A stretch of DNA of 64,000 bases from Patescibacteria group bacterium (GTDB lineage Bacteria; Patescibacteriota; Minisyncoccia; Phycocordibacterales; JAKAEA01). Positions 1-64,000 of the stretch are shown one piece after another (positions within the stretch are counted from its first letter, which is position 1; every line of letters starts with the position of its first letter). The notes beneath the pieces were generated by a model. It ran no database searches. It saw only the letters and a program-made list of their open reading frames with translations, and was not told the origin of the DNA. The stretch is taken from contig JAZKCY010000001.1 of the NCBI GenBank assembly GCA_040387855.1, positions 104,396-168,395 on the forward strand, read 5' to 3'. Position numbers and translations under genes: made by a program.

Positions 1-61
1 GTGAAGATGAGGAAACTATAATTGCCTCGTTTAGAAAATCTAAATAATTTCTTTAAGAAAA

Positions 62-90
62 CTTTATCTCGAAAGAGATAAAGTTTTTCG
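62..90 (+). terminator. rho-independent terminator for an upstream + strand gene
   Basis: Perfect hairpin CTTTATCTC-GAAA-GAGATAAAG followed by a TTTTT run. Confidence 0.5.
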
Positions 91-91
91 T

Positions 92-1612
92 ATGAGGCAC
101 TCGTTATTGCTTCCAGTAATTTTTGGATTCATCTCTGGTGTACTCATTCGTTCGTTTGTTCGCATAGAGAATGGTGTGTGTTTTATTTCGGTCGGCATAT
201 CTATATTAATTTTGATATGGATGTATTTTACGCATCAAATTCACGAACGACGAAATGTAAAAGTTTATTCGCACACGTCGCTCATCATTGCGTTGGTGAT
301 GAGTGCGTGTATTGGAATAGTTCGGTACAACATTTTTGAACATGACAGTGGTGATGCTGTTTTGAAAAGTTTTGTTGAACAGAAAATAGAAGGGAAGGGA
401 GTAGTTGTGAGTGATCCAGAAGAGAGAAGCACATCAGTTAGACTTATTTTAGAGTTACGAGAATTGGGTCAAGAAAAACTGATAAAGCCGACAAAGATTC
501 TTGTTTCAGATTTTCCATACTCACGTGTCGCATATGGTGACGAAGTTCAGATTAAGGGGGTGCTTCAAGAGCCTGAAAATTTTGAAGGAGATACAGGCAG
601 AGAATTTAACTACATTTCTTTTTTAGCAAAAGATAAAATATTTTACATCATGCCTCAAAGTCAGGTGGAAATTATTTCTCATGATAATGGAAATGCTGTT
701 GCCAGTTGGCTACTAGCACTCAAGAAAAAATATATACATTCGATTGACCAAGCAATACCATTTCCCGAATCGCGACTTGGAGCAGGAATCACCATCGCAG
801 GCAAACGAGCACTACCAAAGTCAGTGGAAGAAGATTTTCAAAAATCCGGAACACTTCAAGTAGTTGTACTTTCTGGATACAACATGACGATCGTTGCCGA
901 AGGAATTATGATCATCTGTGCTTCACTACCTTTTATTATTGCTTCTTCACTTGGGATTCTTGGAATCGTGTTATTCACCATTATGGCGGGAGCATCTGCT
1001 ACCGTGGTGCGAGGTGCAGTGATGGCAATCTTAGTAGTATTCTCAAAACTTTTTCATCGACGTTACACAGTCACTCGGGCACTGTGTATTACTGGATGCG
1101 GCATGGTTGTAGTAAACCCGATGCTTCTCGTATTCGATCCATCATTTCAATTATCGTTTCTTGCTACTATCGGGCTCATCTATGTTTCACCAATTGTTGA
1201 GAAACACATGCATTGGGTTACAGAACGTTATAAATTGCGAGAAATCAGTACTGCCACAATTGCAGCTCAATTATTTGTTACACCGTTTCTTCTGTATACA
1301 TCAGGAGTGTTTAGCGTAGTTTCATTACCTGCAAATGTTCTGCTTACGTTAGTTATTCCACTTACTATGCTCGTATGTTTCATAACAGGTATGGTGGGTA
1401 TGTTTGTTCCGTTACTCGCAACGTTACTTGGGTATCTCGCATTTGTCTTTTTAAGATACACTCTCACAACAGTGCACATATTTGCGGCACTTCCGTTTGC
1501 ATCCGTTACTCTTCCATTCTTCCCTTTGTGGTTACTAGTAGTGTCATATGGTTGTTACGCAGTGATCATAAAAAAGTTTTACGAAAATGTAGCTCGGGAT
1601 GAAACATACTAA
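92..1612 (+). CDS. comEC: ComEC/Rec2 competence protein, N-terminal membrane part (DUF4131 plus competence domain); the MBL domain is encoded separately
   Basis: 506 aa polytopic membrane protein with an N-terminal DUF4131-like region followed by a multi-TM competence-domain-like region. No MBL motif is present in this ORF. Confidence 0.6.
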   Translation: MRHSLLLPVIFGFISGVLIRSFVRIENGVCFISVGISILILIWMYFTHQIHERRNVKVYSHTSLIIALVMSACIGIVRYNIFEHDSGDAVLKSFVEQKIEGKGVVVSDPEERSTSVRLILELRELGQEKLIKPTKILVSDFPYSRVAYGDEVQIKGVLQEPENFEGDTGREFNYISFLAKDKIFYIMPQSQVEIISHDNGNAVASWLLALKKKYIHSIDQAIPFPESRLGAGITIAGKRALPKSVEEDFQKSGTLQVVVLSGYNMTIVAEGIMIICASLPFIIASSLGILGIVLFTIMAGASATVVRGAVMAILVVFSKLFHRRYTVTRALCITGCGMVVVNPMLLVFDPSFQLSFLATIGLIYVSPIVEKHMHWVTERYKLREISTATIAAQLFVTPFLLYTSGVFSVVSLPANVLLTLVIPLTMLVCFITGMVGMFVPLLATLLGYLAFVFLRYTLTTVHIFAALPFASVTLPFFPLWLLVVSYGCYAVIIKKFYENVARDETY

Positions 1613-1640
1613 TCAATGTTTTTCTTCACAAAAAAAATTG

Positions 1641-1771
1641 GTCGGGGGAGAGGTGAAAAATAAATAGATGGCTAATATAAACAAAATAAACTTTTGATAA
1701 AGAAAACATAAAGTGATGTGTAACGGTACTCACAACTATCCATAAAAATACAAAATGTCGGGGGAGGGGGT
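1641..1771. repeat. two G-rich direct repeats GTCGGGGGAG(A/G)GGTG, about 116 bp apart, in an AT-rich intergenic region
   Basis: One copy at 1641-1654 and one at 1757-1771, read directly from the sequence. Confidence 0.5.
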
Positions 1772-1794
1772 GCTAAGTGCCGTGTGACATAAAA

Positions 1795-1829
1795 AAACAG
1801 ACGCCCCTCATCATGAGGAGCATCTGTTT
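1795..1829 (-). terminator. rho-independent terminator of sod
   Basis: Inverted repeat AAACAGA...TCTGTTT enclosing GC-rich arms. On the minus strand it is followed by a T-run. Confidence 0.5.
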
Positions 1830-1855
1830 GGTTACACAGCAGTTGTGTAACTTGT

Positions 1856-2452
1856 TTAGGCTTGTGATGCCTTCTTAAAGTTTTCTTCAATAATTTCCCA
1901 ATTAAGATTTTCGAAAAACGCATCAACATATTTTGCTTTTGCTGTTTGATAGTCTAGATAGAAAGAGTGTTCCCACATATCGAGGCCGAGTACGAGGGGA
2001 AGGCCATTGAGCTGACCAAGGTGCTGCTCATCAACCCATGCGTGTGTGAGCTGCTGCATGTGAGGATCCCAGTACAACATTGCCCAACCGATTCCTCTTG
2101 TCATAGCAATTGCCTTAAAGCCGACAAGCCATGCATCAAATGAGGGAGCTTGTTTCTCGATCTGAGATTTTAGGAGTGATCCTTGAGGTAGAGGTTTTGC
2201 TCCTCCTTCAAGAGACTTAAAATAATATTCGTGATTTCGAAGTCCATTGAACTCGAAACTAAAACGTCGCTGGAGTTCACTGAGGACATAGGCATTTTTT
2301 TCTGAGTCACTCATGTATTCACCAATCTTGGTAAGGATGAGGTTTGCATGTTTTACATACCCTGCGTAGAGCTTCAAATGCTCCTCAATGTTTTTTGCTG
2401 AGATTCCTTTCAATTCACCGATACTGAATTTTTGTTCTTGGTACTGATTCAT
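1856..2452 (-). CDS. sodA: Fe/Mn superoxide dismutase
   Basis: Contains the DMWEHSFYLDYQ signature and the Fe/Mn-SOD fold motifs. 198 aa. Confidence 0.85.
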   Translation of the reverse strand: MNQYQEQKFSIGELKGISAKNIEEHLKLYAGYVKHANLILTKIGEYMSDSEKNAYVLSELQRRFSFEFNGLRNHEYYFKSLEGGAKPLPQGSLLKSQIEKQAPSFDAWLVGFKAIAMTRGIGWAMLYWDPHMQQLTHAWVDEQHLGQLNGLPLVLGLDMWEHSFYLDYQTAKAKYVDAFFENLNWEIIEENFKKASQA

Positions 2453-2570
2453 GTGCGTGAGCTAATTGGTAATGGGTATATCCTAACAGACTCTCACAAG
2501 AAAGAATACTTTCACTTTTATTTTTTAAAAAATGTGATATCCTCGCACAGAGGGGAATCACTTCACGTTC

Positions 2571-2867
2571 TTGGGAGATAGGATGTCTCTACCACATACC
2601 GACGACCGTTCATTTCGGCTCAATGCCTGGTCATTGGCACTCCTAGCGAGTGCAACCAAACGCGAGCGACACGGCAGCTTCGATGTTTGCGGTGAAGGAA
2701 AAGAAGATCTCTTCACCTATAAACTCGAGGATGGCCGTGAAGTTCACGAACTTGTGACCACGCCATCAACGCAGGGACCGCTCGCAATTATCGGACTCTT
2801 CGATGCGAACGGTAGGTTGATAGAAGAGTCGACAACTTGGTCTCAGACCACAAACTCTCACGCCTAG
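2571..2867 (+). CDS. small hypothetical protein with elevated GC (about 52%)
   Basis: 98 aa ORF whose composition differs from its neighbours. It is followed immediately by a terminator hairpin that contains its stop codon. Confidence 0.4.
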   Translation: MGDRMSLPHTDDRSFRLNAWSLALLASATKRERHGSFDVCGEGKEDLFTYKLEDGREVHELVTTPSTQGPLAIIGLFDANGRLIEESTTWSQTTNSHA

Positions 2868-2888
2868 GCGTGAGCTTTTTTATTTTTT
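2856..2888 (+). terminator. rho-independent terminator
   Basis: Hairpin CTCACGCC-TAG-GCGTGAG with the TAG stop in the loop, followed by TTTTTTATTTTTT. Confidence 0.6.
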
Positions 2889-2916
2889 CTTCATCTCCAT
2901 TTTTTATACTTAGTGA

Positions 2917-3783
2917 GTGAATACATTAAAAGAATACTCAAGAATAATTTTTGTAAGCCTTTTATTACTTTCAAATATTTTTATTTGGTATGTCTATCTG
3001 TGTGAAAGAAATTCTGGAGAGGTGACAGTATCGTTTTTAAATATTGGACAGGGTGATGCAATCTACATCCAGTCGCCAACAGGTAATCAAATTATGATTG
3101 ATGGTGGACCACCTCATGCAGTGCTTGGAGAATTAAGAAAAGTAATTCCATTTTATGATCGGTCACTCGATATGCTTTTAGTAACCAATCCTGACACCGA
3201 TCACTATGCAGGATTCATCGATGTACTAAAAGGATATGATGTGAAATATGTTGCAGAGCCAGGAACATATTCACCCTCACAAACATATAAAGTTTTTAAA
3301 GAAGAAGTCGCACATGAACATGCTTCAACCACACTCCTGAAAAGAAATATGATTATCCATTTGGGAGGAGGAGCAGATCTTCACATTTTGTATCCAGATA
3401 AAGATGTCTCAAAAGAGACAACTAATGATGGGTCAGTCCTTGCAAAATTAGTGTATAAAAATAATGAAATTATGTTCACTGGTGATGCTCCAAAAAGTTC
3501 TGAAGAATATTTAGTAAGTTTAAATCCACATGATTTAAAAAGCGATGTGCTTAAAGTCGGTCACCATGGTTCTAAGACATCGTCATCAGAGAAATTTGTA
3601 GAGGCTATTAATCCTAGGTTCGCAATAATTTCAGCAGGAGAGAAAAATAGGTACGGACATCCGCATTCTGAGACAACTGATGTTTTTAAAAAACTCGGTG
3701 TGCCTGTTTTCGGTACTTATGAGCATGGAATGATTACCTTAAAACTTGATGGAATAAACGTTGCGACATCATTTGAGAAATAA
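2917..3783 (+). CDS. ComEC/Rec2-type metallo-beta-lactamase domain protein (the C-terminal ComEC module as a separate gene)
   Basis: N-terminal TM helix, then LNIGQGDAIYIQSP and HHGS motifs typical of the ComEC MBL domain. Confidence 0.7.
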   Translation: MNTLKEYSRIIFVSLLLLSNIFIWYVYLCERNSGEVTVSFLNIGQGDAIYIQSPTGNQIMIDGGPPHAVLGELRKVIPFYDRSLDMLLVTNPDTDHYAGFIDVLKGYDVKYVAEPGTYSPSQTYKVFKEEVAHEHASTTLLKRNMIIHLGGGADLHILYPDKDVSKETTNDGSVLAKLVYKNNEIMFTGDAPKSSEEYLVSLNPHDLKSDVLKVGHHGSKTSSSEKFVEAINPRFAIISAGEKNRYGHPHSETTDVFKKLGVPVFGTYEHGMITLKLDGINVATSFEK

Positions 3784-3806
3784 AAAGATGAGCGTATAGT
3801 TATGGA

Positions 3807-4112
3807 ATGGAACGCTATCAACAAGAACTTGATCAATGGTTTAAAGATAATAAGTGGGACTACTGGAAGCCACATGAGATATTAGCGCGGCTCTTTGAAG
3901 AAGGAGGTGAATTCGCTCGATTAGTAAATCACACGTATGGTCCCAAAAAGAAAAAGGCTACTGAGCTAGAGCAAGATGTCGAAGAAGAGTTGGGTGATAT
4001 TATCTATACACTAATTTGCTATGCAAATAGTCATAACATTAATTTAGATACTGCTATTCGGAAAAGCTTTGATAAAGTTATTACACGAGATAAAGATAGA
4101 TATTCACAATAA
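3807..4112 (+). CDS. MazG-like nucleotide pyrophosphohydrolase
   Basis: 101 aa all-alpha protein carrying the EExGE..ELGD MazG motifs. Confidence 0.6.
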   Translation: MERYQQELDQWFKDNKWDYWKPHEILARLFEEGGEFARLVNHTYGPKKKKATELEQDVEEELGDIIYTLICYANSHNINLDTAIRKSFDKVITRDKDRYSQ

Positions 4113-4122
4113 TTTAGCCAAC

Positions 4123-4150
4123 AAAAAATCCCCGGAGAGGGGATTTTTTG
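4123..4150. terminator. bidirectional rho-independent terminator (mazG-like + strand / rpmB - strand)
   Basis: Hairpin AAAAAATCCCCGGAGAGGGGATTTTTTG flanked by an A-run on one side and a T-run on the other. Confidence 0.6.
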
Positions 4151-4156
4151 TTTCTT

Positions 4157-4399
4157 CTATAATACTCCTGCTTTCTTAAGTGTTGCGTATGCTCCGTTCT
4201 TGTTGATCGTCTTGATTGCTTTAGTTGAAAGGGTCAAGATGATGTGTTTATTCATTTCAGGAATAAAGATCTTCTTCTTTTGAAGGTTTGGGTACTTTCG
4301 TACTTTTCCAGTTGGATTGTACTGAGTTGCTCGAGTTCGGTTAGAGTATCCTCCACCCATTCGAGATCCTATTTTCATTACGGGACAAGTCTTTGCCAT
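4157..4399 (-). CDS. rpmB: 50S ribosomal protein L28
   Basis: 80 aa, with MAKTCPV...PNLQKK...LSTKAIKTI matching L28. Confidence 0.8.
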   Translation of the reverse strand: MAKTCPVMKIGSRMGGGYSNRTRATQYNPTGKVRKYPNLQKKKIFIPEMNKHIILTLSTKAIKTINKNGAYATLKKAGVL

Positions 4400-4461
4400 A
4401 TATGTGGTAAGTTAGTGCAAATGATAGTATCATGAGGTTATAAATAACGCAAGACAGAGCA

Positions 4462-5067
4462 ATGGAATTAATCATTATTTACATCATTATCGTTTTAATG
4501 TCGGTTGTCATTCACGAAGTAGCTCACGGCTATGCTGCTGATGTGCAGGGAGATCCCACAGCAAAATACGAAGGTCGACTTACGTTAAATCCATTAAAAC
4601 ACTTAGATCCGATAGGTTCTGTGCTTGTTCCAATTGTTACTAGTATTGCAGGGTTTCCTTTTGGTTGGGCAAAACCGGTACCTTATAACCCTTATAACCT
4701 CAGGAATCAGCGATGGGGAGAGCTTTTTGTGGCTCTAGCTGGGCCATTATCTAATATTCTCATAGCATTGTTTTTTGTAGTCTTTATACGATTAGAGATT
4801 GGCAATATAGTATTTATGAGTCTTGCTCAACAAATTATCATTGTGAACCTTGGTTTGGCGCTGTTTAATATGATTCCCATTCCACCACTTGATGGCTCAA
4901 AGGTGCTTTTTGCATTTCTACCATTTAAATGGATGCATATCCGCCGACAGCTTGAACAATATTCAATGATTTTGATCCTTATACTGATTCTTGTCCCTAC
5001 ATTTGGAAATATCCTTGGATCTGCTATACTTTACCTAACACAGGTGTTAACAGGATTGAATCTGTAG
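4462..5067 (+). CDS. site-2 protease family (M50) zinc metalloprotease
   Basis: HEVAH (HExxH) motif in a TM segment, plus a PPLDGS (NPDG-like) motif. The protein is polytopic. Confidence 0.7.
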   Translation: MELIIIYIIIVLMSVVIHEVAHGYAADVQGDPTAKYEGRLTLNPLKHLDPIGSVLVPIVTSIAGFPFGWAKPVPYNPYNLRNQRWGELFVALAGPLSNILIALFFVVFIRLEIGNIVFMSLAQQIIIVNLGLALFNMIPIPPLDGSKVLFAFLPFKWMHIRRQLEQYSMILILILILVPTFGNILGSAILYLTQVLTGLNL

Positions 5068-5139
5068 GCGTATTTTAAAGCAGTTTGCTTGCTTTTTTAA
5101 ATCGCCTGTAGTACAGTACTGTCTACATTTTTAATAAAT

Positions 5140-5553
5140 ATGCCAACAGTAAATCAACTCATCAAACGAAACCGACAGAAGGTTGTGCGAAAGCCAAAAG
5201 CTATTGCATTACAACGTTCTTTCAACACGATTAAGAACCGACCTGTATATTTCCCATCTCCTTTTAAGCGAGGTGTATGCACAAAGGTAACAACAAAGAC
5301 TCCTAAGAAGCCTAACTCAGCGGTTCGAAAGATTGCCCGAGTACGACTTACCAACGGAATGGAAGTTACAGCCTACATTCCAGGAGAAGGACACAACCTT
5401 CAGGAACACTCAGTAGTATTACTTCGAGGAGGAAAGGTAAAGGATGTTGGTATTCGATACACTATTGTTCGAGGCGTTCTCGATACTGCAGGCGTTGAAA
5501 AGCGACGAAAGGAGCGATCAGCATACGGAACTAAGAAGCCTAAGACTAAATAA
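5140..5553 (+). CDS. rpsL: 30S ribosomal protein S12
   Basis: MPTVNQLIK...PKKPNSA matches the S12 signature. Confidence 0.95.
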
Positions 5554-5565
5554 CATTAATTAATC

Positions 5566-6036
5566 ATGCGACGAAAACTTAAAAAGAAGCATATTCTTCC
5601 ACCAGATCCTATCTATCACTCAGAAAAGGTTGCTAAATTGGTGAACTGCGTAATGGAAATGGGTAAGAAGAATGCAGCTCGAAAGATTGTCTACGGAGCT
5701 TTTGATGTTATTAAGGAAAAGGCTAAGGTAGAAGATCCACTTATCGTATTTGAAGAAGCGCTTCGAAACGTAGGACCAGCAATGGAAGTACGATCACGAC
5801 GAGTTGGAGGTGCAAACTACCAGGTTCCTCGAGAAGTTCGACCGGAACGAAAGCAAGCACTTGCTCTCCGATGGATTATCGACGCAGCACGAGGCAAAAA
5901 GGGCGCTCCTATGGCTCAAAAGCTCGCTGATGAACTCATTGCAGCATCAAAGAATGAAGGTGAAGCTATCAAGAAGCGTGAAAACACTATCAAGATGGCC
6001 GACGCTAACAAAGCATTCGCCCACTTTGCTTGGTAA
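5566..6036 (+). CDS. rpsG: 30S ribosomal protein S7
   Basis: 156 aa S7 family protein located immediately after rpsL. Confidence 0.95.
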
Positions 6037-6063
6037 TCTCCTGAAATTTAGATATCCCCACAC

Positions 6064-6090
6064 AAAACCCCGATTTCTCGGGGTTTTGTT
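6064..6090 (+). terminator. rho-independent terminator after rpsG
   Basis: AAAACCCCGA-TTTCT-CGGGGTTTTG hairpin followed by a T-run. Confidence 0.6.
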
Positions 6091-6101
6091 ATACTTGAGG
6101 T

Positions 6102-6428
6102 ATGAAAAACCTACCATTCCGCTATAAATTTGGATTAATTACATTAGCTCTGTACTTAATGATTGCTGGATTGCTGATAATCACTCATTTTGCGACGGTA
6201 CAAAACGTAGATGGATTAGGTGATTTCTCTATGGCAGGCTTCGTTCTACTAGTAATATCTCTTCCGGGAATACTTTTAGCTACAGGTTTTCCGTCTTTGG
6301 GTATTATTATGGGTGTTTTAGGTAATACTATTGCATATTTCTTGGTTGGATATGTAATTGGTTCAATTAATGATGTATTAAAAAAGCGAGAACTAACTTT
6401 AATTCGACAACCTGAGGATATAATATAG
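6102..6428 (+). CDS. small hypothetical membrane protein (3 TM) inserted between rpsG and fusA
   Basis: 108 aa hydrophobic ORF. The alternative-frame ORF 5804-6127 is treated as spurious. Confidence 0.4.
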   Translation: MKNLPFRYKFGLITLALYLMIAGLLIITHFATVQNVDGLGDFSMAGFVLLVISLPGILLATGFPSLGIIMGVLGNTIAYFLVGYVIGSINDVLKKRELTLIRQPEDII

Positions 6429-6509
6429 ACTTTTCGCTTTGTTTATATTACAATCACCCTTACTTATTAAGAGGCCACACCTCAAAATTTTTATTATCAA
6501 TCAGTTTAT

Positions 6510-8660
6510 ATGCAAAGAGACTATCCGTTAGAAAGAGTACGTAATTTCGGTATTATTGCCCACATCGACGCAGGTAAGACCACTACGTCAGAACGAATCT
6601 TGTTTTATACAGGAATGAGCCATAAAATCGGTGAAGTTCACGAAGGAGAAACAGTTACCGACTGGATGGAACAGGAACGAGAGCGAGGTATTACTATTAC
6701 CGCCGCTGCTATTACTTGTTTCTGGAATCCTTCATACATGGGAGATGATGTTTCAAAGAAGCATCGTTTCAATGTTATTGATACTCCTGGACATATCGAC
6801 TTTACCGCAGAAGTGAAGCGCTCATTGCGAGTACTCGACGGTGCCGTAGTGGTATTTGACGGTGTGGCAGGTGTAGAACCTCAATCAGAAACCAACTGGC
6901 GATATGCCGATGACGACAATGTGCCTCGAATCTGTTTCATCAACAAGCTTGATCGAATGGGTGCAAGTTTTGATCGATCATTCCAATCTATTATTGATCG
7001 ACTCAATCCAAACGCAGTTCGAGTTCAAATTCCAATTGGAACTGAATCAGATTTCGAAGCTGTTATCGACCTTCTCAAAATGAAGGCCTACTATTTCGAA
7101 GGAGATATGGGTATTAAGATCATCGAAAAAGAAATTCCTGAGGATTACAAGGCAGAAGCAGAGAAATATCGAGCTATTCTTGTTGAAAAGATTGCAGAAC
7201 AAGATGACGAGATGCTTACAGCATACCTTGATGGAAAAACTGACTTTCCTATTGATCAATTGAAAGCAGTTCTACGAAAGGCTTGCCTTCAGGTAAAGCT
7301 TATTCCGGTATTTACTGGATCTGCCCTTAAAAACAAGGGAGTTCAGCTTGTACTCGACGGAGTTGTCGATTATCTTCCAGGTCCAAAGGATGTTCCTCCA
7401 GTTCGAGGTCTTGATCCAAAGGATGGAACTACCGAAATCTTCCGAAACGCCTCAGATGAAGAACCTTTTGCCGCTCTTGCATTCAAACTTCAAAACGATC
7501 CATTCGTAGGTCAGCTTACCTTCTTCCGAGTATATTCAGGAACAATTGAAGCAGGATCTTATATTTACAACGCATCTACTGGAGATAAAGAGCGTTTAGG
7601 CCGAATTGTACGACTTCAAGCAGATAAGCGAGAAGAAGTGAAAAAAGTGTTTGCTGGAGAAATTGCCGCAGCCGTAGGTCTTAAAACTGCAAAAACTTCT
7701 CATACCTTCGCAGATGAAGCAAATCCTATTATTCTTGACCCTATTAAGTTCGTAGAACCTGTGGTTTCACAGCGAATCGAGCCTAAAACAAAGGCAGATC
7801 AGGAAAAGATGGGTACAGCTATGAAAAAGCTTTCTGACGAAGATCCAACCTTTAAGATCAGTTCAAATACAGAAACAGGAGAAACTATTATTTCAGGTAT
7901 GGGTGAATTGCACCTAGAAATCATGGTTGATCGAATGAAACGAGAATTCGGCGTAGAAGCAAACGTAGGTAAGCCACAAGTGGCATATCGAGAGACCATT
8001 ACTGGTACTTCAGAGGCTGAACACAAGTACATCAAACAGTCTGGAGGTAAAGGTCAGTACGGACACGTTCGAATCACTCTTAAGCCAATGGAGCCGCTTG
8101 TAGAGGGTGCTAAGATGCCAAAGAACGTAAAGCGATATGAAGACTTTGAATTCATCGATTCTATTAAGGGAGGAGTTATTCCACAGGAATTTATTCCTGC
8201 AGTAGAAAAGGGAGTGCACGAAGCTATGGATCGTGGAATTCTCGCAGGATTCAAGATGGTAAATGTTTCTTGTGAACTTACATTCGGTTCATACCACGAT
8301 GTGGACTCTTCAGAACTCGCATACAAGATTGCAGGATCTCAGGCCTTCCAAGACGGTGCAAAGCGTGCAAAACCTGTTATTTTGGAGCCTATTATGAAAG
8401 TAGTGGTTACAGTTCCACAAGAATTTTTTGGAGATATTACTGGAAGTCTTTCAGCAAAACGAGGTCTTATTGAAGGAGATACTGAGCGCCCAGGAGGACT
8501 TAAAGTTATTACTTCTAAAGTACCGCTTTCAGAAATGTTCGGATATGTAAGTCAGGTTCGATCAATGACCAAGGGACGAGGAAGTGTAGATATGGAATTT
8601 AGTAACTACGAAATCGTGCCAGGAAACGTAGAAAAGACTATTATCGAAGCTCGAAAATAG
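6510..8660 (+). CDS. fusA: elongation factor G
   Basis: N-terminal [10 protein letters not shown]-domain motif, 716 aa. Confidence 0.95.
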
Positions 8661-8683
8661 TAAAAACTAAGTAAACAAATAAA

Positions 8684-8721
8684 AAACCACTCTAAGCAAG
8701 TCTGCTAAGGGTGGTTTTTTG
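8684..8721. terminator. bidirectional terminator (fusA + strand / 8724..9557 - strand)
   Basis: AAAAAACCACTCTAAGCAAGTCTGCTAAGGGTGGTTTTTT. Confidence 0.55.
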
Positions 8722-8723
8722 TA

Positions 8724-9557
8724 TTAAAGAGCGGGGAAGTGCTCGTGTAATTCGCTTGAATAGTAAAATTCTTGGGCTAATCCGCCAAAACTATAAGTTT
8801 TACCTAAGATATCAAGCTCTGCGCCTCCAATTTTAGGAGATGCATTTGGCTTAGAGTGCGAAAAGCCTATATTATAAAGGGTACTTACTATTCCCGGATT
8901 AGTAGAAATATCAAAGTTGGCCTTTTCCCATTGAGTAATGACCTGTTTGTTATAAAGAGCTGCATAAAGATAGCTATAATACCTACTGTTTTCATCAATA
9001 ATACGGCTAAAACGCTCTGTATTTATGTCATCTGTAGATGTTGCAGTAAAATCAAGTAGATTTTCATATGATGGCCCTAAATAATAAGGAGAACGTGTAT
9101 TCTTAAGGTTTTGCTCTATATGTATGGCCGTTTCTTGTTTAATGCCCATCACACCCCACGAAAACTGGCTTTGGTTACCCAAAAGTTTCAAAGGAGCAAA
9201 AACAGACTTAAAAATCTCACGTTCTGTATGAAAAAGGCGTAACTGCTCTACGGCGAGCTCTGCTACAAGCAATCGAGGGCTTGTATTTGATGCTTTAGCG
9301 GCTTTATTTATAGATTCTTTATCGCGAATAACTGCTTCTTTAAATACCTTCCATTCATCACCTTCCGCCCATTGTGGGGTATTTTGTGATGTGGGTGTAG
9401 AAGATGAAGTTTTAAAAAAAGTATCTTGTTGATCAATAATGCTTTTTGAGTTTGTCCATTGCCATTTAACGGCGAAATATCCTGCAACGAGTACAAAACC
9501 AATGAGTGCAAAGAGGTACACAAGTATAATCCATATTTTTCTTATCCACATATTCAA
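8724..9557 (-). CDS. hypothetical membrane-anchored (N-terminal TM) extracytoplasmic protein
   Basis: 277 aa with a single N-terminal TM helix. No recognisable family. Confidence 0.4.
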   Translation of the reverse strand: MNMWIRKIWIILVYLFALIGFVLVAGYFAVKWQWTNSKSIIDQQDTFFKTSSSTPTSQNTPQWAEGDEWKVFKEAVIRDKESINKAAKASNTSPRLLVAELAVEQLRLFHTEREIFKSVFAPLKLLGNQSQFSWGVMGIKQETAIHIEQNLKNTRSPYYLGPSYENLLDFTATSTDDINTERFSRIIDENSRYYSYLYAALYNKQVITQWEKANFDISTNPGIVSTLYNIGFSHSKPNASPKIGGAELDILGKTYSFGGLAQEFYYSSELHEHFPAL

Positions 9558-9607
9558 TAGTTGAGTTTCTTATTAGATGCTATGATTTTACTATTATACA
9601 TAATCAG

Positions 9608-12184
9608 TTGAGAATATCTTTTATGAAAGCATTATTATCCCGCATAGGAATTAGCCTTCTCATATGCGCTTTTGTTGTTGGTCCACTTAATGTTGGGCAA
9701 GCACAAACTGTTGATGTACCAGCTCCCGTAGCTAGCTTTGTCACAATTCCAAGTGCTGTGCTTAGACTTGAATACAATAGTGCACAAATGGATCCTTCAT
9801 TAGTTGCAACTTTTAAAATTATTGTTAACTCAGGATCTCAAGAAAGAAAAGTATATGAGACTGGTTTTGCAGATCAGCTTATATTTATGAAGACAGGTAA
9901 TTGGGTAAATGCAAATTCATATAGTCGAACGGTAACTCCTCCAGCAAATGTTACAAAGACTCAAGACCAGTACGGAAGAACTATCTTTACTATTCCAGCA
10001 AATCAACAAGCAGAGTTTACACAAGTTACAAAATATAATCCGAAGCAGCTTTTTGCGGGAAGATACTATGCGAAGATTGCTAATGTGTATGCGCCAGCAA
10101 GTACTTCAGGTACCGATGACTATTTTTCTGCACCTGTAAATAAATCAAATGAAGTAACTATTGTTGGAGAAGTTTCTCCATACATTGATTTTGTTCATGT
10201 TGGTAACAATGCTGTGTCTATCAACGGTCAGCGTTTTGCTCGATTCGAAAATCAAGTATTAATTGATGGAGTAGTGCTCTACGGAAAACGACCTTCATTA
10301 GGAAATAAAGGAGCAGCTGTTTCATTTAATTATGTAGGAGCAAAGCTTACGCCTGGACGTCATTCTATTGCAATCAATCATCCAGTGACCGGAAGAAGTA
10401 ATACTATGTGGTTTGAAATTCCTGGAACAGTACCTACTAATCCTACAATACCGGGATGTCCTACAGGAGCGATGTATAATTCTCTTACAGGTGCTCCTTG
10501 CGTGCCTTCTACAACAGGTGTAATTACAGTAAGTCTTGATGCAGGTACTCCTTCAATAACAACTCACACAGTACATTCAGTATATGGCGCACAAGGTGTA
10601 GAAATGCAGAAGTTTGCAGCACGAGCTGTAAATGCTGATACAAAATTTATTTCTACAGGTGTTAGCTTCACGGGAGAGATTCCAACTGCTGTGTATCTCT
10701 ATGATGGAAATACTCTTATTGATTCACGATCAGGAGCAGCAAACGTTACATTTAATTTCCCTACATCAAACATTGTAATTGCAAAAGATACAACTCGAGT
10801 ATTCACTATTAAAGCAGATTTTGCTCCTACTACAGCAAATGGAGCTACATCAAAAAGTGTAGTTACGTCAGCACAATATTTAAGTGATACAATCATTACG
10901 ATCCCTACTGCTGGAGTGACTGGAAATGTACAAAACTTTACAAGTTCAACAACTGGATCACAGGCAAATCTTACCTTTGTATCTGGAACTGCTTCAACAT
11001 TAACAAGTATATCAACAGGTGAGACAAGTGCAGTTACAGGTACAATTGCATTTAAAGTAAAGCCTGTAGGAGGATCAGCTGCAATTCCTTCAACATCTGA
11101 TTTTGAATTAAAACTTAATTCTTCAGCATATTCTCCAATCACAATTACAAACAAGACCGTCACTATGACGAGTGCAACTGGAGCTGCAACGGGAAGTATT
11201 CTCGCTGAAGGAAGTGAATACACAATTCAGGTAACTGGTGTAATTCAACCTTTTGCAATCCCTGTGACTGGTATCTCAACCGGATATTTTTCTCTCACAA
11301 GTACAAAGTTTACTGTTGGTGGAACTGTGGTAACTCAAACATCAGGACTCGAAAACTTTAAGACAAATAGTGTAACTGTTGTAAAATCAGGACCAATGCC
11401 AGAATCTTCTGTCACTGTTTTTTCACCAAATGGAGGTGAGAGTATAAATGGCAATACATCATTCGCAATCAAGTTTAAACCTATACCCGGAGTTCAACAC
11501 TTTGTAAATCTTATTGATGAATCAAATTCACCAAGTAATAAGGAGTATGATTTAAGATACTCTAATGGAAATGCTGTCATGGGGGAAACAACAGAACAGC
11601 AAACCTTTGTTGCTATTGTACCTCCTGGTTATAATATTACATCAGGAAATAAATTTAAGATTGAAGTTTGCGCAAATTTCAAATGTGATAAAAGTAATGA
11701 GTATTTTACTTTTACAACATCAAATGTAACTCCAGCACCTACAACTCCTACTATCACAGGTTACAGTTTGATTAATGCTGATACAGATCAAGTAATCGCT
11801 GGGTATGAAACTATCAGCAATGGGGTCACACTAAATCTTGCAACACTTCCTACAAAAAATCTCAACATCCGAGCAAATGTTGCCGGAGGAACTGCAAGTG
11901 TTAAATTCACCACATCAGGTGCACAGTCATCAACCTATACAGAGAGTGGAGCGCCATTTGCTCTAAAAGGCGATACCAATGGTAATTATCTCCCTTGGAC
12001 ACCTATTGCTGGCACATACACTGTTATAGCTACTCCTTACAGCAAAATAAGCGCTCAGGGCACAGCTGGAACCGCGGTAGCACTTACATTTAAGGTTGTA
12101 ACTTCAACTACTACTGCTGCTGACTATAGTTTCAGCGAACAAGTGGCAAATATTGTGAATGCTCTCAATAATTTGTTTAGATAA
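9608..12184 (+). CDS. large secreted/surface protein (signal peptide; Thr/Ser/Val/Gly-rich beta-type repeats; Cys pairs)
   Basis: 858 aa with an N-terminal signal peptide (MKALLSRIGISLLICAFVVGPLNVGQA). Composition resembles an adhesin or S-layer protein. Confidence 0.5.
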   Translation: MRISFMKALLSRIGISLLICAFVVGPLNVGQAQTVDVPAPVASFVTIPSAVLRLEYNSAQMDPSLVATFKIIVNSGSQERKVYETGFADQLIFMKTGNWVNANSYSRTVTPPANVTKTQDQYGRTIFTIPANQQAEFTQVTKYNPKQLFAGRYYAKIANVYAPASTSGTDDYFSAPVNKSNEVTIVGEVSPYIDFVHVGNNAVSINGQRFARFENQVLIDGVVLYGKRPSLGNKGAAVSFNYVGAKLTPGRHSIAINHPVTGRSNTMWFEIPGTVPTNPTIPGCPTGAMYNSLTGAPCVPSTTGVITVSLDAGTPSITTHTVHSVYGAQGVEMQKFAARAVNADTKFISTGVSFTGEIPTAVYLYDGNTLIDSRSGAANVTFNFPTSNIVIAKDTTRVFTIKADFAPTTANGATSKSVVTSAQYLSDTIITIPTAGVTGNVQNFTSSTTGSQANLTFVSGTASTLTSISTGETSAVTGTIAFKVKPVGGSAAIPSTSDFELKLNSSAYSPITITNKTVTMTSATGAATGSILAEGSEYTIQVTGVIQPFAIPVTGISTGYFSLTSTKFTVGGTVVTQTSGLENFKTNSVTVVKSGPMPESSVTVFSPNGGESINGNTSFAIKFKPIPGVQHFVNLIDESNSPSNKEYDLRYSNGNAVMGETTEQQTFVAIVPPGYNITSGNKFKIEVCANFKCDKSNEYFTFTTSNVTPAPTTPTITGYSLINADTDQVIAGYETISNGVTLNLATLPTKNLNIRANVAGGTASVKFTTSGAQSSTYTESGAPFALKGDTNGNYLPWTPIAGTYTVIATPYSKISAQGTAGTAVALTFKVVTSTTTAADYSFSEQVANIVNALNNLFR

Positions 12185-12211
12185 ATTTTAGCTAGAATCT
12201 AAAGTTTGAAA

Positions 12212-12237
12212 GGCTCGTCTTTAAAGACGAGCTTTTC
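12212..12237 (+). terminator. rho-independent terminator
   Basis: GCTCGTCTT-TAA-AGACGAGC hairpin followed by TTTT. Confidence 0.6.
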
Positions 12238-12239
12238 AT

Positions 12240-12267
12240 TTGACATTATTTCCTGTTCTGCTACTAT
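12240..12267 (+). promoter_or_regulatory. sigma70-like promoter for tuf (TTGACA, 16-nt spacer, TACTAT)
   Basis: Hexamers and spacing read directly from the sequence. Confidence 0.45.
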
Positions 12268-12369
12268 GAGACCTATCGCATTTTTGCGTCGTTTTTTGTA
12301 TCTATCTTGGACAGTTTGGATGCAAAAGAATTAATAGTTAGTTCATTTATTACTTAATTTAATAATTTT

Positions 12370-13563
12370 ATGGCAGAAGTATTCGATCGCTCAAAACCAC
12401 ACGTTAACGTGGGTACTATCGGACACGTTGACCACGGAAAGACAACTCTTACCGCGGCTATTCTTAACGTGCTCGGTCTTTCAGGACAGACAGTTAAGAT
12501 GAAGAACGTTAATGATATCGACTCAGCGCCTGAAGAAAAGGCACGAGGTATTACTATTGCGCTCTCACACAATGAGTACTCAACAGTAAATCGACATTAC
12601 GCTCACATTGATGCTCCAGGTCACGCCGACTACATCAAGAACATGATTACTGGTGCCGCTCAAATGGACGGTGCTATCCTTGTAGTAGCAGCAACTGACG
12701 GAGTTATGCCACAGACACGAGAACACATTCTTCTTGCTCACCAGGTGGGTGTACCTAAGATTATCGTGTTCCTCAACAAAGTAGACATGGTTGATGACCA
12801 GGATCTTATTGACCTTGTTGAAGAAGAAGTCCGAGATCTTCTTACAAAAAATGATTACGACGGCAAAAATACTCCTATTATCCGAGGTTCAGGCCTTAAG
12901 GCTCTTGAAGCAAAGGATATTAATGATGAATGGGCACAGAAAGTTCTAGAACTTACAAAGACTTTGGATGAATTCATCCCTGTTCCTGTTCGAGACACAG
13001 AAAAGCCTTTCCTTATGCCAGTAGAAGACATCTTCTCTATTGAAGGACGAGGAACTGTGGTTACTGGAAAAATTGAACGAGGAATGATTAAGGTTGGAGA
13101 AGACGTAGAAATCGTTGGACTCAAGCCTACAGCAAAGACAACTGTTACTGGTATCGAAATGTTCAACAAGCAGTTGAATGAAGGTATGGCAGGAGACAAT
13201 GCCGGAATTCTCGTTCGAGGTCTTAAGAAAGAAGACATCACTCGAGGTCAGGTTCTTGCTAAGCCAGGATCTGTAGTTCCTCATACAGACTTCGAAGCAG
13301 AAGTATACATCTTGAAGAAAGAAGAAGGAGGTCGACACACTCCATTCTTTACAGGATACAAGCCACAGTTCTACATCCGAACAACTGACGTTACTGGAGA
13401 AGTAACACTCGCAGAAGGAGTAGAAATGGTTATGCCAGGAGATACAGTTACCTTTAAGGTAAAGCTTGTAGCACCAGTTGCTCTTGAAAACAACACACGA
13501 TTTGCTATCCGAGAAGGAGGAAAGACTGTGGGAGCGGGAGTTGTAACAAAGATCGTAGCATAA
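12370..13563 (+). CDS. tuf: elongation factor Tu
   Basis: [10 protein letters not shown] motif, 397 aa. Confidence 0.95.
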
Positions 13564-13616
13564 GTATAGGTTCGAGTTTCATATCGAAACTTGAAGTTCA
13601 TTAACAACAAAGCATC

Positions 13617-13979
13617 ATGACTGAAGCAACGACAAAAAAAACATCCCGAAAAGCAGCACCTAAGAAAGATGGTATTCAGCGACTACGTATTCGCGTACGA
13701 GCCTACGAATACAAGATTCTCGATGTATCTGTAAAACAAATTATGGATACAGCACTTCGTTATGATGCTCAGGTTGTTGGACCTATTCCACTTCCTACAG
13801 AAATCAAGAAGTACACCGTGAACCGATCTGCATTCGTATATAAGAACGCGCGAGAGCAGTTTGAAATGCGAACTCACAAGCGATTGATTGATATTATCAA
13901 TCCTTCAGCTAAGATCATTGAATCTCTTACCAACCTCAACTTGCCATCTGGCGTCAATATCGACGTTAAGATTATCTAA
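13617..13979 (+). CDS. rpsJ: 30S ribosomal protein S10 (with a short basic N-terminal extension)
   Basis: [13 protein letters not shown] core matches S10. Confidence 0.9.
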
Positions 13980-14001
13980 GGAGAGCTGTAAATAAACCGA
14001 C

Positions 14002-14622
14002 ATGAAATTTATTCTAGGAATAAAACAGAATATGACACAGCTCTTCAATACTGAGGGCAAGGTGCAGCCAGTAACAATCCTTTCAACAGGACCTGCTACT
14101 GTAACTCAAGTGAAGACACCAGAAACTGATGGTTATAAGGCTATTCAGGTTGGTTTTGGTGAGCGACACGAAAAGAATATCAACAAAGCTCAGAAAGGAC
14201 ATTTCAAAACTCTTGGAAATTTCCGATACGTAAAGGAATTTCGAATTAAGGGTGATGCTGCTCCTACATTTAATGTTGGAGACAAGATTGATCTTGCATC
14301 TTTCAAAGAAGGTGATGTTGTTACTATCTCAGCTGTTACAAAAGGTAAAGGTTTCCAGGGTGTAGTGAAGCGACACGGATTCGGTGGAGGTCCACGATCA
14401 CACGGTCAGAAGCACTCTGAACGAGAGCCAGGATCTATTTCTGGAGGAACTCGAAACGGAGGACGTGTGCCCCTAGGTATGCGAATGGCAGGCCGAATGG
14501 GATCTGATCGCGTTACTATTAAGAATCTCAAAATTGCTCAGATCAATGCTGAAGCAGGTTTGATTGCACTTCAAGGAGCAATCCCAGGTCGACGAGGTAC
14601 TCTTGTTGAAATCCGAGGATAA
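14002..14622 (+). CDS. rplC: 50S ribosomal protein L3
   Basis: L3 family protein at the expected S10-operon position. Confidence 0.9.
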   Translation: MKFILGIKQNMTQLFNTEGKVQPVTILSTGPATVTQVKTPETDGYKAIQVGFGERHEKNINKAQKGHFKTLGNFRYVKEFRIKGDAAPTFNVGDKIDLASFKEGDVVTISAVTKGKGFQGVVKRHGFGGGPRSHGQKHSEREPGSISGGTRNGGRVPLGMRMAGRMGSDRVTIKNLKIAQINAEAGLIALQGAIPGRRGTLVEIRG

Positions 14623-14642
14623 TCTTTCTCTAATCAAAATTT

Positions 14643-15296
14643 ATGAAAACAAAAATTTACAACATAAAAGGCGAAGAGAAAGGTGACTTCACACTTCCTG
14701 AAGATATCTTTTCTACTCCGTGGAATGCTGACTTAGTTCACCAAGTTGTGACATCTATGATGTCTAATGCACGAAATCCTATTGCTCATGCAAAGACTCG
14801 AGCAGAAGTACGAGGAGGAGGTAAGAAGCCTTGGCAGCAGAAAGGTCTTGGTCGCGCACGACACGGTTCTACTCGATCACCTATCTGGGTAGGTGGAGGT
14901 GTTGCACACGGACCACGAAATGATAAGAACTTTGATCGAAAGATCAATCGAAAGATGAAAGCAAAGGCTCTCTTTGCAATCCTTTCAAAGAAATTTAAGG
15001 ACAATGAAATTCTTTTTGTTGATTCACTTGAATTAGCAGCTCCAAAGACAACTGAAGCTCTTACTGTTATGAAGTCACTAAGTGGTATCAAGGGATACGA
15101 GCGACTTACACAGAAGCGAACAAATGCAGCATTTATCGCCCTTCCTGGAAAGAGTGTTGCAACTGAAAAGAGTTTCAATAACTTTGGAAACGTAGAAGTA
15201 GGAGATGTACGAAATCTCAATCCTCTCCATGTATTGAATTATAAATTCCTAGTGATTGCTAATCCAGAAGAATCTCTTAAAACTCTCACTAAATAA
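14643..15296 (+). CDS. rplD: 50S ribosomal protein L4
   Basis: L4 family protein at the expected operon position. Confidence 0.9.
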   Translation: MKTKIYNIKGEEKGDFTLPEDIFSTPWNADLVHQVVTSMMSNARNPIAHAKTRAEVRGGGKKPWQQKGLGRARHGSTRSPIWVGGGVAHGPRNDKNFDRKINRKMKAKALFAILSKKFKDNEILFVDSLELAAPKTTEALTVMKSLSGIKGYERLTQKRTNAAFIALPGKSVATEKSFNNFGNVEVGDVRNLNPLHVLNYKFLVIANPEESLKTLTK

Positions 15297-15307
15297 TTAC
15301 TACAAAC

Positions 15308-15679
15308 ATGGCATTATTTGGATCAAAAAAGAAAACAGAAGCAAAGAAAGACGTAGCTGAAACAAAAGCAGTTGCAACAGTTGATGCTACTCGAGTTGGA
15401 TCACGAAGTCTTTCTCACATCATTAAGCGACCTCGAATTACAGAAAAAGCTTCTGTAATGTCAGAACTTGGAGTATATACATTTGAAGTATCATCAGATT
15501 CAACAAAGAAAACTATTGCTGAAGCTGTAAAGGGACTCTACAATGTAACTCCTGTTAAAGTGACAGTTTCATCTGTACCTGCAAAGAAGGTCTTTGTACG
15601 AGGAAAGTGGGGGATCAAGAAGGGAGCAAAGAAGGCATATGTGTTCCTTAAGAAAGGAGACACTATCGAGTTTGTATAA
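15308..15679 (+). CDS. rplW: 50S ribosomal protein L23 (with N-terminal extension)
   Basis: L23 core plus an N-terminal extension, at the expected operon position. Confidence 0.85.
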   Translation: MALFGSKKKTEAKKDVAETKAVATVDATRVGSRSLSHIIKRPRITEKASVMSELGVYTFEVSSDSTKKTIAEAVKGLYNVTPVKVTVSSVPAKKVFVRGKWGIKKGAKKAYVFLKKGDTIEFV

Positions 15680-15726
15680 TAATAAAAACCTAAGGGACCA
15701 GGACACCCGATATACCTGCGAACACC

Positions 15727-16578
15727 ATGAAAACATACCGACCAACAACAAAATCACGCCGAAATATGACCTCCATCAACTATGGAGACTATTTAACAGC
15801 GTCAGAACCACAGAAGTCACTTACTCATGGTTTCAAGCGATCAGTAGGACGCAACCATCATGGTAAAGTAACAACTCGACATAAGGGTTCAGGCCACAAG
15901 CGACTCTATCGAGATGTTGATTTCTCATACAACAAGTATGAAATCCCTGCAAAGATTGCAACTATCGAATATGATCCAAACCGAACAGGATTTATTGCAC
16001 TTGCAGTATATGCAGACGGAGAAAAGCGATACATTCTCGCTCCAAAATCAATGCGAGTAGGAGATACTTTCATTGTATCTGAGAAGGCAGATGTAAAGCC
16101 TGGAAACAGACTTCCATTAAGCAAAATCCCTGTAGGAACATTTGTATATAACGTAGAATTAAAGAAGAACGGAGGAGCAAAGATTGCTCGATCAGCAGGA
16201 AACTTCGTAGAAGTGATCGGTCATGATGCAGGATTTGCATTCATCAAAATGCCTTCAAGTGAAGTTCGACGAGTTGTTGATACAGGATTTGCATCAGTAG
16301 GAACCGTATCAAACGATGAAAACCGACTTGTTAATCTTGGAAAAGCGGGACGAAGTCGATGGTTGGGAATTCGACCAACAGTTCGAGGTACTGCCATGAA
16401 CCCAGTAGACCACCCATACGGAGGAGGAGAAGGACGACAGGGACGAGGAACTCGACGAGCAAAGTCTGTATACGGAAAGCCAACAGGAAAGGGACAGAAG
16501 TCACGACGAGCAAAGAAGTACTCAAACGTCTTCATTGTTTCTCGACGAAAAGTTGGAAAGAAGAAGGACAACAAATAA
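15727..16578 (+). CDS. rplB: 50S ribosomal protein L2
   Basis: 283 aa with an intact C-terminus, L2 family. Confidence 0.95.
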   Translation: MKTYRPTTKSRRNMTSINYGDYLTASEPQKSLTHGFKRSVGRNHHGKVTTRHKGSGHKRLYRDVDFSYNKYEIPAKIATIEYDPNRTGFIALAVYADGEKRYILAPKSMRVGDTFIVSEKADVKPGNRLPLSKIPVGTFVYNVELKKNGGAKIARSAGNFVEVIGHDAGFAFIKMPSSEVRRVVDTGFASVGTVSNDENRLVNLGKAGRSRWLGIRPTVRGTAMNPVDHPYGGGEGRQGRGTRRAKSVYGKPTGKGQKSRRAKKYSNVFIVSRRKVGKKKDNK

Positions 16579-16591
16579 TACTCCATACAAA

Positions 16592-16620
16592 AATCCCCAC
16601 CATCTGGTTGGGGTTTTTTG
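16592..16620 (+). terminator. rho-independent terminator immediately after rplB
   Basis: CCCCACC-ATCT-GGTTGGGG hairpin followed by TTTTTTG. Confidence 0.65.
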
Positions 16621-16624
16621 TTTG

Positions 16625-16652
16625 TTGACAAAACACAGAAATACTATATAAC
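16625..16652 (+). promoter_or_regulatory. sigma70-like promoter (TTGACA, 16-nt spacer, TATAAC) upstream of the MYG1 gene
   Basis: Hexamers read directly from the sequence. Confidence 0.45.
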
Positions 16653-16706
16653 TACGCACAGAATCCAGCTCGCGTGAGTATGGAAGGGGAGACACATGTT
16701 TAAAAC

Positions 16707-17618
16707 ATGGGAGAACTCGTGAACGACAAGCTTCCGATTCGTTGGTCAGGCGAGAAGCTGGTGGCATGCACTCACAGCGGACGGTTTCATGGTGATGAAA
16801 TCCATGCTGCCGGCGTCTTGGCTGCCCGCGGCATGGTTAACGAGTTTCGGCGGAGCCGAGACCCTGCAGTGCTCGCCACGTGTGATCTGCGTTTCGACGT
16901 GGGCTACATGTACGATTCAGCCACTATGGACTTCGACCACCATCAAGACGGTGGAGCCGGTGTTCGGGACAACGGTGTGCCGTATGCATCGGCCGGGCTT
17001 ATCTGGGCTCACTTCGGCCATGAGTTGTGCAACGACGATGCCGAGGTACATGCAGAGGTCGACAGGATCCTGTTCCAGCCGATCGACGCACGGGATGTGG
17101 GCTACGACAAGCACATCAAGGCTGGCCAGGGGCTCGTCTACGGCATTTCCGACGACATCCGTCGTCGCAACCCGCCGCCGTTTAGTGACGTAAATTCGGA
17201 CGCTGTCTTCTTAGAGGTGGTGGAGGAGGCCAGGCGTCGTATTGTCGCGGAAGTCGCACTCGTGACGACCGATCTCCGGATCATTCCTCCGTATATCGAG
17301 CGAATGCTCGCTGTTGCGGATACGCCGGGGCTGCTCGTGCTCGACATCGCCTACGACTGGCCCAAGGTTATGCAGAAGTACGCCCCGAACATCTCGGTGA
17401 TCGTCTTTCCGAGCGAAGACGAGAGCGGCTGGAGAGTTCAGTCGGTCAACCTGCAGAAGAGACCGTTGCCTCGTTTATGGGCTGGCAAAAACGGCGCGGA
17501 CATGGTGAAAGCCTCGGGTGTGGCAGACGCACAGTTCTGCAACGCTAAGGGTTATCTCGCCAGTGCCCAAAGCATGGAAGGCGCCGTGGCTTTAGCAGAA
17601 ATCGTGCTTCGAATATAG
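16707..17618 (+). CDS. MYG1/UPF0160-family metal-dependent hydrolase (3'-5' exonuclease-type), high GC (about 59%)
   Basis: Contains CTHSGRFHGDE, RSRDP, CDLRFDVG, DHHQ and SAGLIWAHFGH, matching the conserved MYG1 motifs across the full length. Composition is foreign relative to the surrounding ribosomal-protein genes. Confidence 0.85.
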   Translation: MGELVNDKLPIRWSGEKLVACTHSGRFHGDEIHAAGVLAARGMVNEFRRSRDPAVLATCDLRFDVGYMYDSATMDFDHHQDGGAGVRDNGVPYASAGLIWAHFGHELCNDDAEVHAEVDRILFQPIDARDVGYDKHIKAGQGLVYGISDDIRRRNPPPFSDVNSDAVFLEVVEEARRRIVAEVALVTTDLRIIPPYIERMLAVADTPGLLVLDIAYDWPKVMQKYAPNISVIVFPSEDESGWRVQSVNLQKRPLPRLWAGKNGADMVKASGVADAQFCNAKGYLASAQSMEGAVALAEIVLRI

Positions 17619-17619
17619 G

Positions 17620-17655
17620 AGGAGATCGACTCGTCGGTCTTGCTCCTTTTTTTTA
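17620..17655 (+). terminator. rho-independent terminator after the high-GC MYG1 gene
   Basis: GGAGATCGAC...GTCGGTCTTGCTCC imperfect hairpin followed by T8. Confidence 0.5.
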
Positions 17656-17681
17656 TACCTCTACAGTGATACGATATATCT

Positions 17682-18629
17682 ATGTTTACTACTATCTACA
17701 TTCCCACAAGAATTCAAAACGATACTGCATCAGCAATTTTTATATTAAAGAAATATGGCCGAGAAAAATTTCCAGGGATTGAAAACGCAAAGATAGAAAT
17801 TAGATCTGTTATACCTGTAGGTTTTACTGAAGAAGCTTTGGAAAAAGAGGGGATAGTACTTGTTGATATTGGAAAGGGTAAATTTGATCACCATGGCTCA
17901 GAAGTACAAATTACTTCAACCGATCTCGTATGTAAATTCTTGGGTGTTATAGATAATCCAGCATTAGAAAAGCTTCGAAAATATGTGGAGCGATGTGACT
18001 TTTTTGGTAAAGGCATTATTTCAAATGATCCATTAGATAGAGCTTTTGGATTGCCAGGGCTCCTTATAAATTTAAATAAAAAGCATAACTCAGAGCCAAA
18101 TTCTGTGTACCCAATAATTGCCGAACTTTTTGATGCTCACGTTTTAGAAGAAGAACAGCGTACAGTAGGGTTACCAAAAGAAGTTGAAGAAAAAACCACA
18201 GCTGGATTGGTGGATATATTTAGCCTCAAGCATCATGGCAAAAATATTAAGTGCATCTATATTGCTTCAGATAATATCAGCCTTTCAGGATACCTTCGTT
18301 CTCAAATGGGCGGAGCATATGATGTTGCGATTATTCATATGAGCACAGGACATATAAATATTATGACTCGTCCTGCCAAGCGTGTTGATTTACATGCTCT
18401 CATTGCTGTCATACGCCGCTCAGAGCTTATGAAACGTGGTGACGTGAAGCTCTACACCAATGATCTTCTTTCTCAGACAGGCCGCTTTGATAAGGTCCCT
18501 CAGTGGTATTATGATCCTGCTACAAACTCACTTCAAAACGGAGGGATCAATCCAGGGCAAATAGAAAAGACTGTACTCTCTCGAAAAGAAATAATTGAAT
18601 TGGTGAAAGTGGGATTGGGAGATAGATAA
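17682..18629 (+). CDS. divergent MYG1-like paralog (low GC); the N-terminal His/Asp metal motif is not conserved
   Basis: VLVDIGKGKFDHHG aligns to the DVG..DHHQ region of the upstream MYG1, but the THxGxFHxDE block reads TRIQNDTASA. Confidence 0.5.
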   Translation: MFTTIYIPTRIQNDTASAIFILKKYGREKFPGIENAKIEIRSVIPVGFTEEALEKEGIVLVDIGKGKFDHHGSEVQITSTDLVCKFLGVIDNPALEKLRKYVERCDFFGKGIISNDPLDRAFGLPGLLINLNKKHNSEPNSVYPIIAELFDAHVLEEEQRTVGLPKEVEEKTTAGLVDIFSLKHHGKNIKCIYIASDNISLSGYLRSQMGGAYDVAIIHMSTGHINIMTRPAKRVDLHALIAVIRRSELMKRGDVKLYTNDLLSQTGRFDKVPQWYYDPATNSLQNGGINPGQIEKTVLSRKEIIELVKVGLGDR

Positions 18630-18637
18630 TATTTTTT

Positions 18638-19087
18638 ATGATTATAGAACCAGATCAGCACTATTATGAAAATGGGAAATATGTGTGGACTCCTGAAAAA
18701 AGGGCTGCTGCGTGGGAAAAATGTTTTACTGTTTTAGAACAAGAAGCGACATCTGGAAAATTTAAAAAGATAGTGATGCTTATTGGCATTCCAGGAGCAG
18801 GGAAGAGTACCTACACTAAAGCTCATGATAGTGAGTCTACTATTATATTTGATGGAGTCTTTGTAAATCCGAAAGAACGGGAACGAGCTATTACTATTGC
18901 ACATTCAACAGGCCTTCCGATTGAAGGGGTGTGGCTTAATACACCTTTAGAAATATGTTTGGAAAGAAATGCTCAAAGAACTGATGATAGAAAGGTACGG
19001 GAGGATCATGTAACTATGATGTATGAGAATTTACAGAAAAATAAGCCTCGTTTAGAAGAGGGATATACGACATTTATAGAGCAATAA
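18638..19087 (+). CDS. small P-loop NTPase/kinase (AAA_33 / polynucleotide-kinase-like)
   Basis: 149 aa with Walker A GIPGAGKST, a downstream D/R-rich lid, and a size and architecture resembling Pnk/zeta-type kinase domains. Confidence 0.55.
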   Translation: MIIEPDQHYYENGKYVWTPEKRAAAWEKCFTVLEQEATSGKFKKIVMLIGIPGAGKSTYTKAHDSESTIIFDGVFVNPKERERAITIAHSTGLPIEGVWLNTPLEICLERNAQRTDDRKVREDHVTMMYENLQKNKPRLEEGYTTFIEQ

Positions 19088-19093
19088 AGACAC

Positions 19094-19121
19094 TTGACAA
19101 TATATATAGCTGTGCTATAAT
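19094..19121 (+). promoter_or_regulatory. consensus sigma70 promoter (TTGACA, 16-nt spacer, TATAAT) for the 19172 gene
   Basis: Perfect hexamers read directly from the sequence. Confidence 0.55.
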
Positions 19122-19171
19122 ATACACCGTACCAGTTCCGTCAGTTTTCACCTACTAGAAAGGGTCATTCC

Positions 19172-19855
19172 ATGACCGCTTCGTCCACCCCCAGCGTCGC
19201 TTCCGCCAAGATCCTGATGTCCAGCCTCCGCACCGTGAACCGGTTCGTGCTGAACTTCCAGGTCGAGGGCCTGCGCCCGCCGAGCAACTTCCCGCCGATC
19301 CGCGAGTGCGCCCCCCTCACCACGGGGACCAAGGCGCCCAAGCAGGTCGAGCGCGGCGAGAAGCTCGTCGAGCGGACCCGCGAGGTCTGCTCGCTCGATG
19401 CCCCGAGCATCATCAGCGCCTGCTTTGACGCCGGCCTGATCTACTGCAAGATGCTCATGCTCCCCAAGGGTCCGCCCACGGTCAGCATGCGCTTCAAGCG
19501 GCAGACGGAGCAGACCGACGCGGTCGCCCCGAACGACGCCAACTACCTCACGACGGAGATCGAGACGATCTACGGTCCGTGGATGGTGATGCTCCAGGGC
19601 TCGCTCCGGCTCGACTGCAACTTCGACCCCTACGGGCTCACCGTGGAGGAGGAGGCCGAGTACCTGCGGAAGCGCTACCGGAACGCCGGCACGCACAACG
19701 CGACGGAGATCGAGCGCAAGGTCAAGCAAGAGGCCACGGGCACGCCGTACCTCCTGACCGGGACGCACTACGTCGAGGCCCTGCGGCTCACCCCGCCGGC
19801 CTACCACAGGCTGTTCGCCCACGAGGGTGCGCTCCTGCTCGACGGCGAGCTCTAG
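19172..19855 (+). CDS. hypothetical protein, very high GC (about 65%, strongly GC3-biased), unknown function
   Basis: 227 aa with normal amino-acid composition and GC-ending codons. The overlapping minus-strand ORF 19148..19969 is judged to be a high-GC antisense artefact. Confidence 0.6.
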   Translation: MTASSTPSVASAKILMSSLRTVNRFVLNFQVEGLRPPSNFPPIRECAPLTTGTKAPKQVERGEKLVERTREVCSLDAPSIISACFDAGLIYCKMLMLPKGPPTVSMRFKRQTEQTDAVAPNDANYLTTEIETIYGPWMVMLQGSLRLDCNFDPYGLTVEEEAEYLRKRYRNAGTHNATEIERKVKQEATGTPYLLTGTHYVEALRLTPPAYHRLFAHEGALLLDGEL

Positions 19856-19911
19856 GTCGATGTTCGACCCAGCGTTTTGATGAACAATACCCCAAACTAG
19901 AAAGGTGAACA

Positions 19912-19940
19912 GGCCGATGCATAAACTGCATCGGCCTTTC
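19912..19940 (+). terminator. rho-independent terminator after the 19172 gene
   Basis: GGCCGATGCA-TAAAC-TGCATCGGCC perfect 10-bp stem followed by TTT. Confidence 0.6.
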
Positions 19941-19953
19941 ACTTGGGAAAGAT

Positions 19954-19980
19954 TTGACATGCTCCACACTTTCGTATAAT
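19954..19980 (+). promoter_or_regulatory. consensus sigma70 promoter (TTGACA, 15-nt spacer, TATAAT) re-initiating the rpsS-rplV-rpsC... operon
   Basis: Hexamers read directly from the sequence. Confidence 0.55.
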
Positions 19981-20031
19981 ATGTGACTCACGCTCTGAAC
20001 TAGAGCTCTTTTGTTTCATATATATCTATCC

Positions 20032-20385
20032 ATGGCACGATCACTCAAAAAAGGACCATACGTTGACGAAAAGCTTCTCAAGAAAATTGAGGGCAAAAAG
20101 CCACAGGCTACTGGGGTTATTAAGACCTGGGCACGTGCAAGTCAGATTTCACCAGAAATGGTAGGTTTTATCTTTGGCGTTCACAACGGTAAGGATCATA
20201 TCGAAGTTTTGGTATCTGAAGAAATGGTGGGTCATCGTCTTGGTGAATTTTCTCCAACAAAGAAATTCCTACGACACGGAGGTAAGATGCAGAAGGAGCT
20301 TGAACAGAAAAAGAAGGAATCAGAAATTGCAGCAGCGCAATCTGCTAAGGCTGCAACAGCTGATGCCGGTGCTAAGAAAAAATAA
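20032..20385 (+). CDS. rpsS: 30S ribosomal protein S19 (Lys/Ala-rich C-terminal extension)
   Basis: [12 protein letters not shown] matches S19. The start is placed at the internal ATG of the ORF listed from 20011. Confidence 0.9.
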
Positions 20386-20390
20386 TTACT

Positions 20391-20753
20391 ATGGCCAAGG
20401 TAACCGCAAAACTTTCAAATTATCGACAGTCAACCCGTAAGGTCCGCATCGTTGCAAACCTTGTCCGTGGTAAAAAAGCTACAGCAGCTGTAACTGAGCT
20501 CAATTTTCTTGCGAAACGTGCAGGGGATCCTCTTGCAAAGCTTATTGAGTCTGCTCTTGCAAATGCTAAGAATCTTAATATCGACAAGGAAAACCTTATT
20601 GTTAAGGAGATTCGAGTTGATCAGGGAGTAACTCTTCATCGATCAATGCCACGAGCACGAGGACGAGCATTTCCAATTAAGAAGCGATCAGCGCACGTAA
20701 TGCTTACTCTAGAAGAGGCAGCACCAAAAGCATCTAAGAAGAAATCTAAATAA
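20391..20753 (+). CDS. rplV: 50S ribosomal protein L22
   Basis: L22 family protein at the expected operon position. Confidence 0.9.
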   Translation: MAKVTAKLSNYRQSTRKVRIVANLVRGKKATAAVTELNFLAKRAGDPLAKLIESALANAKNLNIDKENLIVKEIRVDQGVTLHRSMPRARGRAFPIKKRSAHVMLTLEEAAPKASKKKSK

Positions 20754-20756
20754 TTT

Positions 20757-21413
20757 ATGTCACACACCGTACATCCATATTCACATCGTTTAGGAATCTT
20801 GAGAGACTGGAAGTCTCGCTGGTTTGGAACTGATAAAAAGTTCCGAGACTTTCTAAAATGCGACGTTCTTCTTCGAGAATATCTTGTGAAGAAGCTACGA
20901 GGGATGTATGTAAGTGGTATCGAAATTGAACGAAACGAGAAGGCACTCCGTGTCATTATCAAAACCTCACGACCTGGAATGATTATTGGTCGAAGTGGAG
21001 AAAACTCAGTAAAGCTTAAGAACGACATTCAGAACTTTATCAAGAAACTTAAAGTTTCTATCACACAGGAACTCAAAGTAGATATTGAAGAAATAAAGTC
21101 ACCTGAATCAAATGCTGCCATTGTAGGTATGATGGTTGCAGAAAGCTTAGAGAAACGACTTCCATTCCGACGAGTACTCAAGCAGACTGTTGAGAAAGTT
21201 ATGGCAAATCGAGAAGTTCAAGGAGTGCGAGTAGCACTAGGAGGACGACTTGGTGGAGCTGAAATGGCACGATATGAAGAACTAAAGCGAGGTCGAATTC
21301 CTTTGCAAACATTGCGAGCGGATATTGATTTTGCACGAGAAAAGGCTCACATGACATACGGTGATATTGGTATCAAAGTATGGATCTATAAGGGCGACAT
21401 ATTTAAGAAATAA
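20757..21413 (+). CDS. rpsC: 30S ribosomal protein S3
   Basis: KH-domain S3 family protein at the expected operon position. Confidence 0.9.
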   Translation: MSHTVHPYSHRLGILRDWKSRWFGTDKKFRDFLKCDVLLREYLVKKLRGMYVSGIEIERNEKALRVIIKTSRPGMIIGRSGENSVKLKNDIQNFIKKLKVSITQELKVDIEEIKSPESNAAIVGMMVAESLEKRLPFRRVLKQTVEKVMANREVQGVRVALGGRLGGAEMARYEELKRGRIPLQTLRADIDFAREKAHMTYGDIGIKVWIYKGDIFKK

Positions 21414-21422
21414 TATACTGCC

Positions 21423-21848
21423 ATGCAATTTTTCCCTAAAAAAGTACTACATAGAAAATGGCACGTAATGCGCCGAAATCCAAGTCGAGTAAAGATGGAT
21501 ACACGAGGCAATAAGCTTTCATTCGGATCATTTGGTATCAAAGCTGTTTCAGAACAGCGAGTAAAATCAAATCAGATTGAAGCTGCTCGAAAGGTGATCT
21601 CTCGATCACTTGGAAAGACTGGGAAGATTTGGGTTCGAATTTTCCCAGATATGCCATATACCCAGAAGCCTGCTGAAGTGAAGATGGGTAAGGGTAAAGG
21701 AGACCCAGTAGGATATCAGGTGCAAGTATGGCCTGGACGAGTACTCTTTGAAGTCGATGGTATCGATGAAAAGACAGCTCGAGAAGCTCTACGAAAGGCA
21801 GGAACAAAACTTCCTCTTAAAACAAAGGTAGTAAGTCGAGAAGGATAG
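21423..21848 (+). CDS. rplP: 50S ribosomal protein L16
   Basis: L16 family protein at the expected operon position. Confidence 0.9.
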   Translation: MQFFPKKVLHRKWHVMRRNPSRVKMDTRGNKLSFGSFGIKAVSEQRVKSNQIEAARKVISRSLGKTGKIWVRIFPDMPYTQKPAEVKMGKGKGDPVGYQVQVWPGRVLFEVDGIDEKTAREALRKAGTKLPLKTKVVSREG

Positions 21849-21903
21849 TCGAATTTAGGAGCTACGATTGACTAATGTCAAAAAATAGCTAGAATCAACC
21901 ACA

Positions 21904-22086
21904 ATGTCATCATTTAATAAAACAAGTGCACAAGATCTTCAGAAAACTCTCGTTGAGAAACGAAAGGCTCTTCAATCTTTTCGATTCAACCTTTCAGGTT
22001 CAAAGACTCGAAATGTAAAAGAAGGACGAGGAATAAAGAAAGAAATTGCACAAATTCTCACTGCTCTTAACGCGCGAAACGCATAA
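21904..22086 (+). CDS. rpmC: 50S ribosomal protein L29
   Basis: 60 aa L29 family protein at the expected operon position. Confidence 0.8.
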   Translation: MSSFNKTSAQDLQKTLVEKRKALQSFRFNLSGSKTRNVKEGRGIKKEIAQILTALNARNA

Positions 22087-22089
22087 GTT

Positions 22090-22354
22090 TATGACACACG
22101 AACACACAACAAAAGCAAAGACACTTGAAGGAGTTGTTTCATCAGATAAGATGAAGGATACTGTCGTGGTTGTCGTAGAACGATATGTAAAGCACCCAAA
22201 GTACCAGAAATTCGTACAGTCACGAAAGAAGTATAAGGTGCACGACGAAGGCAATAAGGCAAAAGTAGGGGACAAAGTGGTTATTATTGGAACACGACCT
22301 ATTTCACGACATAAGTCTTTCCGAATTTTAGAAATAAAGTCAGCGCAGCAATAG
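22090..22354 (+). CDS. rpsQ: 30S ribosomal protein S17
   Basis: S17 OB-fold motifs. Start placed at the ATG after the rpmC stop. Confidence 0.85.
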
Positions 22355-22364
22355 CAAAACGTAT

Positions 22365-22739
22365 ATGATACAGCCCCGCTCAATAGTTAAAATAGCCGAC
22401 AACACAGGTGCCAAGATTGGCCGAATTTTCAAAGTACTTGGATCTTCAAAAAAGCGCTATGCGGAAATTGGCGATATCGTGGTTCTTTCTGTGCAAAAGG
22501 CTGAACCTCGAAAGTCAGTTAAGAAGAAAGATGTATTAAAAGCTGTTGTTGTGCGACAGAAGAAAGCATTTCGACGAGAAGATGGTTCATACATCCGATT
22601 CGATGAAAACGCAGTTGTAATTATTAACCAGACCAAGAAAGAGTACGGTGCAGTAGGAACCCGAGTTTTCGGACCAGTGCCACGAGAACTTTCTGGAAAA
22701 TTCCAAGCAGTAATTTCATTAGCACCTGAAGTGCTCTAA
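22365..22739 (+). CDS. rplN: 50S ribosomal protein L14
   Basis: MIQPRS..ADNTGAK matches L14. Confidence 0.95.
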
Positions 22740-22750
22740 TATTCAAATAT

Positions 22751-23017
22751 ATGCAGATCAAATCAGGAGATAATGTAATAGTGCTTACCGGTAAGGACAA
22801 AGGAAAGTCTGGAAAGGTAGTTAAGGCATTCCCAAAGGAAGACAAAGTTCTTATTGAGGGAGTAAATATCAAAAAGCGCCACAAGCGAGCAACTCGCCAA
22901 GGACAAAAAGGTCAAATTGTTGAAATGCCTCATCCAATTCATGTTTCAAACGTGAAAAAGGCTGATGATGCTAAGCCAAAGAAGACTACTAAGAAGGCTA
23001 AAGCTGAAACTAAATAA
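22751..23017 (+). CDS. rplX: 50S ribosomal protein L24
   Basis: KOW motif, L24 family. Confidence 0.9.
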   Translation: MQIKSGDNVIVLTGKDKGKSGKVVKAFPKEDKVLIEGVNIKKRHKRATRQGQKGQIVEMPHPIHVSNVKKADDAKPKKTTKKAKAETK

Positions 23018-23022
23018 ATATC

Positions 23023-23607
23023 ATGAAGTCTGTTAAGGAAAAAAATAATACATCATTCGATGCCCTCAAGGGATCTTTCGGATACAAAAATAAGATGCAG
23101 TCACCACGATTGGTGAAGGTAGTTGTATCTTCAGGTATTGGTTCTCAGAAAGATAAAAAGAAGATTGAGCTTATTGCTGATCGACTAGGAAAAATTACAG
23201 GTCAGAAAGCTGCTCCACGAGGTGCGAAGCAATCAATTTCAAACTTTAAGAGCCGACAGGGAGATACCGTTGGGTATCAAATGACACTACGAGGACAGCG
23301 AATGTTTGATTTCCTCGATAGATTCTTAAATGTTGCGCTTCCTCGAACACGAGACTTCCGAGGAATTTCAGCACGGGGAATTGATGATATGGGTAATTAT
23401 ACCGTAGGAATCAAAGAGCATACTATCTTCCCAGAAACAACTGATGAAGATGTAAAGGATGTGTTTGGTTTGGCGGTTACTGTAGTAACCACATCAGACA
23501 ATAAGAAGGAAACAAAGGCTTTTCTTGATTTCTTAGGTTTCCCATTCAAGAAGGCTGAGAACGACGTTAAGGAAGCAAAGGAAGCTAAGAAAAAAGACAA
23601 AAAATAG
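23023..23607 (+). CDS. rplE: 50S ribosomal protein L5 (Lys-rich C-terminal tail)
   Basis: L5 family protein at the expected operon position. Confidence 0.9.
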   Translation: MKSVKEKNNTSFDALKGSFGYKNKMQSPRLVKVVVSSGIGSQKDKKKIELIADRLGKITGQKAAPRGAKQSISNFKSRQGDTVGYQMTLRGQRMFDFLDRFLNVALPRTRDFRGISARGIDDMGNYTVGIKEHTIFPETTDEDVKDVFGLAVTVVTTSDNKKETKAFLDFLGFPFKKAENDVKEAKEAKKKDKK

Positions 23608-23664
23608 TATACAAGGCAGAACGTTGACCACAACAACATTTTCTGCTAGTATTTCATTCACTTT

Positions 23665-23850
23665 ATGGCAAAGACATCCGTTATAGCACGATCACAAAAA
23701 CCACCAAAATTTAGCACACGAATTGTTCGTCGATGTTTCCGTTGCGGACGAAAGCGCGGGTACATGAGAGAGTTTGATATGTGCCGAATCTGTTTCCGTG
23801 AATTGGCAAACGAAGGAATGATTCCAGGCGTTAAGAAATCATCTTGGTAA
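23665..23850 (+). CDS. rpsZ: 30S ribosomal protein S14 type Z (zinc-binding)
   Basis: 61 aa with CxxC...CxxC. Confidence 0.9.
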
Positions 23851-23880
23851 TACTGTAACTGTACTGATTCAAATAAATTT

Positions 23881-24267
23881 ATGGACACAATCTCAGATTT
23901 AATAATTCGAATAAAAAATGCAAGCGATGTAGAAAAGGAAACTGTTTCAGTTCCGTTCTCAAAGCTCAAACTCGCTATTGTAGATCTTCTTGAAAAAGAA
24001 GGATTTGTTAAAAATAGTACAAAGCGAGGAAAGAAAGTGCAGAAGTCACTTGAGATTGGTCTTATCTATGATCAGTATGGTCCTCGAGTAAAAGGGGTAC
24101 AGCGAGTATCACATCTTTCAAAGCGAATGTATGGAGGTGTTAAAGATTTGAAATCTGTTAAGCAAGGACACGGAGTACTTGTACTCACAACTCCTAAGGG
24201 AATTATGACTGACGCTGAGGCTCGAAAGCAGAAGGTGGGAGGTGAGCTTCTCTTTAAAATCTGGTAA
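23881..24267 (+). CDS. rpsH: 30S ribosomal protein S8
   Basis: S8 family protein at the expected operon position. Confidence 0.9.
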   Translation: MDTISDLIIRIKNASDVEKETVSVPFSKLKLAIVDLLEKEGFVKNSTKRGKKVQKSLEIGLIYDQYGPRVKGVQRVSHLSKRMYGGVKDLKSVKQGHGVLVLTTPKGIMTDAEARKQKVGGELLFKIW

Positions 24268-24271
24268 TTAT

Positions 24272-24799
24272 ATGTCACGAATCGGCAAAAAAATAATAGA
24301 AATTCCTGAAAAGACTGAAGTCACCGTAGCCGGTGGTAAAGTTACTGTAAAAGGACCAAAAGGAACACTTGAAAAAGAGTTTGGATCTTTTGTTGAAGTA
24401 AAAGTTGTAGATAAAACTGTGGTAATTGAACCAAAGAAATCTGCACCAGAGGCTTTTTGGGGAACATACGCTTCTCATATTACAAATATGGTAAAGGGTG
24501 TAACAGAAGGTTTTACTAAGAAACTTATCCTTGAAGGAATTGGATATAAAGCCGATGTAAAGGGAACTGATTTGGTGATGGCTCTTGGATTTTCTCATCC
24601 AGTAAAGATGGCAATCCCTACTACCTTGAAAGTAACCTCAGATAAAGGTATTGTAACTGTAACAGGTGCAAATAAAGAAGAAGTAGGACAATTTGCAGCA
24701 GTTGTTCGAGCTTGGAAGAAGCCAGAACCATATAAAGGTAAAGGGTTCCGATATGAAGATGAAGTTATTCGTCGAAAGGTAGGTAAGAAGTCTGCATAA
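24272..24799 (+). CDS. rplF: 50S ribosomal protein L6
   Basis: MSRIGKK start; L6 family. Confidence 0.9.
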   Translation: MSRIGKKIIEIPEKTEVTVAGGKVTVKGPKGTLEKEFGSFVEVKVVDKTVVIEPKKSAPEAFWGTYASHITNMVKGVTEGFTKKLILEGIGYKADVKGTDLVMALGFSHPVKMAIPTTLKVTSDKGIVTVTGANKEEVGQFAAVVRAWKKPEPYKGKGFRYEDEVIRRKVGKKSA

Positions 24800-24804
24800 C
24801 ATTT

Positions 24805-25155
24805 ATGAATAAGAGCACTATTAAATACGAAAAAAGAGCACGACGACACGGACGTATCCGAGCGAAAATTTCTGGTACCCAGGAAAAACCTCGAATTTCA
24901 GTGTATAAGTCTAACAAGCAGGTATATGCTCAGATCATTAATGATGATCTAGGTACTACTCTTGCAGCAGCTTCAACTCAGAAGGTTGCTGGAAAGGGAA
25001 TGCTTGAAAAAGCAAAGGCTGCAGGTATGGAACTTGCAAAGCTTGCTCTTAGCAAAAACATTTCAAAAGTAGTTTTTGATCGAGGAGGTTTTATTTACAC
25101 TGGTCAGATTAAAGCGTTTGCTGAAGGAGCACGCGAAGGAGGACTTTCATTCTAA
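24805..25155 (+). CDS. rplR: 50S ribosomal protein L18
   Basis: L18 family protein at the expected operon position. Confidence 0.9.
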   Translation: MNKSTIKYEKRARRHGRIRAKISGTQEKPRISVYKSNKQVYAQIINDDLGTTLAAASTQKVAGKGMLEKAKAAGMELAKLALSKNISKVVFDRGGFIYTGQIKAFAEGAREGGLSF

Positions 25156-25161
25156 ATATAT

Positions 25162-25848
25162 ATGTCAGAAGAACAGAAACAACCTAATACACCCGCAACA
25201 CCAAATACACAAGCAGAGTTTGGAACCTCTTCAGGTGTTCACAATGCTCAGGGTGCTCGACCTCCACAGCGAGGTCCTCGACGAGATGGACCTACTTCAG
25301 CAGGTGGACGACCAGATTTCAAAAAGAATCCTCGACGATTTGCAGGACGACCTGAAAAACAGAAGCCTGAATATGATCAGAAGATCATTGATATCCGACG
25401 AGTAGCCCGAGTGGTTGCTGGAGGACGACGATTTAGTTTCTCAGTAGCGCTCGTTATTGGAGACCGAAAAGGTAAAGTAGGAGTAGGACTTGGAAAAGCG
25501 GGGGATACAGCACTTGCTATTGAAAAGGCTATGAAGAGTGCAAAAAAGAAACTCGTAAAGATTCCTATGACAAAGACTATGTCTATTCCTTATGAGACTA
25601 CCGCAAAGTTTTCTTCATCAGTTGTAGTTCTTACTCCAGCTCCTGGACGAGGAATTGTAGCAGGAAGTTCTGTTCGAAGTATTATCGAGCTTGCAGGACT
25701 TAAGGATATTGGAGCAAAGCTTCGCTCAGGTTCAAAGAACCGATTAAACAATGCCCGAGCAACTATTCATGCATTGAAGAGTCTTACCCCACATCGAAAA
25801 GTAATTATGGCTCAGCAGGGACGTGGAGCAAAGGTAGAAGCTAAATAA
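25162..25848 (+). CDS. rpsE: 30S ribosomal protein S5 (about 60 aa Pro/Gln/Arg-rich N-terminal extension)
   Basis: S5 core from about residue 70. Confidence 0.9.
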   Translation: MSEEQKQPNTPATPNTQAEFGTSSGVHNAQGARPPQRGPRRDGPTSAGGRPDFKKNPRRFAGRPEKQKPEYDQKIIDIRRVARVVAGGRRFSFSVALVIGDRKGKVGVGLGKAGDTALAIEKAMKSAKKKLVKIPMTKTMSIPYETTAKFSSSVVVLTPAPGRGIVAGSSVRSIIELAGLKDIGAKLRSGSKNRLNNARATIHALKSLTPHRKVIMAQQGRGAKVEAK

Positions 25849-25855
25849 AACTATC

Positions 25856-26296
25856 ATGCAGATTCATCAGTTAAAAAGAAAAACAGAAAATAAAAAGCGC
25901 ATGATTGTTGCGCGAGGAGGTAAGCGTGGAAAAACAGCTGGCCGAGGTACAAAAGGTCAAAAAGCACGAGCAGGACGAAAGATTCGACCTGAAATGCGAG
26001 ATATCATCAAGAAGATTCCTAAAATGCGAGGACGTGGTAAGAACAGCAACGTAAGTATTTACGAGCGAGATACTCCTGTAAATATCGTTGCTATTGAGGC
26101 AGCATTTGCAAACGGTGATACGGTAACTCAGGCTACACTTTTGGAAAAGGGGATTATTTCTATTCGAAATGGTAAAATGCCTACAGTAAAGATTCTCGGT
26201 ATTGGAGATCTTACAAAGAAGCTCACTTTTAAAGATCTAGCAGTGTCTGCATCAGTAAAGGCAAAGATTGAAAAAGCTGGCGGAAACATTTCATGA
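25856..26296 (+). CDS. rplO: 50S ribosomal protein L15 (directly after rpsE; no rpmD/L30 gene)
   Basis: L15 family protein. Confidence 0.9.
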   Translation: MQIHQLKRKTENKKRMIVARGGKRGKTAGRGTKGQKARAGRKIRPEMRDIIKKIPKMRGRGKNSNVSIYERDTPVNIVAIEAAFANGDTVTQATLLEKGIISIRNGKMPTVKILGIGDLTKKLTFKDLAVSASVKAKIEKAGGNIS

Positions 26297-27567
26297 ACTC
26301 ACTCTGGTCAAAATTAAGATTAATTATAGGAGACAAGGTACTACGACGAAGGATTTTTATAACCCTTGGTCTTCTTGTCGTATTTAGATTACTTTCAGTT
26401 ATTCCAATTCCTGGTATTGATACACTTCGATTAAACTCACTCTTTGCTGGAAACCAGCTTCTCGGATTCTTAAACATCTTCTCTGGAGGTAGTTTGTCAA
26501 ACCTTTCAATTGTGATGCTTGGAGTTGGTCCTTACATTACTGCATCTATTATCATGCAGTTGTTGACCTTGATGTCTCCTCGATTGAAGACAATGTACCA
26601 AGAAGAAGGTGTTGCAGGACGAATGAAGTTTGCTCAGTACTCACGAATGCTTTCTATTCCGCTTGCACTTATCCAAGGTTTTGCATTCCTTACTCTTTTT
26701 GAACGACAGGGTGTTATCGATACATTGACCGTATTTGATATGATTCGAAACCTCATGATTATCACAGGAGGATCAGTATTCCTTATGTGGCTTGGAGAAC
26801 GAATCAGTGAATTCGGTATTGGAAACGGAGTATCTCTCCTTATCTTCGGAGGTATCATTGCTGCATTGCCATTAAGTGTCACACAAATTGCATACCAGTT
26901 TGATCAGTCACAACTTCCTGTGTACATAGCACTTCTTATTGCTGCTGTAGCTATGATCTATGCGATTGTTGTTATCACTGAAGCAGAACGTCCAATTCCA
27001 GTAACCTATGCTAAGCGAGTGCGAGGTAATAAGGTATATGGAGGTGTTTCAACCTATCTTCCATTACGACTCAATCAGGCTGGGGTTATTCCAATTATCT
27101 TTGCGATGTCATTGCTGTTGTTGCCACAAGTAATCTTCCGATTCTTGGCTCAGGTAGACAATGCAACTGTTCAGGCCGCATCTCGATGGGTTGATACGAC
27201 TCTTCAAAATCAGTGGGTATATGCAAGTATTTACTTTATTCTTATCTTTGCATTTACCTACTTCTACACAGCAGTAACCTTTGATCCTCAGAGTCTCTCA
27301 ACCAATCTTCAGAAAAATGGTGCATTTGTTCCAGGAGTGCGACCAGGACAATCAACAGCGGTATACATGTCTCGAATGTTGACTCGTCTTACAGCTTTCG
27401 GAGCACTCTTCCTCGCAATCATTGCTGTGGTGCCCCTCATTGTTCAAGGTCTTGTACCAAGTGCTTCATCGATTGCAATTGGAGGTACGGGATTACTCAT
27501 CGTTGTATCAGTAGTTATTGATCTCATCAAAAAGACCGAAGCTCAGGTATCAATGAAAGAATACTAA
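26293..27567 (+). CDS. secY: preprotein translocase subunit SecY
   Basis: 424 aa, 10 TM, SecY motifs. Confidence 0.95.
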   Translation: MNSLWSKLRLIIGDKVLRRRIFITLGLLVVFRLLSVIPIPGIDTLRLNSLFAGNQLLGFLNIFSGGSLSNLSIVMLGVGPYITASIIMQLLTLMSPRLKTMYQEEGVAGRMKFAQYSRMLSIPLALIQGFAFLTLFERQGVIDTLTVFDMIRNLMIITGGSVFLMWLGERISEFGIGNGVSLLIFGGIIAALPLSVTQIAYQFDQSQLPVYIALLIAAVAMIYAIVVITEAERPIPVTYAKRVRGNKVYGGVSTYLPLRLNQAGVIPIIFAMSLLLLPQVIFRFLAQVDNATVQAASRWVDTTLQNQWVYASIYFILIFAFTYFYTAVTFDPQSLSTNLQKNGAFVPGVRPGQSTAVYMSRMLTRLTAFGALFLAIIAVVPLIVQGLVPSASSIAIGGTGLLIVVSVVIDLIKKTEAQVSMKEY

Positions 27568-27609
27568 TTCAAAAAACCTCTTCATGAGGTTTTTTGTTAT
27601 ACTAAGAAT

Positions 27610-28200
27610 ATGACACCCCAAACATTTTTATTTTTTGGCCGATCAGGATCTGGAAAGGGAACACAGGCTAAACTTCTTATAGATTATTTAAAAAAGAAAA
27701 CACCAGAAACTCAAGTAGAATATATAGAAACTGGAAGTAAACTCCGAGAATTTTCAAACGAAGTAGGCCTAACTGCAAAGATGACATCTGATATTATGAA
27801 AGTGGGGGGACTTCTACCTTCATTCATTCCAATCTGGATTTGGACTAACTACTTTGTGCGCTATATGGATGGATCAGAACATCTCATTCTCGATGGTCTT
27901 TCACGACGGGCGTATGAAGCACCTATTCTTGATGATGCCCTTAAGTTTTATAAGCGTGAAAAACCTTTTGTGCTTCTCATTGATGTGCCTCGAGACTGGG
28001 CAAAGGATCACTTATTACATCGAGGACGATCAGACGACACACAGAAAGATATTGATTCACGACTTGATTGGTATGACTCAAATGTATTACCAACAGTAGA
28101 GTACTTCAAAAACAATGAGTATTATACGTTTATTACTATTAATGGTAATCAGAGTATTGAAGACGTGCATAAACAGATCCTAGAAAAAACTGGGATGTAA
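27610..28200 (+). CDS. adk: adenylate kinase
   Basis: GRSGSGKGTQ P-loop. 196 aa and somewhat divergent. Confidence 0.75.
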   Translation: MTPQTFLFFGRSGSGKGTQAKLLIDYLKKKTPETQVEYIETGSKLREFSNEVGLTAKMTSDIMKVGGLLPSFIPIWIWTNYFVRYMDGSEHLILDGLSRRAYEAPILDDALKFYKREKPFVLLIDVPRDWAKDHLLHRGRSDDTQKDIDSRLDWYDSNVLPTVEYFKNNEYYTFITINGNQSIEDVHKQILEKTGM

Positions 28201-28206
28201 GCTTAT

Positions 28207-28977
28207 ATGATTACTATTAAGTCTCAAAAAGAAATAGAAATTTTACGAGAGGGAGGTAAGCGCCTTGCCTCTATTCTTGCTGAAGTTGTAAAAGAAGTAA
28301 AGGCTGGTGTATCAACAGATTATTTAAATACTTTTGCTGAGAATCTTATTAAAAAAGGTGGAGATAAATCTGCATTTTTAAACTACAAACCAAAAGGTGC
28401 CGACCGACCATTTCCTGCAAGTTTGTGTGTGTCAGTAAATGACGAAGTTGTGCACGGTATTCCAAATGAAAAGCCTAAAGTTTTGGAGGAGGGGGATGTA
28501 GTGAGCCTTGATCTTGGCTTGATTCATAAAAAGATGTTTACCGATCATGCAGTAACGGTTGCTGTAGGTAAACCTTCAAAAGATGTACAAAAGCTAATTA
28601 CAATTACTAAGGAGGGCCTCATGATGGGCATCAAAGCCGCAAAACCGGGCAAGACGACAGGGGATATTGGTTTTGCTATTGAGTCACATGCCAACCCTCA
28701 CAAACTCGGTATCGTAGAAGAATTGGCCGGACACGGTGTTGGTTATTCTGTACATGAAGAACCATTTGTTCCAAATTATGGACGCCCTGGAGAAGGAGTG
28801 CTTTTGAAACCAGGCATGGTGTTGGCTATTGAACCTATGTTTACGTTGGGAACAGCAGATATTGATTTCGACGATGATGGATATACAGTGCGAACATCTG
28901 ATGGATCTATGGCAGCGCACTTTGAACATACTATTGTGATTACTGAAGATGGAGCTGAGATACTCACAACTTTGTAG
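28207..28977 (+). CDS. map: methionine aminopeptidase type I
   Basis: Pita-bread fold with conserved D/H/E metal ligands. Confidence 0.9.
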   Translation: MITIKSQKEIEILREGGKRLASILAEVVKEVKAGVSTDYLNTFAENLIKKGGDKSAFLNYKPKGADRPFPASLCVSVNDEVVHGIPNEKPKVLEEGDVVSLDLGLIHKKMFTDHAVTVAVGKPSKDVQKLITITKEGLMMGIKAAKPGKTTGDIGFAIESHANPHKLGIVEELAGHGVGYSVHEEPFVPNYGRPGEGVLLKPGMVLAIEPMFTLGTADIDFDDDGYTVRTSDGSMAAHFEHTIVITEDGAEILTTL

Positions 28978-29019
28978 TTTTTAAAATTTAAAAAAATGAA
29001 GCTGTGATATAATTTTCCT

Positions 29020-31797
29020 ATGGAAAATCCAAATCTACTTCAACCAGAACAAAAATTTTCTTCACCTGAAGAAGAGTTAGCATATTTAAGAAATCAGGTA
29101 GCTGTGCGAGAGAGGGAACTCATGGCACGAGGTGCAGAAGTTACACGTGATGAAGTTATTTCAGATAAAGTAAAAGATTACAGCTATGCTCCCACACAAG
29201 CTGTGTTACACGAGACCCACAAAGCACCCGATACTTATATAGAAGACTTAGCCCTCAATCTCGCTCCTGAGACTCATGATTATAAAATTATAGAACTTGT
29301 AAAAATCCTTAAAGAAAAGGGGATTAAAAATGCTATGGATGTGGTGGCTGAAATGAATGATCCGCACGTTGAGGATGATTTTCATAGATTCTTAGTACAG
29401 TATGTTAAAAAAGGTTTAGTAATAGATGGATTGAAGCCGAAATCTGAATTGTTTAGAGAGCTTAATATGACACTCTATGAAGTGTCTCTTCCTGACTCAA
29501 AAGATCAGGAAAATAAAAGCATTAAAGAGCTTGTTTCATCGATGGAGCAGTTTTACTCAGGTATGATGGCTATTGAAGACCGTGATGATTCAGGCAGATA
29601 TTTTTCTATTGAAATTGCCAACCCAAATCATAGTGAAGAATTTATTGTATATGTATCGGTGCCTGATACAAAAAAGAATTTGTTTGAAAAGCAAATCCTT
29701 TCACTGTTTCCATTGGCAAAGATCAAAGAAATTCCCGATGACTACAATATCTTTAATGAAGCAGGAGCAACGGTAGGATCAGTTGCAGAATTTGATTCGC
29801 ATGCTGCATTACCTATCAAAACATACGAAACATTTGATCATGATCCAATGAACGTAGTGTTGAATACGTTTTCTAAAATTAAAAAAGACGGCGAAGGTGC
29901 CGCAATTCAGTTTATAATTCGACCGCCTGTTGCAGATGAATATGTAAAGCAATACAAAATGACCCTTGAGCAAGTACAAAAGGGGACAAAGCTTAAGGAT
30001 GCACTTCCAAAATCTATAGCTAAAGAAGTGTTTGGCAGTTTTAAAGATGTGTTCTTCGGAAGTAAAAAAGATGAAGACAAAGATACATCAAAAACTGTTG
30101 ATGAAAATGCAGTAGAGCAATTAAAGAATAAAATTTCTAGTCCAATTGCTGAAGTGAATATTCGTATTATTGCATCAGCACCTACTATTTCTGACGCAGA
30201 TAAAATAATTTCGGACATTGAATCAAGTTTCCGTCAGGTGGAAAATACGCAAGGGAATAAACTTATCTTTAAGCGACAAAGTGGTAAAAAACTTATTGCA
30301 ATGGCAAAAGATTTTTCATACCGAGCTTTTACTTCAGACCATTTACTACCTATAAACTTTAAGGAACTTACAACACTTTTTCACTTTCCAGGATCAACTA
30401 TCAAATCATCTCCACAACTTAAGCAAAGTATGGCAGCATCAGCTCCTGCACCTATGGATATGCCTCAAGATGGAACATTACTTGGTGTAAATAGATTCCG
30501 AAATGTTGAGACTAAAGTATTCATGACTAAAGAAGATCGATTGCGACATATGTATGTGATCGGACAAACTGGAACTGGTAAATCAACTATCCTCAAGAAT
30601 ATGATTGCTCAAGATATTCTCCAGGGAGAGGGAGTATGTATGATTGACCCTCACGGCGTAGATATTTTGGATATTCTTTCTATTATTCCTCCAGAACGAT
30701 ATGAAGATATTATTTACTTTGATCCAAGTGATACAAAGCGACCAATGTCTCTCAACATGCTTGAGTATGATAGACGTTATCCAGAACAGAAGACATTCGT
30801 GGTCAACGAAATGATGTCTATTTTTAACAAGCTTTTCGATATGAAAACATCGGGAGGTCCAATGTTTGAACAGTACTTCCGAAATGCAACAATGCTTGTG
30901 ATTGAAGACCCAGATACTGGTTCTACTCTTTTGGACGTATCTCGTGTACTTGCCGATAAAGCATATCGACAGCTGAAAATTGCGCGATGTAAAAATCCTA
31001 TTGTTGTGCAATTCTGGAAAGAGATTGCCGAGAAGGCTGGAGGAGAAGCATCCCTTGGTAATATTGTGCCGTATATTACCTCTAAATTCGACGTATTCCT
31101 CTCAAACGACATCATGAGACCAATTGTGTCTCAGGAACAATCAAGCTTCAATTTTAGAGAGCTTATGGATACTAAGAAGATTCTCTTAGTGAACCTTGCC
31201 AAGGGACGACTTGGAGATATTAATGCCAATCTCATTGGTCTTATTATTGTGGGGAAAATCTTGATGGCCGCACTTTCACGAGCTGATTCACTTCATCTAA
31301 ATCCAGCTCCGTTTTATCTTTATATCGACGAGTTCCAAAACGTAACTACCGATTCTATTTCAACTATTCTTTCTGAAGCTCGAAAGTACAAGCTTTCACT
31401 CAATGTTGCTCACCAATTTATCGCCCAACTAGATGAAGGTATTCGAGACTCCGTGTTTGGAAACGTAGGAAATATGGCGGTATATCGAGTGGGTGCAGAT
31501 GATGCAGAATTTCTTGAAAAACAATTTGCTCCTGAATTTACTGCAAAAGATATTATGAATATTGAGAACTACCATGCATATCTCAAGATACTTGTTCGCG
31601 GAAAGCCGGTAAAACCTTTTGATATTAAGGCACAAGCATCTCCACAAGGTAAGAAAGATCATCTTGAAAAACTCAAAGAACTTTCAGGTTTGAAATATGG
31701 CCGTGATCGAGCAGATGTAGAGGCTGACATTATGCTTAAGTATAAAAAGCCAGATCCTGTGCCTCCAGTTGCACCAGCAGCAGCAACAAAGTTATAA
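29020..31797 (+). CDS. VirB4/TraG-superfamily (FtsK/HerA-like, AAA_10/DUF87) type-IV-secretion-type ATPase with a large soluble N-terminal domain and no TM segments
   Basis: 925 aa with Walker A VIGQTGTGKST, Walker B-like LYIDEFQNV, and the ARKYKLSLNVAHQ (RK...[AS]xQ) motif typical of VirB4/TraC/T4CP ATPases. Confidence 0.55.
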   Translation: MENPNLLQPEQKFSSPEEELAYLRNQVAVRERELMARGAEVTRDEVISDKVKDYSYAPTQAVLHETHKAPDTYIEDLALNLAPETHDYKIIELVKILKEKGIKNAMDVVAEMNDPHVEDDFHRFLVQYVKKGLVIDGLKPKSELFRELNMTLYEVSLPDSKDQENKSIKELVSSMEQFYSGMMAIEDRDDSGRYFSIEIANPNHSEEFIVYVSVPDTKKNLFEKQILSLFPLAKIKEIPDDYNIFNEAGATVGSVAEFDSHAALPIKTYETFDHDPMNVVLNTFSKIKKDGEGAAIQFIIRPPVADEYVKQYKMTLEQVQKGTKLKDALPKSIAKEVFGSFKDVFFGSKKDEDKDTSKTVDENAVEQLKNKISSPIAEVNIRIIASAPTISDADKIISDIESSFRQVENTQGNKLIFKRQSGKKLIAMAKDFSYRAFTSDHLLPINFKELTTLFHFPGSTIKSSPQLKQSMAASAPAPMDMPQDGTLLGVNRFRNVETKVFMTKEDRLRHMYVIGQTGTGKSTILKNMIAQDILQGEGVCMIDPHGVDILDILSIIPPERYEDIIYFDPSDTKRPMSLNMLEYDRRYPEQKTFVVNEMMSIFNKLFDMKTSGGPMFEQYFRNATMLVIEDPDTGSTLLDVSRVLADKAYRQLKIARCKNPIVVQFWKEIAEKAGGEASLGNIVPYITSKFDVFLSNDIMRPIVSQEQSSFNFRELMDTKKILLVNLAKGRLGDINANLIGLIIVGKILMAALSRADSLHLNPAPFYLYIDEFQNVTTDSISTILSEARKYKLSLNVAHQFIAQLDEGIRDSVFGNVGNMAVYRVGADDAEFLEKQFAPEFTAKDIMNIENYHAYLKILVRGKPVKPFDIKAQASPQGKKDHLEKLKELSGLKYGRDRADVEADIMLKYKKPDPVPPVAPAAATKL

Positions 31798-31804
31798 TCG
31801 GTAC

Positions 31805-32410
31805 ATGTCACATCCAAAATACGAACGAACACTTGTGGTTATTAAACCAGATGGTATCCAGCGATCATTGATAGGGGAGATTATTAAGCGATACGAACAA
31901 ATTGGACTTAAATTAGTAGCCATGAAAATGATGATGGCTACGCCTGAGCATATTGAAGCTCATTATACCCTTGATCCAGAATGGCGACGTATTACTGGAG
32001 AGAAAACAATTAAAGGCTATAAAGATAAAGGTCTCACTCCACCAACTGAAGATCCATTGGAAGTGACCGGTGCACTTTTGGGAAAGCTTAAGACTTATAT
32101 GACAGCAGGGCCACTTGTAGCCATGGTGTGGCAAGGCGCTCATGCGGTAAAAATAGTGAGAAAGATAACCGGTGGGACTGAACCACTAACCTCAGATGTA
32201 GGAACAATTCGAGGGGATTATGTGTTGGATTCATATCAAATGACTGATGCTGATGGCCGATCTATTAGAAATTTAATTCATGCATCAGGAACTCCAAAAG
32301 AAGCAGAAGAAGAAATCAAACACTGGTTTAATCCTGATGAAATCATGGATTATAAGCTTGTACAGGAACAAATTTTGTACGACATAAAGATGGGTGGAGT
32401 TTTAGAATAG
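31805..32410 (+). CDS. ndk: nucleoside diphosphate kinase (long form with insertion)
   Basis: TLVVIKPDG and the NxxHxSD region. Start placed at the internal ATG. Confidence 0.8.
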   Translation: MSHPKYERTLVVIKPDGIQRSLIGEIIKRYEQIGLKLVAMKMMMATPEHIEAHYTLDPEWRRITGEKTIKGYKDKGLTPPTEDPLEVTGALLGKLKTYMTAGPLVAMVWQGAHAVKIVRKITGGTEPLTSDVGTIRGDYVLDSYQMTDADGRSIRNLIHASGTPKEAEEEIKHWFNPDEIMDYKLVQEQILYDIKMGGVLE

Positions 32411-32469
32411 AAACATATTTAATTCTTGTTGGTAAGTATTCAAGAAATTTTAAAAACTTATAATGAGTA

Positions 32470-32665
32470 CAGGTCGCTCGGGATATTCATTCTTATTAAG
32501 TATTCTTTAGGGAGCCTAACATCGCTGCAATCTGGTGCGCCCTCGTCGCAAGACGTTGGTACCGAAGAATGTTAGCTGCAGGCACCCACTTAGCTTACCG
32601 CTAGGGTGAATACTCCCGGCGGCCTACTAAACATCTCATCCTTAGCTTTGCTCAGGATGGGATTT
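32470..32665 (+). ncRNA. candidate structured small RNA of unknown family (GC-rich island in AT-rich spacer)
   Basis: A TATAAT box at 32457-32462 lies about 7 nt upstream. A long closing helix pairs AGGTCGCTCGGGATATTC (32471-32488) with GAATACTCCCGGCGGCCT (32608-32625). A central CGTC-GCAA-GACG GNRA hairpin sits at 32546-32557. A 3' hairpin CATCC...GGATG is followed by TTTTT at about 32660. Confidence 0.35.
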
Positions 32666-32688
32666 TTAGTTTCTGGTATAATAATCCT

Positions 32689-33102
32689 ATGCAGCGATTG
32701 AATACTCTCATATTTCTGTTGATAGTCGTAGCAATTATTGCAACGCTGCATTTGGCTGGATTTGAGTTTCAGTTTTACTGGAGATTATATTGGTATGATC
32801 GTATTGTGCATACACTTTCAGGCTTTTGGGTAACATTTGTAACTCTTCAGTTTACTAAAAAGTATACCCAAGCTGATACCTTTAAGATTGCGAGTGTAGG
32901 ATTGGCTGCTATTCTTATTATTGGTATTTTGTGGGAGTTTTTTGAATATGGAATTGGAGCAACCTCATTGAGCGATCTTCATTTTGTAAGTAATAGTATT
33001 GGAGATCTTATTTGTGATATTGCTGGTGGAATTATTGCCATTGTAATGAGTATTATTATTTTTCGCAGAGAACAATTATGGAACAACAAAAAGCTTTCTT
33101 AA
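32689..33102 (+). CDS. VanZ-like family membrane protein
   Basis: 137 aa, 4 TM, VanZ-like motif pattern. Confidence 0.5.
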   Translation: MQRLNTLIFLLIVVAIIATLHLAGFEFQFYWRLYWYDRIVHTLSGFWVTFVTLQFTKKYTQADTFKIASVGLAAILIIGILWEFFEYGIGATSLSDLHFVSNSIGDLICDIAGGIIAIVMSIIIFRREQLWNNKKLS

Positions 33103-34469
33103 CGTTTGCCAGTGGAGTAGGCACCGTTACAGGAGCTAATTTTTTATTAGAGATAGAGACATCCACAGGAATAAAACGAATTGCTGTTGATTGTGGTCTT
33201 GAGCAGGGGAGTGAATTGGCAGATGCTCGAAATCGTGATCCATTTGCCTACGATCCAGCAACAGTAGATATCCTACTTATTACGCATGGCCATATTGATC
33301 ATATTGGAAGAATTCCAAAGTTTGTTAAAGATGGCTTTAAAGGAGTTATCTATTCTACTCCTGCAACAAAAGATATTACATCAGTGATGCTTCCTGATGC
33401 GATGCGCCTCATGATGGAAAGTTCTCAGCGACATGGCGTTCTTCCGATGTATGAGCAAAAAGATTTAGAACAAGCAATGCGTCTTTGGAAAACAATTCCA
33501 TATTACACAAACTTTGCACTTACTCCTGAAATAAATGTGTATCTTAAAGATTCAGGCCATATATTGGGTGCTGCGATGTTTGAGATTTCGCGAAAGGGAA
33601 GCGCTAAAAAAATAGTATTTACGGGAGATTTAGGAAATTCACCATCGCTCTTTTTGCGAGATACTGATCCAGTAACAGATGCTACGTATATGGTCATGGA
33701 ATCTGTATATGGAGATCGCAATCATGAACCTAAAGAAGAGCGTAGAAATAAGTTTGCTGATATTATCCGAGATGTCATCCACCGCAAGCGCACTCTTATT
33801 ATTCCAGCATTTTCGCTTGAGCGAACCCAAGATATTCTCTATGAACTTAATCACCTTATAGAACGCGAAAATATTGGAGATATAAAAGTATTTATTGATT
33901 CACCATTGGCTGCAAAGATTACGGGGATTTATAAGCTCTATAAAGATGATTTCAAAGATTCTGCTAAAAAGTATATTGCAGAAGGAGATGATTTGTTTGA
34001 TTTCCCAAAACTTAAATTCACCTTACAAAAGCATGAATCAGAACGGTTAGATCATATTGCTGGGCCAAAGATTATTATTGCTGGTTCTGGAATGAGTAAT
34101 GGAGGTCGTGTAGTGGGCCATGAACTTCACTATTTACCTGAGCATGACACAACACTGCTTTTGGTAGGGTATCAATCTGCAGGTACTTTGGGCCGACAAA
34201 TTCATGATGGGGCGCGGCAAGTAACCATTGATGAACAGACTATTCGCATTAATGCTGAAGTAAAAAGCATTATGGGCTATTCATCTCATAAAGATTCTGA
34301 TCACTTAATAGAGTTTGTAGAAAAAACTGCTGGGACAGTAAAGCAAGTATTTGTTGCTATGGGTGAACCAAAGTCAGCGCTGTTTTTAGTGCAGCGGTTA
34401 AGAGATTACTTAAATGTAAATGCAAAGTTCCCACGACAAGGGGAGAAGGTGGAACTTGATCTAAATTAA
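33078..34469 (+). CDS. MBL-fold beta-CASP ribonuclease (RNase J / CPSF-like)
   Basis: ITHGHIDHIG in the MBL domain, followed by beta-CASP and RMMBL regions. 463 aa. Confidence 0.7.
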   Translation: MEQQKAFLTFASGVGTVTGANFLLEIETSTGIKRIAVDCGLEQGSELADARNRDPFAYDPATVDILLITHGHIDHIGRIPKFVKDGFKGVIYSTPATKDITSVMLPDAMRLMMESSQRHGVLPMYEQKDLEQAMRLWKTIPYYTNFALTPEINVYLKDSGHILGAAMFEISRKGSAKKIVFTGDLGNSPSLFLRDTDPVTDATYMVMESVYGDRNHEPKEERRNKFADIIRDVIHRKRTLIIPAFSLERTQDILYELNHLIERENIGDIKVFIDSPLAAKITGIYKLYKDDFKDSAKKYIAEGDDLFDFPKLKFTLQKHESERLDHIAGPKIIIAGSGMSNGGRVVGHELHYLPEHDTTLLLVGYQSAGTLGRQIHDGARQVTIDEQTIRINAEVKSIMGYSSHKDSDHLIEFVEKTAGTVKQVFVAMGEPKSALFLVQRLRDYLNVNAKFPRQGEKVELDLN

Positions 34470-34519
34470 TAGGAGCATATAATTACCTCATCGGTTTTAA
34501 TCACTATAATTAGATATAT

Positions 34520-34957
34520 ATGGGAGCAGAATCAATGCCTTTAGGATCAAGTAAAGTTGAAATATCTCAGTATGATATGGATCATGCTCGAGAGAGAGTT
34601 ATTGCGCTAATGTCTAATGGACCTATGTCTGGAGAACATTATGAAACAGAACCAGACGGGCTACCAATAGAAGCTCCAGTGATTAATGGTCCAAAGCATA
34701 AGGAAAGAATTGGAAAGATGCTTAATGAAGGTGAACCATTAACCTATGATTATACTGTAAGTGATGTGAGTACATTCCACCCGGGAGTTACTGCTGCAGC
34801 TGGAAAAGTACATATTGAAGTGAAGAGAGATGAATCAGGAACTGGACTTGAATATAAGTTCAGTTTAATTTCGAATGATCCAAAGACAGGTGAATTATTC
34901 ACTATTGAAAATAATCTTAGTTTTGTAGACGCAGGAATTATTCCAGAAAATTACTAA
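34520..34957 (+). CDS. hypothetical protein
   Basis: 145 aa ORF with no recognised family. Confidence 0.4.
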   Translation: MGAESMPLGSSKVEISQYDMDHARERVIALMSNGPMSGEHYETEPDGLPIEAPVINGPKHKERIGKMLNEGEPLTYDYTVSDVSTFHPGVTAAAGKVHIEVKRDESGTGLEYKFSLISNDPKTGELFTIENNLSFVDAGIIPENY

Positions 34958-35028
34958 GACTTTCTGAAAATACAGCTAAACAAAAACACTCTGATTTCTC
35001 AGGGTGTTTTTGTTTAAGAGGGAAGATA

Positions 35029-35370
35029 TTACTTAGCCTTAGCTACGATTCTCTGGAATGTTTCTGGATGATCAGCTGCGATCTGTGAGAGAACCTTTCG
35101 ATCTAGATTGATGTTAAGTTTCTTTAGAGCTCCCATGAACTTACTAAATGAACCTGCTTCACCAAGACCTGCATTGATTCGAACATTAAAGAGTCGTCGT
35201 GCGTCACCCTTCTTGTCTCGTCGGTGAGCAAATGCATAAGCTCCAGCATGTGAAATAGCTTCATATGCCTGCTTTTCTTTGGTTCCTCGTCCAAAGCGGT
35301 AGCCTTTTACCTGCTTTAATATATTTCGTCGTGTTTTAAGCGCATTAACGCCTTTCTTTACTCGTGACAT
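35029..35370 (-). CDS. rplT: 50S ribosomal protein L20
   Basis: L20 family protein in the rplT-rpmI-infC arrangement. Confidence 0.9.
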   Translation of the reverse strand: MSRVKKGVNALKTRRNILKQVKGYRFGRGTKEKQAYEAISHAGAYAFAHRRDKKGDARRLFNVRINAGLGEAGSFSKFMGALKKLNINLDRKVLSQIAADHPETFQRIVAKAK

Positions 35371-35381
35371 GGTGGTGGATG

Positions 35382-35570
35382 TTAGTTACTGGTTGCAAGG
35401 AAACGAGACATAGCCTTATTCTTCATAACCATAGACATGGTTCGTCGCTTGTGCATTTGTGATCGTCGGCCTTCTTTTGCGTTAAAGTGGTTTTGACCGG
35501 CTTTTCGCATAACGAGTATACCGTTTTTGGTCACTTTTATTCGCTTTGTAAATGATTTGTTGGTCTTCAT
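35382..35570 (-). CDS. rpmI: 50S ribosomal protein L35
   Basis: 62 aa L35 family. Confidence 0.85.
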   Translation of the reverse strand: MKTNKSFTKRIKVTKNGILVMRKAGQNHFNAKEGRRSQMHKRRTMSMVMKNKAMSRFLATSN

Positions 35571-35644
35571 GGAATTGTTCTAACGTGACTAGTATACTCG
35601 CATAAAAGGCTTATTTAGTCAATATATAGGAGTATAGGGCTCTT

Positions 35645-36157
35645 TTACTTCTTTTCAATAACTACGGTTAGGCCTTTTGGGCTCTTTTTAGGAGAATCGG
35701 CAATCTTATATTCTTCAGTAATAAGATGGAGAACCCGTTCCATTCGCTCTTTGAGGAAGTTGAATTCCATAAACTTAGATCGTCCAGTAAGGAAGAGGTC
35801 GATCTTAATTCGATGGCCTTCTCGTAGCCATTCTGAGGCCTTTTTAGCCTTAAGATCAAGATCATGTTCACCAGTTCCTACCTTAACTTGAATATTTTTA
35901 GTCTCGGTAGTTTTAGACTTTGCTTTAGCTGCCTTCTGCTTTTTGTTTTCAGCATACTGGAACTTACCGTAGTCCATGATCTTTGCAATAGGAGGCTTTG
36001 CATTGGGGCTAATTTCAATAAGATCAAGTCCCGCTGAATTTGCCCGTTCCAATGCTTCTCGTGTTGAGATAACACCAAGATTCTCTCCCTGCTCACCAAT
36101 AACCCGGAGTTCCGGGGATTGAATTTGGTGATTGATTCGTGTTCGTTGCGTACTCAG
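35645..36157 (-). CDS. infC: translation initiation factor IF-3, apparently with a non-AUG start (in-frame CTG or similar about 105 nt upstream of the listed TTG)
   Basis: Upstream in-frame sequence with no stop encodes RINHQIQSPELRVIGEQGENLGVIST, which is the conserved IF-3 N-terminal domain. A TAA stop lies at 36173-36175. Confidence 0.7.
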   Translation of the reverse strand: MSTQRTRINHQIQSPELRVIGEQGENLGVISTREALERANSAGLDLIEISPNAKPPIAKIMDYGKFQYAENKKQKAAKAKSKTTETKNIQVKVGTGEHDLDLKAKKASEWLREGHRIKIDLFLTGRSKFMEFNFLKERMERVLHLITEEYKIADSPKKSPKGLTVVIEKK

Positions 36158-36249
36158 ATGGGTAAGTGTTAATTAATAACGTTGGCATACTATAGCACAA
36201 TTTATTTTGAGTGGCAATGAAGGAATGCTCTGTGATATACTCATGAGTA

Positions 36250-37392
36250 ATGGAATCAGGGGAACAAAAAAAGCCTCGTAGTGAACTTAAACCATATTTT
36301 CACCGTGTGTCTTTTATAGAATCGATTGGAGTAAAGATCTTTTTTATGCTCCTGTGTTTCTCACTTGTTGTTGTAATTATTGTTATTGGATATTTCTCAG
36401 GTTTTTTTGAATCAGAAAAGAATCAGCTCCTTCAGGAGGTACTAAAGTTTCTTAATATAGAACTTGTACCTGTATTGCCTGTAATCATAATTCTTTCTGC
36501 GCTCATGGCGTTTTTCTTATCTCGCTATGTTACAAAGCCAATTCGAGATGCAATGCAGGCACTGACTTCAGTATCAGAAGGGCAGACTCACGTGGATATA
36601 GCATCTACAAGACAAGATGAATTAGGAAATCTCATTCTTATTTTGAATGCGACGCTTCGAAAACTCCGTGAAGCGCAACAGCATGCCGAAGATGTGTCTG
36701 ATATGAAATCAAATTTTGTGACGGTAGCTGCCCACCAGCTTCGTACTCCTTCTACAGGTGTAAAATGGGCACTCGATATTCTTGCTCAGGATCAGAATAT
36801 GAGCACTGACTCACGAAATCTGATTGATCAAAGTAAAGTTGCCGTAAATCAAATTGTTACGATTGTTAATGACCTTCTCAATTCTGCCAAAGAGGATAAT
36901 CCAATTGATGGCTATTCGTTTAAGCCAATAAATATTATTGAACTTATCAATGCCTCGATTGCAGGAGAAACGTTGCGAGCGCGAGAGAAGAATGTCCAGA
37001 TTGCTTTTCATAATACAACATACGAACAAGAGATCATGCTCAATCTTGATAAATCAAAGATTGGTATGGCTCTTACAAACCTTTTTGATAATGCCGTAAG
37101 ATATAATCGGCCTAATGGTTTCGTTGAAATTACACTTACAAAAGATACTGATACTGTTGATATTTCTATAAAAGATAATGGAATTGGTATCCCACCAAAT
37201 GAACAGGGGAGAATATTCTCACAGTTTTATCGGGCGGCCAATGCAGTTTCAGCAGAACCAAACGGTAGTGGTATTGGTCTGTTTATGACAAAAAATGCTG
37301 TTGAACAGCATCAAGGAAAAATTTGGTTTGAAACTGAAGAAGGTGTAGGTACAGTCTTCCACATTGTGTTACCCCTTCCTGCAAAGGCTTAA
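36250..37392 (+). CDS. sensor histidine kinase (TM, HAMP-like, HisKA, HATPase_c)
   Basis: H-box AAHQLRTP, N-box NLFDNAVRYN, and G-boxes DNGIGIP / GSGIGL. Confidence 0.85.
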   Translation: MESGEQKKPRSELKPYFHRVSFIESIGVKIFFMLLCFSLVVVIIVIGYFSGFFESEKNQLLQEVLKFLNIELVPVLPVIIILSALMAFFLSRYVTKPIRDAMQALTSVSEGQTHVDIASTRQDELGNLILILNATLRKLREAQQHAEDVSDMKSNFVTVAAHQLRTPSTGVKWALDILAQDQNMSTDSRNLIDQSKVAVNQIVTIVNDLLNSAKEDNPIDGYSFKPINIIELINASIAGETLRAREKNVQIAFHNTTYEQEIMLNLDKSKIGMALTNLFDNAVRYNRPNGFVEITLTKDTDTVDISIKDNGIGIPPNEQGRIFSQFYRAANAVSAEPNGSGIGLFMTKNAVEQHQGKIWFETEEGVGTVFHIVLPLPAKA

Positions 37393-37760
37393 GCTACTGC
37401 TGAAATAATCTCTTCAGGAGTTACGTTCGCTTTAACAAAAAATTTAGAAGCTCCAAGAGCTATCGCTTTATCAATATCGCTTTGTTGGCCTAAATTTGAA
37501 ACCATAATTACATTTATGGTTTTGGTCTTTGCATTTGTCTTGAGCTTTTCTAGAATTTCATAGCCATTCATTCCAGGAAGGAGGATATCAAGGAGAATTA
37601 CTTCAGGCATTTCTCGTTCTGCAATAGCTAATGCTTCGGTTCCTTCTTTAGCTGAAAAGAGTTTATAACCTTTAGCTGCAAGTCGCTGTGCAAGAAGTGA
37701 TTGTAAAAATGGATCATCCTCTACGAGAAGCACTTTTTTTAATGAATTTGCAGTTTCCAT
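37389..37760 (-). CDS. single-domain response regulator (CheY-like receiver)
   Basis: KKVLLVEDD...D...K receiver motifs. Start placed at the internal ATG (METANS). Confidence 0.75.
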   Translation of the reverse strand: METANSLKKVLLVEDDPFLQSLLAQRLAAKGYKLFSAKEGTEALAIAEREMPEVILLDILLPGMNGYEILEKLKTNAKTKTINVIMVSNLGQQSDIDKAIALGASKFFVKANVTPEEIISAVA

Positions 37761-37833
37761 GGGTAAATATATTAGTAGTAATATTGTAGCATGCTCTGTA
37801 AGAACAGCAATTCTCATTCGTTATAGAAGAGAT

Positions 37834-38202
37834 ATGGAATATGTAACAACATCAGACGCACGAGTTCGGCCGTTATATCGAGGTACACAAGTGGTTTGGT
37901 ATATCTTAAATGTACTTGAAGCGCTATTGCTATTCAGATTTGTACTTAAATTATTGGGAGCAAATGCTGCTGCAGGTTTTACAAGCTTTATTTACTCATT
38001 ATCGTACCCGTTTGTCGCACCATTTTTAAATGTATTTCGAGTATCAAAAGTAGCAGGCTCAACATTTGAATGGACAACATTGCTTGCTATGTTTGTATAT
38101 TGGCTCATTGCATGGGCAATTGTACGACTTATTGTCATGAACAAGCCTGTCACAACAAATGAAGCTCGATCTAAGCTCAATAAGCAAGACGTAGAAGTAT
38201 AA
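37834..38202 (+). CDS. YggT-family membrane protein
   Basis: YggT-like TM pattern. Start placed at the internal ATG. Confidence 0.5.
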   Translation: MEYVTTSDARVRPLYRGTQVVWYILNVLEALLLFRFVLKLLGANAAAGFTSFIYSLSYPFVAPFLNVFRVSKVAGSTFEWTTLLAMFVYWLIAWAIVRLIVMNKPVTTNEARSKLNKQDVEV

Positions 38203-38206
38203 TTAA

Positions 38207-38887
38207 TTAAATAGTGTGACTTTGGATCCCTCGTTCATGAGTGTGATCATTCCAAGAAATCAGCTTCCAACGCTGATTTTTTGGTGGTCCAAACCAGCCT
38301 CGCTCATATTGACATATAGTTACCCCTGCATTACTTGCTCCGTTTTGGAAACTCATCACATTGTATGATGACGCATTAAGGTCATCTCCATAAAGCATAT
38401 ATGCAATGAGCATACGGAGAAATATTCCGTGTGTGAGCACAAGAATATTTTTCTCACGTCGTTTGCCAAGGTAAGAGAGTGCTTTACGTGCGCGTTCTTT
38501 AAGATCTAAGAAATTTTCTTCATCAGAAAATCTAAATTCATCGCTATGATAGGCTTTATCTATAGTGTCTACAATTCGGCGTACTGCAGGGTCTTCCACG
38601 GATTTACCAATAATTTCAGATGGATTACGTCGTTCTTTGAGAAGCTCGACAAATTCTAGGTTTCTAGGAGGTTGAAATGACTGATTAATAATAGCTGCCG
38701 TCTCTCGTGTGCGTTCATAGGGACTCACAAGAATAACATCAATAGGAAGATGACAAAGACTTTGTCCTGCTGCTTGTGCTTGAGCTTTGCCTTTTTCACT
38801 AAGCCCGCCATCAGATCCCTGACGGATGCCTTTTGAATTTAGTAAGCTCTCTCCATGTCGTACAAAGTAAAATGTTTTTTGTCGCAT
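38207..38887 (-). CDS. histidine phosphatase family protein (phosphoglycerate mutase-like)
   Basis: N-terminal FVRHGES (RHG) motif, plus a conserved downstream His in LTHG. Confidence 0.75.
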   Translation of the reverse strand: MRQKTFYFVRHGESLLNSKGIRQGSDGGLSEKGKAQAQAAGQSLCHLPIDVILVSPYERTRETAAIINQSFQPPRNLEFVELLKERRNPSEIIGKSVEDPAVRRIVDTIDKAYHSDEFRFSDEENFLDLKERARKALSYLGKRREKNILVLTHGIFLRMLIAYMLYGDDLNASSYNVMSFQNGASNAGVTICQYERGWFGPPKNQRWKLISWNDHTHERGIQSHTI

Positions 38888-40263
38888 TATTTGTATTATA
38901 TAGTACTCTTATACATATGCTGAAATATTATAAAGAACATAAAGCACAAGTTGCTCTTGTCGCATTACTTATTATTGCACTAGTTGCAGGAATAGGGATG
39001 TATTATTTTGTCGCTCCAAATGAACCAAAGGCTAAACCTCCTATAGAGCAAGCTAGTATTCCAACTACTGAGTACAAAAATACAGAATATAATTTTACGG
39101 TTAATTATCCAGCTCAATGGATGCTTAGTGGGGAAGATCAATTTGCCTTAGAACATAAAAGTGGATGTATTGTAGCTATGAATAAACTTGATACAAAAGC
39201 ATTACAAGAAAAATATTCAGGAGGACTTGATATATCTGCAGAGACTTTTTATGAAAATGATTCACGTGATGTATATATAGATAATTCCCATTTTACCTTA
39301 ACTTCATATCAAGAGAGACCTCAAGATTCTAAAAGTGAGATTGCAATTATGGGTGCATATATAGAGCACTTTCCTACAGCTACTAGTTCAAATGTATTGT
39401 CCGTAAAAGGCAAAGACGGTAACTCACTTAATCCTGAATGTATTACTGATTTTTTAAGTCTCATTAAATCTGGCATTAATCTTTCAGGAGAACCGTACAC
39501 TATTGTATATACATCTCAGGGGACAATTACATTGCGCACAAGCTCGTATGTGCTTGGCAGTAATCCTAATTGGGAAAACACTCGTGGTGTGCTCGTATTT
39601 ACAGACACTAAAAAGAAAGAAACTGTGCTTTCATATGTAGATCTTTATTCATATGATCCGCAAAGTCAACTTGTAGGTGATGAATTCTACTTTATTAACA
39701 CCACAGGTATGTTGTCTTCATTCAACCTTCTTACCAAAGAATTAAGAACACTAAGCCTTGCTGGTGTAACCTCCGTTGAATATTTTACTTCACCACGACT
39801 TAATGATTTTTTTGTGTATAAAGATACAGTTTTTTACCTCGCTGGAGACAATTGCAATGAATACCGTGCACAGTGTAATCTTGATCTCTATGCATATTCA
39901 CTAACAACCGAACAGGTTAAGCTCCTTACATCTGGTGTGGCTGCTAGAAAGATTTTGGGATTTGATACTGCATCTCAGAAAATTTATATGGAATATCGTG
40001 ATGGAGATGCAGGATGTATGTGGCAAAGTATCTACTCGTTCTCTTTAGAATTGGCCCAACTTCAGAGAGATGTTGATTATGGGTATTGTGAAGGGGATTC
40101 AGAAAATACTGATGCGTTAAAAAAAGTTGCTGATATCACCACAACGTTACAAGATCAGTTGCGGTATCTGAAAAATATACTAGTTAAAGATGGAGAGATT
40201 TTACCAGGTTCATATGTAAACACAGGTACATATGGTGCAATTCGATACAACGATGAATTATAG
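38833..40263 (+). CDS. hypothetical membrane-anchored extracytoplasmic protein
   Basis: 476 aa with an N-terminal TM helix. The start may be the downstream ATG, which would avoid overlap. Confidence 0.4.
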   Translation: MNLVSSLHVVQSKMFFVALFVLYSTLIHMLKYYKEHKAQVALVALLIIALVAGIGMYYFVAPNEPKAKPPIEQASIPTTEYKNTEYNFTVNYPAQWMLSGEDQFALEHKSGCIVAMNKLDTKALQEKYSGGLDISAETFYENDSRDVYIDNSHFTLTSYQERPQDSKSEIAIMGAYIEHFPTATSSNVLSVKGKDGNSLNPECITDFLSLIKSGINLSGEPYTIVYTSQGTITLRTSSYVLGSNPNWENTRGVLVFTDTKKKETVLSYVDLYSYDPQSQLVGDEFYFINTTGMLSSFNLLTKELRTLSLAGVTSVEYFTSPRLNDFFVYKDTVFYLAGDNCNEYRAQCNLDLYAYSLTTEQVKLLTSGVAARKILGFDTASQKIYMEYRDGDAGCMWQSIYSFSLELAQLQRDVDYGYCEGDSENTDALKKVADITTTLQDQLRYLKNILVKDGEILPGSYVNTGTYGAIRYNDEL

Positions 40264-41212
40264 CGACATTATTTTTATTTTAATCTTAGGGTACTACTTG
40301 TACAGGGGATACAAGCTTGGATTTTTAGTGTTACTTACACGATTGGTTTCTTTTGGAGGAGGCCTATTTATTTCGCTCCTCATATATCAACATGTAGGTA
40401 GACTTTTGGTAGCACGAATCACAACTGTCCCATCTCAAATAGTGTATATAATTAGCTTTATTGTAGTATTTATTCTAGCAGAGCTCCTCTTGGGTATGAT
40501 ACTACGAAGAATCTTCCAGTTTATTCCTGAAGCATGGCGTTTGTCTCGAATAAATAAAATAGCTGGTGTTGTACCTGCAATTGTAGATGGATTTCTTTTC
40601 ATTGGCTTACTGGTATTGCTTTCAACAATTTTGCCAGTACAAGCATCTATCAAGCAAAACGTATCGCAGTCACAGATTGGAGGATATGTGATGAATACAA
40701 TTCCGAAGCTTGATGATTATGCTCAGCGGTTGTTTGGAAACCGTATAGAAGAATCGCTTACTCACTTTAGTGTTCGTCCAAATCCAGATGAAAGTGTTTC
40801 AATTCCGTTTAAGCCAAAAACCGTAAGTATCGATGAAGAAGCAGAACGGGCTATGCTTGATCTCGTAAATGAGGAACGTAGGAAGGTGGGCGCTCAGCCG
40901 CTTGTTATCGATCGTACTATTGTAGAAGTCGCTCGAAAGCATTCTCGTGATATGTGGCAGCGTGGGTATTTTGCGCATGAAAATCCTGATGGAGCAGATC
41001 CATTCGATCGTATGGAAGCTGGAGGAGCTAGCTTTATTACTGCTGGAGAAAATTTAGCATTTGCTCAGACTGTTGGTATTGCTCATACCGGACTTATGAA
41101 TTCACCAGGACACAAAAGGAATATTTTGGATCCAAATTTTGGCAGAGTCGGCATTGGAGTCATAAGTGGAGGCATTTATGGGAAAATGTTTACACAAAAT
41201 TTTGCAAACTAG
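40232..41212 (+). CDS. CvpA-like membrane domain fused to an extracellular CAP/SCP (YkwD-like) domain
   Basis: N-terminal 4-TM CvpA-like region. The C-terminal GHKRNILDPNFGRVGIGV matches the CAP-domain signature. Confidence 0.55.
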   Translation: MVQFDTTMNYSDIIFILILGYYLYRGYKLGFLVLLTRLVSFGGGLFISLLIYQHVGRLLVARITTVPSQIVYIISFIVVFILAELLLGMILRRIFQFIPEAWRLSRINKIAGVVPAIVDGFLFIGLLVLLSTILPVQASIKQNVSQSQIGGYVMNTIPKLDDYAQRLFGNRIEESLTHFSVRPNPDESVSIPFKPKTVSIDEEAERAMLDLVNEERRKVGAQPLVIDRTIVEVARKHSRDMWQRGYFAHENPDGADPFDRMEAGGASFITAGENLAFAQTVGIAHTGLMNSPGHKRNILDPNFGRVGIGVISGGIYGKMFTQNFAN

Positions 41213-41255
41213 TTTTTTAAAGTAATATTTCGCACGTGAGCTCGTCTCATATTCT

Positions 41256-41459
41256 ATGAGCGATTATTATTTTAACTACATTTTTATGAAAGATGATAAT
41301 AAAGTGCATGCAAAAGATACCTTACGAGATTTGAAAGACAATCCTAAGGAAGCTCTCCACAATGATTACGAGCAAACAAAGGCAGATATGCAAAGTATAA
41401 AGGAAAAAGCTACCGGTGAACGGTATGAAGATGAACCTTTTATGGATATGAGACTCTAG
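41256..41459 (+). CDS. small hypothetical protein
   Basis: 67 aa ORF; weak call. Confidence 0.25.
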   Translation: MSDYYFNYIFMKDDNKVHAKDTLRDLKDNPKEALHNDYEQTKADMQSIKEKATGERYEDEPFMDMRL

Positions 41460-41481
41460 CTCATGAATAAAAAATCCTCAA

Positions 41482-41847
41482 CTATATGTGAGGGTTTTTT
41501 GTTGAGAATAATTTTCCCAAAAGATAAAAGCTAAGAATCCCAACTAAACCAAATGATAGATCATGAAGATCAAAGGTACGTGAACTAGAAAGTACCTGAA
41601 GGCTCTCATCTATGAGAGCGAAAGCAATCACAAGTGTGATACCAAGAGATAGAGTAAAGCCAAAAATCTTAGTGGTTTTTCGTTGCAATGCTAGATCTGC
41701 TGCACTAGCAAGGATTCCAAATAACAGAAAATGTCCTACAGAGTCATAATAGGGGATCATTTTAATTGCAGTAGGCATGGTGCCTACATAGGCAAAAATA
41801 GAGAAGCAAACAAGAAAGATAAAAAATGCTAGTGCAAATAATTTCAT
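41482..41847 (-). CDS. VanZ-like membrane protein
   Basis: 121 aa, 4 TM. Confidence 0.45.
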   Translation of the reverse strand: MKLFALAFFIFLVCFSIFAYVGTMPTAIKMIPYYDSVGHFLLFGILASAADLALQRKTTKIFGFTLSLGITLVIAFALIDESLQVLSSSRTFDLHDLSFGLVGILSFYLLGKLFSTKNPHI

Positions 41848-42626
41848 ATAGGTTTAGATACTCTATATCTTTTAACGTGTTTAAGATAGGCCACAATAAT
41901 AAAACTAATAATAACCATTAAAAACCACGAGCTTATCTTTTGGAATGAAACAACCTGCCATGCATGAATCTGATCAGGATATTTCCAAGCACCAAGATAG
42001 GTCGAAATATTCTCTGCTATCCATATGAAAAATGCAATAAGCATGAATGCTATGCCTAATGGAATACTTCTGCGCTTAGTAGTTACGGTAAACAGAAATT
42101 TTGTTTTCCAAAAAAATATAAATATAAGTGGAATAAGCACAAATCTAATATCTTGAATAAAGTGATTGGTAAAGAAGTTTATATAAATAATAATGCCAAT
42201 AAGTAAACTGCTAATATATGATGGATAGCTAGTAAGTTCAGCTTTAAATATTTTCCATGCTTGAGCTAAATAGCTTCCCACTGCAGCATACATAAATCCA
42301 CTGTATAACGGCACATCGGCAATTTTAAATAAACCCTCTTCAGGATAGCTCCATGATCCAATTGATGGGTGCGTCTTATAAGCTTCAAGCGCAAACCCAA
42401 TGACGTGAAATAAAAATATAACTTTTATCTCATCTTTTGTTTCAAGTTTTGTAAGATACAAAATAATCTGAATTCCAACTGCTGCGAGGAATAGAAAGTC
42501 ATAGCGGGCTAGACCAAAGAGGGGAAGATGGTTTGATAAGAAAAGGAGAACAAAAAACGACCCAGCAAAAATAGAGGCTTGTGCCTCTTTAAGTCCGAAT
42601 ATAAAAAATTCCTGAATATGCTTCAT
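41844..42626 (-). CDS. polytopic membrane protein (DUF817-like)
   Basis: 260 aa, about 8 TM. Confidence 0.4.
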   Translation of the reverse strand: MKHIQEFFIFGLKEAQASIFAGSFFVLLFLSNHLPLFGLARYDFLFLAAVGIQIILYLTKLETKDEIKVIFLFHVIGFALEAYKTHPSIGSWSYPEEGLFKIADVPLYSGFMYAAVGSYLAQAWKIFKAELTSYPSYISSLLIGIIIYINFFTNHFIQDIRFVLIPLIFIFFWKTKFLFTVTTKRRSIPLGIAFMLIAFFIWIAENISTYLGAWKYPDQIHAWQVVSFQKISSWFLMVIISFIIVAYLKHVKRYRVSKPI

Positions 42627-42670
42627 GGATATTAGATATAACTATCCATGAAGGTACTATGTTACAAGGG

Positions 42671-43348
42671 TTATCGCAGTACCTGGCGTACATCCTCGTC
42701 ATCCTCAAAATCATGATCTGAGTCATCAGTGTCCTCTTCTTCAACTATGTCTTGTTTGGAATCCAAGGTTTTAAGATCTTTTCGAAATCGTGCTTGATTG
42801 TTGTGTACCGTACCTTCTAATAGTATTTTTGAAAGTTTACGAGCAACTTTAATATCAATAATAGGAATAAGAAACTTTCTGTTTTTTGCCTGCATTTCTT
42901 CACGGCTGTTATCTGAGCTTGTTACGATATCAAGTCGAGCAAGACCACACATTCTAAAATGGTAAGGGCGATCTATGTGTACGTTACTAATTTGCTGATA
43001 GGGAATAGTAGTTTCATGAATAAAAAGAATTCCTCGGTGGAGATGAAGTGCATACTCATCAAGAATAAACTTATATGAACGATACATTACATTTGCTCGG
43101 AGATAGGCAACAAAGATAAAAGAGATACCAAAAAGCACACACCATTGTGAAAGCATTCCTACATCAATAAACCATTCGGGATGGTTTCCTAAGAATTCTG
43201 TGGCTGCTGTATTGAGGTGGCCAAAATACATTGCCCATGAGAGATAGATTAGACCAAGACCAATACCTGTAAGCCACCATCCATATGAGTAGAATAAATA
43301 CATAAAAGTATTTTTTCCGCGTTTGTGTTTTTTCTCAAACTCGAGCAT
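42671..43348 (-). CDS. bacterial PH-domain (bPH_2, YdbS/YdbT-like) membrane protein with an acidic C-terminal tail
   Basis: Two TM helices followed by a PH-like domain. Confidence 0.45.
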   Translation of the reverse strand: MLEFEKKHKRGKNTFMYLFYSYGWWLTGIGLGLIYLSWAMYFGHLNTAATEFLGNHPEWFIDVGMLSQWCVLFGISFIFVAYLRANVMYRSYKFILDEYALHLHRGILFIHETTIPYQQISNVHIDRPYHFRMCGLARLDIVTSSDNSREEMQAKNRKFLIPIIDIKVARKLSKILLEGTVHNNQARFRKDLKTLDSKQDIVEEEDTDDSDHDFEDDEDVRQVLR

Positions 43349-43420
43349 GTGTCTATTGTACAACAAAAGAGGCAACAAAAAATCCCCAACCTTTCGGCAG
43401 GGGATTCTTTGAGGGGAGCT

Positions 43421-43618
43421 TTATGCTCGCTGAACGTTGATAGCGTTCTTTCCTTTTTGTGTGTCTTCTGTATCAAAAGAAACAGCGTCACCTTCTCGTA
43501 GTTCGTCAAAACTAACGCCTACAAGAGAATTAGAGTGAAAGAAAATGTCCTTTCCTCCTTCTTCTGGAGCGATGAAACCGAATCCTTTGTCCATGATCTT
43601 TTTGATTGATCCTTTCAT
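43421..43618 (-). CDS. cspA: cold-shock protein (CspA family)
   Basis: KGFGFI RNP1 motif. Start placed at the internal ATG (MKGSIKK). Confidence 0.85.
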   Translation of the reverse strand: MKGSIKKIMDKGFGFIAPEEGGKDIFFHSNSLVGVSFDELREGDAVSFDTEDTQKGKNAINVQRA

Positions 43619-43811
43619 TGGTTTGATTGTGATTGATAATAAACAAATAGAATGTTCTTTTGATCGACGATTTCGAATCAAGCTCTTTGTTATTGGTAAT
43701 ACTATCATAGTACATGAAATTTGTCAATCTATAAATAATATGGTGAAATTTGAGGCGTTCATATAGAGTTAGATATACTATATATACATTTTATAAATAA
43801 CTAGTAACTTT

Positions 43812-44027
43812 ATGAGTGAATTTGGACCCTCACCAATCCCGCCAATGGGTGGGACAGGAGACTTCGAGAGGAAGCTTCAAGAAGAGATTAAAAAGAAAAA
43901 AGAAAAGGAAGGAGAAGAAGAGCAAGAAAATGATCCAGCATCTCCACAACCAGATGTTGAACAAAGAATAGAAAAGTTAAGAAAAGAAATAGAAGAGAGT
44001 GGTAAGGGTGGAGAATGGGTAGGGTAG
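43812..44027 (+). CDS. small Lys/Glu-rich hypothetical protein
   Basis: 71 aa ORF. Confidence 0.3.
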   Translation: MSEFGPSPIPPMGGTGDFERKLQEEIKKKKEKEGEEEQENDPASPQPDVEQRIEKLRKEIEESGKGGEWVG

Positions 44028-44082
44028 TTCTTGTCCCACTGTTGAGTATGATATGATTTATGAATATACATAATTCATCATC

Positions 44083-45102
44083 ATGGAACCACGACCACGA
44101 AAAGTTGTTCGAATATCTCGTAATAAAGTTTTGTTTGGAAGTATTGTACTTGTAGCTCTTATCTTGTTTGCTGCTCAAATGTCTATGAGCACTATGGGAT
44201 TAAAGCCTGTTGAACTTCGCAACTCTGAAATCCCTGGTGTCGCTTCATCACCAACATCATATCCTTACGATGGTGGATATGGACGACCATATAATGGCAC
44301 ATCTGACATTACTGATACACGGGAATTTCTTAAAGTAAGCTACAACGGGAATATTAAGACTCGTGATGTTTCTGATGTTGTAAAAGATGTGAAGGGCGCT
44401 ATCAGAGAAGTGGAGGGACGAATTGATTCTGAATCAACATCACCACAACATGGCTATGTTTCATTTGTTGTTCCAAAAAGTACTTTTGAAAATTTTAGAG
44501 CTCAGATCGAAAGTATCACGCATGCAAAGCTGTATACTGAAACCGTTTCATCACAAAATCTTTTGGGAGAGAAGCAGGGGATAGAACAAAATATGCAAGC
44601 AGCAACGACATCGCTTGCAACGCTTGAACAAGAAAAGAAGACGTTGGATGCTAAGCATGCTCAAGCTAGTGCTTCTATCAAACGAGATACAACTTCTGTA
44701 CAAAGCCAACTTGTTTCAGTACGACAAAGAATGAACACAGCTCAAGATGAAAACGAGTATGCTTCATTACAGACAGAAGAGTCTACTCTCAATTACAGAC
44801 TATCAGTACTTCAAGAAAACTTAAATAAAGAAAATAGAACATATGCAAATCAGAATGCAAATCTCGTTGCATATATTGAACAGGCTAAAAAGACAGTAGA
44901 TGGTGTTGTAAAACAAGATACTCAATTTACAAATAATGTAGAAACAGTAAATGGATATGTGGCGGTGCAGTGGGTAAGTCTTTGGGATCTTGCGGTGCTA
45001 TTCTCGCCGGTTCATCCATGCATTGTTATACTCATCCTTATTGCGATAGCTATCTTTTATACATATAGAAAGGGATATATTCCAAAGGTAGAGTTTGTAT
45101 AA
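44083..45102 (+). CDS. DUF4349-like protein (N-terminal TM, coiled coil, C-terminal TM)
   Basis: Domain architecture only. Confidence 0.4.
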   Translation: MEPRPRKVVRISRNKVLFGSIVLVALILFAAQMSMSTMGLKPVELRNSEIPGVASSPTSYPYDGGYGRPYNGTSDITDTREFLKVSYNGNIKTRDVSDVVKDVKGAIREVEGRIDSESTSPQHGYVSFVVPKSTFENFRAQIESITHAKLYTETVSSQNLLGEKQGIEQNMQAATTSLATLEQEKKTLDAKHAQASASIKRDTTSVQSQLVSVRQRMNTAQDENEYASLQTEESTLNYRLSVLQENLNKENRTYANQNANLVAYIEQAKKTVDGVVKQDTQFTNNVETVNGYVAVQWVSLWDLAVLFSPVHPCIVILILIAIAIFYTYRKGYIPKVEFV

Positions 45103-45174
45103 ATCAGAGGGCCAATAGGTAATAAAAGACTCTAATCTAGACATATTACTTAAAGTGTGGTATTTTAGTGTGTA

Positions 45175-46323
45175 ATGAAAATAGCTATTAATATCACCCG
45201 TGAACAAATGGGAGGTATTACCACAACAAACCTTAGTCTTCTCAATCAACTTCATGGGTCAAATGATGTGTCTTTTGTTGGAATAGAATTAAATAGCAAC
45301 AGAAGCTTTAAATCAGCATCATTATTTAGACACTTGAGTCCTGAATGGTTTTCTCATCATGTAATAAGCGTGTGCGATTATCCCCTTGGAGTCATGATAA
45401 AGCGATCTAAGAATCTCGCTGATCTAGAAAAGAGATTTGCTCCCATAATCTTACTCATCAGAAAAATTTTACAAAAAGAACGACCTGACGTTGTTCTTTT
45501 AAATGGCACATATTACATGCCCTGGCTCATATCTATCGCATGTAAAAAAGAGAAGATCCCTGTAGTGCTTTGGTATGCGGGTGTACTTTCTCAAGAGACC
45601 TCTCATTTTGCGGTAAAAGAAAAGAACTTGATGTGGAATATGGAACGAGCTGTTGTACACAATGCAACCAAAGTAATTTTCCCATCAACTATTTGTAAAG
45701 AAAAAGTACAAAGATCTGTGGTGAATTCTACTAAAGTACGAAATGCATTGGTGATTCCAAATCCAATTTCTCCATTGTTTACTCAGCACAAATCACCAGA
45801 ATCTTCTGTTGAAAATAGAATTGCTTTTGTTGGCCGATTTGCTCAAATCAAAAATCCTGCAGGTTTTATTAAAATACATAAAGCGCTTTTAAAATGTAAG
45901 TGGAAGCATGAGGCAACCATCGTAACAAACGTACAATCTATTGATCGTAGAAAAATCCCAAAGACTATCACTGTTTTGCCAAGTATGACTCCTAGTGAAT
46001 TGAAGATATTCTATGCAACTCAAGGGGTAATTATATGCCCGTCATTATTTGAAACATTTGGTAATGTCCCAATCGAAGCAGCATGTATTGGTATTCCCGT
46101 TCTTGTACACAATAATATGGGATGCGCTGAAGTGCTCAATGAGTCTAATTTGAGAAAATGTGTTATTGATTTTAATGATGAAGCTGCCGTTATTAAAAGA
46201 GTAAAAGAATTGTGTGGCCAGCAGATTCTCATACGACAGATAAATAATTTAAGAAAAAGAGTAGACGTAAAATATATCTCGCAAGAAATAATTTTGGTAA
46301 TTAAGAGTGTTATAGAGAAATAA
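45175..46323 (+). CDS. glycosyltransferase family 4 (GT-B, group 1)
   Basis: C-terminal ETFGNVPIEAACIGIPVLV matches the E-x7-E GT1/GT4 motif. Confidence 0.75.
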   Translation: MKIAINITREQMGGITTTNLSLLNQLHGSNDVSFVGIELNSNRSFKSASLFRHLSPEWFSHHVISVCDYPLGVMIKRSKNLADLEKRFAPIILLIRKILQKERPDVVLLNGTYYMPWLISIACKKEKIPVVLWYAGVLSQETSHFAVKEKNLMWNMERAVVHNATKVIFPSTICKEKVQRSVVNSTKVRNALVIPNPISPLFTQHKSPESSVENRIAFVGRFAQIKNPAGFIKIHKALLKCKWKHEATIVTNVQSIDRRKIPKTITVLPSMTPSELKIFYATQGVIICPSLFETFGNVPIEAACIGIPVLVHNNMGCAEVLNESNLRKCVIDFNDEAAVIKRVKELCGQQILIRQINNLRKRVDVKYISQEIILVIKSVIEK

Positions 46324-46324
46324 A

Positions 46325-46345
46325 AAACCGCGAACGAGTCGCGGA
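46325..46345. terminator. bidirectional terminator shared by convergent genes
   Basis: CCGCGA-ACGAG-TCGCGG hairpin with an A-run on the + side and a T-run on the - side. Confidence 0.5.
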
Positions 46346-47641
46346 TTAGAAGAACTTGAGCATGAAGGTGATGATGATGAACAATACACCCAGGATGCTC
46401 ACGCTCCAGATGATGTAGCCAAAGAACGAAGGCATCGAGATCCCGCGCCGTTTGGCAATGGCGAAGATCATAAAGTTTGGCGCATTGCCAATGTAGGTGA
46501 GTGCCCCCATATACACGGCGCCAAGACTGATGGCCTTCACGAGGTCTGGTGATTGTGCTGTCAGGTGGGGAAGCGAGGTCGAACCCGTTGTCGATTCGGC
46601 CATCGACATGAATACCAGGAACGTCGGCGCATTGTCGAGCACCGACGAGAACACACCGGTTGCCCAGAAGTACTGTGCTGGCTCGCTCACTCCAAGCGAC
46701 GAACCTGAATGCTGCAGCAGCTGCAGTGCTGGGACCATTGTCATGAAGATCCCGGCGAATACGACTGCCACCTCCACTATCGGTCCGAACTCGAAGTTGT
46801 TTTTTTGTCGCGCCTCTTTTGCAATTGGCGCGAGCTTCGAGTACACGAGTGATATGACGATGGTGATCACGAAGATCACTTCACGCCACGGGCTCGCTAC
46901 CGCAATGACACTGCCTACGATCACCATCATGAGCACTGCATTGCCAAGGCCGATGAGCATGAGTGGCTCCACATGCTCTTTGTCTTGAGCAATATCTTCG
47001 TTGGACTCCTTGTTGTAAAAGTACTTGTCGATCACGAGGTACACAGCGAGCAACACGATGCCGCTCACCAACCAGTAGACCCAAAGATTTCGGGCAAACC
47101 AGAAGAATTCGATTCCTCGCAAGTAGCCGAGGAAGAGCGGTGGGTCACCGAGGGGAGTGAGTAACCCTCCGAGATTGCTTACCAAAAAGATGAAAAACAC
47201 GACAGTATGCCGCACGTGTTTTCGTTCTTGGTTGCTTCGCAATAGTGGATAGATCATGAGGATCGAGGCACCCATTGTGCCCACAACACTCGCCATGATG
47301 TATCCGCTCGCAAGCATCATCGCATTGCGGCCCGGCGTTGCTCGCAGATCACCCTTGATGTGGATGCCTGAGGCAACGATGAACAGCGCAGCGAGGAGCA
47401 GTATGAACTGCACAAATTCGATCCCCGCATGCACGATCAAGTTTCGATCGTGCTGTGCCACGTAGATGGCAACTGGTAAGCCGAGCGTGAGGATCACGCA
47501 CAATTTCACCCAGTTTTTTTCCCACGCATGCTTGGTAAAGCTCACGAGGGGAAGGACTGCGATGAGGCCGAGCAGCACCGCAAACGGCACTACCGACCAC
47601 AGTGTTGGAATCCACGAACTTGCTGCAAGTGATGAAATCAC
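46346..47641 (-). CDS. ArsB/NhaD-superfamily permease (putative ion/anion transporter), elevated GC (about 54%)
   Basis: LTPLGDPPLFLGY matches the TPxGDPPN-type motif, with multi-TM topology. A GTG start sits behind a GAGAGGG Shine-Dalgarno. Confidence 0.6.
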   Translation of the reverse strand: MISSLAASSWIPTLWSVVPFAVLLGLIAVLPLVSFTKHAWEKNWVKLCVILTLGLPVAIYVAQHDRNLIVHAGIEFVQFILLLAALFIVASGIHIKGDLRATPGRNAMMLASGYIMASVVGTMGASILMIYPLLRSNQERKHVRHTVVFFIFLVSNLGGLLTPLGDPPLFLGYLRGIEFFWFARNLWVYWLVSGIVLLAVYLVIDKYFYNKESNEDIAQDKEHVEPLMLIGLGNAVLMMVIVGSVIAVASPWREVIFVITIVISLVYSKLAPIAKEARQKNNFEFGPIVEVAVVFAGIFMTMVPALQLLQHSGSSLGVSEPAQYFWATGVFSSVLDNAPTFLVFMSMAESTTGSTSLPHLTAQSPDLVKAISLGAVYMGALTYIGNAPNFMIFAIAKRRGISMPSFFGYIIWSVSILGVLFIIITFMLKFF

Positions 47642-47777
47642 GACACCCTCTCTGTAAGAACAATTGAATCCGTTCAATCGACGGTCAGACTTTTAAATAC
47701 CACATTATATATATAAAGTCAATATACTAGCAAATAAAAAACCATGAAGCGCGATGGTTTGTCGCGCACTCATGGTG

Positions 47778-48173
47778 TTAAATACTTAGCCCGATTTCTA
47801 TCCGCAAAAGCTCTGAACACCTCTGCATGTCTTCAATCGGTAAGACATGTGCTTCCTTGAAATCTCGATGTCGATCTCTTACTTCTGGGATATCAAACAC
47901 CGACTTCTTGATCATCCGGAAGCAGGCAGGATCATTTTTGATGATTGCCCAGTCTTCACCGGAACCGATGATGATTCCGCATACAAAAGCGATCCACATG
48001 TCCCACGCCTTGAACGAGTGTAGCTCGTCGTTGGGAACTTCCGGTTTCCACGTGGGCAGTGGGCCTGGGTTAAACTTTGCCTGTCCGCGTTGGAAGTAAA
48101 TCATCGAGGTCGTGGGATTGTTTCTTCCATACACCCACAGACACTCAACCGCTGGCAGTTTCACAGACATCAA
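47778..48173 (-). CDS. hypothetical protein, moderately elevated GC
   Basis: 131 aa ORF followed by an ACCAT...ATGGT hairpin and T-run. Confidence 0.4.
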   Translation of the reverse strand: MMSVKLPAVECLWVYGRNNPTTSMIYFQRGQAKFNPGPLPTWKPEVPNDELHSFKAWDMWIAFVCGIIIGSGEDWAIIKNDPACFRMIKKSVFDIPEVRDRHRDFKEAHVLPIEDMQRCSELLRIEIGLSI

Positions 48174-48245
48174 TACCTCCTCGGTTTTGTACAGTAAAGG
48201 TACCGTAGATGATAGTACTAAAATCCAATAAAAAGGCCAGTCGAT

Positions 48246-48449
48246 TTATTTAACTAGATATTTGCCGGCAACACTGAGTGCAAATGAAGGTAAAATAATA
48301 CACACAGTAGTTTGAAGTAATCTAATAAGCACAATGTTGAAGACGGTGCTTCCATCACCATCAGGAGGAGTTGTTGCAATTAGAAGGATGCCAATAATAC
48401 CGAAAGCTATAGATGCGTAGATAAATATTTTAGTAGCAATAGGTTGCAT
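48246..48449 (-). CDS. small membrane protein
   Basis: 67 aa, 2 TM. Confidence 0.35.
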   Translation of the reverse strand: MQPIATKIFIYASIAFGIIGILLIATTPPDGDGSTVFNIVLIRLLQTTVCIILPSFALSVAGKYLVK

Positions 48450-48460
48450 AGAAGTAGTAA

Positions 48461-48664
48461 TTATTTTTTATATTCCAAAACATCACCTGGCTGGCAGTCT
48501 AATGCTTTGCAGATTGCATCAAGAGTTGTAAGTCGTACTGCTTTTGCTTTGCCGTTTTTCAAGATAGAAAGATTGGCCATAGTAATGCCCACTTTTTCTG
48601 TGAGTTCAGTAACGCTCATTTTTCGCTTTGCAAGCATAACGTCAATGTTGATAATAATTGCCAT
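48461..48664 (-). CDS. small XRE-family HTH transcriptional regulator (YozG-like)
   Basis: MSVTELTEKVGITMANLSILKNGKAKAVRLTTLDAICKALDCQPGD. Confidence 0.8.
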   Translation of the reverse strand: MAIIINIDVMLAKRKMSVTELTEKVGITMANLSILKNGKAKAVRLTTLDAICKALDCQPGDVLEYKK

Positions 48665-48671
48665 AAATAGT

Positions 48672-49190
48672 TTATACAGTTAATTCGTTTTCCTTTTTAA
48701 TATCAACAACATTCTGTAAGAGTTTTTGTAGTACACCTGCAAAGGTGGCAATGATAAGTGGTGAACATACAAACGTCATTGCAAAAAGAATGAGTCCAGG
48801 TGCATCATCTCCATCAGCAATAAAAAATGCGAGCGGCATAATAAATACATAACACAAGGTCATACTACCTGCGCAGTACTTTATTGTTTTTAGAGCATTC
48901 ACTGATTCCTGAGAGAACGCAGTGTTCTTATCAATGTATGTTAAAAGCTTGAGACCTTGATAGAGTGCGATGAAAAAGGGAATAGCACTGAGATATAGTC
49001 CTACAAATGCGAAAGGTTGCGACTCTTTAATTCCTGGCCACTCAAGTGCCATTCCTCTATATATGTGAGGGAATGCAAAAATGCAGAGGGCGAGTACCGC
49101 GAGTCCAAATACGATAATGACTGCTTTTAAAAATAATGTTGATCCTTTATTCATAAAACTATGATTAGTTGATGATAAAGAGCTTAGCAT
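48672..49190 (-). CDS. DUF2975-like membrane protein (the usual partner of YozG-like HTH)
   Basis: 172 aa, 4 TM, with the conserved gene pairing. Confidence 0.5.
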   Translation of the reverse strand: MLSSLSSTNHSFMNKGSTLFLKAVIIVFGLAVLALCIFAFPHIYRGMALEWPGIKESQPFAFVGLYLSAIPFFIALYQGLKLLTYIDKNTAFSQESVNALKTIKYCAGSMTLCYVFIMPLAFFIADGDDAPGLILFAMTFVCSPLIIATFAGVLQKLLQNVVDIKKENELTV

Positions 49191-49265
49191 GGCGTATATC
49201 GTAAGTCAATAAATATATATTGTTTTATTATTTTGACTATAAAAAAAGCACTAATGACTTTAGTG

Positions 49266-49892
49266 CTATTTCGATGTATTGCGAACTGCGGCGAAGCATG
49301 TATTCTCCCAAGGGACCCTGAGATCCTGCCCTCCGGTCATGAAGTAGTTTGGAGCGAGTTGGAGTACTCGCTTGTTACTAATCTTCATGAGTACTGGGTT
49401 GTACCCAACGTGGGGTGGGCTCGTGTTGGTTTTATCAAACACCATTTCCCCAAGTGCCAGTACGATGTGGTCGTTCTGGAACTCGGGGTATTTGGCGCCG
49501 AAGGCCAAGAGCTCGACGAGATTTGCCGGACGGCAGTCGTTGTCGACGATGATCTTTAGGATGTCGTTCGTACGCATACTGCGTTCGAACGAAAACATGA
49601 CCATCGTTTCTTCAGCGCTCGCTCGAGTGGTGTCCGAAATTGTACGCGGAATTCGCGGGTTAACCTCCACATACGTACCACGCTCGATATACTCATGCGA
49701 GCTGAGTGTCCGATCAACGGCAACCGAAAATTCTTTCGTTCGAACTTCTGGTCCCGATTCCTTGATCGGGTTCGTCATCGCTTTTTCCTGGGCCTCCTTC
49801 ATCAACCGCTCGCCCTCGTTGTGGGGCGCGCAGCCGATGGTGAGGCCGAGGATCATGACGATGAGGAACGACAGACGGGGAAGCAGTGACAT
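49266..49892 (-). CDS. lipoprotein of unknown function, high GC (about 57%)
   Basis: Signal peptide with lipobox LTIGC. Confidence 0.55.
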   Translation of the reverse strand: MSLLPRLSFLIVMILGLTIGCAPHNEGERLMKEAQEKAMTNPIKESGPEVRTKEFSVAVDRTLSSHEYIERGTYVEVNPRIPRTISDTTRASAEETMVMFSFERSMRTNDILKIIVDNDCRPANLVELLAFGAKYPEFQNDHIVLALGEMVFDKTNTSPPHVGYNPVLMKISNKRVLQLAPNYFMTGGQDLRVPWENTCFAAVRNTSK

Positions 49893-50058
49893 GGTTTCTC
49901 CTTGCAGGGCGCACTGGCTTTTAGTTTCTGCACATGCAGTTACTTCTTGCCAGTAAAGAACGGATCATCAGTACTACATCATATTTAATAATATAAGTCA
50001 AATATAGTTTTTAAATAAAAAACCGCACTACATACACATTGTGTAGACAGGCGGCGAA

Positions 50059-51132
50059 TCAAGTTTGAGGTTTACCTAAAGAACGGAGCAGTCTGTAGTG
50101 GGACACAATGGCCAACCACATCGTGTCGTGTGAGTGGTAGGTCAGTTCGTGGCGTTTGCAGACCCGTCGTACGAGCCTGCAAATTTTGGGGTAGTGGATG
50201 TGGGAAATCCTGGGGAAGAGGTGGTGCTCGATCTGGTAATTTAATCCTCCTAGGAACCAGGTGAGCACTTTGTTTTTTGGAGCGAAGTTGGCCGTCGTGA
50301 GCACTTGATGCTCCGCCCACGCATTTTCCATTGCTCCCTGTTCGGGGTCTGGAAGCGGGAACTTTGTTTCTTCCACTACATGGGCAAGTTGGAATACGAC
50401 GGCAAGTACCACACCCATACACCAACTGGCGAAAAGGTACACGAGCACTACCTGCCAGAACGGATGGAAGAGCGAAGGGATGACAAACGCCCATGTATAG
50501 AACAGAAGCTTGCCTCCAATGAACGTTGCTAGATGCACTCCTCGTGGGCGCGCGAACGGATATTTCCCGATCCGTCCACGTATGACGTTGAGGAAGTCAT
50601 CGAAGAGTTGCCACTTCACAGGAACCAATCCGTACACAAACCACAAATAAATGTGTTGCACGCGGTGAAACCAAAGCCTGGGTTGCGTGGGCGCGAGACG
50701 CCCTAAGATCCCAGTATTGATGTCATCGTCATGCTCCGCAATATTTGTGTATGTGTGATGGACGATGTTGTGCTTGTGCGTCCACACGTACGAACTTCCC
50801 CCTATGGCATCGAGTGAGAATGCAGCGAGACGGTTGATCCATCGGTGTTTTGAAAACGCCTGATGATTCCCGTCGTGCTGAATGCAAAACCCGATTCCTG
50901 CCATCGCCAATCCAATGCTCATGGCGAGCAACATCGCTTGCCACCACGCGGTGGCAAAGAATACGAGCACGATGTAGCTCGCTGCTAGCCACAGCATGAG
51001 CGTGACCGCCTTCACGTAGAGGTCGGCAGTAGCATGGCGACTGCGCTTGGTCATCGCAAAGTAGCGATCCACCGTTTTTTTGAGGTCAGAGAAAAAATCG
51101 CTACGCTTCCGAAACTTGACTGGGGTGATCAT
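50059..51132 (-). CDS. membrane fatty-acid desaturase family protein, high GC
   Basis: Three His boxes: HDGNH, HNIVHH and HQIEHH. Start at the ATG behind GAAAGGAGGG. Confidence 0.8.
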   Translation of the reverse strand: MITPVKFRKRSDFFSDLKKTVDRYFAMTKRSRHATADLYVKAVTLMLWLAASYIVLVFFATAWWQAMLLAMSIGLAMAGIGFCIQHDGNHQAFSKHRWINRLAAFSLDAIGGSSYVWTHKHNIVHHTYTNIAEHDDDINTGILGRLAPTQPRLWFHRVQHIYLWFVYGLVPVKWQLFDDFLNVIRGRIGKYPFARPRGVHLATFIGGKLLFYTWAFVIPSLFHPFWQVVLVYLFASWCMGVVLAVVFQLAHVVEETKFPLPDPEQGAMENAWAEHQVLTTANFAPKNKVLTWFLGGLNYQIEHHLFPRISHIHYPKICRLVRRVCKRHELTYHSHDTMWLAIVSHYRLLRSLGKPQT

Positions 51133-51237
51133 GACACCCTCCTTTCGTTGTAATGCAATTGGTGCTGGTCCAACCAAAGTATACCATCTTGGATGTATAT
51201 TAATTTGAAAGCAGAATCGCAAAGAAATAAAAAGTAC

Positions 51238-52008
51238 CTATACCTCAGAATTCAATATCATTTCAATTTCTTTTTTTACATCCTCATCACTCTTTGTAGG
51301 CATGAGATCTCCTTTTTGATTTCCATAATTACCAGCTTGAGCATGATTCATTCCTTCAATAGGGAAGTCTCTCTGTGACGTTGGAAGATTGCTGCTATAT
51401 GCTGAGAGTTTTTCAGGAGTTAATACACCATCAAGAGAACCATGAATATTTACTACCTTAAAGTTTTTACTTGATACATCGCTGTTGCAGTAGGTTCCTA
51501 CTAAGAGTAATGTCTCAAACTTTTCTGCATGATTTTTTGCATACTCACATGCCATTGCTCCTCCCATTGAATGACCGCCAAGAGTCCATGTTTTTATTTC
51601 AGGATGTGTATCAATTATTTTACCAGCTTGGCCAATACTAAATATCGCGAGATTTAAAGGAGGTTTAGTAACAAACAATATAGAAGGAGAAGAAGTGCTG
51701 GTGACAATACTTTCTAATTTATAAAAGTAAGCTTGAGGATCAACTTTTGCTCCAGGATAATAGATAACTCCTTTTGTAGATGTTGTCGCATTAGGAGCAA
51801 TCTCCCAGTATTTTGGATGCTCAGTTACTGTTATAAGATCTTTATTTGTATTTAAAAATTCTTGAAGTTTAGTTTGATCGGCTTTGTAAATTTGCTTTGC
51901 CCAGATTACAAAAGAAATAACAGCGATCAATAGGAGCGTTATAAGCGTAAGAACTATTTTCCTCCAGAGCTTCATTTTCTTAGGGGTAGGTTGGATAGCG
52001 GTTTGCAT
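51238..52008 (-). CDS. alpha/beta-hydrolase (lipase/esterase-like) with N-terminal TM anchor
   Basis: GHSMGG nucleophile elbow. The start is placed at the internal ATG so it does not overlap the upstream gene. Confidence 0.6.
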   Translation of the reverse strand: MQTAIQPTPKKMKLWRKIVLTLITLLLIAVISFVIWAKQIYKADQTKLQEFLNTNKDLITVTEHPKYWEIAPNATTSTKGVIYYPGAKVDPQAYFYKLESIVTSTSSPSILFVTKPPLNLAIFSIGQAGKIIDTHPEIKTWTLGGHSMGGAMACEYAKNHAEKFETLLLVGTYCNSDVSSKNFKVVNIHGSLDGVLTPEKLSAYSSNLPTSQRDFPIEGMNHAQAGNYGNQKGDLMPTKSDEDVKKEIEMILNSEV

Positions 52009-52138
52009 AAAATATATTATAAAGTGTTTTTTGTTTGTAGGATATTCATAAATAAAAAACTGCGAGATGCATAGAGATGTGAATCTCTCGGCTTTCTCGC
52101 AATAAGTTGGTTGGATGATCCTAACCGATCTTTTCCCT

Positions 52139-52816
52139 TCATTCCTCACTAAGAGGAAATTGGGTCGGAAGTTTCTCGACATGACGTACCATGACATCGA
52201 AACCTCTAAGAATTGTTGGCACGTCTACGCCCGAAAGCTTCACGTGTCCGAATCCCATCTGCCCCATGTCGAGAATCGTGACAACCGTCTCATTTGTCTC
52301 CACCTTGACCTCGATCCTTAAGATGCAGGAAAACTCGGAATCACCGATGCCTTCCAGCCTGCTCTTGAAGTGAGGTAACATCCCGAGCTTGGTGGCGTTG
52401 GACAAGACCCTGTCAGGGATTTCATACATCGCCACGACTTTGCACGGACCGGAGCGCATCTTGAAATACGTAGGGGCCCCAGGTTGCTTGTCGCCGAAGA
52501 CCCGCACGAAATCGTCCGCATCAGTCTCAACTTTATGCTGTGCTGTCACGGGTAAGGACAGCACTAAGGATGTGTCATCCTTAAATTCGGCTTTCCCTCC
52601 ATGAACACCGAATTTAGCCAGAAAGTCGCCGGCAATGTCTTCACCCAGCCTACGTGCTCCTTCTGGTGCCTGAAGATACCATTCCCTCTGGTCACCAGTG
52701 AACCCCGTTCCGATCAAGCGCACTTGAGGATTTCCCGATTTCACAATGCCTCCAAGGCAAGGGTTGTTTGATGAGAACTCTAAGAGGAAATTATAATAAA
52801 ATACATGAGTTGTCAA
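52139..52816 (-). CDS. hypothetical protein, high GC
   Basis: 225 aa ORF with coding-like composition and no recognised family. Confidence 0.45.
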   Translation of the reverse strand: MTTHVFYYNFLLEFSSNNPCLGGIVKSGNPQVRLIGTGFTGDQREWYLQAPEGARRLGEDIAGDFLAKFGVHGGKAEFKDDTSLVLSLPVTAQHKVETDADDFVRVFGDKQPGAPTYFKMRSGPCKVVAMYEIPDRVLSNATKLGMLPHFKSRLEGIGDSEFSCILRIEVKVETNETVVTILDMGQMGFGHVKLSGVDVPTILRGFDVMVRHVEKLPTQFPLSEE

Positions 52817-52899
52817 TTTTATTGTGAAAGTATCTAAAAGAAATAAAAATCCGCAAGAGAGTCGAGGAGAGAATTGAATCTCTCGCGGCTTTCTTGCGG

Positions 52900-53238
52900 C
52901 TACTCATCTTGCATGTGAAGCGACAACCTGATCATCGTGAACCATCTCGCAGGCACGAAATGTGTCGTCTTGAATTCCCCGGGTGTTCGTTCGTGGGGGA
53001 AGTTCACGACCTTACCCGTCTCAGGGGTGTAGGTGGTCAGCCCCATTTCGTTGGGGTTGCAGTTTATGAACTCGGAGTAGAGCTCATCAGGGTCGTTGGG
53101 ATGTACACCCATCACCCCTCGTTCATCTGCCCGGAATCTCCGGATGATCTCGATGACCTCTCCGACTTCATGCCAGCCCCAACTCGCATATGGTTCTGGA
53201 ATGTCTTTGAATCGATGCAAAGCGGGTAACACTTTCAC
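52900..53238 (-). CDS. hypothetical protein, high GC
   Basis: 112 aa ORF with a GTG start behind an AAGGA Shine-Dalgarno. Confidence 0.4.
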   Translation of the reverse strand: MKVLPALHRFKDIPEPYASWGWHEVGEVIEIIRRFRADERGVMGVHPNDPDELYSEFINCNPNEMGLTTYTPETGKVVNFPHERTPGEFKTTHFVPARWFTMIRLSLHMQDE

Positions 53239-53344
53239 GTTTATTCCTTACCACCTTATGGTGGCTGCATAGGAATCTGTTCTTACCTTGGGCTCCCAAG
53301 GTTTCTGCCATTGGTTATATAAAAAATAATAGAAGACTGCAAGT

Positions 53345-53372
53345 AATAAAAAGCCCCGCTAGCATGCCGGGG
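53345..53372 (-). terminator. rho-independent terminator overlapping the stop codon of the 53359 gene
   Basis: CCCCG-CTAGCATGC-CGGGG followed by CTTTTTATT on the - strand. Confidence 0.5.
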
Positions 53373-53739
53373 TGAGACTGCGGGCTCGATTGATGAGCAC
53401 TTCCAAATAGCTGTGCACATCATAATCGAACCACTTCTTTGGACTGTTCGGGTTGAGAATCTTGTCCCTGCTAAACGCCACATGCCCGAGTGGTTCACAC
53501 GCATCCGCAAGATCAGGATAACCTCTCGGCCAGGTTGGCGGATGATGATATCCGGTATAGAGTGTCGCGTCGATAAGGCACGGCTTGTGGTGTGGCAGGG
53601 AACTGAGCTTCACATCCCATGGTACAACTTTAAGCGTGATGAACCCTCGGGCTTTTATGATCCCGAAGATGATCGGCGACAACATTCGCCGCTGGTCCAA
53701 TGGAACGTCGTGAACGACAGTGAGCAACGTAAGAATCAT
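53359..53739 (-). CDS. hypothetical protein, high GC
   Basis: 126 aa ORF with an ATG start behind an AGGAGGG Shine-Dalgarno. Confidence 0.45.
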   Translation of the reverse strand: MILTLLTVVHDVPLDQRRMLSPIIFGIIKARGFITLKVVPWDVKLSSLPHHKPCLIDATLYTGYHHPPTWPRGYPDLADACEPLGHVAFSRDKILNPNSPKKWFDYDVHSYLEVLINRARSLTPAC

Positions 53740-53833
53740 AATATCCCTCCTGGAGAAGATAATACGTCACGGGAGGGAATTGGCAAGAGATTATCAAATA
53801 GCTTTTTATGCTCAACTATTAGATAATTGTAAA

Positions 53834-54262
53834 ATGAAGAAAATAATTAGTGTAATTGTAATTATTACAATTCTACTGTTAGGGTATATTAATATCTTTT
53901 ACTCTGCACCCGCAGAAGATATCTTTGAATTTATTCAAGGATTATTACTGCTATTAATTACTATATTTGTGCCGGCAATATTTATAAAAAAATACATTAA
54001 AAGAACATCAAAGTTATTTGCTACTGGTAAAGGGCTTCTCGTTGGAGGATTACTGGCGATACTCTACAATCTTTTTGATTTTTATTTTATTAAAAAAATA
54101 GTAAATGGCGGTTGTGGTGATCTGTGTGGAATTTCAAATTTTATATTGGGTTTTCTAAGTATTGCCCTAATACTTGTAGGTATTATTTTGTTGATAATTA
54201 ATATAGTTGTAAATATCAAAAGCGGCATTGGTAAAGTTATTGATACTAATTCAAAAAAATGA
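53834..54262 (+). CDS. small polytopic membrane protein
   Basis: Start placed at MKKIISV. Confidence 0.4.
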   Translation: MKKIISVIVIITILLLGYINIFYSAPAEDIFEFIQGLLLLLITIFVPAIFIKKYIKRTSKLFATGKGLLVGGLLAILYNLFDFYFIKKIVNGGCGDLCGISNFILGFLSIALILVGIILLIINIVVNIKSGIGKVIDTNSKK

Positions 54263-55551
54263 AAAATCATAAAAGAGGTTTTGCTCCAGTCATAATAATT
54301 TTTTTGGTAGTTGCTGCTCTTGGAGGTGGTGCATATGTATATACAAATGTTAATGACAAAAAAGAAATCAAAAAAACATTAATAAATGAAAATCCTTTGA
54401 ATGAAACTCCACGTACTGAAAACATACCAAGTACGTCTTCACCATCTCCTAAAACAGCAACGACAACTGTTACTGCTACTACAACTGCAAAAGTTAAAGT
54501 AACACCACCTCCTGTTAAAAAAATAACTATAAGTTGTGCAGCACTCAAACGTAACCTCGTGGTGGGATCAGTGGGGGATGATGTCTATGAACTTCAACGA
54601 TATCTTATGGATCAGGGATTACTCGTAAGAGCAGATTATATTCAAAAGGGAGTCTATGATGAATTTACTCGCGAAGCAGTAGCTCGACTTCATGCAAAGT
54701 TTTCAATTGTTCCTACCGACTTAAGTATTCCGCAGAAAGTTGGAAACTTTGAAAATAAGACCCGAGCATACTTACAAAATGGATGTACAAATACCCAATT
54801 GGTAGCAGCACCTCCTTCTCAGGAAAAACCATTCGATGCTGAATGTCTTTCAAGTTCAGCACCTGCTACTTCTATCGGCATTCCATGTAAACAAAATTTA
54901 ACTACATCAGCATCGGCAAATGTCACAGTGATAACTCCAAATGGAGGTGAGGTGTATTCAATAGGTTCACAGATTCCTGTTATTCGATGGAAGGTACCTT
55001 CTCCCTATAATGCAATTGAACTTGTGCTTATGCCTATGAGTGGAACTAATACCAATAGCCCAATATATAGTGCAAAACTTAAGGGATATGGTTTTGGTGG
55101 ATATGTCCCAAAACAAAACAGCCAATCAGTGGTAGATAGACCAATGATTATGACTGAAAATACTATTGATCAAACGATTCCTCCTGGGCAATATAAAATG
55201 AGAATTTACTATTATGCTGAAGGACAAGATTATACTGAAGCTGAATATCTACCCTTAGGCTATGATGACAGTGATCAATCATTTACACTTATTGATGCTC
55301 CAGAGATTACAGAATTTAGAACATCTCATGAAATTACAAGTGACATCAGATCTACTACATTGGTTTGGAAAACTACAAATGCAGCATTTTGTACAATGAG
55401 TGGTCCTAACTTCGCAGCAAATACTAGTGTGGAAATTGAGAGTGCCGTAAGTACTGGGAATTTAAATGCTACCAGTACCTATATGCTCACGTGTGAAAGT
55501 AAAAAAGGACAAAAGGTTTCAAAATCACTTACTGTTTTTGTAAGTCAATAA
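54259..55551 (+). CDS. secreted protein with a peptidoglycan-binding-like domain (PG_binding_1) and Thr-rich linker
   Basis: Signal/TM at the N-terminus, then GDDVYELQRYLMDQGLL...TREAVARLHAKFSI. Confidence 0.5.
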   Translation: MKNHKRGFAPVIIIFLVVAALGGGAYVYTNVNDKKEIKKTLINENPLNETPRTENIPSTSSPSPKTATTTVTATTTAKVKVTPPPVKKITISCAALKRNLVVGSVGDDVYELQRYLMDQGLLVRADYIQKGVYDEFTREAVARLHAKFSIVPTDLSIPQKVGNFENKTRAYLQNGCTNTQLVAAPPSQEKPFDAECLSSSAPATSIGIPCKQNLTTSASANVTVITPNGGEVYSIGSQIPVIRWKVPSPYNAIELVLMPMSGTNTNSPIYSAKLKGYGFGGYVPKQNSQSVVDRPMIMTENTIDQTIPPGQYKMRIYYYAEGQDYTEAEYLPLGYDDSDQSFTLIDAPEITEFRTSHEITSDIRSTTLVWKTTNAAFCTMSGPNFAANTSVEIESAVSTGNLNATSTYMLTCESKKGQKVSKSLTVFVSQ

Positions 55552-55654
55552 GAGTATAGAACTTAAATACACAAAAGGCTCAGATGAAAATCTGAGTCTT
55601 TTGTGTTTAATGAAGTTAGAATCTCCTTATATGGTGGGGTATTAAAACTTATAT

Positions 55655-56326
55655 TTAAGAAACAAAACTTAAGAATTCATCACCAAAGTTTGTTGTCCTT
55701 TTCGCAAGCATACCTGAACTACTAGTCGTGGCATGGAGCGTGCCTTTTAAAGTTAACCCTTTTGCTTCAAGGTCCTGATATATCAAATCGTAGAACTCTC
55801 TTTTTCCACGAAGTTCAGGATATACTTCTTCCATAAATGTTGTTGCGCCACCCATTGAATATTTATCAAGGTTTACTCCATTAGTTATACAAGCATTTTT
55901 AGGGTCACTAAAATAATGCAAAATTTTAATATGCCAAGGAGTAATGTTATCAATGTATGATAAAAAGATCAGCTTCATATTATTGCTTATGGTTATATTT
56001 CTTGCTGTATTAACTATTGCGTTTTTTAAAGCATCTAGTTTTTCTTGTTCGTGATTTCTAATAGCAATTTGGGATGCATGAATGAAGACTGTAATAAACT
56101 CAGGATTATTCATCAGCTTTTCTTTTGATATAGATTCATCTTCAAGTCTGTTTATTCTCTCTGCCATTTCATTAAACCATTGGGTTTTTCGGGTTTCGAG
56201 CGGAGTATTTACTAAACCAAGTAGTTCTAATGCTGGCCCACCAATAGCAGGAATCATGGAAGCTACAATTTTTGTAATAAACATTGCATGATCGCCAACG
56301 GTTTCTTTTTCTGGGAGTTTACCCAT
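55655..56326 (-). CDS. hypothetical protein (possibly Abi/defence-like; unassigned)
   Basis: 223 aa soluble protein adjacent to the ssrA locus. Confidence 0.35.
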   Translation of the reverse strand: MGKLPEKETVGDHAMFITKIVASMIPAIGGPALELLGLVNTPLETRKTQWFNEMAERINRLEDESISKEKLMNNPEFITVFIHASQIAIRNHEQEKLDALKNAIVNTARNITISNNMKLIFLSYIDNITPWHIKILHYFSDPKNACITNGVNLDKYSMGGATTFMEEVYPELRGKREFYDLIYQDLEAKGLTLKGTLHATTSSSGMLAKRTTNFGDEFLSFVS

Positions 56327-56380
56327 GCTGCGATTATACTCCTGTGATAAAAATCAGCAAATTCATAGGTTCGATTCCCA

Positions 56381-56626
56381 TCATGTCCACATGCTTATTA
56401 GCTTCTCCTTCTTATCTCTTCGCCATTTTTTAATCTGAATTTCTCTTTTGCGAGCAGAGGCCAATGTTGCATGTGTTTCAAGAAACACTATTTTGAATTC
56501 TGATTTAAATTTTGTGTAGTAAGCACCTCGCCCAGAGTTGTGCTCAGCTAATCTCCTTTGTGGTTCATCGGTTACTCCAATATATAAATTGTTATAGGAG
56601 TTTTTTATCATGTAGACGTAGTACAT
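56381..56626 (-). CDS. small GIY-YIG nuclease-superfamily protein (UPF0213/YhbQ-like)
   Basis: YVYMIKNSYNNLYIGVT...RRLAEHN...KKW. Confidence 0.7.
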   Translation of the reverse strand: MYYVYMIKNSYNNLYIGVTDEPQRRLAEHNSGRGAYYTKFKSEFKIVFLETHATLASARKREIQIKKWRRDKKEKLISMWT

Positions 56627-56732
56627 GAGAGGAGTATGAAACAGGGAAGGTGAAACAGATATAAAGAAAAGATAAACACAGAAAAGCCCGTTCGACTCCT
56701 CGAAGACTCGTCGCTCAGGGCACTCGATTCGC

Positions 56733-56770
56733 AGTAACAAAAAACACTACTGTTTTAACAATAGTGTTTT
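56733..56770 (-). terminator. rho-independent terminator of ssrA
   Basis: AAAACACTA / TAGTGTTTT 9-bp stem, followed on the - strand by TTTTTTGTT. Confidence 0.55.
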
Positions 56771-56817
56771 AGGTGGCTTGCCACGAGTGATCCTGCGTTC
56801 TTGCGCGGCGAATCGAG

Positions 56818-57226
56818 TGGAGATGGCGGGAATCGAACCCGCGTGCAAAAGAAGTTCTTAAATGGGTCTACAATGTATAGAGAATCTTAACCACCCGAAG
56901 GTGGGTTTAAACGCAGTGGGTAAAAAGATAATCAAAATTCCCACGTTGCCGAGTCCCTTTATTTCGATCAATCATCGGAACGAGTGAAAGATCTATCTCA
57001 ACGATATACCACCAACACTTAGTAAGTTGAGAAAAAACTAAGGTGGCGTCGTCTGGCTACCGTTTAAAGGGGTTTACGCGAGAGCGAAAGCGAAGTTACT
57101 TGCGTAAGGCGAAGCAACTGCTGTTCGTGCTGATTTTGCACTTGAAGTTTCCGTCAGATTTAAGAGTTAACGGTGCTCTACATTGCGCAGATAAGAAACA
57201 AACTCTTGTCTAGGCCGATCATCCCC
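56818..57226 (-). ncRNA. ssrA: tmRNA (transfer-messenger RNA)
   Basis: The 5' GGGGATG pairs with the 3' CATCTCC-A, including the G3:U70 alanine identity pair. The T-arm reads GCGGGTTCGATTCCCGC. There is an internal in-frame tag ORF ...AVASPYASNFAFALA* ending in TAA. smpB lies immediately upstream. Confidence 0.85.
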
Positions 57227-57323
57227 TGGGAGACATTCACTCACACTCATATATAGAGGGAAGTGAATAGCTTTCAGTGAACGACTGGCCGCAAAGTATT
57301 TAGTTTTCAAAGTGCTTACAAGA

Positions 57324-57782
57324 CTAACGATCTTTATACTCTCTTCGTATCTGACGTTCGGTATCGCGTTTCTTTATTGATTCGCGTTTATCAAACTGCT
57401 TCTTTCCTCGAACTGTTGCAATTTCAACCTTAATCTTGTGTCCTTTATTATACACTGTAATTGGCACTATTGTCAATCCTTTAACGAGGCCTGCAAGTTT
57501 GGCTATTTCATTGCGTGTAAGCAACAATTTGCGGTTTTGCAGAGGATCATAATCATCTACATTTCCTACCTGATATGGAGGGATTTGCATGTGCATTATA
57601 TAGGCTTCTCCACCACGAATGATGATATATGAGCCTTCAAGTGACCCTTGGCCCTTGCGAAGTGACTTCACTTCCTGACCAGATAGCACAATACCAGCCT
57701 CGAAGCGCTCGAGGATTTCGTAGGTAAAGTGGACTTTTCGGTTGTGGATGAGTGTGCTCACATAATTATGATAACAGAGCAT
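57324..57782 (-). CDS. smpB: SsrA-binding protein SmpB
   Basis: NRKVHFTYEILERFEAGIVLSGQEVKSLR. The exact start is uncertain. Confidence 0.85.
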   Translation of the reverse strand: MLCYHNYVSTLIHNRKVHFTYEILERFEAGIVLSGQEVKSLRKGQGSLEGSYIIIRGGEAYIMHMQIPPYQVGNVDDYDPLQNRKLLLTRNEIAKLAGLVKGLTIVPITVYNKGHKIKVEIATVRGKKQFDKRESIKKRDTERQIRREYKDR

Positions 57783-57864
57783 GGCCGAAAGTATAGGGGA
57801 GCTCATGCGTCCATACATATATATACGGTAACGGGATAGCTTTTTTAATGTATAATAATCACCT

Positions 57865-59796
57865 ATGAACGGAAATAATAATCAAACGCCAGGCCCGCGA
57901 TCGCCTCAAAAGCCCAAGGCTCCGTCGGGAAATCAGTTTTTGAAGAATATGTTGACGGGTCTGTTTATCCTCTTCATGTTGATCTTGCTCTACTCAGTAG
58001 TAGCAGAACGACGAGGAAAGGCGGAAGAAATATCATTGTCTCAGTTGGCAAATGATATTACGTCAGGAAAGGTAACGAAAGTTGTGGTAAATGGTGATAC
58101 GGTAAACGCGCATTACGATATTAAGAATGAGGTAGTAAAGACAGCAAAGAAGGAAGACGGTACTGCGCTTACTGACACATTGGTAAACTACGGAGTTACA
58201 CCGCAGCAGCTTTCACAAGTTGCTATTCAAGTTGAAAATCCAAACGGCTTAGCATTTTGGGTTCTCAATCTTGCGCCGATTATTCTCCCAATCTTGATTG
58301 TTATCTTGATTGCATGGTTCATCACTCGCCAAGTGAAGGGAGCTGGTGTACAAGCATTCACCTTCGGACAATCAAAGGCTCGAATTATCCCACCAGATGA
58401 TAAAAAGCAGCGAGTGACATTTAAGGATGTTGCCGGTGCTAAAGAAGCAAAAGAAGAACTCGCAGAAATTGTAGACTTCTTAAAGAATCCAAAAAAGTTC
58501 TTGGAGATTGGTGCACGAATTCCAAAAGGTATTCTTTTGATGGGTTCACCTGGAACTGGTAAGACATTGCTCGCTCGAGCAGTGGCAGGGGAAGCTCAAG
58601 TAGCATTCTTCTCAATCTCAGGTTCTGAATTCGTTGAAATGTTTGTGGGAGTAGGAGCTTCACGAGTACGAGATCTTTTCAAACTCGCAAAACAAGCTGC
58701 ACCTGCAATTATCTTCGTCGACGAAATTGACGCCGTAGGACGAATTCGAGGAACAGGAGTAGGAGGAGGAAATGATGAACGAGAACAAACACTCAACCAG
58801 ATTCTCGTTGAAATGGATGGATTCGAACCAAACGAAAAAGTTATCGTTATGGCCGCAACCAACCGACCAGACGTGCTCGACCCAGCGCTGTTGCGACCAG
58901 GACGATTTGACCGACGTGTGATGATTGATCCGCCAGACCGACATGACCGATTAGAAATTCTTAAAATTCATGCTCGCCAGAAACCATTTGGTGAAGATGT
59001 AAATCTTGAAGTGATTGCAGAACGAACTCCAGGATTTTCTGGAGCCGATCTCTACTCACTTATGAACGAAGGTGCTATCCTTGCAGCTCGTGAAAACCGA
59101 ACAAAGATCACTCAATACGATCTTATCCGATCTATCGAAAAAGTTATGCTCGGACCGGAACGAAAGAGTCATATCTTAAACAAGCGAGAAAAAGAACTCA
59201 CTGCATATCATGAAGCAGGACATGCACTCGTAGCATCAGTACTCGAACACTCAGACCCAGTGCACAAAATCTCTATCATCTCTCGAGGACGAGCAGCGGG
59301 ATACACCCTGAAGCTTCCACTTGAAGATCGACGAATGCAGTCACGAAAAGAATTCATCGACGATATTGCAATGACCCTTGGAGGATTCATTGTAGAAAAG
59401 ATGATCTACGGTGATACAACTACAGGTCCATCAAACGATCTTCAAGTATCAACAGCACTTGCACGAGATATGGTGACTCGATACGGTATGTCTGAGAAGC
59501 TTGGACCTATTGCTCTTGAAGGAGAGGGAGGACGAGCACTCTTCGGACGAGGTGTTGAAGACCATACTCACTCGGAAAAAATCTCTAGTCAGATTGATGA
59601 GGAAGTAGCATTGATTATGAACACTGCTTACAAGAAAGCAGAAGAGATTATCGTGAAGCATAGAAATGTGCTTGAGATAATCACTCGACGATTGATTGAA
59701 ACAGAAACAATCGAACGAGAAGAATTTGATCAGATCCTTGTGGCAAACGGAATCAATCTAAAAAAGAGACAAGAAGAGGTTATAGCTAAAGTATAA
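57865..59796 (+). CDS. ftsH: ATP-dependent zinc metalloprotease FtsH
   Basis: GSPGTGKT Walker A, AAA SRH, and HEAGHA zinc motif. Confidence 0.95.
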
Positions 59797-59804
59797 GAAC
59801 AACA

Positions 59805-59835
59805 AAACCCTGCAGAGATGCAGGGTTTTGTTTTG
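59805..59835 (+). terminator. rho-independent terminator of ftsH
   Basis: CCCTGCA-GAGAT-GCAGGG followed by TTTTGTTTTG. Confidence 0.6.
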
Positions 59836-59842
59836 AAAAATG

Positions 59843-59916
59843 TCCACCCTCTTGGATTCGAACCAAGGACCACCGAGGTATAAGCTCGGTGCTCTAACCA
59901 ACTGAGCTAAGGGTGG
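59843..59916 (-). tRNA. tRNA with anticodon UAU (Ile-type, AUA-reading), 74 nt, CCA not encoded
   Basis: Manual fold: acceptor CCACCCT/AGGGTGG, D-arm GCTC-AGTTGGTTA-GAGC, anticodon arm CCGAG-CTTATAC-CTCGG, variable loop TGGTC, T-arm CTTGG-TTCGAAT-CCAAG, discriminator A. Confidence 0.75.
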
Positions 59917-59984
59917 AATAGGCTGATTCTATAGGAAAAAGAAGCTTTAATCAATGTTACCTGAAAGCCGGGCTTGCGTAGTAT

Positions 59985-61049
59985 ATGCATATGAAAAACA
60001 ATATTATTATCATTGCCGGTATTGCCGTACTCATGAGCTTGTTTTCAGTAGGCTCTACGGCTCACGCCCTTAGTCCTTTACCGGATTTTGAGCGACGAAT
60101 GTGCGTTGGGATTGATTCAAATTTAACCGTAGGTTCACGAGATAAAGTTCCAACTGGATATGTATTTCGATTACAGCAGTATCTACAATCAGCAGGATTC
60201 TTAAATGTTAATCCAACAGGGTATTTTGGATCACTTACCAAAGAAGCAGTACGAAAATTCCAGCAATCAAATGGAGTTTCAGCAACTGGATATTTTGGAC
60301 CTCTTACTCGAGCAAAGCTTAAAGCTGTAAGTTGTACAGATGATATGCCAACTCCACCAGTTGTATCAAAAGATTTTTCTATTAGTGCAACTACAGATAA
60401 ATCTGTATATGTATCTGGTGAACCAATTGTTGTAACTATTACAGCAAAAAATATGGCATCAACTCCAAAGAATATGGAGTTTACCAATGGGTGTGAGACA
60501 GCTCTTAAAATTGGTGATTACGATCAAGTGCCAGTTCGACTTTGTATCTTGATGCTTAGTACAAAAACATTTGCAGCAGGGGAATCAAAGACATGGACAG
60601 TTACACTTCCAAAAGAAGAATATCAGGTACCTGTGGGAACTCACATTCTTGAAGCAAGTATCACAGGATACGGTGCAGCAAAAGTTCCTCTTACTGTAGT
60701 AGCATCACAAACAAGTCTAATGGTGACTTACCCAAAGGGAGGAGAGACATGGAAGATGGGAACTACACAAAAGGTTACATGGATGATGTCTAATGCAACA
60801 CCATACTCACGAGTAGATATTAAAATCCGACCAGCCATAGTATGTATTACTACACCATGTGAAGCAGAACCAGTACTCTCAATTAAAAATGCGCCGTTTG
60901 ATATTGCAAATCCATTTTACACCATCAATCTAAATCAAGGTGCAAACAAAGATGCGATTTTTTCTCCTGGAAATTATACAGCTGAAGTTTGCATAACAGG
61001 CACAACTATTTGTGCAAAGAGTGCATCACACTTTACTGTTGTTGAGTAA
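59985..61049 (+). CDS. secreted protein with a peptidoglycan-binding-like domain (paralog-like to 54259..55551)
   Basis: Signal peptide, then RLQQYLQSAGFL...TKEAVRKFQQSNGVSATGYFGPLT. Confidence 0.5.
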   Translation: MHMKNNIIIIAGIAVLMSLFSVGSTAHALSPLPDFERRMCVGIDSNLTVGSRDKVPTGYVFRLQQYLQSAGFLNVNPTGYFGSLTKEAVRKFQQSNGVSATGYFGPLTRAKLKAVSCTDDMPTPPVVSKDFSISATTDKSVYVSGEPIVVTITAKNMASTPKNMEFTNGCETALKIGDYDQVPVRLCILMLSTKTFAAGESKTWTVTLPKEEYQVPVGTHILEASITGYGAAKVPLTVVASQTSLMVTYPKGGETWKMGTTQKVTWMMSNATPYSRVDIKIRPAIVCITTPCEAEPVLSIKNAPFDIANPFYTINLNQGANKDAIFSPGNYTAEVCITGTTICAKSASHFTVVE

Positions 61050-61113
61050 ATTCTCTGGAACATTAAATAGTTAAAACTAAAACCACTTACTAATAATTAG
61101 TGAGTGGTTTTAG

Positions 61114-63270
61114 TTATTCAAAGTGGATGTCATCTTGTCGTGCGACTTTATTTTTTAAGATGGGGTAGTGGGAGAGCGTAAGATCATGTTCAAGAAGAGT
61201 CCGAGCTTCGGTACGGGCTGCTTCTACCATTTTCAGATTTTTCATTGCTTCCATCGCCAGGTCAGAAACACCCCATTGCTTACGACCATAGAGCTGCCCG
61301 GCACCGCGGAGTTGAAGATCAAATTCAGAAAGTTCAAATCCGTTTTTTGCAGTCTTTAATGCATTGAGTCGGTCCATTGATTTCTGTGATGATGTCTCAG
61401 AAAAGACATAACAGTATGCCTGATGATTGGATCGAATAACACGACCTCGTAATTGGTGCAGCTGTGAAAGACCAAAACGTTCTGCTCCTTCAATAATAAT
61501 AATAGTAGCATTAGGAACATTTACTCCCACTTCAACTACCGATGTGGCAACAAGAATATGTATTTTGCCGTCAGAGAAATCTTGCATCACATCTTCTTTC
61601 TCATCAGGTTTCATCTTGCTATGCAAAATGTCTATGTTGTACTCAGGGAAGACTTCTTTCTTAAGTCGCTTTGCTTCTTCTTTTACCGATTTTGCTTCGA
61701 CAGCAAATTCTTTTGATGGATCTGGCTCATCAATGCGCGGACATATCACATAAAGCTGTCGGCCAGCTTTCATTTCTTCCCGAATCCTTTCGTACGTTTG
61801 CGCACGCTTTGTTGGAGGAATAATATCAGTAATTATTGGCTTTCGTCCTACCGGCATTTGATCAAGCAGCGTTAAATCAAGATCACCAAAGACAGTAAGA
61901 GCGAGCGTGCGGGGAATAGGGGTTGCAGTCATTGAAAGCAGATGTGGAATTTGGGCTTGTTTGTTTACAAGTTTTTGTCGTTGCTTGGTACCAAATCTGT
62001 GTTGCTCATCAATGATTACATATGACAGATGCTTAAACTGCACGGCTTTTTGAATAAGAGAATGCGTTCCAATAAGAATGGGAATTTCACCATTGGCTAC
62101 CCATTTCAAAAGTTGGGTGCGAGAAATGTCGGTCCATCCTTCAGGATTTACTTTTGAAGGAAACTTTTTGCAACCAGATGAAGTGATGAGTCCAATACTA
62201 ATTCCTAAATGATAAAAATATTTAATAAATGATTCGAAATGTTGTTTGGCCAAGATTTCAGTAGGGCACATGTAGGCAACTTGAAGAGTCCCGAAAACTT
62301 GTCCCTTTGGACGAGTGGTTACTGCTGCATAAGTGGTAGTTGCTGCCACTGCTGTTTTTCCAGATCCCACATCTCCTTCAAGAAGTCGTGACATAGGATG
62401 ACCTGATTTAAAATCATCGATGATTTGTGAGATGGCTTTTGCTTGTGCTTCGGTTTCTTTAAACGGAAAACGTGAAGTGAACTTTTCTAAATCAGAATAC
62501 TCTTTTTCGATAATAAATGCAGGATTATTTTCGTTCTCGAGTCTATCTTTTTGTTTTAAGAGCTGGATCATAAACACTTCTTCAAAAGCAAAACGTTTTC
62601 GTGCTGCTTCAGAGTCACTCAATTTGCGGGGAGTGTGAATCCAGATAAGCGCAGTCTTTAATCCAGGTAATTTATATTTTTCTAGAATTTCTTGTGGAAT
62701 TGGATCTTCACATGAATCTAAACTATTTGCAGAAAATACTTTTTGAATAGCATGAAAGATCCATCGTGAAGTAATTCCCTGAGTTTCAGGATATACAGGG
62801 TAGAGACCACCTTGCTCGTGTGATTCGCCAAAAAGGGAAGTGCCTGCAACTGCTGGAGGCTTATCGGTAAATTCATATTCAGGATTTGAAAGATAGAAGC
62901 CTCCTGTTTTTCGTTCACTTACTTTTCCTGTAAAGCGAGCATATGATCCTTCGGGAATCATCTTGGCAATATATGCTTGGTGAAACCACACTACTCCCAT
63001 AGTTCCTGTCGCATCTTCAAGCGTAGCTTTGGCCATGGGGATCTTAGAACGAAAACCTTTTTTTAATTCTACCCCTGTAATTTTTGCATAAATAGAAGCT
63101 GTTTCTCCTTTAACCAAATTAGAAATATTTTTAACATCTCCAGCTTCAGAATAGCGGGTGGGGAAATAGTAGAGCAAATCTTCAATAGTCTTAAGACCAA
63201 GTCGTTGAAGTGCTTTCTTTTGGATATCTAATGTTCGGAAGGCTTTCTCAATCGGTGTCGTGAGTTCCAT
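61114..63270 (-). CDS. recG: ATP-dependent DNA helicase RecG
   Basis: Wedge domain, DVGSGKT Walker A and DEQHRFG Walker B. 718 aa. Confidence 0.9.
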   Translation of the reverse strand: MELTTPIEKAFRTLDIQKKALQRLGLKTIEDLLYYFPTRYSEAGDVKNISNLVKGETASIYAKITGVELKKGFRSKIPMAKATLEDATGTMGVVWFHQAYIAKMIPEGSYARFTGKVSERKTGGFYLSNPEYEFTDKPPAVAGTSLFGESHEQGGLYPVYPETQGITSRWIFHAIQKVFSANSLDSCEDPIPQEILEKYKLPGLKTALIWIHTPRKLSDSEAARKRFAFEEVFMIQLLKQKDRLENENNPAFIIEKEYSDLEKFTSRFPFKETEAQAKAISQIIDDFKSGHPMSRLLEGDVGSGKTAVAATTTYAAVTTRPKGQVFGTLQVAYMCPTEILAKQHFESFIKYFYHLGISIGLITSSGCKKFPSKVNPEGWTDISRTQLLKWVANGEIPILIGTHSLIQKAVQFKHLSYVIIDEQHRFGTKQRQKLVNKQAQIPHLLSMTATPIPRTLALTVFGDLDLTLLDQMPVGRKPIITDIIPPTKRAQTYERIREEMKAGRQLYVICPRIDEPDPSKEFAVEAKSVKEEAKRLKKEVFPEYNIDILHSKMKPDEKEDVMQDFSDGKIHILVATSVVEVGVNVPNATIIIIEGAERFGLSQLHQLRGRVIRSNHQAYCYVFSETSSQKSMDRLNALKTAKNGFELSEFDLQLRGAGQLYGRKQWGVSDLAMEAMKNLKMVEAARTEARTLLEHDLTLSHYPILKNKVARQDDIHFE

Positions 63271-63275
63271 TGCCC

Positions 63276-64000
63276 CTAGAGTATACCAAATTTTTGACCT
63301 TGTTTTACAATAAAGCCTTCATCACAAAGCTTCAGCAAATTTTTATCTATGATCTCAGGAGTAGTACTGATATTTTCTAGTTCTAGTTGCTTTATAAGAC
63401 TTTTTTCTGTCTGAGGGCTTTTTGTAATAGCTCGAACAATAGCAGCTCGTATTTGCCGATTAGAGCCAATAAATTTAGATTGTTTCGTATAGTGCTTGCT
63501 GCGTTTATTTGCATTACCATGAGCCTTTTTGAGCATCACACCATAGTCCATGAGTGCATAGTACCAATCTCTGGGGTTTTTTTGATCTAAAGTTTTTCTA
63601 ACTAACTCTAAAATTTCTGAGTCGTGAATCTCACCATGCTCTTTGGAGAAAAATTCATGAATGTACACTGTCCGAATGTTGGTTTCTATAATTGGATGAG
63701 CTTTATTAAATGCGAATGCTAGGACTGCACCGGCAGTGTATGGCCCAATGCCAGGTAAATCTAATAGTTCTGCATACGTAGTTGGGAATTTTTTAGAATA
63801 CTTTTGTACAACAGTTTGTGCTGCACGCTGCAATGCTAATGCTCGTCTGTTGTAACCCAAGCCTTGCCAATAGGTAAGAACTTGCTGTAATGGAGCTTTT
63901 GCAAGCACTTCTGCTGTGGGAAATACTTCAAGCCATGCTGTGTATTTTGGAATAACTCGTTCTGTCTGGGTTTGTTGAAGCATTATTTCTGAAACCAAAA
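63276..64000 (-). CDS. HhH-GPD base-excision DNA glycosylase (MutY/Nth family), partial; the N-terminus lies beyond the window edge
   Basis: VSEIMLQQTQ...LPGIGPYTAGA HhH-GPD motif. The ORF stays open to position 64000. Confidence 0.65.
   Translation of the reverse strand, partial: LVSEIMLQQTQTERVIPKYTAWLEVFPTAEVLAKAPLQQVLTYWQGLGYNRRALALQRAAQTVVQKYSKKFPTTYAELLDLPGIGPYTAGAVLAFAFNKAHPIIETNIRTVYIHEFFSKEHGEIHDSEILELVRKTLDQKNPRDWYYALMDYGVMLKKAHGNANKRSKHYTKQSKFIGSNRQIRAAIVRAITKSPQTEKSLIKQLELENISTTPEIIDKNLLKLCDEGFIVKQGQKFGIL

Follow-up and report, generated by a model that had tools for sequence, protein, structure and literature searches.

What does an ATPase of T4SS type do among the housekeeping genes of a patescibacterium? 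The question is raised by a gene lying between map and ndk in the window, i.e., the whole 64-kb stretch of DNA that was analysed, where the gene order is L15, SecY, Adk, Map, ATPase gene and Ndk (Table 1). The ORF, which reads on the + strand from an ATG at 29020 to a stop codon at 31795-31797, is far beyond chance, and the gene is a real and strongly conserved gene of Paceibacteria. Its product is identical to NCBI MES2436527.1, annotated as a 'DUF87 domain-containing protein' on a 981,549-bp Patescibacteria MAG contig. A terminator scan detected none between the ATPase gene and ndk. A TGnTATAAT-like motif lies at 29005-29013, in the gap between map and the ATPase gene. No alpha-operon gene follows map in the window, as the original prediction had stated. 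It had also described an ATPase with no other T4SS component nearby, and this agrees with the profile scan: the scanned ORFs of the window gave no T4SS, pilin or relaxase family match, and neither a full T4SS cluster nor any T4SS gene is present within about 29-32 kb on either side, or any T4SS gene in about 90 related loci.

Very probably, the gene belongs to the vertically inherited core of Paceibacteria and encodes a soluble, TM-less motor of the FtsK/HerA superfamily. The C-terminal half (aa ~471-875) very probably is of the T4CP (VirD4/TraG/TrwB) lineage, and the N-terminal half carries a VirB4-type N-domain (DUF8128) in place of the canonical T4CP TM anchor, preceded by a lineage-specific helical extension (aa 1-140).

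Table 1. Features of the ATPase gene and its immediate neighbours, in window coordinates.
Feature	Residues (aa)	Position (nt)	Strand	Basis
map, methionine aminopeptidase, upstream neighbour, 42-nt gap to ATPase gene		28207..28977	+	Pfam Peptidase_M24, 2e-45
Whole gene, 925-aa TM-less two-domain ATPase		29020..31797	+	ORF and translation
N-terminal helical extension, found in the long Paceibacteria form only; PEEHD and DPHxEDDFHRF motifs conserved	1-140	29020..29439	+	AF2 helices 16-131, homolog alignment
Alpha/beta N-domain, Pfam DUF8128 (PF26449), VirB4 N-terminal-domain fold	141-470	29440..30429	+	
FtsK/HerA-superfamily P-loop motor, T4CP (VirD4/TraG) type	471-875	30430..31644	+	Pfam, NCBIfam and CONJScan matches
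Walker A, GQTGTGKST	515-523	30562..30588	+	G515-K521 invariant in 31 homologs
All-alpha insertion, located between the two Walker motifs; best-conserved segment (77% column identity)	586-720	30775..31179	+	AF2 helices 590-718, segment conservation
Walker B region, IDEFQNV	769-775	31324..31344	+	D770 and E771 invariant in 31 homologs
ARKYKLSLNVAHQ, conserved Arg/Gln motif following Walker B	787-799	31378..31416	+	A787, R788, K789, Y790, H798 and Q799 invariant in 31 homologs
C-terminal tail, one conserved helix (about aa 879-893), then a disordered Pro/Ala-rich end	876-925	31645..31794	+	AF2 secondary structure, low pLDDT
ndk, nucleoside diphosphate kinase, next gene downstream, 8-nt gap to ATPase gene		31806..32410	+	Pfam NDK, 1e-37; start read from sequence

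An ATPase half of probable coupling-protein type

The three motifs quoted in the original prediction are all present, beginning at aa 515 (Walker A), 769 (Walker B) and 787. Around Walker B, the longer stretch YLYIDEF (aa 766-772) is invariant in 31 homologs. The Arg/Gln motif is presumably the one typical of the FtsK/VirB4/VirD4 group, its role being assigned from knowledge of the superfamily. The all-alpha insertion is predicted by AF2 to consist of eight helices, the model being of low confidence over aa 770-839. In the 31-homolog alignment the C-terminal tail has the consensus LKELSYLKYGxDRAxVEAEIMxKY.

Profile matches tend to place this half with the T4CPs. Pfam TraG-D_C scores 25.0 bits (cutoff 22) and TrwB_AAD_bind 20.2 bits, just under its cutoff of 20.5. 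Among the NCBIfam models, SXT_TraD matches with 4e-12 and the VirD4-like CD1115 with 5e-11 over aa 496-820, the CD1115 family, that of PcfC, being the best domain match. The CONJScan t4cp1 profile matches the ortholog KKR53198.1 at 86% coverage. It should be mentioned that, despite E-values of 4e-12 to 5e-11, the NCBIfam T4CP families give only 42-46 bits against cutoffs of 250-650, that the TrwB match is confined to the surroundings of the P-loop, and that hhalign against PcfC gives a weak E of 0.008, single-sequence templates having little power. The ATPase shares with VirD4, TrwB, TraG and PcfC the P-loop motor, Walker A and B, the all-alpha insertion and the TraG-D_C, TrwB_AAD_bind and T4SS-DNA_transf matches. 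In contrast to these proteins, it has no N-terminal TM anchor and no relaxase or T4SS neighbour, and its N-terminus is of VirB4 type.

An identity as FtsK/SpoIIIE was rejected: the Pfam FtsK_SpoIIIE match is below cutoff (21.3 bits versus 24) and covers the P-loop only, with no TM segment and no match to the gamma (winged-helix) domain.

A VirB4-type domain in place of the membrane anchor

In a Kyte-Doolittle scan no hydrophobic 19-mer of aa 1-480 reaches a TM-like level, which indicates that the N-terminal half is soluble; the sole 19-mer exceeding that level lies at aa 734-752, within the ATPase core. Together with the TraG-D_C, CD1115 and SXT_TraD matches, this bears out the prediction of a TM-less ATPase of T4SS type. 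The soluble N-terminal domain was likewise recovered, its length having been stated as roughly 450 aa and the stretch free of TM-like segments covering the first ~480 aa.

Within the helical extension, P83, E84, H86, D87, H116, D119, D120, F121 and R123 are invariant in 31 homologs. The entire extension is missing from variants of 804-837 aa and from the plasmid and phage relatives. The N-domain behind it carries a precomputed PF26449 (DUF8128) match, both on the identical protein and on all 120 listed homologs (the best 120 of >3,900), and fold comparison identifies it as an N-terminal domain of VirB4 type. Its relatives were detected only by a newly built HMM and by fold comparison; sequence searches returned nothing in the PDB, and tblastn nothing in plasmids. 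A literature search gave nothing usable on DUF8128, on DUF87 in Patescibacteria, or on FtsK in CPR/Parcubacteria.

The best structural matches of the ATPase are VirB4/TrwK (TrwK of R388; PDB 7o42, 8rtd), with Foldseek E-values of 9e-9 for VirB4, 0.011 for TcpA and 0.03 for HerA. As a family assignment by sequence, however, VirB4 was rejected. TIGR00929 gives 20 bits versus 643 and NF045975 23 bits versus 590, P-loop only; there is no CagE_TrbE_VirB or AAA_10 Pfam match, and hhalign against PrgJ of pCF10 returned nothing (probability 0.3; a single-sequence template of little power). The earlier label 'VirB4/TraG-like' is apt, though not in the way one would have expected: VirB4 describes the fold of the N-domain, and TraG/VirD4 the profile matches of the ATPase half.

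Relatives on plasmids and phages and the published survey

The family is already catalogued as an orphan coupling-protein homologue, and the occurrence of T4CP homologues away from virB4 in Patescibacteria is published. Orphan t4cp1 homologues, about two per genome, were reported in 2,918 of 3,035 Patescibacteria genomes, with exaptation suggested as possible (Quinonero-Coronel et al. 2025, Microb Genom, PMC12102498). The proteins are of the same family as ours, the ortholog KKR53198.1 being listed in Table S3 of that survey as a T4CP away from virB4; the survey treats them without domain architecture, structure or synteny. New here are the VirB4-like N-domain, the map/ndk operon position, the level of conservation, and the phage and plasmid relatives. 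According to the same Table S3, ortholog-bearing Paceibacteria genomes also hold VirB3-TrsD-VirB4 clusters elsewhere (PMC12102498), and 'orphan' is thus true of the locus, not necessarily of the genome.

Homologs with a DUF8128-like N-domain and the ATPase core, all without TM segments, occur on Bacillaceae plasmids (e.g., USK36540.1, Bacillus sp. F19) and phages (phrog_5156; WKV22496.1 of vB_BceS-M2; ORF23 of D6E). The strongest profile match found was to phrog_5156 (E 1e-87). A further phage homolog is gp27.4 of SPO1. These proteins differ from the patescibacterial one in having no aa 1-140 extension, in sharing only about 21-24% identity over the aligned stretch, and in residing on mobile elements, where they lie beside a MOB_C-type relaxase gene or in phage early regions with replication, recombination or partition genes. 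The nearest relatives of the ATPase half (33-34% identity) are found in non-T4SS contexts on plasmids typed as 'non-mobilizable', as are most plasmids that carry relatives of this half. No close relatives were found in IMG/VR viral contigs.

Conservation and synteny across Paceibacteria

Scoring covered more than 3,900 homologs, of which the best 120 share 59-72% identity over nearly their full length, save one fragment of 86% coverage. The gene is as conserved as SecY and Map. A housekeeping-adjacent role had been suggested, and the gene indeed resembles a housekeeping gene in its degree of conservation and is part of a housekeeping operon. Its position after map is not fixed as predicted, holding in only roughly half of the species: among 41 species representatives with at least 3.5 kb on each side of the gene, Map upstream and Ndk downstream were seen in 18, Ndk alone in 4 and neither in 19. 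Tight linkage to ndk was observed in 26 of the 51 loci having enough downstream sequence. An ancient paralog split behind the two genomic contexts was rejected; the context groups follow sequence clusters, and relocation of a single ortholog is therefore likelier. Genes beside the shorter paralogs (804 and 823 aa) were considered as hidden T4SS parts and discarded, having no Pfam/NCBIfam matches, no counterpart common to both loci and no homolog in the window. One assembly holds two copies of the ATPase gene.

Proposed function of the ATPase

We tentatively favour, at somewhat less than even odds, a role as the substrate-feeding (coupling) motor of a chromosomal T4SS encoded elsewhere in the Paceibacteria genome. 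Like other members of the superfamily, the ATPase would assemble as an ATP-driven hexameric ring. Without membrane helices of its own, it could be recruited to the membrane through its VirB4-like N-domain, which in VirB4 itself binds VirB3 and the inner-membrane complex. It would then feed substrate to a monoderm-type chromosomal T4SS whose cluster has no T4CP of its own, the highly conserved all-alpha domain possibly recognising a partner or substrate that is itself conserved. Constitutive expression would follow from co-transcription of the gene with map and ndk as part of the ribosomal-protein/secY operon. A comparable arrangement has been described for TraJ of pIP501, a TM-less T4CP that depends on a partner, TraI, for its membrane anchoring (PMC12857230). 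In the related loci compared, no small TraI-like membrane protein is conserved beside the ATPase gene.

Several observations speak against the coupling motor. No T4SS gene accompanies it in the window or the related loci. T4CP homologues occur in more genomes than VirB4, which was found in 2,417 of the 3,035, and in S. epibionticum the T4SS is essential and the t4cp homologue is not, according to the survey authors, who raise exaptation (PMC12102498). Relaxases are missing from most Patescibacteria (PMC12102498), leaving the canonical T4CP task without an obvious substrate. The same two-domain protein exists in Bacillaceae phages without a T4SS, the nearest relatives of the ATPase half lie outside T4SS contexts, and every curated T4CP equivalog cutoff is missed by a wide margin. 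The low AF2 confidence over aa 770-839 also counts against it.

An alternative is a T4SS-independent DNA translocase, i.e., a plasmid or phage motor fixed in the Paceibacteria chromosome that pumps or remodels DNA in segregation, in dimer resolution at division (FtsK-like) or in recombination. This explanation we regard as possible, although doubtful. It would account for the TM-less two-domain homologs in T4SS-free phage early regions, for the mostly non-mobilizable plasmids, for a T4CP homologue more widespread than VirB4 and dispensable for epibiotic growth of S. epibionticum, and for conservation on par with SecY and Map. Where the gene does not follow map, it adjoins PBP2/Mur ligase, RmuC, RecR or DnaB, and some loci have ftsW or an FtsQ-like POTRA gene a few kb away at most. 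In a small sample, only t4cp1 matches occur in three Paceibacteria genomes, whereas two of three ABY1 genomes also match t4cp2, a profile that we take to be TcpA/FtsK-like. However, no DNA-binding domain (FtsK-gamma, for example) is recognisable in the protein, the links to neighbouring genes are weak and involve generally housekeeping functions, and N-domains of VirB4 type are otherwise known in secretion machines. That the mobile-element motor has become a core housekeeping translocase of Paceibacteria without any T4SS, for example replacing or supplementing FtsK in chromosome segregation and resolution in ultra-small cells, appears rather unlikely.

A divergent second VirB4, acting as a T4SS assembly or pilus-biogenesis ATPase instead of a coupling protein, is improbable. 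The overall build (a soluble N-domain of about 400 aa followed by an ATPase) and the top structural matches are those of VirB4, and VirB4 proteins commonly lack TM helices too. Against this stand the very weak VirB4 profile scores and the empty PrgJ alignment. In addition, the gene is not beside VirB3, TrsD or VirB6, and Paceibacteria genomes have a separate, genuine VirB4. The survey labels the family T4CP, and what its VirB4 profile detects is about one VirB4 in each genome, inside T4SS clusters (PMC12102498).

The original prediction also linked the ATPase to DNA uptake through a nearby ComEC. We consider a cytoplasmic uptake motor working with ComEC, possibly feeding nucleotide salvage via Adk and Ndk, very improbable. 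DNA translocation by a T4CP-type motor is possible in principle, ndk is tightly linked in half of the loci, and CPR bacteria are without nucleotide synthesis (PMC10633639). The comEC gene (92-1612), however, is 27 kb away and not near in the operon sense, linkage to it was seen in no locus, and adk, map and ndk form a generic housekeeping cluster. In S. epibionticum, the one patescibacterium tested genetically, comEC is required for transformation and is dispensable for growth (PMC10633639).

A HerA/NurA-type repair helicase or a defence ATPase (HerA-type or MADS mad8-type) is largely refuted. The DUF87 ('HerA central domain') match of 25.5 bits and the PADLOC HerA match cover only the 39 or so P-loop residues at aa 508-546, and the profile search proposed as a check assigned the protein to no non-T4SS family. 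Because the N-domain is VirB4-like, there is no HAS-barrel, and the Foldseek match to HerA is far behind that to VirB4. The mad8 match (PADLOC) reaches 1e-12 over aa 509-854, and a Bradyrhizobium protein, the closest relative of the ATPase half, is encoded amid CHAT/TPR conflict-type genes; here the gene is flanked by map, ndk and other housekeeping genes in conserved synteny, as for a core gene, and the profile scan of window ORFs found no NurA, Sir2 or other mad gene near. Finally, a functionless passenger gene or the remnant of a mobile element once integrated, to which the plasmid and phage relatives might point, is least probable of all and contradicted by the conservation data: more than 80 species keep full length and invariant catalytic motifs at SecY-level conservation, the GC content is that of the flanking DNA, the gene lies inside the ribosomal/secY operon, no integrase or relaxase was found near it among the window ORFs, and no close relatives turned up in viral contigs.

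Significance

A large part of bacterial diversity belongs to the Patescibacteria, and in the only species studied by genetics their T4SS is essential. Their Paceibacteria members carry an 'orphan T4CP' that is conserved at the level of SecY, is placed in the ribosomal/secY operon in many lineages, has a VirB4-type docking domain in place of a membrane anchor, and has the same build as proteins of phages and plasmids. Should the ordinary reading hold, the ATPase is no more than the coupling protein of a known system, encoded at a distance from it. The resulting hypotheses are testable, namely docking on VirB3/TrsD/VirB4 or a T4SS-independent DNA pump. The combination of a VirB4-type N-domain with a T4CP-type ATPase could be a surviving VirB4-VirD4 intermediate, and may link two branches of T4SS ATPases, VirB4 and VirD4, in structural terms.

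The ATPase gene and its immediate neighbours

The gene between map and ndk encodes a 925-residue protein (see table), in which the motifs of the original prediction are all present: GQTGTGKST at residue 515, IDEFQNV at residue 769 and ARKYKLSLNVAHQ at residue 787. A Kyte-Doolittle scan found no membrane-helix-like segment in residues 1 to ~480, bearing out the claim of a soluble N-terminal half; the sole strongly hydrophobic 19-mer (residues 734-752) lies within the ATPase core, directly ahead of Walker B. The neighbours are likewise as first described, with L15, SecY, Adk and Map upstream and Ndk downstream (Pfam). The gap from map is 42 nt, and 8 nt separate the stop codon from the true ndk start, ATG 31806 (MSHPKYERTLVVIKPDG). 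It should be mentioned that a mechanical ORF list places this start at TTG 31769, overlapping the ATPase gene. No + strand terminator-like site was found between the three genes in a terminator scan, and the GC content of the gene equals that of its flanks. The ATG, which lacks a Shine-Dalgarno sequence, is preceded by a TGnTATAAT-like extended -10 motif, TGATATAAT, with 6 nt between the two. This motif, missing from the promoter-scan output because it has no -35 match, may be an internal promoter giving a leaderless transcript.

Locations of features in the window and in related loci
Feature	Location	Strand	Remark
ComEC	92-1612		Pfam: Competence and DUF4131 only
MBL-fold gene	2917-3783		1.3 kb downstream of ComEC
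fusA	6510-8660
Two-gene segment	8724-12184		Between fusA and tuf-like ORF
tuf-like ORF	12370-13563
rplB-like ORF	15727-16578
GC-rich stretch	16600-20000		~3.4 kb, GC 0.49; flanks ~0.39-0.41
MYG1/UPF0160-like protein	16707-17618		In 16600-20000 stretch
ORF	17682-18629		In 16600-20000 stretch; no Pfam match
AAA_33/zeta-toxin-like kinase	18638-19087		In 16600-20000 stretch
Extended -10 motif	29005-29013
ATPase gene	ATG 29020, stop 31795-31797	+	925 aa; ORF and translation
Second GC-rich island	46000-53000	-	GC 0.43-0.48
ATPase-half relative, 708 aa	L085, 7074-9200		Plasmid p131_1, Bradyrhizobium sp. 131
DUF8128 paralog locus, 804 aa	L088, 4933-14582
DUF8128 paralog locus, 823 aa	L090, 4236-8008

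Other genes of the window

Pfam was run on nearly all window ORFs of at least 100 aa outside the ribosomal-protein cluster. None matched a T4SS, pilin or relaxase family, in agreement with the reported lack of other T4SS components nearby; the genes found include EF-G, RNase J-like, infC, rplT, a two-component system, FtsH, SmpB/tmRNA and RecG. Alpha-operon genes are, as first described, missing after map. ComEC usually ends in a C-terminal metallo-beta-lactamase domain, which Pfam did not find in the window ComEC; a separate MBL-fold gene lies downstream, with an Fe/Mn superoxide dismutase on the opposite strand between the two. The two genes following fusA are a minus-strand DUF1402-like ORF and one of 858 aa, which matched nothing in Pfam and whose N-terminus includes a hydrophobic segment. 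The first GC-rich stretch, which also holds one further unassigned ORF, separates the rplB-like ORF from ORFs starting at 20011 within the ribosomal-protein cluster, and probably represents foreign DNA inserted into an operon that is normally compact. The genes on the second, all on the minus strand, encode a CitMHS_2 transporter, a DUF2975 protein, a fatty-acid desaturase and an alpha/beta hydrolase; a desaturase is unusual in a CPR genome, CPR being without lipid synthesis.

Family assignment and domain architecture

In Pfam, TraG-D_C scored above cutoff (25.0 bits, residues 764-832), FtsK_SpoIIIE and TrwB_AAD_bind fell slightly under theirs, and the DUF87/HerA central domain (25.5 bits) was limited to residues 508-546. 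T4CP families rank top in NCBIfam, with SXT_TraD at 4e-12 and the CD1115 VirD4-like (PcfC) family at 5e-11 (residues 496-820), whereas VirB4 families reach merely 1e-4 to 1e-5; every one of these scores is far under the curated cutoff. The PDB sequence search returned TrwB only, matching around the P-loop, and hhalign of the family profile slightly favoured the T4CP PcfC of pCF10 (E 0.008), giving nothing with the VirB4 protein PrgJ of the same plasmid. At the profile level, the TraG side of the predicted VirB4/TraG-like assignment is favoured over the VirB4 side. The decisive family link is the ortholog KKR53198.1 (~61% identical over 98% of the length), for which Quinonero-Coronel et al. 2025 give 'T4CP, t4cp1, 86% coverage, VirB4 proximity No' in their Table S3 (PMC12102498). 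Of 5,713 VirD4-like T4CP homologues in that survey, spread over 2,918 of the 3,035 Patescibacteria genomes, just 148 lie near virB4, so the orphan status of the family is already published; its authors remark that exaptation is possible (PMC12102498).

In Foldseek, the whole-protein AF2 model (pLDDT 68.5) aligned colinearly with TrwK/VirB4 of R388 (E 9e-9), with TcpA (E 0.011) and HerA (E 0.03) far behind. This colinear alignment indicates that DUF8128 (PF26449), at residues 141-470, is a predicted VirB4-type N-domain. The modelled protein combines three modules: this VirB4-like domain, a T4CP-like motor with an all-alpha insertion (predicted helices 590-718), and a helical extension (residues 1-140) limited to the long Paceibacteria form. 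A HerA reading was rejected given its short Pfam match and Foldseek value, as were an FtsK reading, below the Pfam cutoff, and a defence-system reading.

Conservation and genomic context

More than 3,900 homologs scored in the protein search. The best 120 of these are about 860-970 aa, with 59-72% identity over almost their whole length, and those that come with a source organism name are either from Patescibacteria/Parcubacteria or labelled just 'bacterium'. An identical protein, MES2436527.1 (NCBI), lies on a 981,549-bp MAG contig. Walker A G515-K521, Walker B D770 and E771, and R788/Q799 are invariant in a 31-homolog alignment; conservation peaks in the all-alpha insertion, residues 586-720 (77% column identity). 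When 25 syntenic loci were each compared with the corresponding window protein, median identity was 63% for Ndk, 60% for SecY, 57% for both the ATPase and Map, 56% for L15 and 42% for Adk. Strong purifying selection acts on the ATPase gene, which belongs to the core genome rather than being a decaying insertion, and the mobile-element-remnant reading was rejected.

On three long contigs the order is Map, zero to three small variable ORFs, the ATPase and Ndk, sometimes with DUF2238, RNase J and L20 next. Among 80 species-representative genomes, 41 had 3.5 kb or more of sequence flanking the gene on each side. The proposed fixed slot after map proved half true: Map lies upstream and Ndk downstream in 18 of the 41, Ndk alone is present in 4, and 19 lack both. 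In the last group PBP2 and Mur ligase recur upstream, and YqeY, RmuC, L21, RecR and DnaB downstream, which are housekeeping genes too. No T4SS genes were found in any context examined. The context groups track sequence clusters, which points to one ortholog relocated by lineage.

It is noted that the Nomurabacteria MAG CALRBL01 has two full-length long-form copies on different contigs (loci L026 and L029; 61% and 57% identical, tblastn), fitting the approximately two T4CP homologues per genome in the literature. Orthologs 55-69% identical occur in many MAGs that bear the title 'uncultured Candidatus Saccharibacteria bacterium' (binchicken/TPA; loci L005, L018, L019 and others), several with the Paceibacteria-type SecY-Adk-Map-ATPase-Ndk synteny; these titles look generic and not indicative of class Saccharimonadia. 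The shorter DUF8128 paralogs at L088 and L090 are 39-44% identical and lack the extension. Around L088 are an FtsQ-like POTRA protein, a 597-aa 8-TM protein, a 532-aa protein and several small proteins with 2-4 TM segments, and around L090 a 1033-aa protein; the uncharacterised neighbours had no Pfam or NCBIfam match and are not conserved between both loci.

Relatives outside the CPR

Among plasmids, the ATPase half gave 651 matches. The best, the Bradyrhizobium protein (34% identity over 417 aa), has an N-terminus unrelated to that of the ATPase and has CHAT-domain and TPR proteins as its neighbours. It is the closest non-CPR relative of this half, and its setting resembles the NTP-dependent conflict systems of Kaur et al. 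2020. A Sulfitobacter relative is a 395-aa solo ATPase. A TM-less Bacillus plasmid protein of 869 aa is encoded beside a conjugal-transfer gene and a gene of the replication-relaxation family (Replic_Relax, the MOB_C relaxase family), a gene set comparable to that of pGIAK1. An N-domain HMM built from Parcubacteria members only matched its residues 50-297 (54.9 bits), and none of 200 shuffled controls (40 for each of five test proteins) scored.

The strongest profile match in any library was unexpected: phrog_5156, of unknown function (E 1e-87, residues 149-905). Phage homologs occur in 45 records, 41 of them Bacillus phages. The vB_BceS-M2 protein (720 aa) and D6E ORF23 (752 aa) are TM-less with both domains, and lie in early regions with replication, recombination or partition genes and no T4SS around them. 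SPO1-like phages have the ATPase part only, and a search of IMG/VR found no close relative of the CPR form.

Possible function

We have high confidence in three conclusions: the protein is a predicted active, soluble ATPase of T4CP lineage with a VirB4-type N-domain; it is vertically inherited as a core Paceibacteria gene; and it has, ultimately, a common origin with mobile-element proteins of monoderm bacteria. As to function, the reading ranked first, tentatively, is that it would act as coupling motor for a distant T4SS cluster, with the VirB4-type N-domain in place of a TM anchor. Such a substitution is plausible by analogy, TraJ/TraI of pIP501 being a precedent for partner-mediated anchoring of a coupling protein (PMC12857230). 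In support, Paceibacteria genomes with orthologs hold VirB3-TrsD-VirB4(-VirB2) clusters without an adjacent T4CP, and T4CP genes are often distant from virB4 (PMC12102498).

Nearly as likely, though still doubtful, is a T4SS-independent DNA translocase. This is favoured by the phage homologs without T4SS, by the non-mobilizable typing of most relative-bearing plasmids (456/651), and by alternative contexts carrying DNA-metabolism and cell-division genes. In Patescibacteria, moreover, T4CP homologues occur in more genomes than VirB4, most of these bacteria lack relaxases, and the homologue of S. epibionticum is non-essential while the T4SS there is essential (PMC12102498). The suggested partnership with ComEC in DNA uptake found no synteny support, and is weakened because S. 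epibionticum can grow without comEC (PMC10633639).

Orphan Patescibacteria T4CP homologues had been described before (PMC12102498), and Pfam already lists the N-domain as a DUF. New here are the predicted VirB4-type fold of DUF8128, the TM-less chimeric architecture, its occurrence in common with Bacillaceae plasmid and phage proteins, and the housekeeping-level conservation and operon placement, in about half of lineages. On present evidence the ATPase is not a new kind of system, and it is a good subject for experiments.

Follow-up and report, generated by a model that had tools for sequence, protein, structure and literature searches.

Between ndk and the next gene in a Paceibacteria-like genome of the Patescibacteria (CPR) lies a segment (about 32457-32670; all positions refer to the window, that is, the whole analysed stretch of 64,000 nucleotides) with a GC content of 0.43-0.53, compared with 0.25-0.38 in the AT-rich flanks. 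An earlier note, made from the letters alone, had recognized this difference and had proposed a discrete, strongly structured small RNA for which no class could be named. This raises the question of what the segment encodes. 6S RNA is a global regulator of transcription that is directed at RNA polymerase and occurs in nearly all bacteria. Here we present the fold, the relatives and the family assignment of the segment, and give a probability of about 0.9 to the reading that it is the 6S RNA (ssrS) gene of Paceibacteria-like Patescibacteria, in a compact and divergent form.

Upstream of the RNA, on the same (+) strand, ndk (31805-32410; Pfam NDK, E = 1e-37) is directly preceded by the gene for a VirD4/TraG/HerA-like coupling ATPase of 925 aa (29020-31797), a synteny that is kept in many related genomes. 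The downstream gene (32689-33102) encodes a small multi-pass membrane protein of 137 aa and is variable or absent in related loci. The earlier designation of this protein as VanZ-like found no backing in Pfam, where only a sub-threshold match to DUF2238 (23.4 vs 26.4 bits) and a weak match to 7TMR-DISM_7TM were obtained. A beta-CASP/RMMBL RNase J-like gene (33078-34469) overlaps the membrane-protein ORF by 25 nt; it is often syntenic with the 6S gene. In B. subtilis, RNase J1 is the key enzyme of 6S processing and decay (PMC10578484).

The TATAAT box of the membrane-protein gene, previously placed at 32666, is located at 32677-32682 (+), outside the RNA and 6 nt before the ATG at 32689. The same arrangement is present in ndk, with TATAAT at 31793-31798, 6 nt before the ATG at 31805, and neither gene has a visible Shine-Dalgarno sequence. 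From these two features the sequence suggests that both genes may be transcribed as leaderless mRNAs. A TATAAT-to-ATG spacing like that of the downstream gene recurs 3' of the RNA in at least 15 related loci. The window also contains a tmRNA (56815-57226, - strand, 78 bits, tag peptide AKSARTAVASPYASNFAFALA) and a tRNA-Ile with the anticodon UAU (59842-59916, - strand). At the segment itself no match to tRNA, tmRNA, RNase P or SRP RNA was obtained, as the earlier note had supposed.

The + strand of 32457-32670 folds with -84.6 kcal/mol, compared with -57.3 +/- 4.1 kcal/mol for 200 dinucleotide-preserving shuffles, none of which folds as well (z = -6.63); the - strand of the segment folds less well (z = -4.27). 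The whole structured unit, the core of the RNA, covers 32470-32626 (+) with a length of 157 nt. It is a rod in which a closing stem of some 20 bp leads to a large open bubble with a hairpin on its 3' side and further to an apical arm that starts from an invariant GGGA...ACCCAC helix. The closing stem, which corresponds to the 'downstream duplex' of 6S RNAs, is formed by 32471-32489 as the 5' strand and 32607-32625 as the 3' strand, both being supported by the fold and by covariation. An extended helix with G-U pairs between the 5' end and a distal segment had been described before with one bulge; the helix and several G-U pairs are present, but there are two bulged bases (U32478 and C32613). 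The minimum-free-energy fold lengthens the closing helix to 32493/32603. Compensatory changes occur in 17 of the 17 pairs of model helices 1 and 2, which represent the closing stem.

The 5' central bubble (32490-32509) is open, AU-rich and poorly conserved, with a length of 17-26 nt across the family, and is aligned with the unpaired 5' bubble of the Rfam 6S family RF00013. Its start, UUCU (32490-32493), has AGGG (32603-32606) as an alternative partner, a pairing that competes with formation of the hairpin at 32589-32605. On the apical side of the bubble follows helix P2, with the 5' strand GGGAGCCU at 32510-32517 and the 3' strand AGGCACCC, which together with the unpaired A32588 occupies 32580-32588 and forms the ACCCAC signature. 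According to the column counts, all 59 members share GGG (32510-32512), CCC (32585-32587) and A32588, with C-C/U-U in the next positions, and further pairs of the helix covary (GC/UA/AU). A32513 is nearly invariant (57 of 59) and stands opposite A32584 in an A-A mismatch. The RF00013 consensus also contains the GGGAgccc of the P2 5' strand, and gggcaCCCACCUgg at the position of the 3' strand.

A conserved asymmetric internal loop, with AACAUC (32518-32523; family consensus N-A-Y-A-U-N) on the 5' side and UGC (32577-32579) on the 3' side, connects P2 with an apical stem that is itself interrupted by internal loops (32524-32576). The CGUC-GCAA-GACG hairpin of the GNRA type, already recognized in the earlier note, is found here at 32544-32555, with the GCAA tetraloop at 32548-32551. 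Relatives carry CUUG, UUCG or GNRA loops at the apex, so the apical loop sequence is not conserved. The segment between the P2 strands (32518-32579 in the window) ranges from 29 to 71 nt across the family, with a median of 33 nt. The 3' side of the central bubble holds hairpin P3 (CUUAGC-UUACC-GCUAGG, 32589-32605), which appears in the centroid fold and in most relatives and whose pairs covary, e.g., as AU/GC (31/20) and GC/AU/UA/CG.

Both ends of the RNA are marked by transcription signals. A -10 box, TATAAT, is located at 32459-32464 (+), 6 nt before A32471 and thus just upstream of the 5' end, where it had been noticed before; the predicted transcription start, at about 32470-32471, is the first base of the closing stem. 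A strict -10 hexamer ending 4-10 nt 5' of the stem occurs in 46 of 61 members, compared with 1.9% of background windows, and TTGAC/TTGC-like -35 elements are visible in many family members. The terminal hairpin with TTTTT reported earlier is present as an intrinsic terminator (32626-32667, +), composed of a long hairpin (32626-32662) and the T run (32663-32667). A hairpin of -8 kcal/mol or lower, together with a run of at least four T residues within 75 nt, was found in 45 of 60 related loci. A simple promoter/terminator scanner flagged neither the promoter nor the terminator of the RNA, because it accepts only promoters with a -35 box and terminators with a short, perfect stem; the comparison of loci confirmed both. 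With this in silico support, the RNA would have a sigma-70-type promoter of its own, and its transcription would run from about 32470-32471 to about 32667.

Conservation and covariation in relatives, which the earlier note had proposed as a check, are both strong. Among 80 loci around ndk homologues, taken from one-genome-per-species contigs, iterated nhmmer searches detected the element in 60, always on the ndk strand and with one copy per locus, usually starting 5-200 nt past the ndk stop codon. The 20 remaining loci have no such RNA; there ndk possesses its own terminator and other neighbours, which points to other CPR lineages. A covariance model (R1), built from 33 ndk-linked CPR sequences only, matches 32470-32626 with 77.3 bits (E = 1.5e-16) as its sole match in the 64-kb window, and recovers the same 60 loci plus one weak extra match. 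This weak member (L079, 3221-3334, Buchananbacteria, 21.9 bits) has GGU...ACC in place of GGG...CCC, a compensatory change in the most conserved helix. In two of the loci that lack the RNA (L073, about 3150-3330, and L065, about 3190-3250; Magasanikbacteria and Kaiserbacteria) other promoter-to-terminator units follow ndk; these intergenic units might represent small RNAs of other kinds.

Single-sequence folds of about 59 members show a common layout in most cases. A long closing stem is followed by an AU-rich single-stranded 5' segment, by the GGGA-NNN/NNN-ACCC helix with the conserved asymmetric internal loop and an apical hairpin of very variable length, and, on the 3' side, by a single A that never varies, a small hairpin with the consensus CCUAG-loop-CUAGG, the second closing-stem strand and the terminator. 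The core of the family is 110-168 nt long, with a median of 127 nt. Standard pairs are formed by 89.7% of the alignment cells, compared with 35-47% in controls with the partners shifted by 1-3 columns; having been fitted to R1, the alignment favours the structure, but the margin over these controls is still large. Compensatory changes were observed in 33 of 36 pairs, and the covariation score of 0.545 (about 0.1 in controls) was not reached by any of 500 shuffles. A separate alignment of metagenome sequences gave similar values, with 89.5% of the cells paired and a covariation score of 0.582.

Comparison with Rfam delivered no match to RF00013 at the gathering threshold in the whole 64-kb window, where just the tmRNA and the tRNA were reported, and a search of 32350-32750 (401 nt) yielded nothing for RF00013 at E <= 10 and only chance matches to snoRNAs. 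For 32466-32630 alone, RF00013 scores 13.8 bits (E = 0.57), which is below the gathering score of 46.4, yet it is the best E-value among 4227 Rfam families. Of the classes that the earlier note had named for an Rfam search, SRP RNA, RNase P RNA and riboswitches gave no match, and 6S RNA only this sub-threshold one; since RF00013 fails at its threshold here, no obvious class signature was seen at first. RF00013 model positions 33-154 align to 32484-32612. Within this alignment, 32484-32493 and 32603-32612 correspond to the bubble-proximal closing stem and 32494-32509 to the 5' bubble, and GGGAGCC and GGCACCCAC are aligned with their consensus counterparts, GGGAGCC and CACCCAC being in register. 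The RF00013 consensus (...auaGGGagccc...gggcaCCCACCUgg..CaGG) prints GGG...CCCACCU, the conserved letters that flank the bubble apically, in upper case, and the family consensus AGGGAgyc...GgcACCCACCUrG..CUAGG has its signature at equal structural positions. In the related locus L006 Rfam reported mostly terminator look-alikes and a 6S match of 9.5 bits, which vanished once the region was trimmed and was treated as noise.

Canonical 6S RNAs possess an outer closing stem, a 5' central bulge of large size and an apical stem containing internal loops, and B. subtilis 6S-1 has a hairpin that faces the bulge and exists already in the free RNA (PMC8414754, PMC8876501). The same structure is found in the folds of the window segment and of most of about 59 relatives and is supported by covariation, and the conserved nucleotides of the apical bubble flank are present. 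Homology to accepted 6S RNAs was established with metagenome contigs, which were scanned with a 19-base pattern of the most conserved family positions (AGGGA-N5-A-N-AT ... TG-N-G-N3-ACCCACCT), yielding at least 120 matching stretches and at least 80 loci. Among the matches listed, R1 matches 74 of 80 metagenome loci over its full length, with scores that are inflated by the pre-selection of these loci with the pattern. When 40 of the metagenome loci were searched with Rfam, 20 were called RF00013 6S RNA with 50-99 bits (threshold 46.4): 17 of the first 20 non-ndk loci with 64-99 bits and three of a further 20 with 50-63 bits. At each of these 20 loci R1 covers an inner part of the Rfam match and stops 14-28 nt short of both its ends.

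T-box leaders near loci of the first group indicate Firmicutes-like genomes. One locus, L113, scores about 62 bits with both R1 and RF00013, and the protease encoded next to it is closest, among named relatives, to proteins of Peregrinibacteria, a CPR lineage. Homology of the RNA family to 6S RNA is concluded not from the R1 scores on the metagenome loci but from a motif arrangement that was derived from CPR sequences only and lands in register inside bona fide 6S genes in half of the loci tested, and from the existence of intermediates recognized by both models. R1 had no meaningful match to E. coli ssrS with filters off, so that direct homology to gamma-proteobacterial 6S RNA cannot be shown. 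A search of a literature library for 6S RNA in CPR/Patescibacteria found no paper there that links the two.

Several other identities were considered and dropped. SRP RNA (4.5S/ffs) was rejected because no SRP model matched at any threshold and because apical loop and stem length vary, unlike the conserved domain IV of SRP RNA, which has a GNAR tetraloop with symmetric and asymmetric loops at its apex; a T-box on the opposite strand, suggested by a GGGUG similarity, was ruled out by orientation and context. For Y RNA, retron RNA and riboswitches the partner genes or a fixed context are lacking, and a riboswitch or attenuating leader is further opposed by differing downstream genes, the separate -10 box and the lack of an Rfam riboswitch match. 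That the segment is GC-rich and hairpin-forming by chance, or codes for a short protein, has a negligible probability: two mechanical ORFs of 49 aa (32426-32575, +) and 53 aa (32590-32751, -) do overlap the segment, but the length differences of the apical stem are not multiples of three, the base pairs covary extensively and none of the 200 shuffles folds as well. The gene neighbourhood bears on the reading of the segment as a cis-acting element, either the 3' UTR of ndk or a leader, attenuator or riboswitch of the membrane-protein/beta-CASP RNase operon. Paceibacteria commonly have the order ndk - RNA - (small membrane protein) - beta-CASP, the beta-CASP gene is directly next in some loci, and the terminator ends only 22 nt before the next start codon. 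Neighbouring genes vary by lineage, however, and include ndk, a site-2 protease, thrC (threonine synthase) or a nearby RNase P RNA; recurrent in the metagenome loci are, among others, the site-2 protease and threonine synthase together with an aldose epimerase. Among loci that were not pre-selected for ndk, ndk is upstream in only 17 of the 63 with enough upstream sequence and a beta-CASP gene is downstream in 17 of 44, and in other lineages the neighbours are unrelated. Occurrence in such differing neighbourhoods argues that the RNA is neither the 3' UTR of ndk nor the leader of the next gene, and the ndk 3' UTR and beta-CASP leader were dropped when the metagenome set revealed them. The -10 box at a fixed distance from the RNA would make it independent of ndk transcription, and the downstream gene has its TATAAT past the terminator and before the ATG. 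Ligand-binding aptamers look different from a roughly 20-bp closing stem with a long unconserved bubble, and no overlap of closing stem and terminator that could act as antiterminator was seen in the fold. A cis-acting element is thus very improbable; the proposal of a discrete structured small RNA is supported by the conserved promoter and terminator, the strong covariation and the varied neighbourhoods. In one metagenome contig (L144) the 6S-like RNA (10530-10651) lies about 90 nt upstream of an RNase P RNA (10743-11087) on the same strand, with a tmRNA 3 kb further on, which looks like a cluster of housekeeping RNA genes.

The graded series of loci recognized by both models (L113, L161 and L146) speaks against a separate small-RNA family that has become 6S-like by convergence and has another partner, e.g., core polymerase as in the case of Ms1, or another protein. 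So do the position of the signature in the same structural register as in the RF00013 consensus and the 20 of 40 tested matches of pattern and R1 that are Rfam 6S RNAs. Such a family would account for the sub-threshold RF00013 score, the short closing stem, and the lineage-specific conserved N-A-Y-A-U-N/UGC loop and the A-A mismatch, which are not described for model 6S RNAs, and Ms1 demonstrates that 6S-like shapes can have other targets (PMC9130861); on balance we regard convergence as improbable. Somewhat less doubtful, but still unlikely, is a naturally minimised 6S RNA of Paceibacteria and their relatives whose half-length stem, often very short apical arm and lineage-specific invariant A-A mismatch and loop go along with polymerase contacts or a release mechanism that differ from the E. 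coli and B. subtilis models, and whose turnover may be coupled to the beta-CASP nuclease.

For the preferred reading as a compact 6S RNA, a mode of action can be proposed from established 6S biology (PMC8876501, PMC9670815). The bubble and its two flanking helices would mimic an open promoter, with the closing stem in the role of the downstream duplex and the GGGA/ACCC helix and apical arm in the role of the upstream duplex. We infer that the RNA binds to the housekeeping RNA polymerase holoenzyme, where it would occupy the active-site cleft and hold the enzyme back. When nucleotides are plentiful, the polymerase would use the 5' strand of the bubble and the adjacent strand of the closing stem as template for a short product RNA, which, by the alignment to RF00013, would start near 32494-32498. 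Synthesis of this product would open the upper part of the closing stem, and the freed 3' strand could then pair again with the bubble hairpin or the bubble strand, by which the enzyme would be released.

Complementarity of the first 5'-bubble bases to the hairpin's 3' arm is more frequent than expected by chance, with shuffled and non-cognate sequences as the reference (mean z -1.44), the alternative pairing having p < 0.05 in 20 of 59 members, and cognate alternative pairings average -3.1 kcal/mol compared with -1.65 kcal/mol for non-cognate ones; since the members are phylogenetically related, these statistics are indicative only. This complementarity possibly represents a release switch of the 6S type. 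Four relatives that form one clade (L058, L032, L028 and L060, at about 3120-3320 each) have GCAACUU in the 5' bubble (CAACUU in L060), which complements AAGUUGC, a stretch spanning loop and 3' arm of the bubble hairpin; this pairing and the hairpin preclude each other. In these few sequences the 7-nt complement resembles the 'central bubble collapse helix' of B. subtilis 6S-1. A short 6S form is functionally plausible, since B. subtilis 6S-1 truncated to its bubble with two short arms still goes through the 6S cycle in vitro (PMC8876501).

The segment holds a real small-RNA gene whose product belongs to the known 6S family as a compact, divergent form, one that standard annotation misses in this lineage. 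Because the Rfam model misses this form, the gene is likely to be unannotated wherever genomes were annotated with RF00013; a covariance model, an alignment and a sequence signature are now available for the annotation of 6S RNA in CPR. The results indicate that these ultra-small bacteria with reduced genomes keep a 6S gene, and with it probably this layer of RNA polymerase control. The advance is at the level of annotation and concerns a known family, with no new kind of RNA and no new mechanism.

Canonical 6S RNAs are about 180 nt long. By comparison, the closing stem of the RNA described here has about half the usual length, and the core comprises 157 nt (family median 127 nt). The outer 14-28 nt of each closing-stem strand of RF00013-type 6S RNAs are missing; this outer part is absent since transcription is predicted to begin with the first base that pairs. 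The CPR family often has a very short apical arm. The near-invariant A-A mismatch and the N-A-Y-A-U-N/UGC loop are shared by the CPR family and the pattern-selected metagenome set.

For other 6S RNAs, product RNAs with GG at positions 4/5 or 5/6 are reported, as is an A adjacent to the start site (PMC8414754); such features are not evident in the window sequence, which has no template CC in the expected place. E. coli ssrS has the same overall rod with a central bubble, and its 3' bubble CACCUUG...CAAGG is comparable to CACUUAG...CUAGG in the window. In both RNAs the top of the closing stem may compete with the 3' bubble hairpin, which in E. coli drives release according to Panchapakesan and Unrau 2012, as reported in PMC8876501. 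In contrast to the RNA described here, free E. coli 6S RNA has an open 3' bubble, in which a 9-bp hairpin arises only once the product RNA has been made; moreover, ssrS is co-transcribed with fau/ygfA, whereas the present gene is predicted to be a stand-alone unit. Ms1 of Actinobacteria is a structured small RNA of 6S-like shape that associates with RNA polymerase (PMC9130861), but it is larger, binds core polymerase instead of the holoenzyme and has no sequence signature in common with the RNA; nothing here points to Ms1.

The closest likeness in form is to the Firmicutes-type 6S RNAs (B. subtilis 6S-1/bsrA and those of lactic acid bacteria), which share the closing stem, the open 5' bubble, the apical arm with internal loops and the small preformed hairpin of the 3' bubble (PMC8876501, PMC8414754). 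Both have the GGGAgcc...ggcACCCACCUgg signature flanking the bubble and are bounded by a terminator, whereas the gene neighbourhoods differ, with ndk here and rarA/uspA for the 6S RNA of lactic acid bacteria. The CPR form is a natural minimal 6S RNA, in agreement with the in vitro sufficiency of a bubble plus two short arms (PMC8876501).

Follow-up and report, generated by a model that had tools for sequence, protein, structure and literature searches.

A 64-kb stretch of a Patescibacterium chromosome (64,000 nucleotides; below, the window) clearly contains about ten foreign GC-rich genes, mostly stand-alone units, in two insertion hot spots. Probably, the region is a mosaic hot spot for horizontal transfer that gained its foreign genes singly or in small sets from several donors. 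The source organism, which is AT-rich and small and came from groundwater, is a Paceibacteria-type Patescibacterium and not one of the Saccharibacteria, and the case is one of real yet fairly ordinary horizontal gene transfer, not transfer from a host to its parasite.

The foreign composition reported by the first-pass annotation is evident. The GC content of the whole window is 0.404, and its 67 ordinary ORFs have a GC content of 0.389 ± 0.033 (range, 0.27 to 0.45) and a GC3 of 0.289 ± 0.048 (maximum, 0.41). In contrast, the ten flagged ORFs have a GC content of 0.48 to 0.68 and a GC3 of 0.52 to 0.96, or 4.7 to 14 standard deviations above the ordinary ORFs. The distribution of GC3 is thus bimodal, with nothing between 0.41 and 0.52. 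In a maximum-likelihood segmentation, the high-GC segments end about -52 to +43 nucleotides from the ends of the ORFs; the sole exception is a segment that fuses two neighboring genes. High GC content is confined to the ORFs, as the spacers in the island (46346-53739) are AT-rich (GC 0.24 to 0.40) like the spacers overall (0.35). Read in the stated frames, the flagged ORFs follow the order GC3 > GC1 > GC2, which supports them as coding. The island genes were said to be 52 to 58% GC, but we measured 48 to 53%.

The abrupt GC jumps would fit high-GC fragments from another organism having been joined into a low-GC contig during assembly or binning. This reading is hardly credible. Two Logan contigs (23.4 and 12.1 kb, from run SRR26324620), which were assembled independently of the window though from the same run, match positions 43571-63739 and 13500-25615 at 100% identity, unbroken across about 20 GC transitions. 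Every transition is matched, and therefore the pattern is not an artifact of binning or assembly. Also, the GC steps coincide with ORF boundaries, complete with in-frame starts, Shine-Dalgarno sequences, and terminators; the step from desaturase to DUF2975 recurs in an unrelated assembly (L083); and two other loci (L003 and L004) have the same GC pattern.

The first hot spot is the variable slot downstream of smpB-ssrA, with the adjoining genes:

46346-47641, minus strand: permease of the CitMHS_2 family, ion-transporter superfamily (Pfam PF16980, E = 4e-136; GC 0.53, GC3 0.68)
47778-48170, minus strand: orphan ORF, 130 amino acids (GC 0.48, GC3 0.56; GAGGAGG Shine-Dalgarno sequence; terminator hairpin, -19.8 kcal/mol)
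48246-48449, minus strand: membrane protein of 67 amino acids, low-GC resident module
48461-48664, minus strand: XRE/HTH_26 regulator (Pfam), low-GC resident module
48672-49190, minus strand: DUF2975 protein (Pfam), low-GC resident module
49266-49892, minus strand: lipoprotein with lipobox LTIGC, between the desaturase and DUF2975 (GC 0.53)
50059-51132, minus strand: membrane fatty-acid desaturase, conserved anchor gene of the locus (Pfam PF00487, FA_desaturase; GC 0.52, GC3 0.63)
51238-52008, minus strand: membrane-anchored alpha/beta hydrolase (Pfam Abhydrolase_5; GC 0.36)
52044-52112, minus strand: long-hairpin terminator after 52139-52744 (folding energy -20.1 kcal/mol, z = -5.3)
52139-52744, minus strand: orphan ORF, 201 amino acids (GC 0.52; TTGACA-N15-TATAAT promoter match; GGAGG Shine-Dalgarno sequence)
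52835-52902, minus strand: long-hairpin terminator after 52900-53238 (folding energy -24.9 kcal/mol, z = -5.4)
52900-53238, minus strand: orphan ORF, 112 amino acids (GC 0.53, GC3 0.65)
53359-53739, minus strand: orphan ORF, 126 amino acids (GC 0.52, GC3 0.61; GGAGGG Shine-Dalgarno sequence; promoter match 10/12)
53837-56626: rest of the variable slot up to ssrA, with a 141-amino-acid membrane protein (GC 0.27, the minimum of the window), a 430-amino-acid PG_binding protein, a 223-amino-acid ORF, and a GIY-YIG protein
56817-57226, minus strand: tmRNA (ssrA), conserved landmark upstream of the variable slot
57324-57818, minus strand: smpB, conserved landmark upstream of the variable slot

Some gene descriptions had to be revised. 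The permease had been labeled ArsB/NhaD-type, and the Pfam match corrects this to CitMHS_2. The orphan ORF that had been extended to 52816 most likely begins with the GTG at 52744, just behind its GGAGG. Neither the 130- nor the 112-amino-acid orphan has a family match in Pfam, NCBIfam, or PHROG, and scans of viral and metagenome data with sequence patterns found no relative of the 201-amino-acid orphan. The AF2 model of the lipoprotein (pLDDT 84.6) has no fold match in PDB. The cargo is mainly related to the envelope or membrane (a transporter, a lipid desaturase, a lipoprotein, and a hydrolase), which would suit an organism that is obliged to remodel scavenged lipids.

The desaturase has the His boxes HDGNH, HKHNIVHH, and QIEHH. 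Its closest homologs are 61 to 66% identical and fall in one Patescibacterial clade, together with copies on four contigs (L083, L084, L160, and the P0028 contig), which we take for related Patescibacteria on account of their common smpB-ssrA/FtsH neighborhood. On three of these contigs, the desaturase is at the same place downstream of smpB-ssrA: the order is smpB, tmRNA, variable genes, and desaturase, followed by DUF2975-XRE in two of the three; on L160, the desaturase comes after a 3' fragment of the tmRNA. The order of smpB and tmRNA is the same in L083 and L084 as in the window. The genes in the variable slot differ among the three contigs. L083 has its own high-GC orphans there (GC 0.53 to 0.57, versus about 0.42 to 0.45), whereas in the P0028 contig the slot is occupied by a large serine recombinase along with MerR and a GP3_package gene. 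The -10 element and Shine-Dalgarno sequence of the desaturase are kept in L083, L084, and L160. On this comparative evidence, the desaturase is no recent acquisition private to this genome, and the proposal that it came from an outside high-GC donor is contradicted by its best matches, which are Patescibacterial.

Could the GC-rich genes be long-term residents, with high GC3 actively maintained by gene-specific selection or by GC-biased gene conversion in accessory genes that often recombine? The desaturase gives this idea some substance: its position and its promoter and Shine-Dalgarno sequence are conserved across lineages, its fourfold-degenerate sites are saturated between copies (observed divergence, 0.29 to 0.34; expected, 0.27 to 0.28), and its GC3 is 0.55 to 0.63 in four lineages, although background GC3 varies among them from 0.29 to about 0.5. 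All the relatives that we examined have a desaturase GC3 higher than that of their genes overall (by about 0.06 to 0.19 in L083, L084, and L160), and therefore part of the GC excess of the desaturase may be gene specific instead of reflecting recent arrival. However, the window copy shows an excess of +0.34, far above that in the relatives. Similarly, despite the saturation, its GC4 (the GC content at fourfold-degenerate codon sites) is 0.59, far above that of the residents FtsH (0.18), XRE (0.20), and SmpB (0.27 to 0.31), so it seems to have resided here for less time than its neighbors. XRE, in contrast, fully matches the composition of each genome: the copies in the window and in L083 are 91 to 92% identical with saturated synonymous sites, yet GC4 is 0.20 in one and 0.64 in the other. 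The other nine high-GC genes were missing from the flanks that we fetched from relatives, and the known effects of gene conversion in bacteria are small. Overall, we consider long-term maintenance of high GC improbable, and we favor insertion.

Low GC content does not imply that a gene is native. The low-GC genes of the island had been described as native, which holds for XRE-DUF2975 and not for the alpha/beta hydrolase, which is missing from the syntenic slot of the relatives that we examined. Among the low-GC island genes, only XRE-DUF2975 behaves as a long-term resident, judging from conserved synteny and low GC4 (0.27 for DUF2975). This module had been described as a pair, and both genes are present, but the 67-amino-acid membrane protein makes it three genes. 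The lipoprotein is an insertion, as the desaturase directly precedes DUF2975 in L083 and the P0028 contig.

The second hot spot is a 3.45-kb insertion (16579-20031, plus strand) that splits the S10 ribosomal operon between rplB (15727-16578) and rpsS (20032-20385):

16707-17618, plus strand: MYG1 exonuclease (GC 0.58)
17682-18629, plus strand: low-GC ORF
18638-19087, plus strand: low-GC PNK-like P-loop kinase
19172-19855, plus strand: orphan ORF (GC 0.68, GC3 0.96)

The two low-GC genes are insertions as well. There is a terminator after rplB and a new TTGACA/TATAAT promoter ahead of rpsS. This junction is expanded in 9 of about 14 loci from related Patescibacteria and in none of about 62 loci from other bacteria: the gap is at most 145 nucleotides in all non-Patescibacterial loci, 516 to 4,880 nucleotides in the nine, and 3,453 nucleotides here. 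In L003 and L004, the gap contains high-GC ORFs (0.51 to 0.55, versus 0.38 to 0.39) with the same layout of terminator and promoter. One more flagged gene lies, with a sod gene, in the stretch that runs from the ComEC competence domain (92-1612) to a Lactamase_B gene (2917-3783):

2571-2867, plus strand: orphan ORF, probable start at 2583 (GC 0.52; hairpin plus TTTTTTATT terminator)

The genes outside the island had been described as having the same composition. They are indeed GC-rich, but ORF 19172-19855 is far more extreme. The high-GC genes fall into two or more compositional classes (GC3 of about 0.6 and of 0.96), and their entry points are separate: the ssrA-desaturase slot, the desaturase|DUF2975 junction, the site after the XRE module, the gap between rplB and rpsS, and the site beside comEC. 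So, there were several acquisitions and not one block. Comparing the high-GC genes with one another found no paralogy. Repeated acquisition, as first proposed, is supported.

The donors are less clear. Our searches turned up no donor close to any of the genes: the highest identity is 66% for the desaturase, 47% for the permease (its best metagenome relative), and 37% for the lipoprotein (among 373 distant representatives), and ORF 19172-19855 has no homolog that we could find. The large protein-database searches covered all but five orphans. Of 33 reference genomes, GC-richer Paceibacteria best fit the codon usage of the island (L005 and L007 rank first and second; L084 and L083 rank fourth and sixth), with a small margin over the best unrelated control (-1.119 versus -1.129). 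Codon usage and a common family of terminators hint that the island genes may have come from GC-richer Patescibacteria. With its GC3 of 0.96, ORF 19172-19855 must derive from an organism whose genome has a GC content of roughly 65% or higher. Its codon usage best fits a 70% GC genome.

The first-pass annotation instead suggested gene-by-gene uptake from a high-GC donor, perhaps the actinobacterial host of an epibiont, which we took to mean recent uptake from one distant source. The lack of amelioration of the high-GC genes and the extreme composition of ORF 19172-19855 fit this proposal. So do the relatives of the desaturase outside the Patescibacteria, in high-GC bacteria (among them L085, a 70% GC genome, at 60% identity) and in Planctomycetota (54 to 56%; the only named outside relatives), and a distant homolog of the lipoprotein, which sits beside P450 and IclR genes in a 61% GC genome. 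However, a single donor does not account for the compositional classes or for nearest desaturase homologs that are Patescibacterial and syntenic. CGA is the commonest arginine codon in native and island genes alike, but not in ORF 19172-19855. The two long-hairpin terminators are paralogous and are homologous to the terminator after the desaturase in L083 (alignment A2, 73% column identity). Finally, in the sequence comparisons there is no evidence toward Actinobacteria, as no match was named as such, and the organism is Paceibacteria-like and not one of the Saccharibacteria. We consider a single distant donor unlikely, although somewhat less so than long-term maintenance of high GC.

As claimed, several genes have their own terminators; in fact, most are followed by a stable hairpin and a T-run. 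The hairpin at 46328-46344 ends the permease gene and doubles as the terminator of a convergent GT4 gene (45175-46323). Shine-Dalgarno sequences, which were attributed to every high-GC gene, are visible ahead of nearly all. Strong promoter matches (10 to 12 of 12 positions) were found for only 4 of the 10.

With eleven co-oriented genes that are mostly without annotated function, a 3' hairpin after most of them, ssrA nearby, and a serine recombinase and phage packaging gene in the same slot of a relative, the array might be taken for integron-like cassettes or for one decayed prophage or integrative element. But the window contains no integrase, transposase, or phage gene; we found no RYYYAAC...GTTRRRY pair at attC spacing; and the island has no PHROG matches or viral relatives. 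T-runs follow the hairpins as in ordinary terminators, several cassettes have their own promoters, and the resident desaturase, DUF2975, and XRE break up the array. Thus, this reading is very improbable. Besides the T-tails of the terminators, none of the direct repeats in the flanks was significant. The far side of the island lacks a direct copy of the tmRNA 3' end; an inverted, degenerate fragment of it is at 56363-56390.

In the mosaic that we favor, a few permissive intergenic sites would have received foreign genes singly or in small sets: the ssrA-desaturase slot, the spacers that surround XRE-DUF2975, the rplB|rpsS junction, and a site next to comEC. Each gene would persist as a transcription unit of its own, equipped with a Shine-Dalgarno sequence, usually an intrinsic terminator, and in about half of cases a recognizable sigma-70 promoter. 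The seven island genes (GC about 0.5, GC3 about 0.6) would most likely stem from Patescibacteria of this radiation that are richer in GC, and ORF 19172-19855 from a separate donor. Given that the window encodes ComEC, the genes would probably have entered by natural transformation, along with the decay of ssrA-targeted integrative elements. Natural competence has been demonstrated in Patescibacteria (PMC10633639).

How does this locus compare to known systems? The tmRNA gene is a classical integration site for integrase-bearing islands and prophages. As in ssrA-linked islands, variable genes lie right downstream of smpB-ssrA beside a conserved anchor gene, which adjoins a tmRNA 3' fragment in L160, and the slot of the P0028 contig has a recombinase and phage-like genes. 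Unlike in those islands, the window has neither an integrase nor a far-side repeat of the tmRNA 3' end, and the P0028 contig encodes a recombinase of the serine and not the tyrosine type.

Phage morons, as reportedly described by Juhala and Hendrix in 2000, are units of promoter, ORF, and terminator that differ in composition from their surroundings and separate genes that neighbor each other in relatives. The stand-alone, deviant-GC units described here, with intrinsic terminators, are similar, and they are inserted at junctions (rplB|rpsS and desaturase|DUF2975) that are adjacent elsewhere. However, these are in a bacterial chromosome and not a prophage, and a convincing match to a sigma-70 promoter is limited to about half of them. 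Integron cassettes and CALINs (attC clusters without an integron integrase) share the co-oriented single-gene modules, mostly of unknown function, with imperfect inverted repeats at the 3' side; here, both IntI and the core motifs of attC are absent, the hairpins act as terminators, and cassettes carry promoters.

Another close parallel is the genomic islands and individually transferred genes of Patescibacteria (Gios et al. 2025, PMC12455944). That study describes genes and islands of atypical composition in streamlined groundwater Patescibacteria, with genomic islands and transferred genes together making up as much as 13% of genomes; most transfers were within the phylum, from donors that were often unsampled, and sequence divergence indicated that they were mostly not recent. 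Interruption of the ribosomal operon is not described there, as far as we read. Relative to what it reports, the locus studied here is distinguished by gene-by-gene units and by two hot spots, the ssrA-desaturase slot and rplB|rpsS.

Several independent insertions, drawn from heterogeneous sources, occupy a few permissive spacers in this genome, and they turn over among its relatives. The inserted genes stand out by composition. The window has a GC content of 0.404, and for 67 of the roughly 77 ORFs called in it, GC is 0.389±0.033 and GC3 is 0.289±0.048, never above 0.41. Ten outlier ORFs have GC of 0.48-0.68 and GC3 of 0.52-0.96 (GC3 z = +4.7 to +14). The distribution of GC3 is bimodal, and the gap between the two groups is empty. 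These ten are exactly the ORFs that the first-pass annotation had listed as high GC. It put the island (46346-53739, minus strand, a mosaic of high-GC and low-GC genes) at 52-58% GC; GC is indeed elevated, but we measured 48-53%. It also gave the ORF at 19172-19855 the same composition, and this ORF does have high GC, but it is far more extreme (GC 0.68, GC3 0.96). In a two-state likelihood segmentation, the edges of the GC-rich stretches lie about 50 nt or less from start or stop codons. Spacers within the island (GC 0.24-0.40) resemble all other spacers (0.35). All ten outlier ORFs show GC3 > GC1 > GC2 in their annotated frames, so they are coding sequences. There is no paralogy among the high-GC genes.

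Genes of the island in order of transcription (all on the minus strand; orphans are ORFs without a family match)
53359-53739, minus strand: orphan, high GC
52900-53238, minus strand: orphan, high GC
52139-52744, minus strand: orphan, high GC
51238-52008, minus strand: Abhydrolase_5 protein, low GC
50059-51132, minus strand: fatty-acid desaturase, high GC
49266-49892, minus strand: lipoprotein
48246-49190, minus strand: DUF2975 protein, XRE regulator and small membrane protein, low GC
47778-48170, minus strand: orphan
46346-47641, minus strand: CitMHS_2 permease, high GC

These changes in composition are very unlikely to be an assembly artefact. Two contigs from Logan, an independent assembly of run SRR26324620, are 100% identical to positions 43571-63739 and 13500-25615 of the window (contigs of 23.4 kb and 12.1 kb), so they span every GC transition in both clusters. 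Also, the step from high to low GC between the desaturase and DUF2975 recurs in an unrelated assembly, in a contig from a relative (L083).

Among GTDB species genomes, the closest L2 proteins (about 70% identical) are from Candidatus Taylorbacteria, Nomurabacteria, Kaiserbacteria, and Paceibacterota. No integrase, transposase, or phage gene turned up in Pfam scans that covered about 45 of the roughly 77 ORFs, among them every ORF outside the ribosomal-protein and translation block. The only Rfam matches in the window are tmRNA and one tRNA. That tRNA is tRNA-Ile with anticodon UAU (59842-59916, minus strand), and it is kept beside ftsH in a relative (L084, positions 808-882). A UAU tRNA-Ile is unusual in bacteria, as AUA is normally read by a lysidine-modified CAU tRNA. 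A ComEC region takes up 92-1612, 1856-2452, 2571-2867, and 2917-3783. The competence domain of ComEC is at 92-1612; an antisense gene for Fe/Mn superoxide dismutase and a high-GC orphan come between the competence and DUF4131 domains on one side and a separate Lactamase_B ORF on the other. Many bacteria have all three domains in a single ComEC protein. Their separation could represent a split ComEC or the normal state of this lineage. An 858-aa ORF at 9608-12184 (plus strand) has no Pfam match and an odd codon-position profile (GC2 of 0.49, GC3 of 0.19), which suggests a low-complexity surface protein.

One permissive spacer is in the S10 operon, between rplB and rpsS. This spacer does not exceed 145 nt in about 62 loci from outside Patescibacteria or in 5 Patescibacterial loci, versus 516-4880 nt in 9 of about 14 Patescibacterial loci (L002-L014 and L062); it is 3453 nt in the window. 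None of the approximately 62 other bacteria has an expanded junction. The inserted genes differ in every genome; among those found elsewhere are genes for a 1439-aa protein, a MazF-like protein, and a DgkA-like protein, as well as small orphans. L003 and L004, both low-GC genomes, carry high-GC inserts. A 1.6-kb JGI contig from a relative whose L2 is at least 90% identical has a gene that starts 135 nt after rplB. The junction looks like a clade-wide insertion hot spot in a normally contiguous operon, and the recurrence of insertions there is worth following up. The window has a terminator after rplB and a new promoter before rpsS, with four genes between them.

Insert between rplB and rpsS in the window
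start of 16707-19087: MYG1, GC 0.58
17682-18629: low-GC ORF with an FDHH motif
end of 16707-19087: low-GC polynucleotide-kinase-like (PNK-like) protein
19172-19855: orphan, GC3 0.96

The first-pass annotation took low-GC genes to be native. The low-GC genes in this insert are insertions as well, so low GC does not mean native. The stretch at 16707-19087 consists of MYG1, a low-GC ORF of similar length (315 aa), and a PNK-like P-loop protein. MYG1 has a full-length match to MYG1 exonucleases in PDB, and its FDHH motif is at the same relative position as in the low-GC ORF (residue 68 versus 76). We rejected a kinship between these two proteins, as only FDHH is shared and the similarity is not significant. 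MYG1, the 315-aa ORF, and the PNK-like protein could form an RNA end-processing or repair trio inside the ribosomal operon. Because the junction tolerates insertions, it could serve as a neutral site for Patescibacteria genetics. Its expansion also breaks the assumption of a contiguous S10 operon that is used in marker-gene binning and synteny checks.

Another variable site is downstream of ssrA, which encodes tmRNA (56817-57226). The island starts 3 kb downstream of tmRNA, inside the same variable slot. The contigs with the closest desaturases are from related Patescibacteria that share this neighborhood, and the slot between ssrA and the desaturase varies in L083, L084, and the P0028 contig as well.

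Gene order around the desaturase in relatives
L083: smpB, tmRNA, three variable genes, desaturase, DUF2975 twice, XRE regulator
L084: tRNA-Ile(UAU), FtsH, smpB, tmRNA, five small genes, desaturase
P0028 contig: smpB, large serine recombinase, MerR, GP3_package gene, others, desaturase, DUF2975 twice, XRE regulator
L160: tmRNA 3' fragment 55 nt upstream of the desaturase promoter

In a neighbor-joining tree, the window desaturase forms one clade with the sequences from L083, L084, L160, and P0028, apart from high-GC and Planctomycetota sequences. The -10 element and the Shine-Dalgarno sequence of the desaturase gene are conserved among the window, L083, L084, and L160. The shared neighborhood, the single clade, and these conserved signals mark the desaturase as a gene that has long anchored the locus in this clade, and the slot that separates it from ssrA is a variable integration site. 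The XRE regulator of L083 is 91-92% identical to that of the window. L083 has its own, different high-GC orphans in the slot and after XRE (GC 0.51-0.57 versus about 0.42-0.45), and the window's high-GC genes other than the desaturase are missing from the fetched flanks of the relatives. Directly beside the high-GC block, at 53837-54262 (plus strand), lies a membrane protein with lower GC (0.27, z about -3.6) than any other ORF of the window, so the variable slot holds an outlier on the low-GC side as well. L083 (JAXOUH010018631) and L084 (JAXOUH010047955) are both in GCA_034680565.1, which holds at least two different related Patescibacteria. Both contigs carry the smpB-ssrA-desaturase locus, and GCA_034680565.1 evidently represents a metagenome or mixed sample.

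One 10-nt repeat flanks the ORF at 19172 (matched in 5 of 300 shuffles), and the only candidate target-site duplications are T-tail repeats. At 56363-56390 (plus strand), just after a GIY-YIG gene and 430 nt from the real tmRNA, there is an inverted copy of the tmRNA 3' end (T-arm and acceptor, about 20 of 26 positions), which may be a remnant of an old integration or inversion. In L160, the fragment upstream of the desaturase promoter is a 73-nt tmRNA-like piece at 390-462 that has only the 5' and 3' tRNA-like parts, with no smpB nearby; it scores 22.9 bits in Rfam, which is below the gathering score, and it may be an att remnant. Upstream of the window desaturase, we found no convincing attR-like remnant of tmRNA.

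The first-pass annotation proposed that each high-GC gene has its own Shine-Dalgarno sequence and that several have their own hairpin terminators, and both features are present: Shine-Dalgarno sequences precede nearly all of these genes, and a hairpin with a T-run (often TTTTTATT) follows most of them, several of the hairpins being very stable. Terminators of the same style also follow native genes and occur in L003 and L004. ORFs 19172 and 52139 and rpsS are each preceded by perfect TTGACA and TATAAT hexamers set 15-16 nt apart. Among the high-GC genes, the best promoters match at 12 of 12 positions for two genes, 10 of 12 for two (53359 and 46346), and 7-9 of 12 for the rest. A generic scan of 44-56 kb showed no enrichment over shuffled sequences (35 versus 29.3 promoters and 13 versus 9.4 terminators), so the only basis for assigning own promoters is the individual strong matches. 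Each unit may be transcribed on its own. Homology links the long-hairpin terminators downstream of 52900 and 52139 with each other and with the one that follows the L083 desaturase (73% column identity; -20 to -25 kcal/mol). This nested-hairpin family (GCRAGAAAGCCG...TCTYGCRG, then a T-run) is found at 52044-52112 and 52835-52902 in the window and at 5322-5392 in L083. Both genomes have it, after different genes, and one cassette lies between two copies in direct orientation.

The best matches to the desaturase are 66-61% identical, and the named ones, at 54-56%, are from Planctomycetota. CitMHS_2 is 47% identical to its best metagenome relative, and in its relatives gene GC equals contig GC, in contrast to the window copy. 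The lipoprotein at 49266-49892 has 373 distant representatives (top identity of 37%); AF2 models it with high confidence (pLDDT 84.6), but no PDB structure matched it in Foldseek with E below 0.001. The ORF at 19172-19855 has no homologue in 5.8 billion clusters, in viral contigs (pattern scan), or in plasmids and phages (tblastn), and its single-sequence AF2 model is unusable (pLDDT 33). The orphans had no match in Pfam, NCBIfam, or PHROGs, even at E up to 10. Pattern scans found no viral relatives of ORFs 19172, 49266, and 52139 and no metagenome relative of ORF 52139. Literature matched on accession numbers yielded nothing.

Where did these genes come from? The first-pass annotation favored a single high-GC donor, speculatively an actinobacterial host. 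Nothing points to Actinobacteria: the nearest desaturases are Patescibacterial, followed by those named as Planctomycetota. Best matches within the organism's own lineage had been named as evidence against this reading, and this is the case for the desaturase, which falls in a Patescibacterial clade; the other genes searched (19172, 49266, and CitMHS_2) have no close homologue. In codon usage, the best fit for the seven island genes is to GC-richer Paceibacteria (L005 and L007), and for ORF 19172 it is to a 70% GC genome. Among 33 references, L084 and L083 ranked 4th and 6th for the island genes, and some unrelated controls scored only slightly worse. Arg is most often encoded by CGA in native and island genes but not in ORF 19172.

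Fourfold-degenerate sites in the conserved residues of the desaturase are saturated between copies (identity of 0.29-0.34 versus 0.27-0.28 expected), and GC at these sites (GC4) is 0.59-0.68 across all copies. Residents of the window have far lower GC4 (FtsH, 0.18; XRE, 0.20; SmpB, 0.27-0.31), and their counterparts in L083 and L084 have GC4 of 0.46-0.64. Relative to background, GC3 of the desaturase is higher by about 0.06 to 0.19 in relatives, depending on the gene compared, and by 0.34 in the window. The composition of XRE is fully adapted to each genome, but that of the window desaturase is not: either this copy came in later, from a lineage richer in GC, or its GC is being maintained in some way. 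The persistence of GC-rich codons in this conserved gene is worth following up. Taken together, codon usage, the compositions of XRE and the desaturase, and the homologous terminators give moderate support for the idea that the donors of the island genes were GC-richer members of this radiation. Patescibacteria have already been documented as recipients of horizontal transfer, and this reading agrees with a report that most such transfers originate in other Patescibacteria (PMC12455944). In this group, compositional outliers are sometimes taken as clues to the host, but the donors need not be the host.

The genes may have been taken up by natural transformation, given that ComEC is present and that competence has been demonstrated in Saccharibacteria (PMC10633639). 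Integrative elements that targeted ssrA may also have decayed in place, as the serine recombinase in a relative's slot suggests, and flanking donor DNA would have been deleted under genome streamlining. The cargo might act on the envelope and on scavenged lipids: the desaturase, hydrolase, transporter, and lipoprotein are candidates for lipid scavenging and remodeling. A more ambitious proposal, which we consider unlikely, is that Paceibacteria have fixed intergenic landing pads (rplB|rpsS and downstream of ssrA) that repeatedly capture competence-acquired promoter-ORF-terminator cassettes without an integrase, perhaps by recombination between shared terminators, with turnover too fast for amelioration. 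If so, the landing pads would be a natural cassette-exchange system that needs no integrase. In any case, a streamlined genome of roughly 1 Mb still gains and keeps foreign accessory genes, which can be resolved gene by gene.

Finally, we compared these insertions with known systems. As in a classical genomic island, the high-GC genes deviate in composition and codon usage, the island is adjacent to tmRNA, and the high-GC genes other than the desaturase are absent from the fetched loci of relatives, a coarse comparison given that even the closest relatives available share only about 60-75% identity in core proteins. There are no mobility genes among the roughly 45 ORFs scanned with Pfam (the serine recombinase is only in a relative's slot) and no flanking att repeats (only terminator T-tails recur). 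In the Saccharibacteria-Actinobacteria model of an epibiont with host-derived genes, the nearest homologues would lie in the host lineage, and we did not find this. An integron array or CALIN would have an attC site at the 3' end of each cassette, defined by R''/L''/L'/R' with RYYYAAC and GTTRRRY cores. We rejected it because 46250-53900 has no such core pairs at 50-150 nt spacing and because the Pfam-scanned ORFs of the window include no recombinase, whereas an integron array has an adjacent IntI. A prophage was also rejected: no high-GC ORF has a significant PHROG match (best E of 0.017-0.042), the three orphans scanned have no viral relatives, and the flanks are core genes. In layout, the units resemble phage morons. 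A moron ORF has its own promoter and a factor-independent terminator; in the window, terminators follow most of the ORFs, and the promoter matches range from 7 to 12 of 12 positions. The window's units differ from morons in lying outside any phage or prophage, between core chromosomal genes. Like morons, they have deviant composition and sit between genes that are adjacent in relatives (rplB/rpsS and desaturase/DUF2975).
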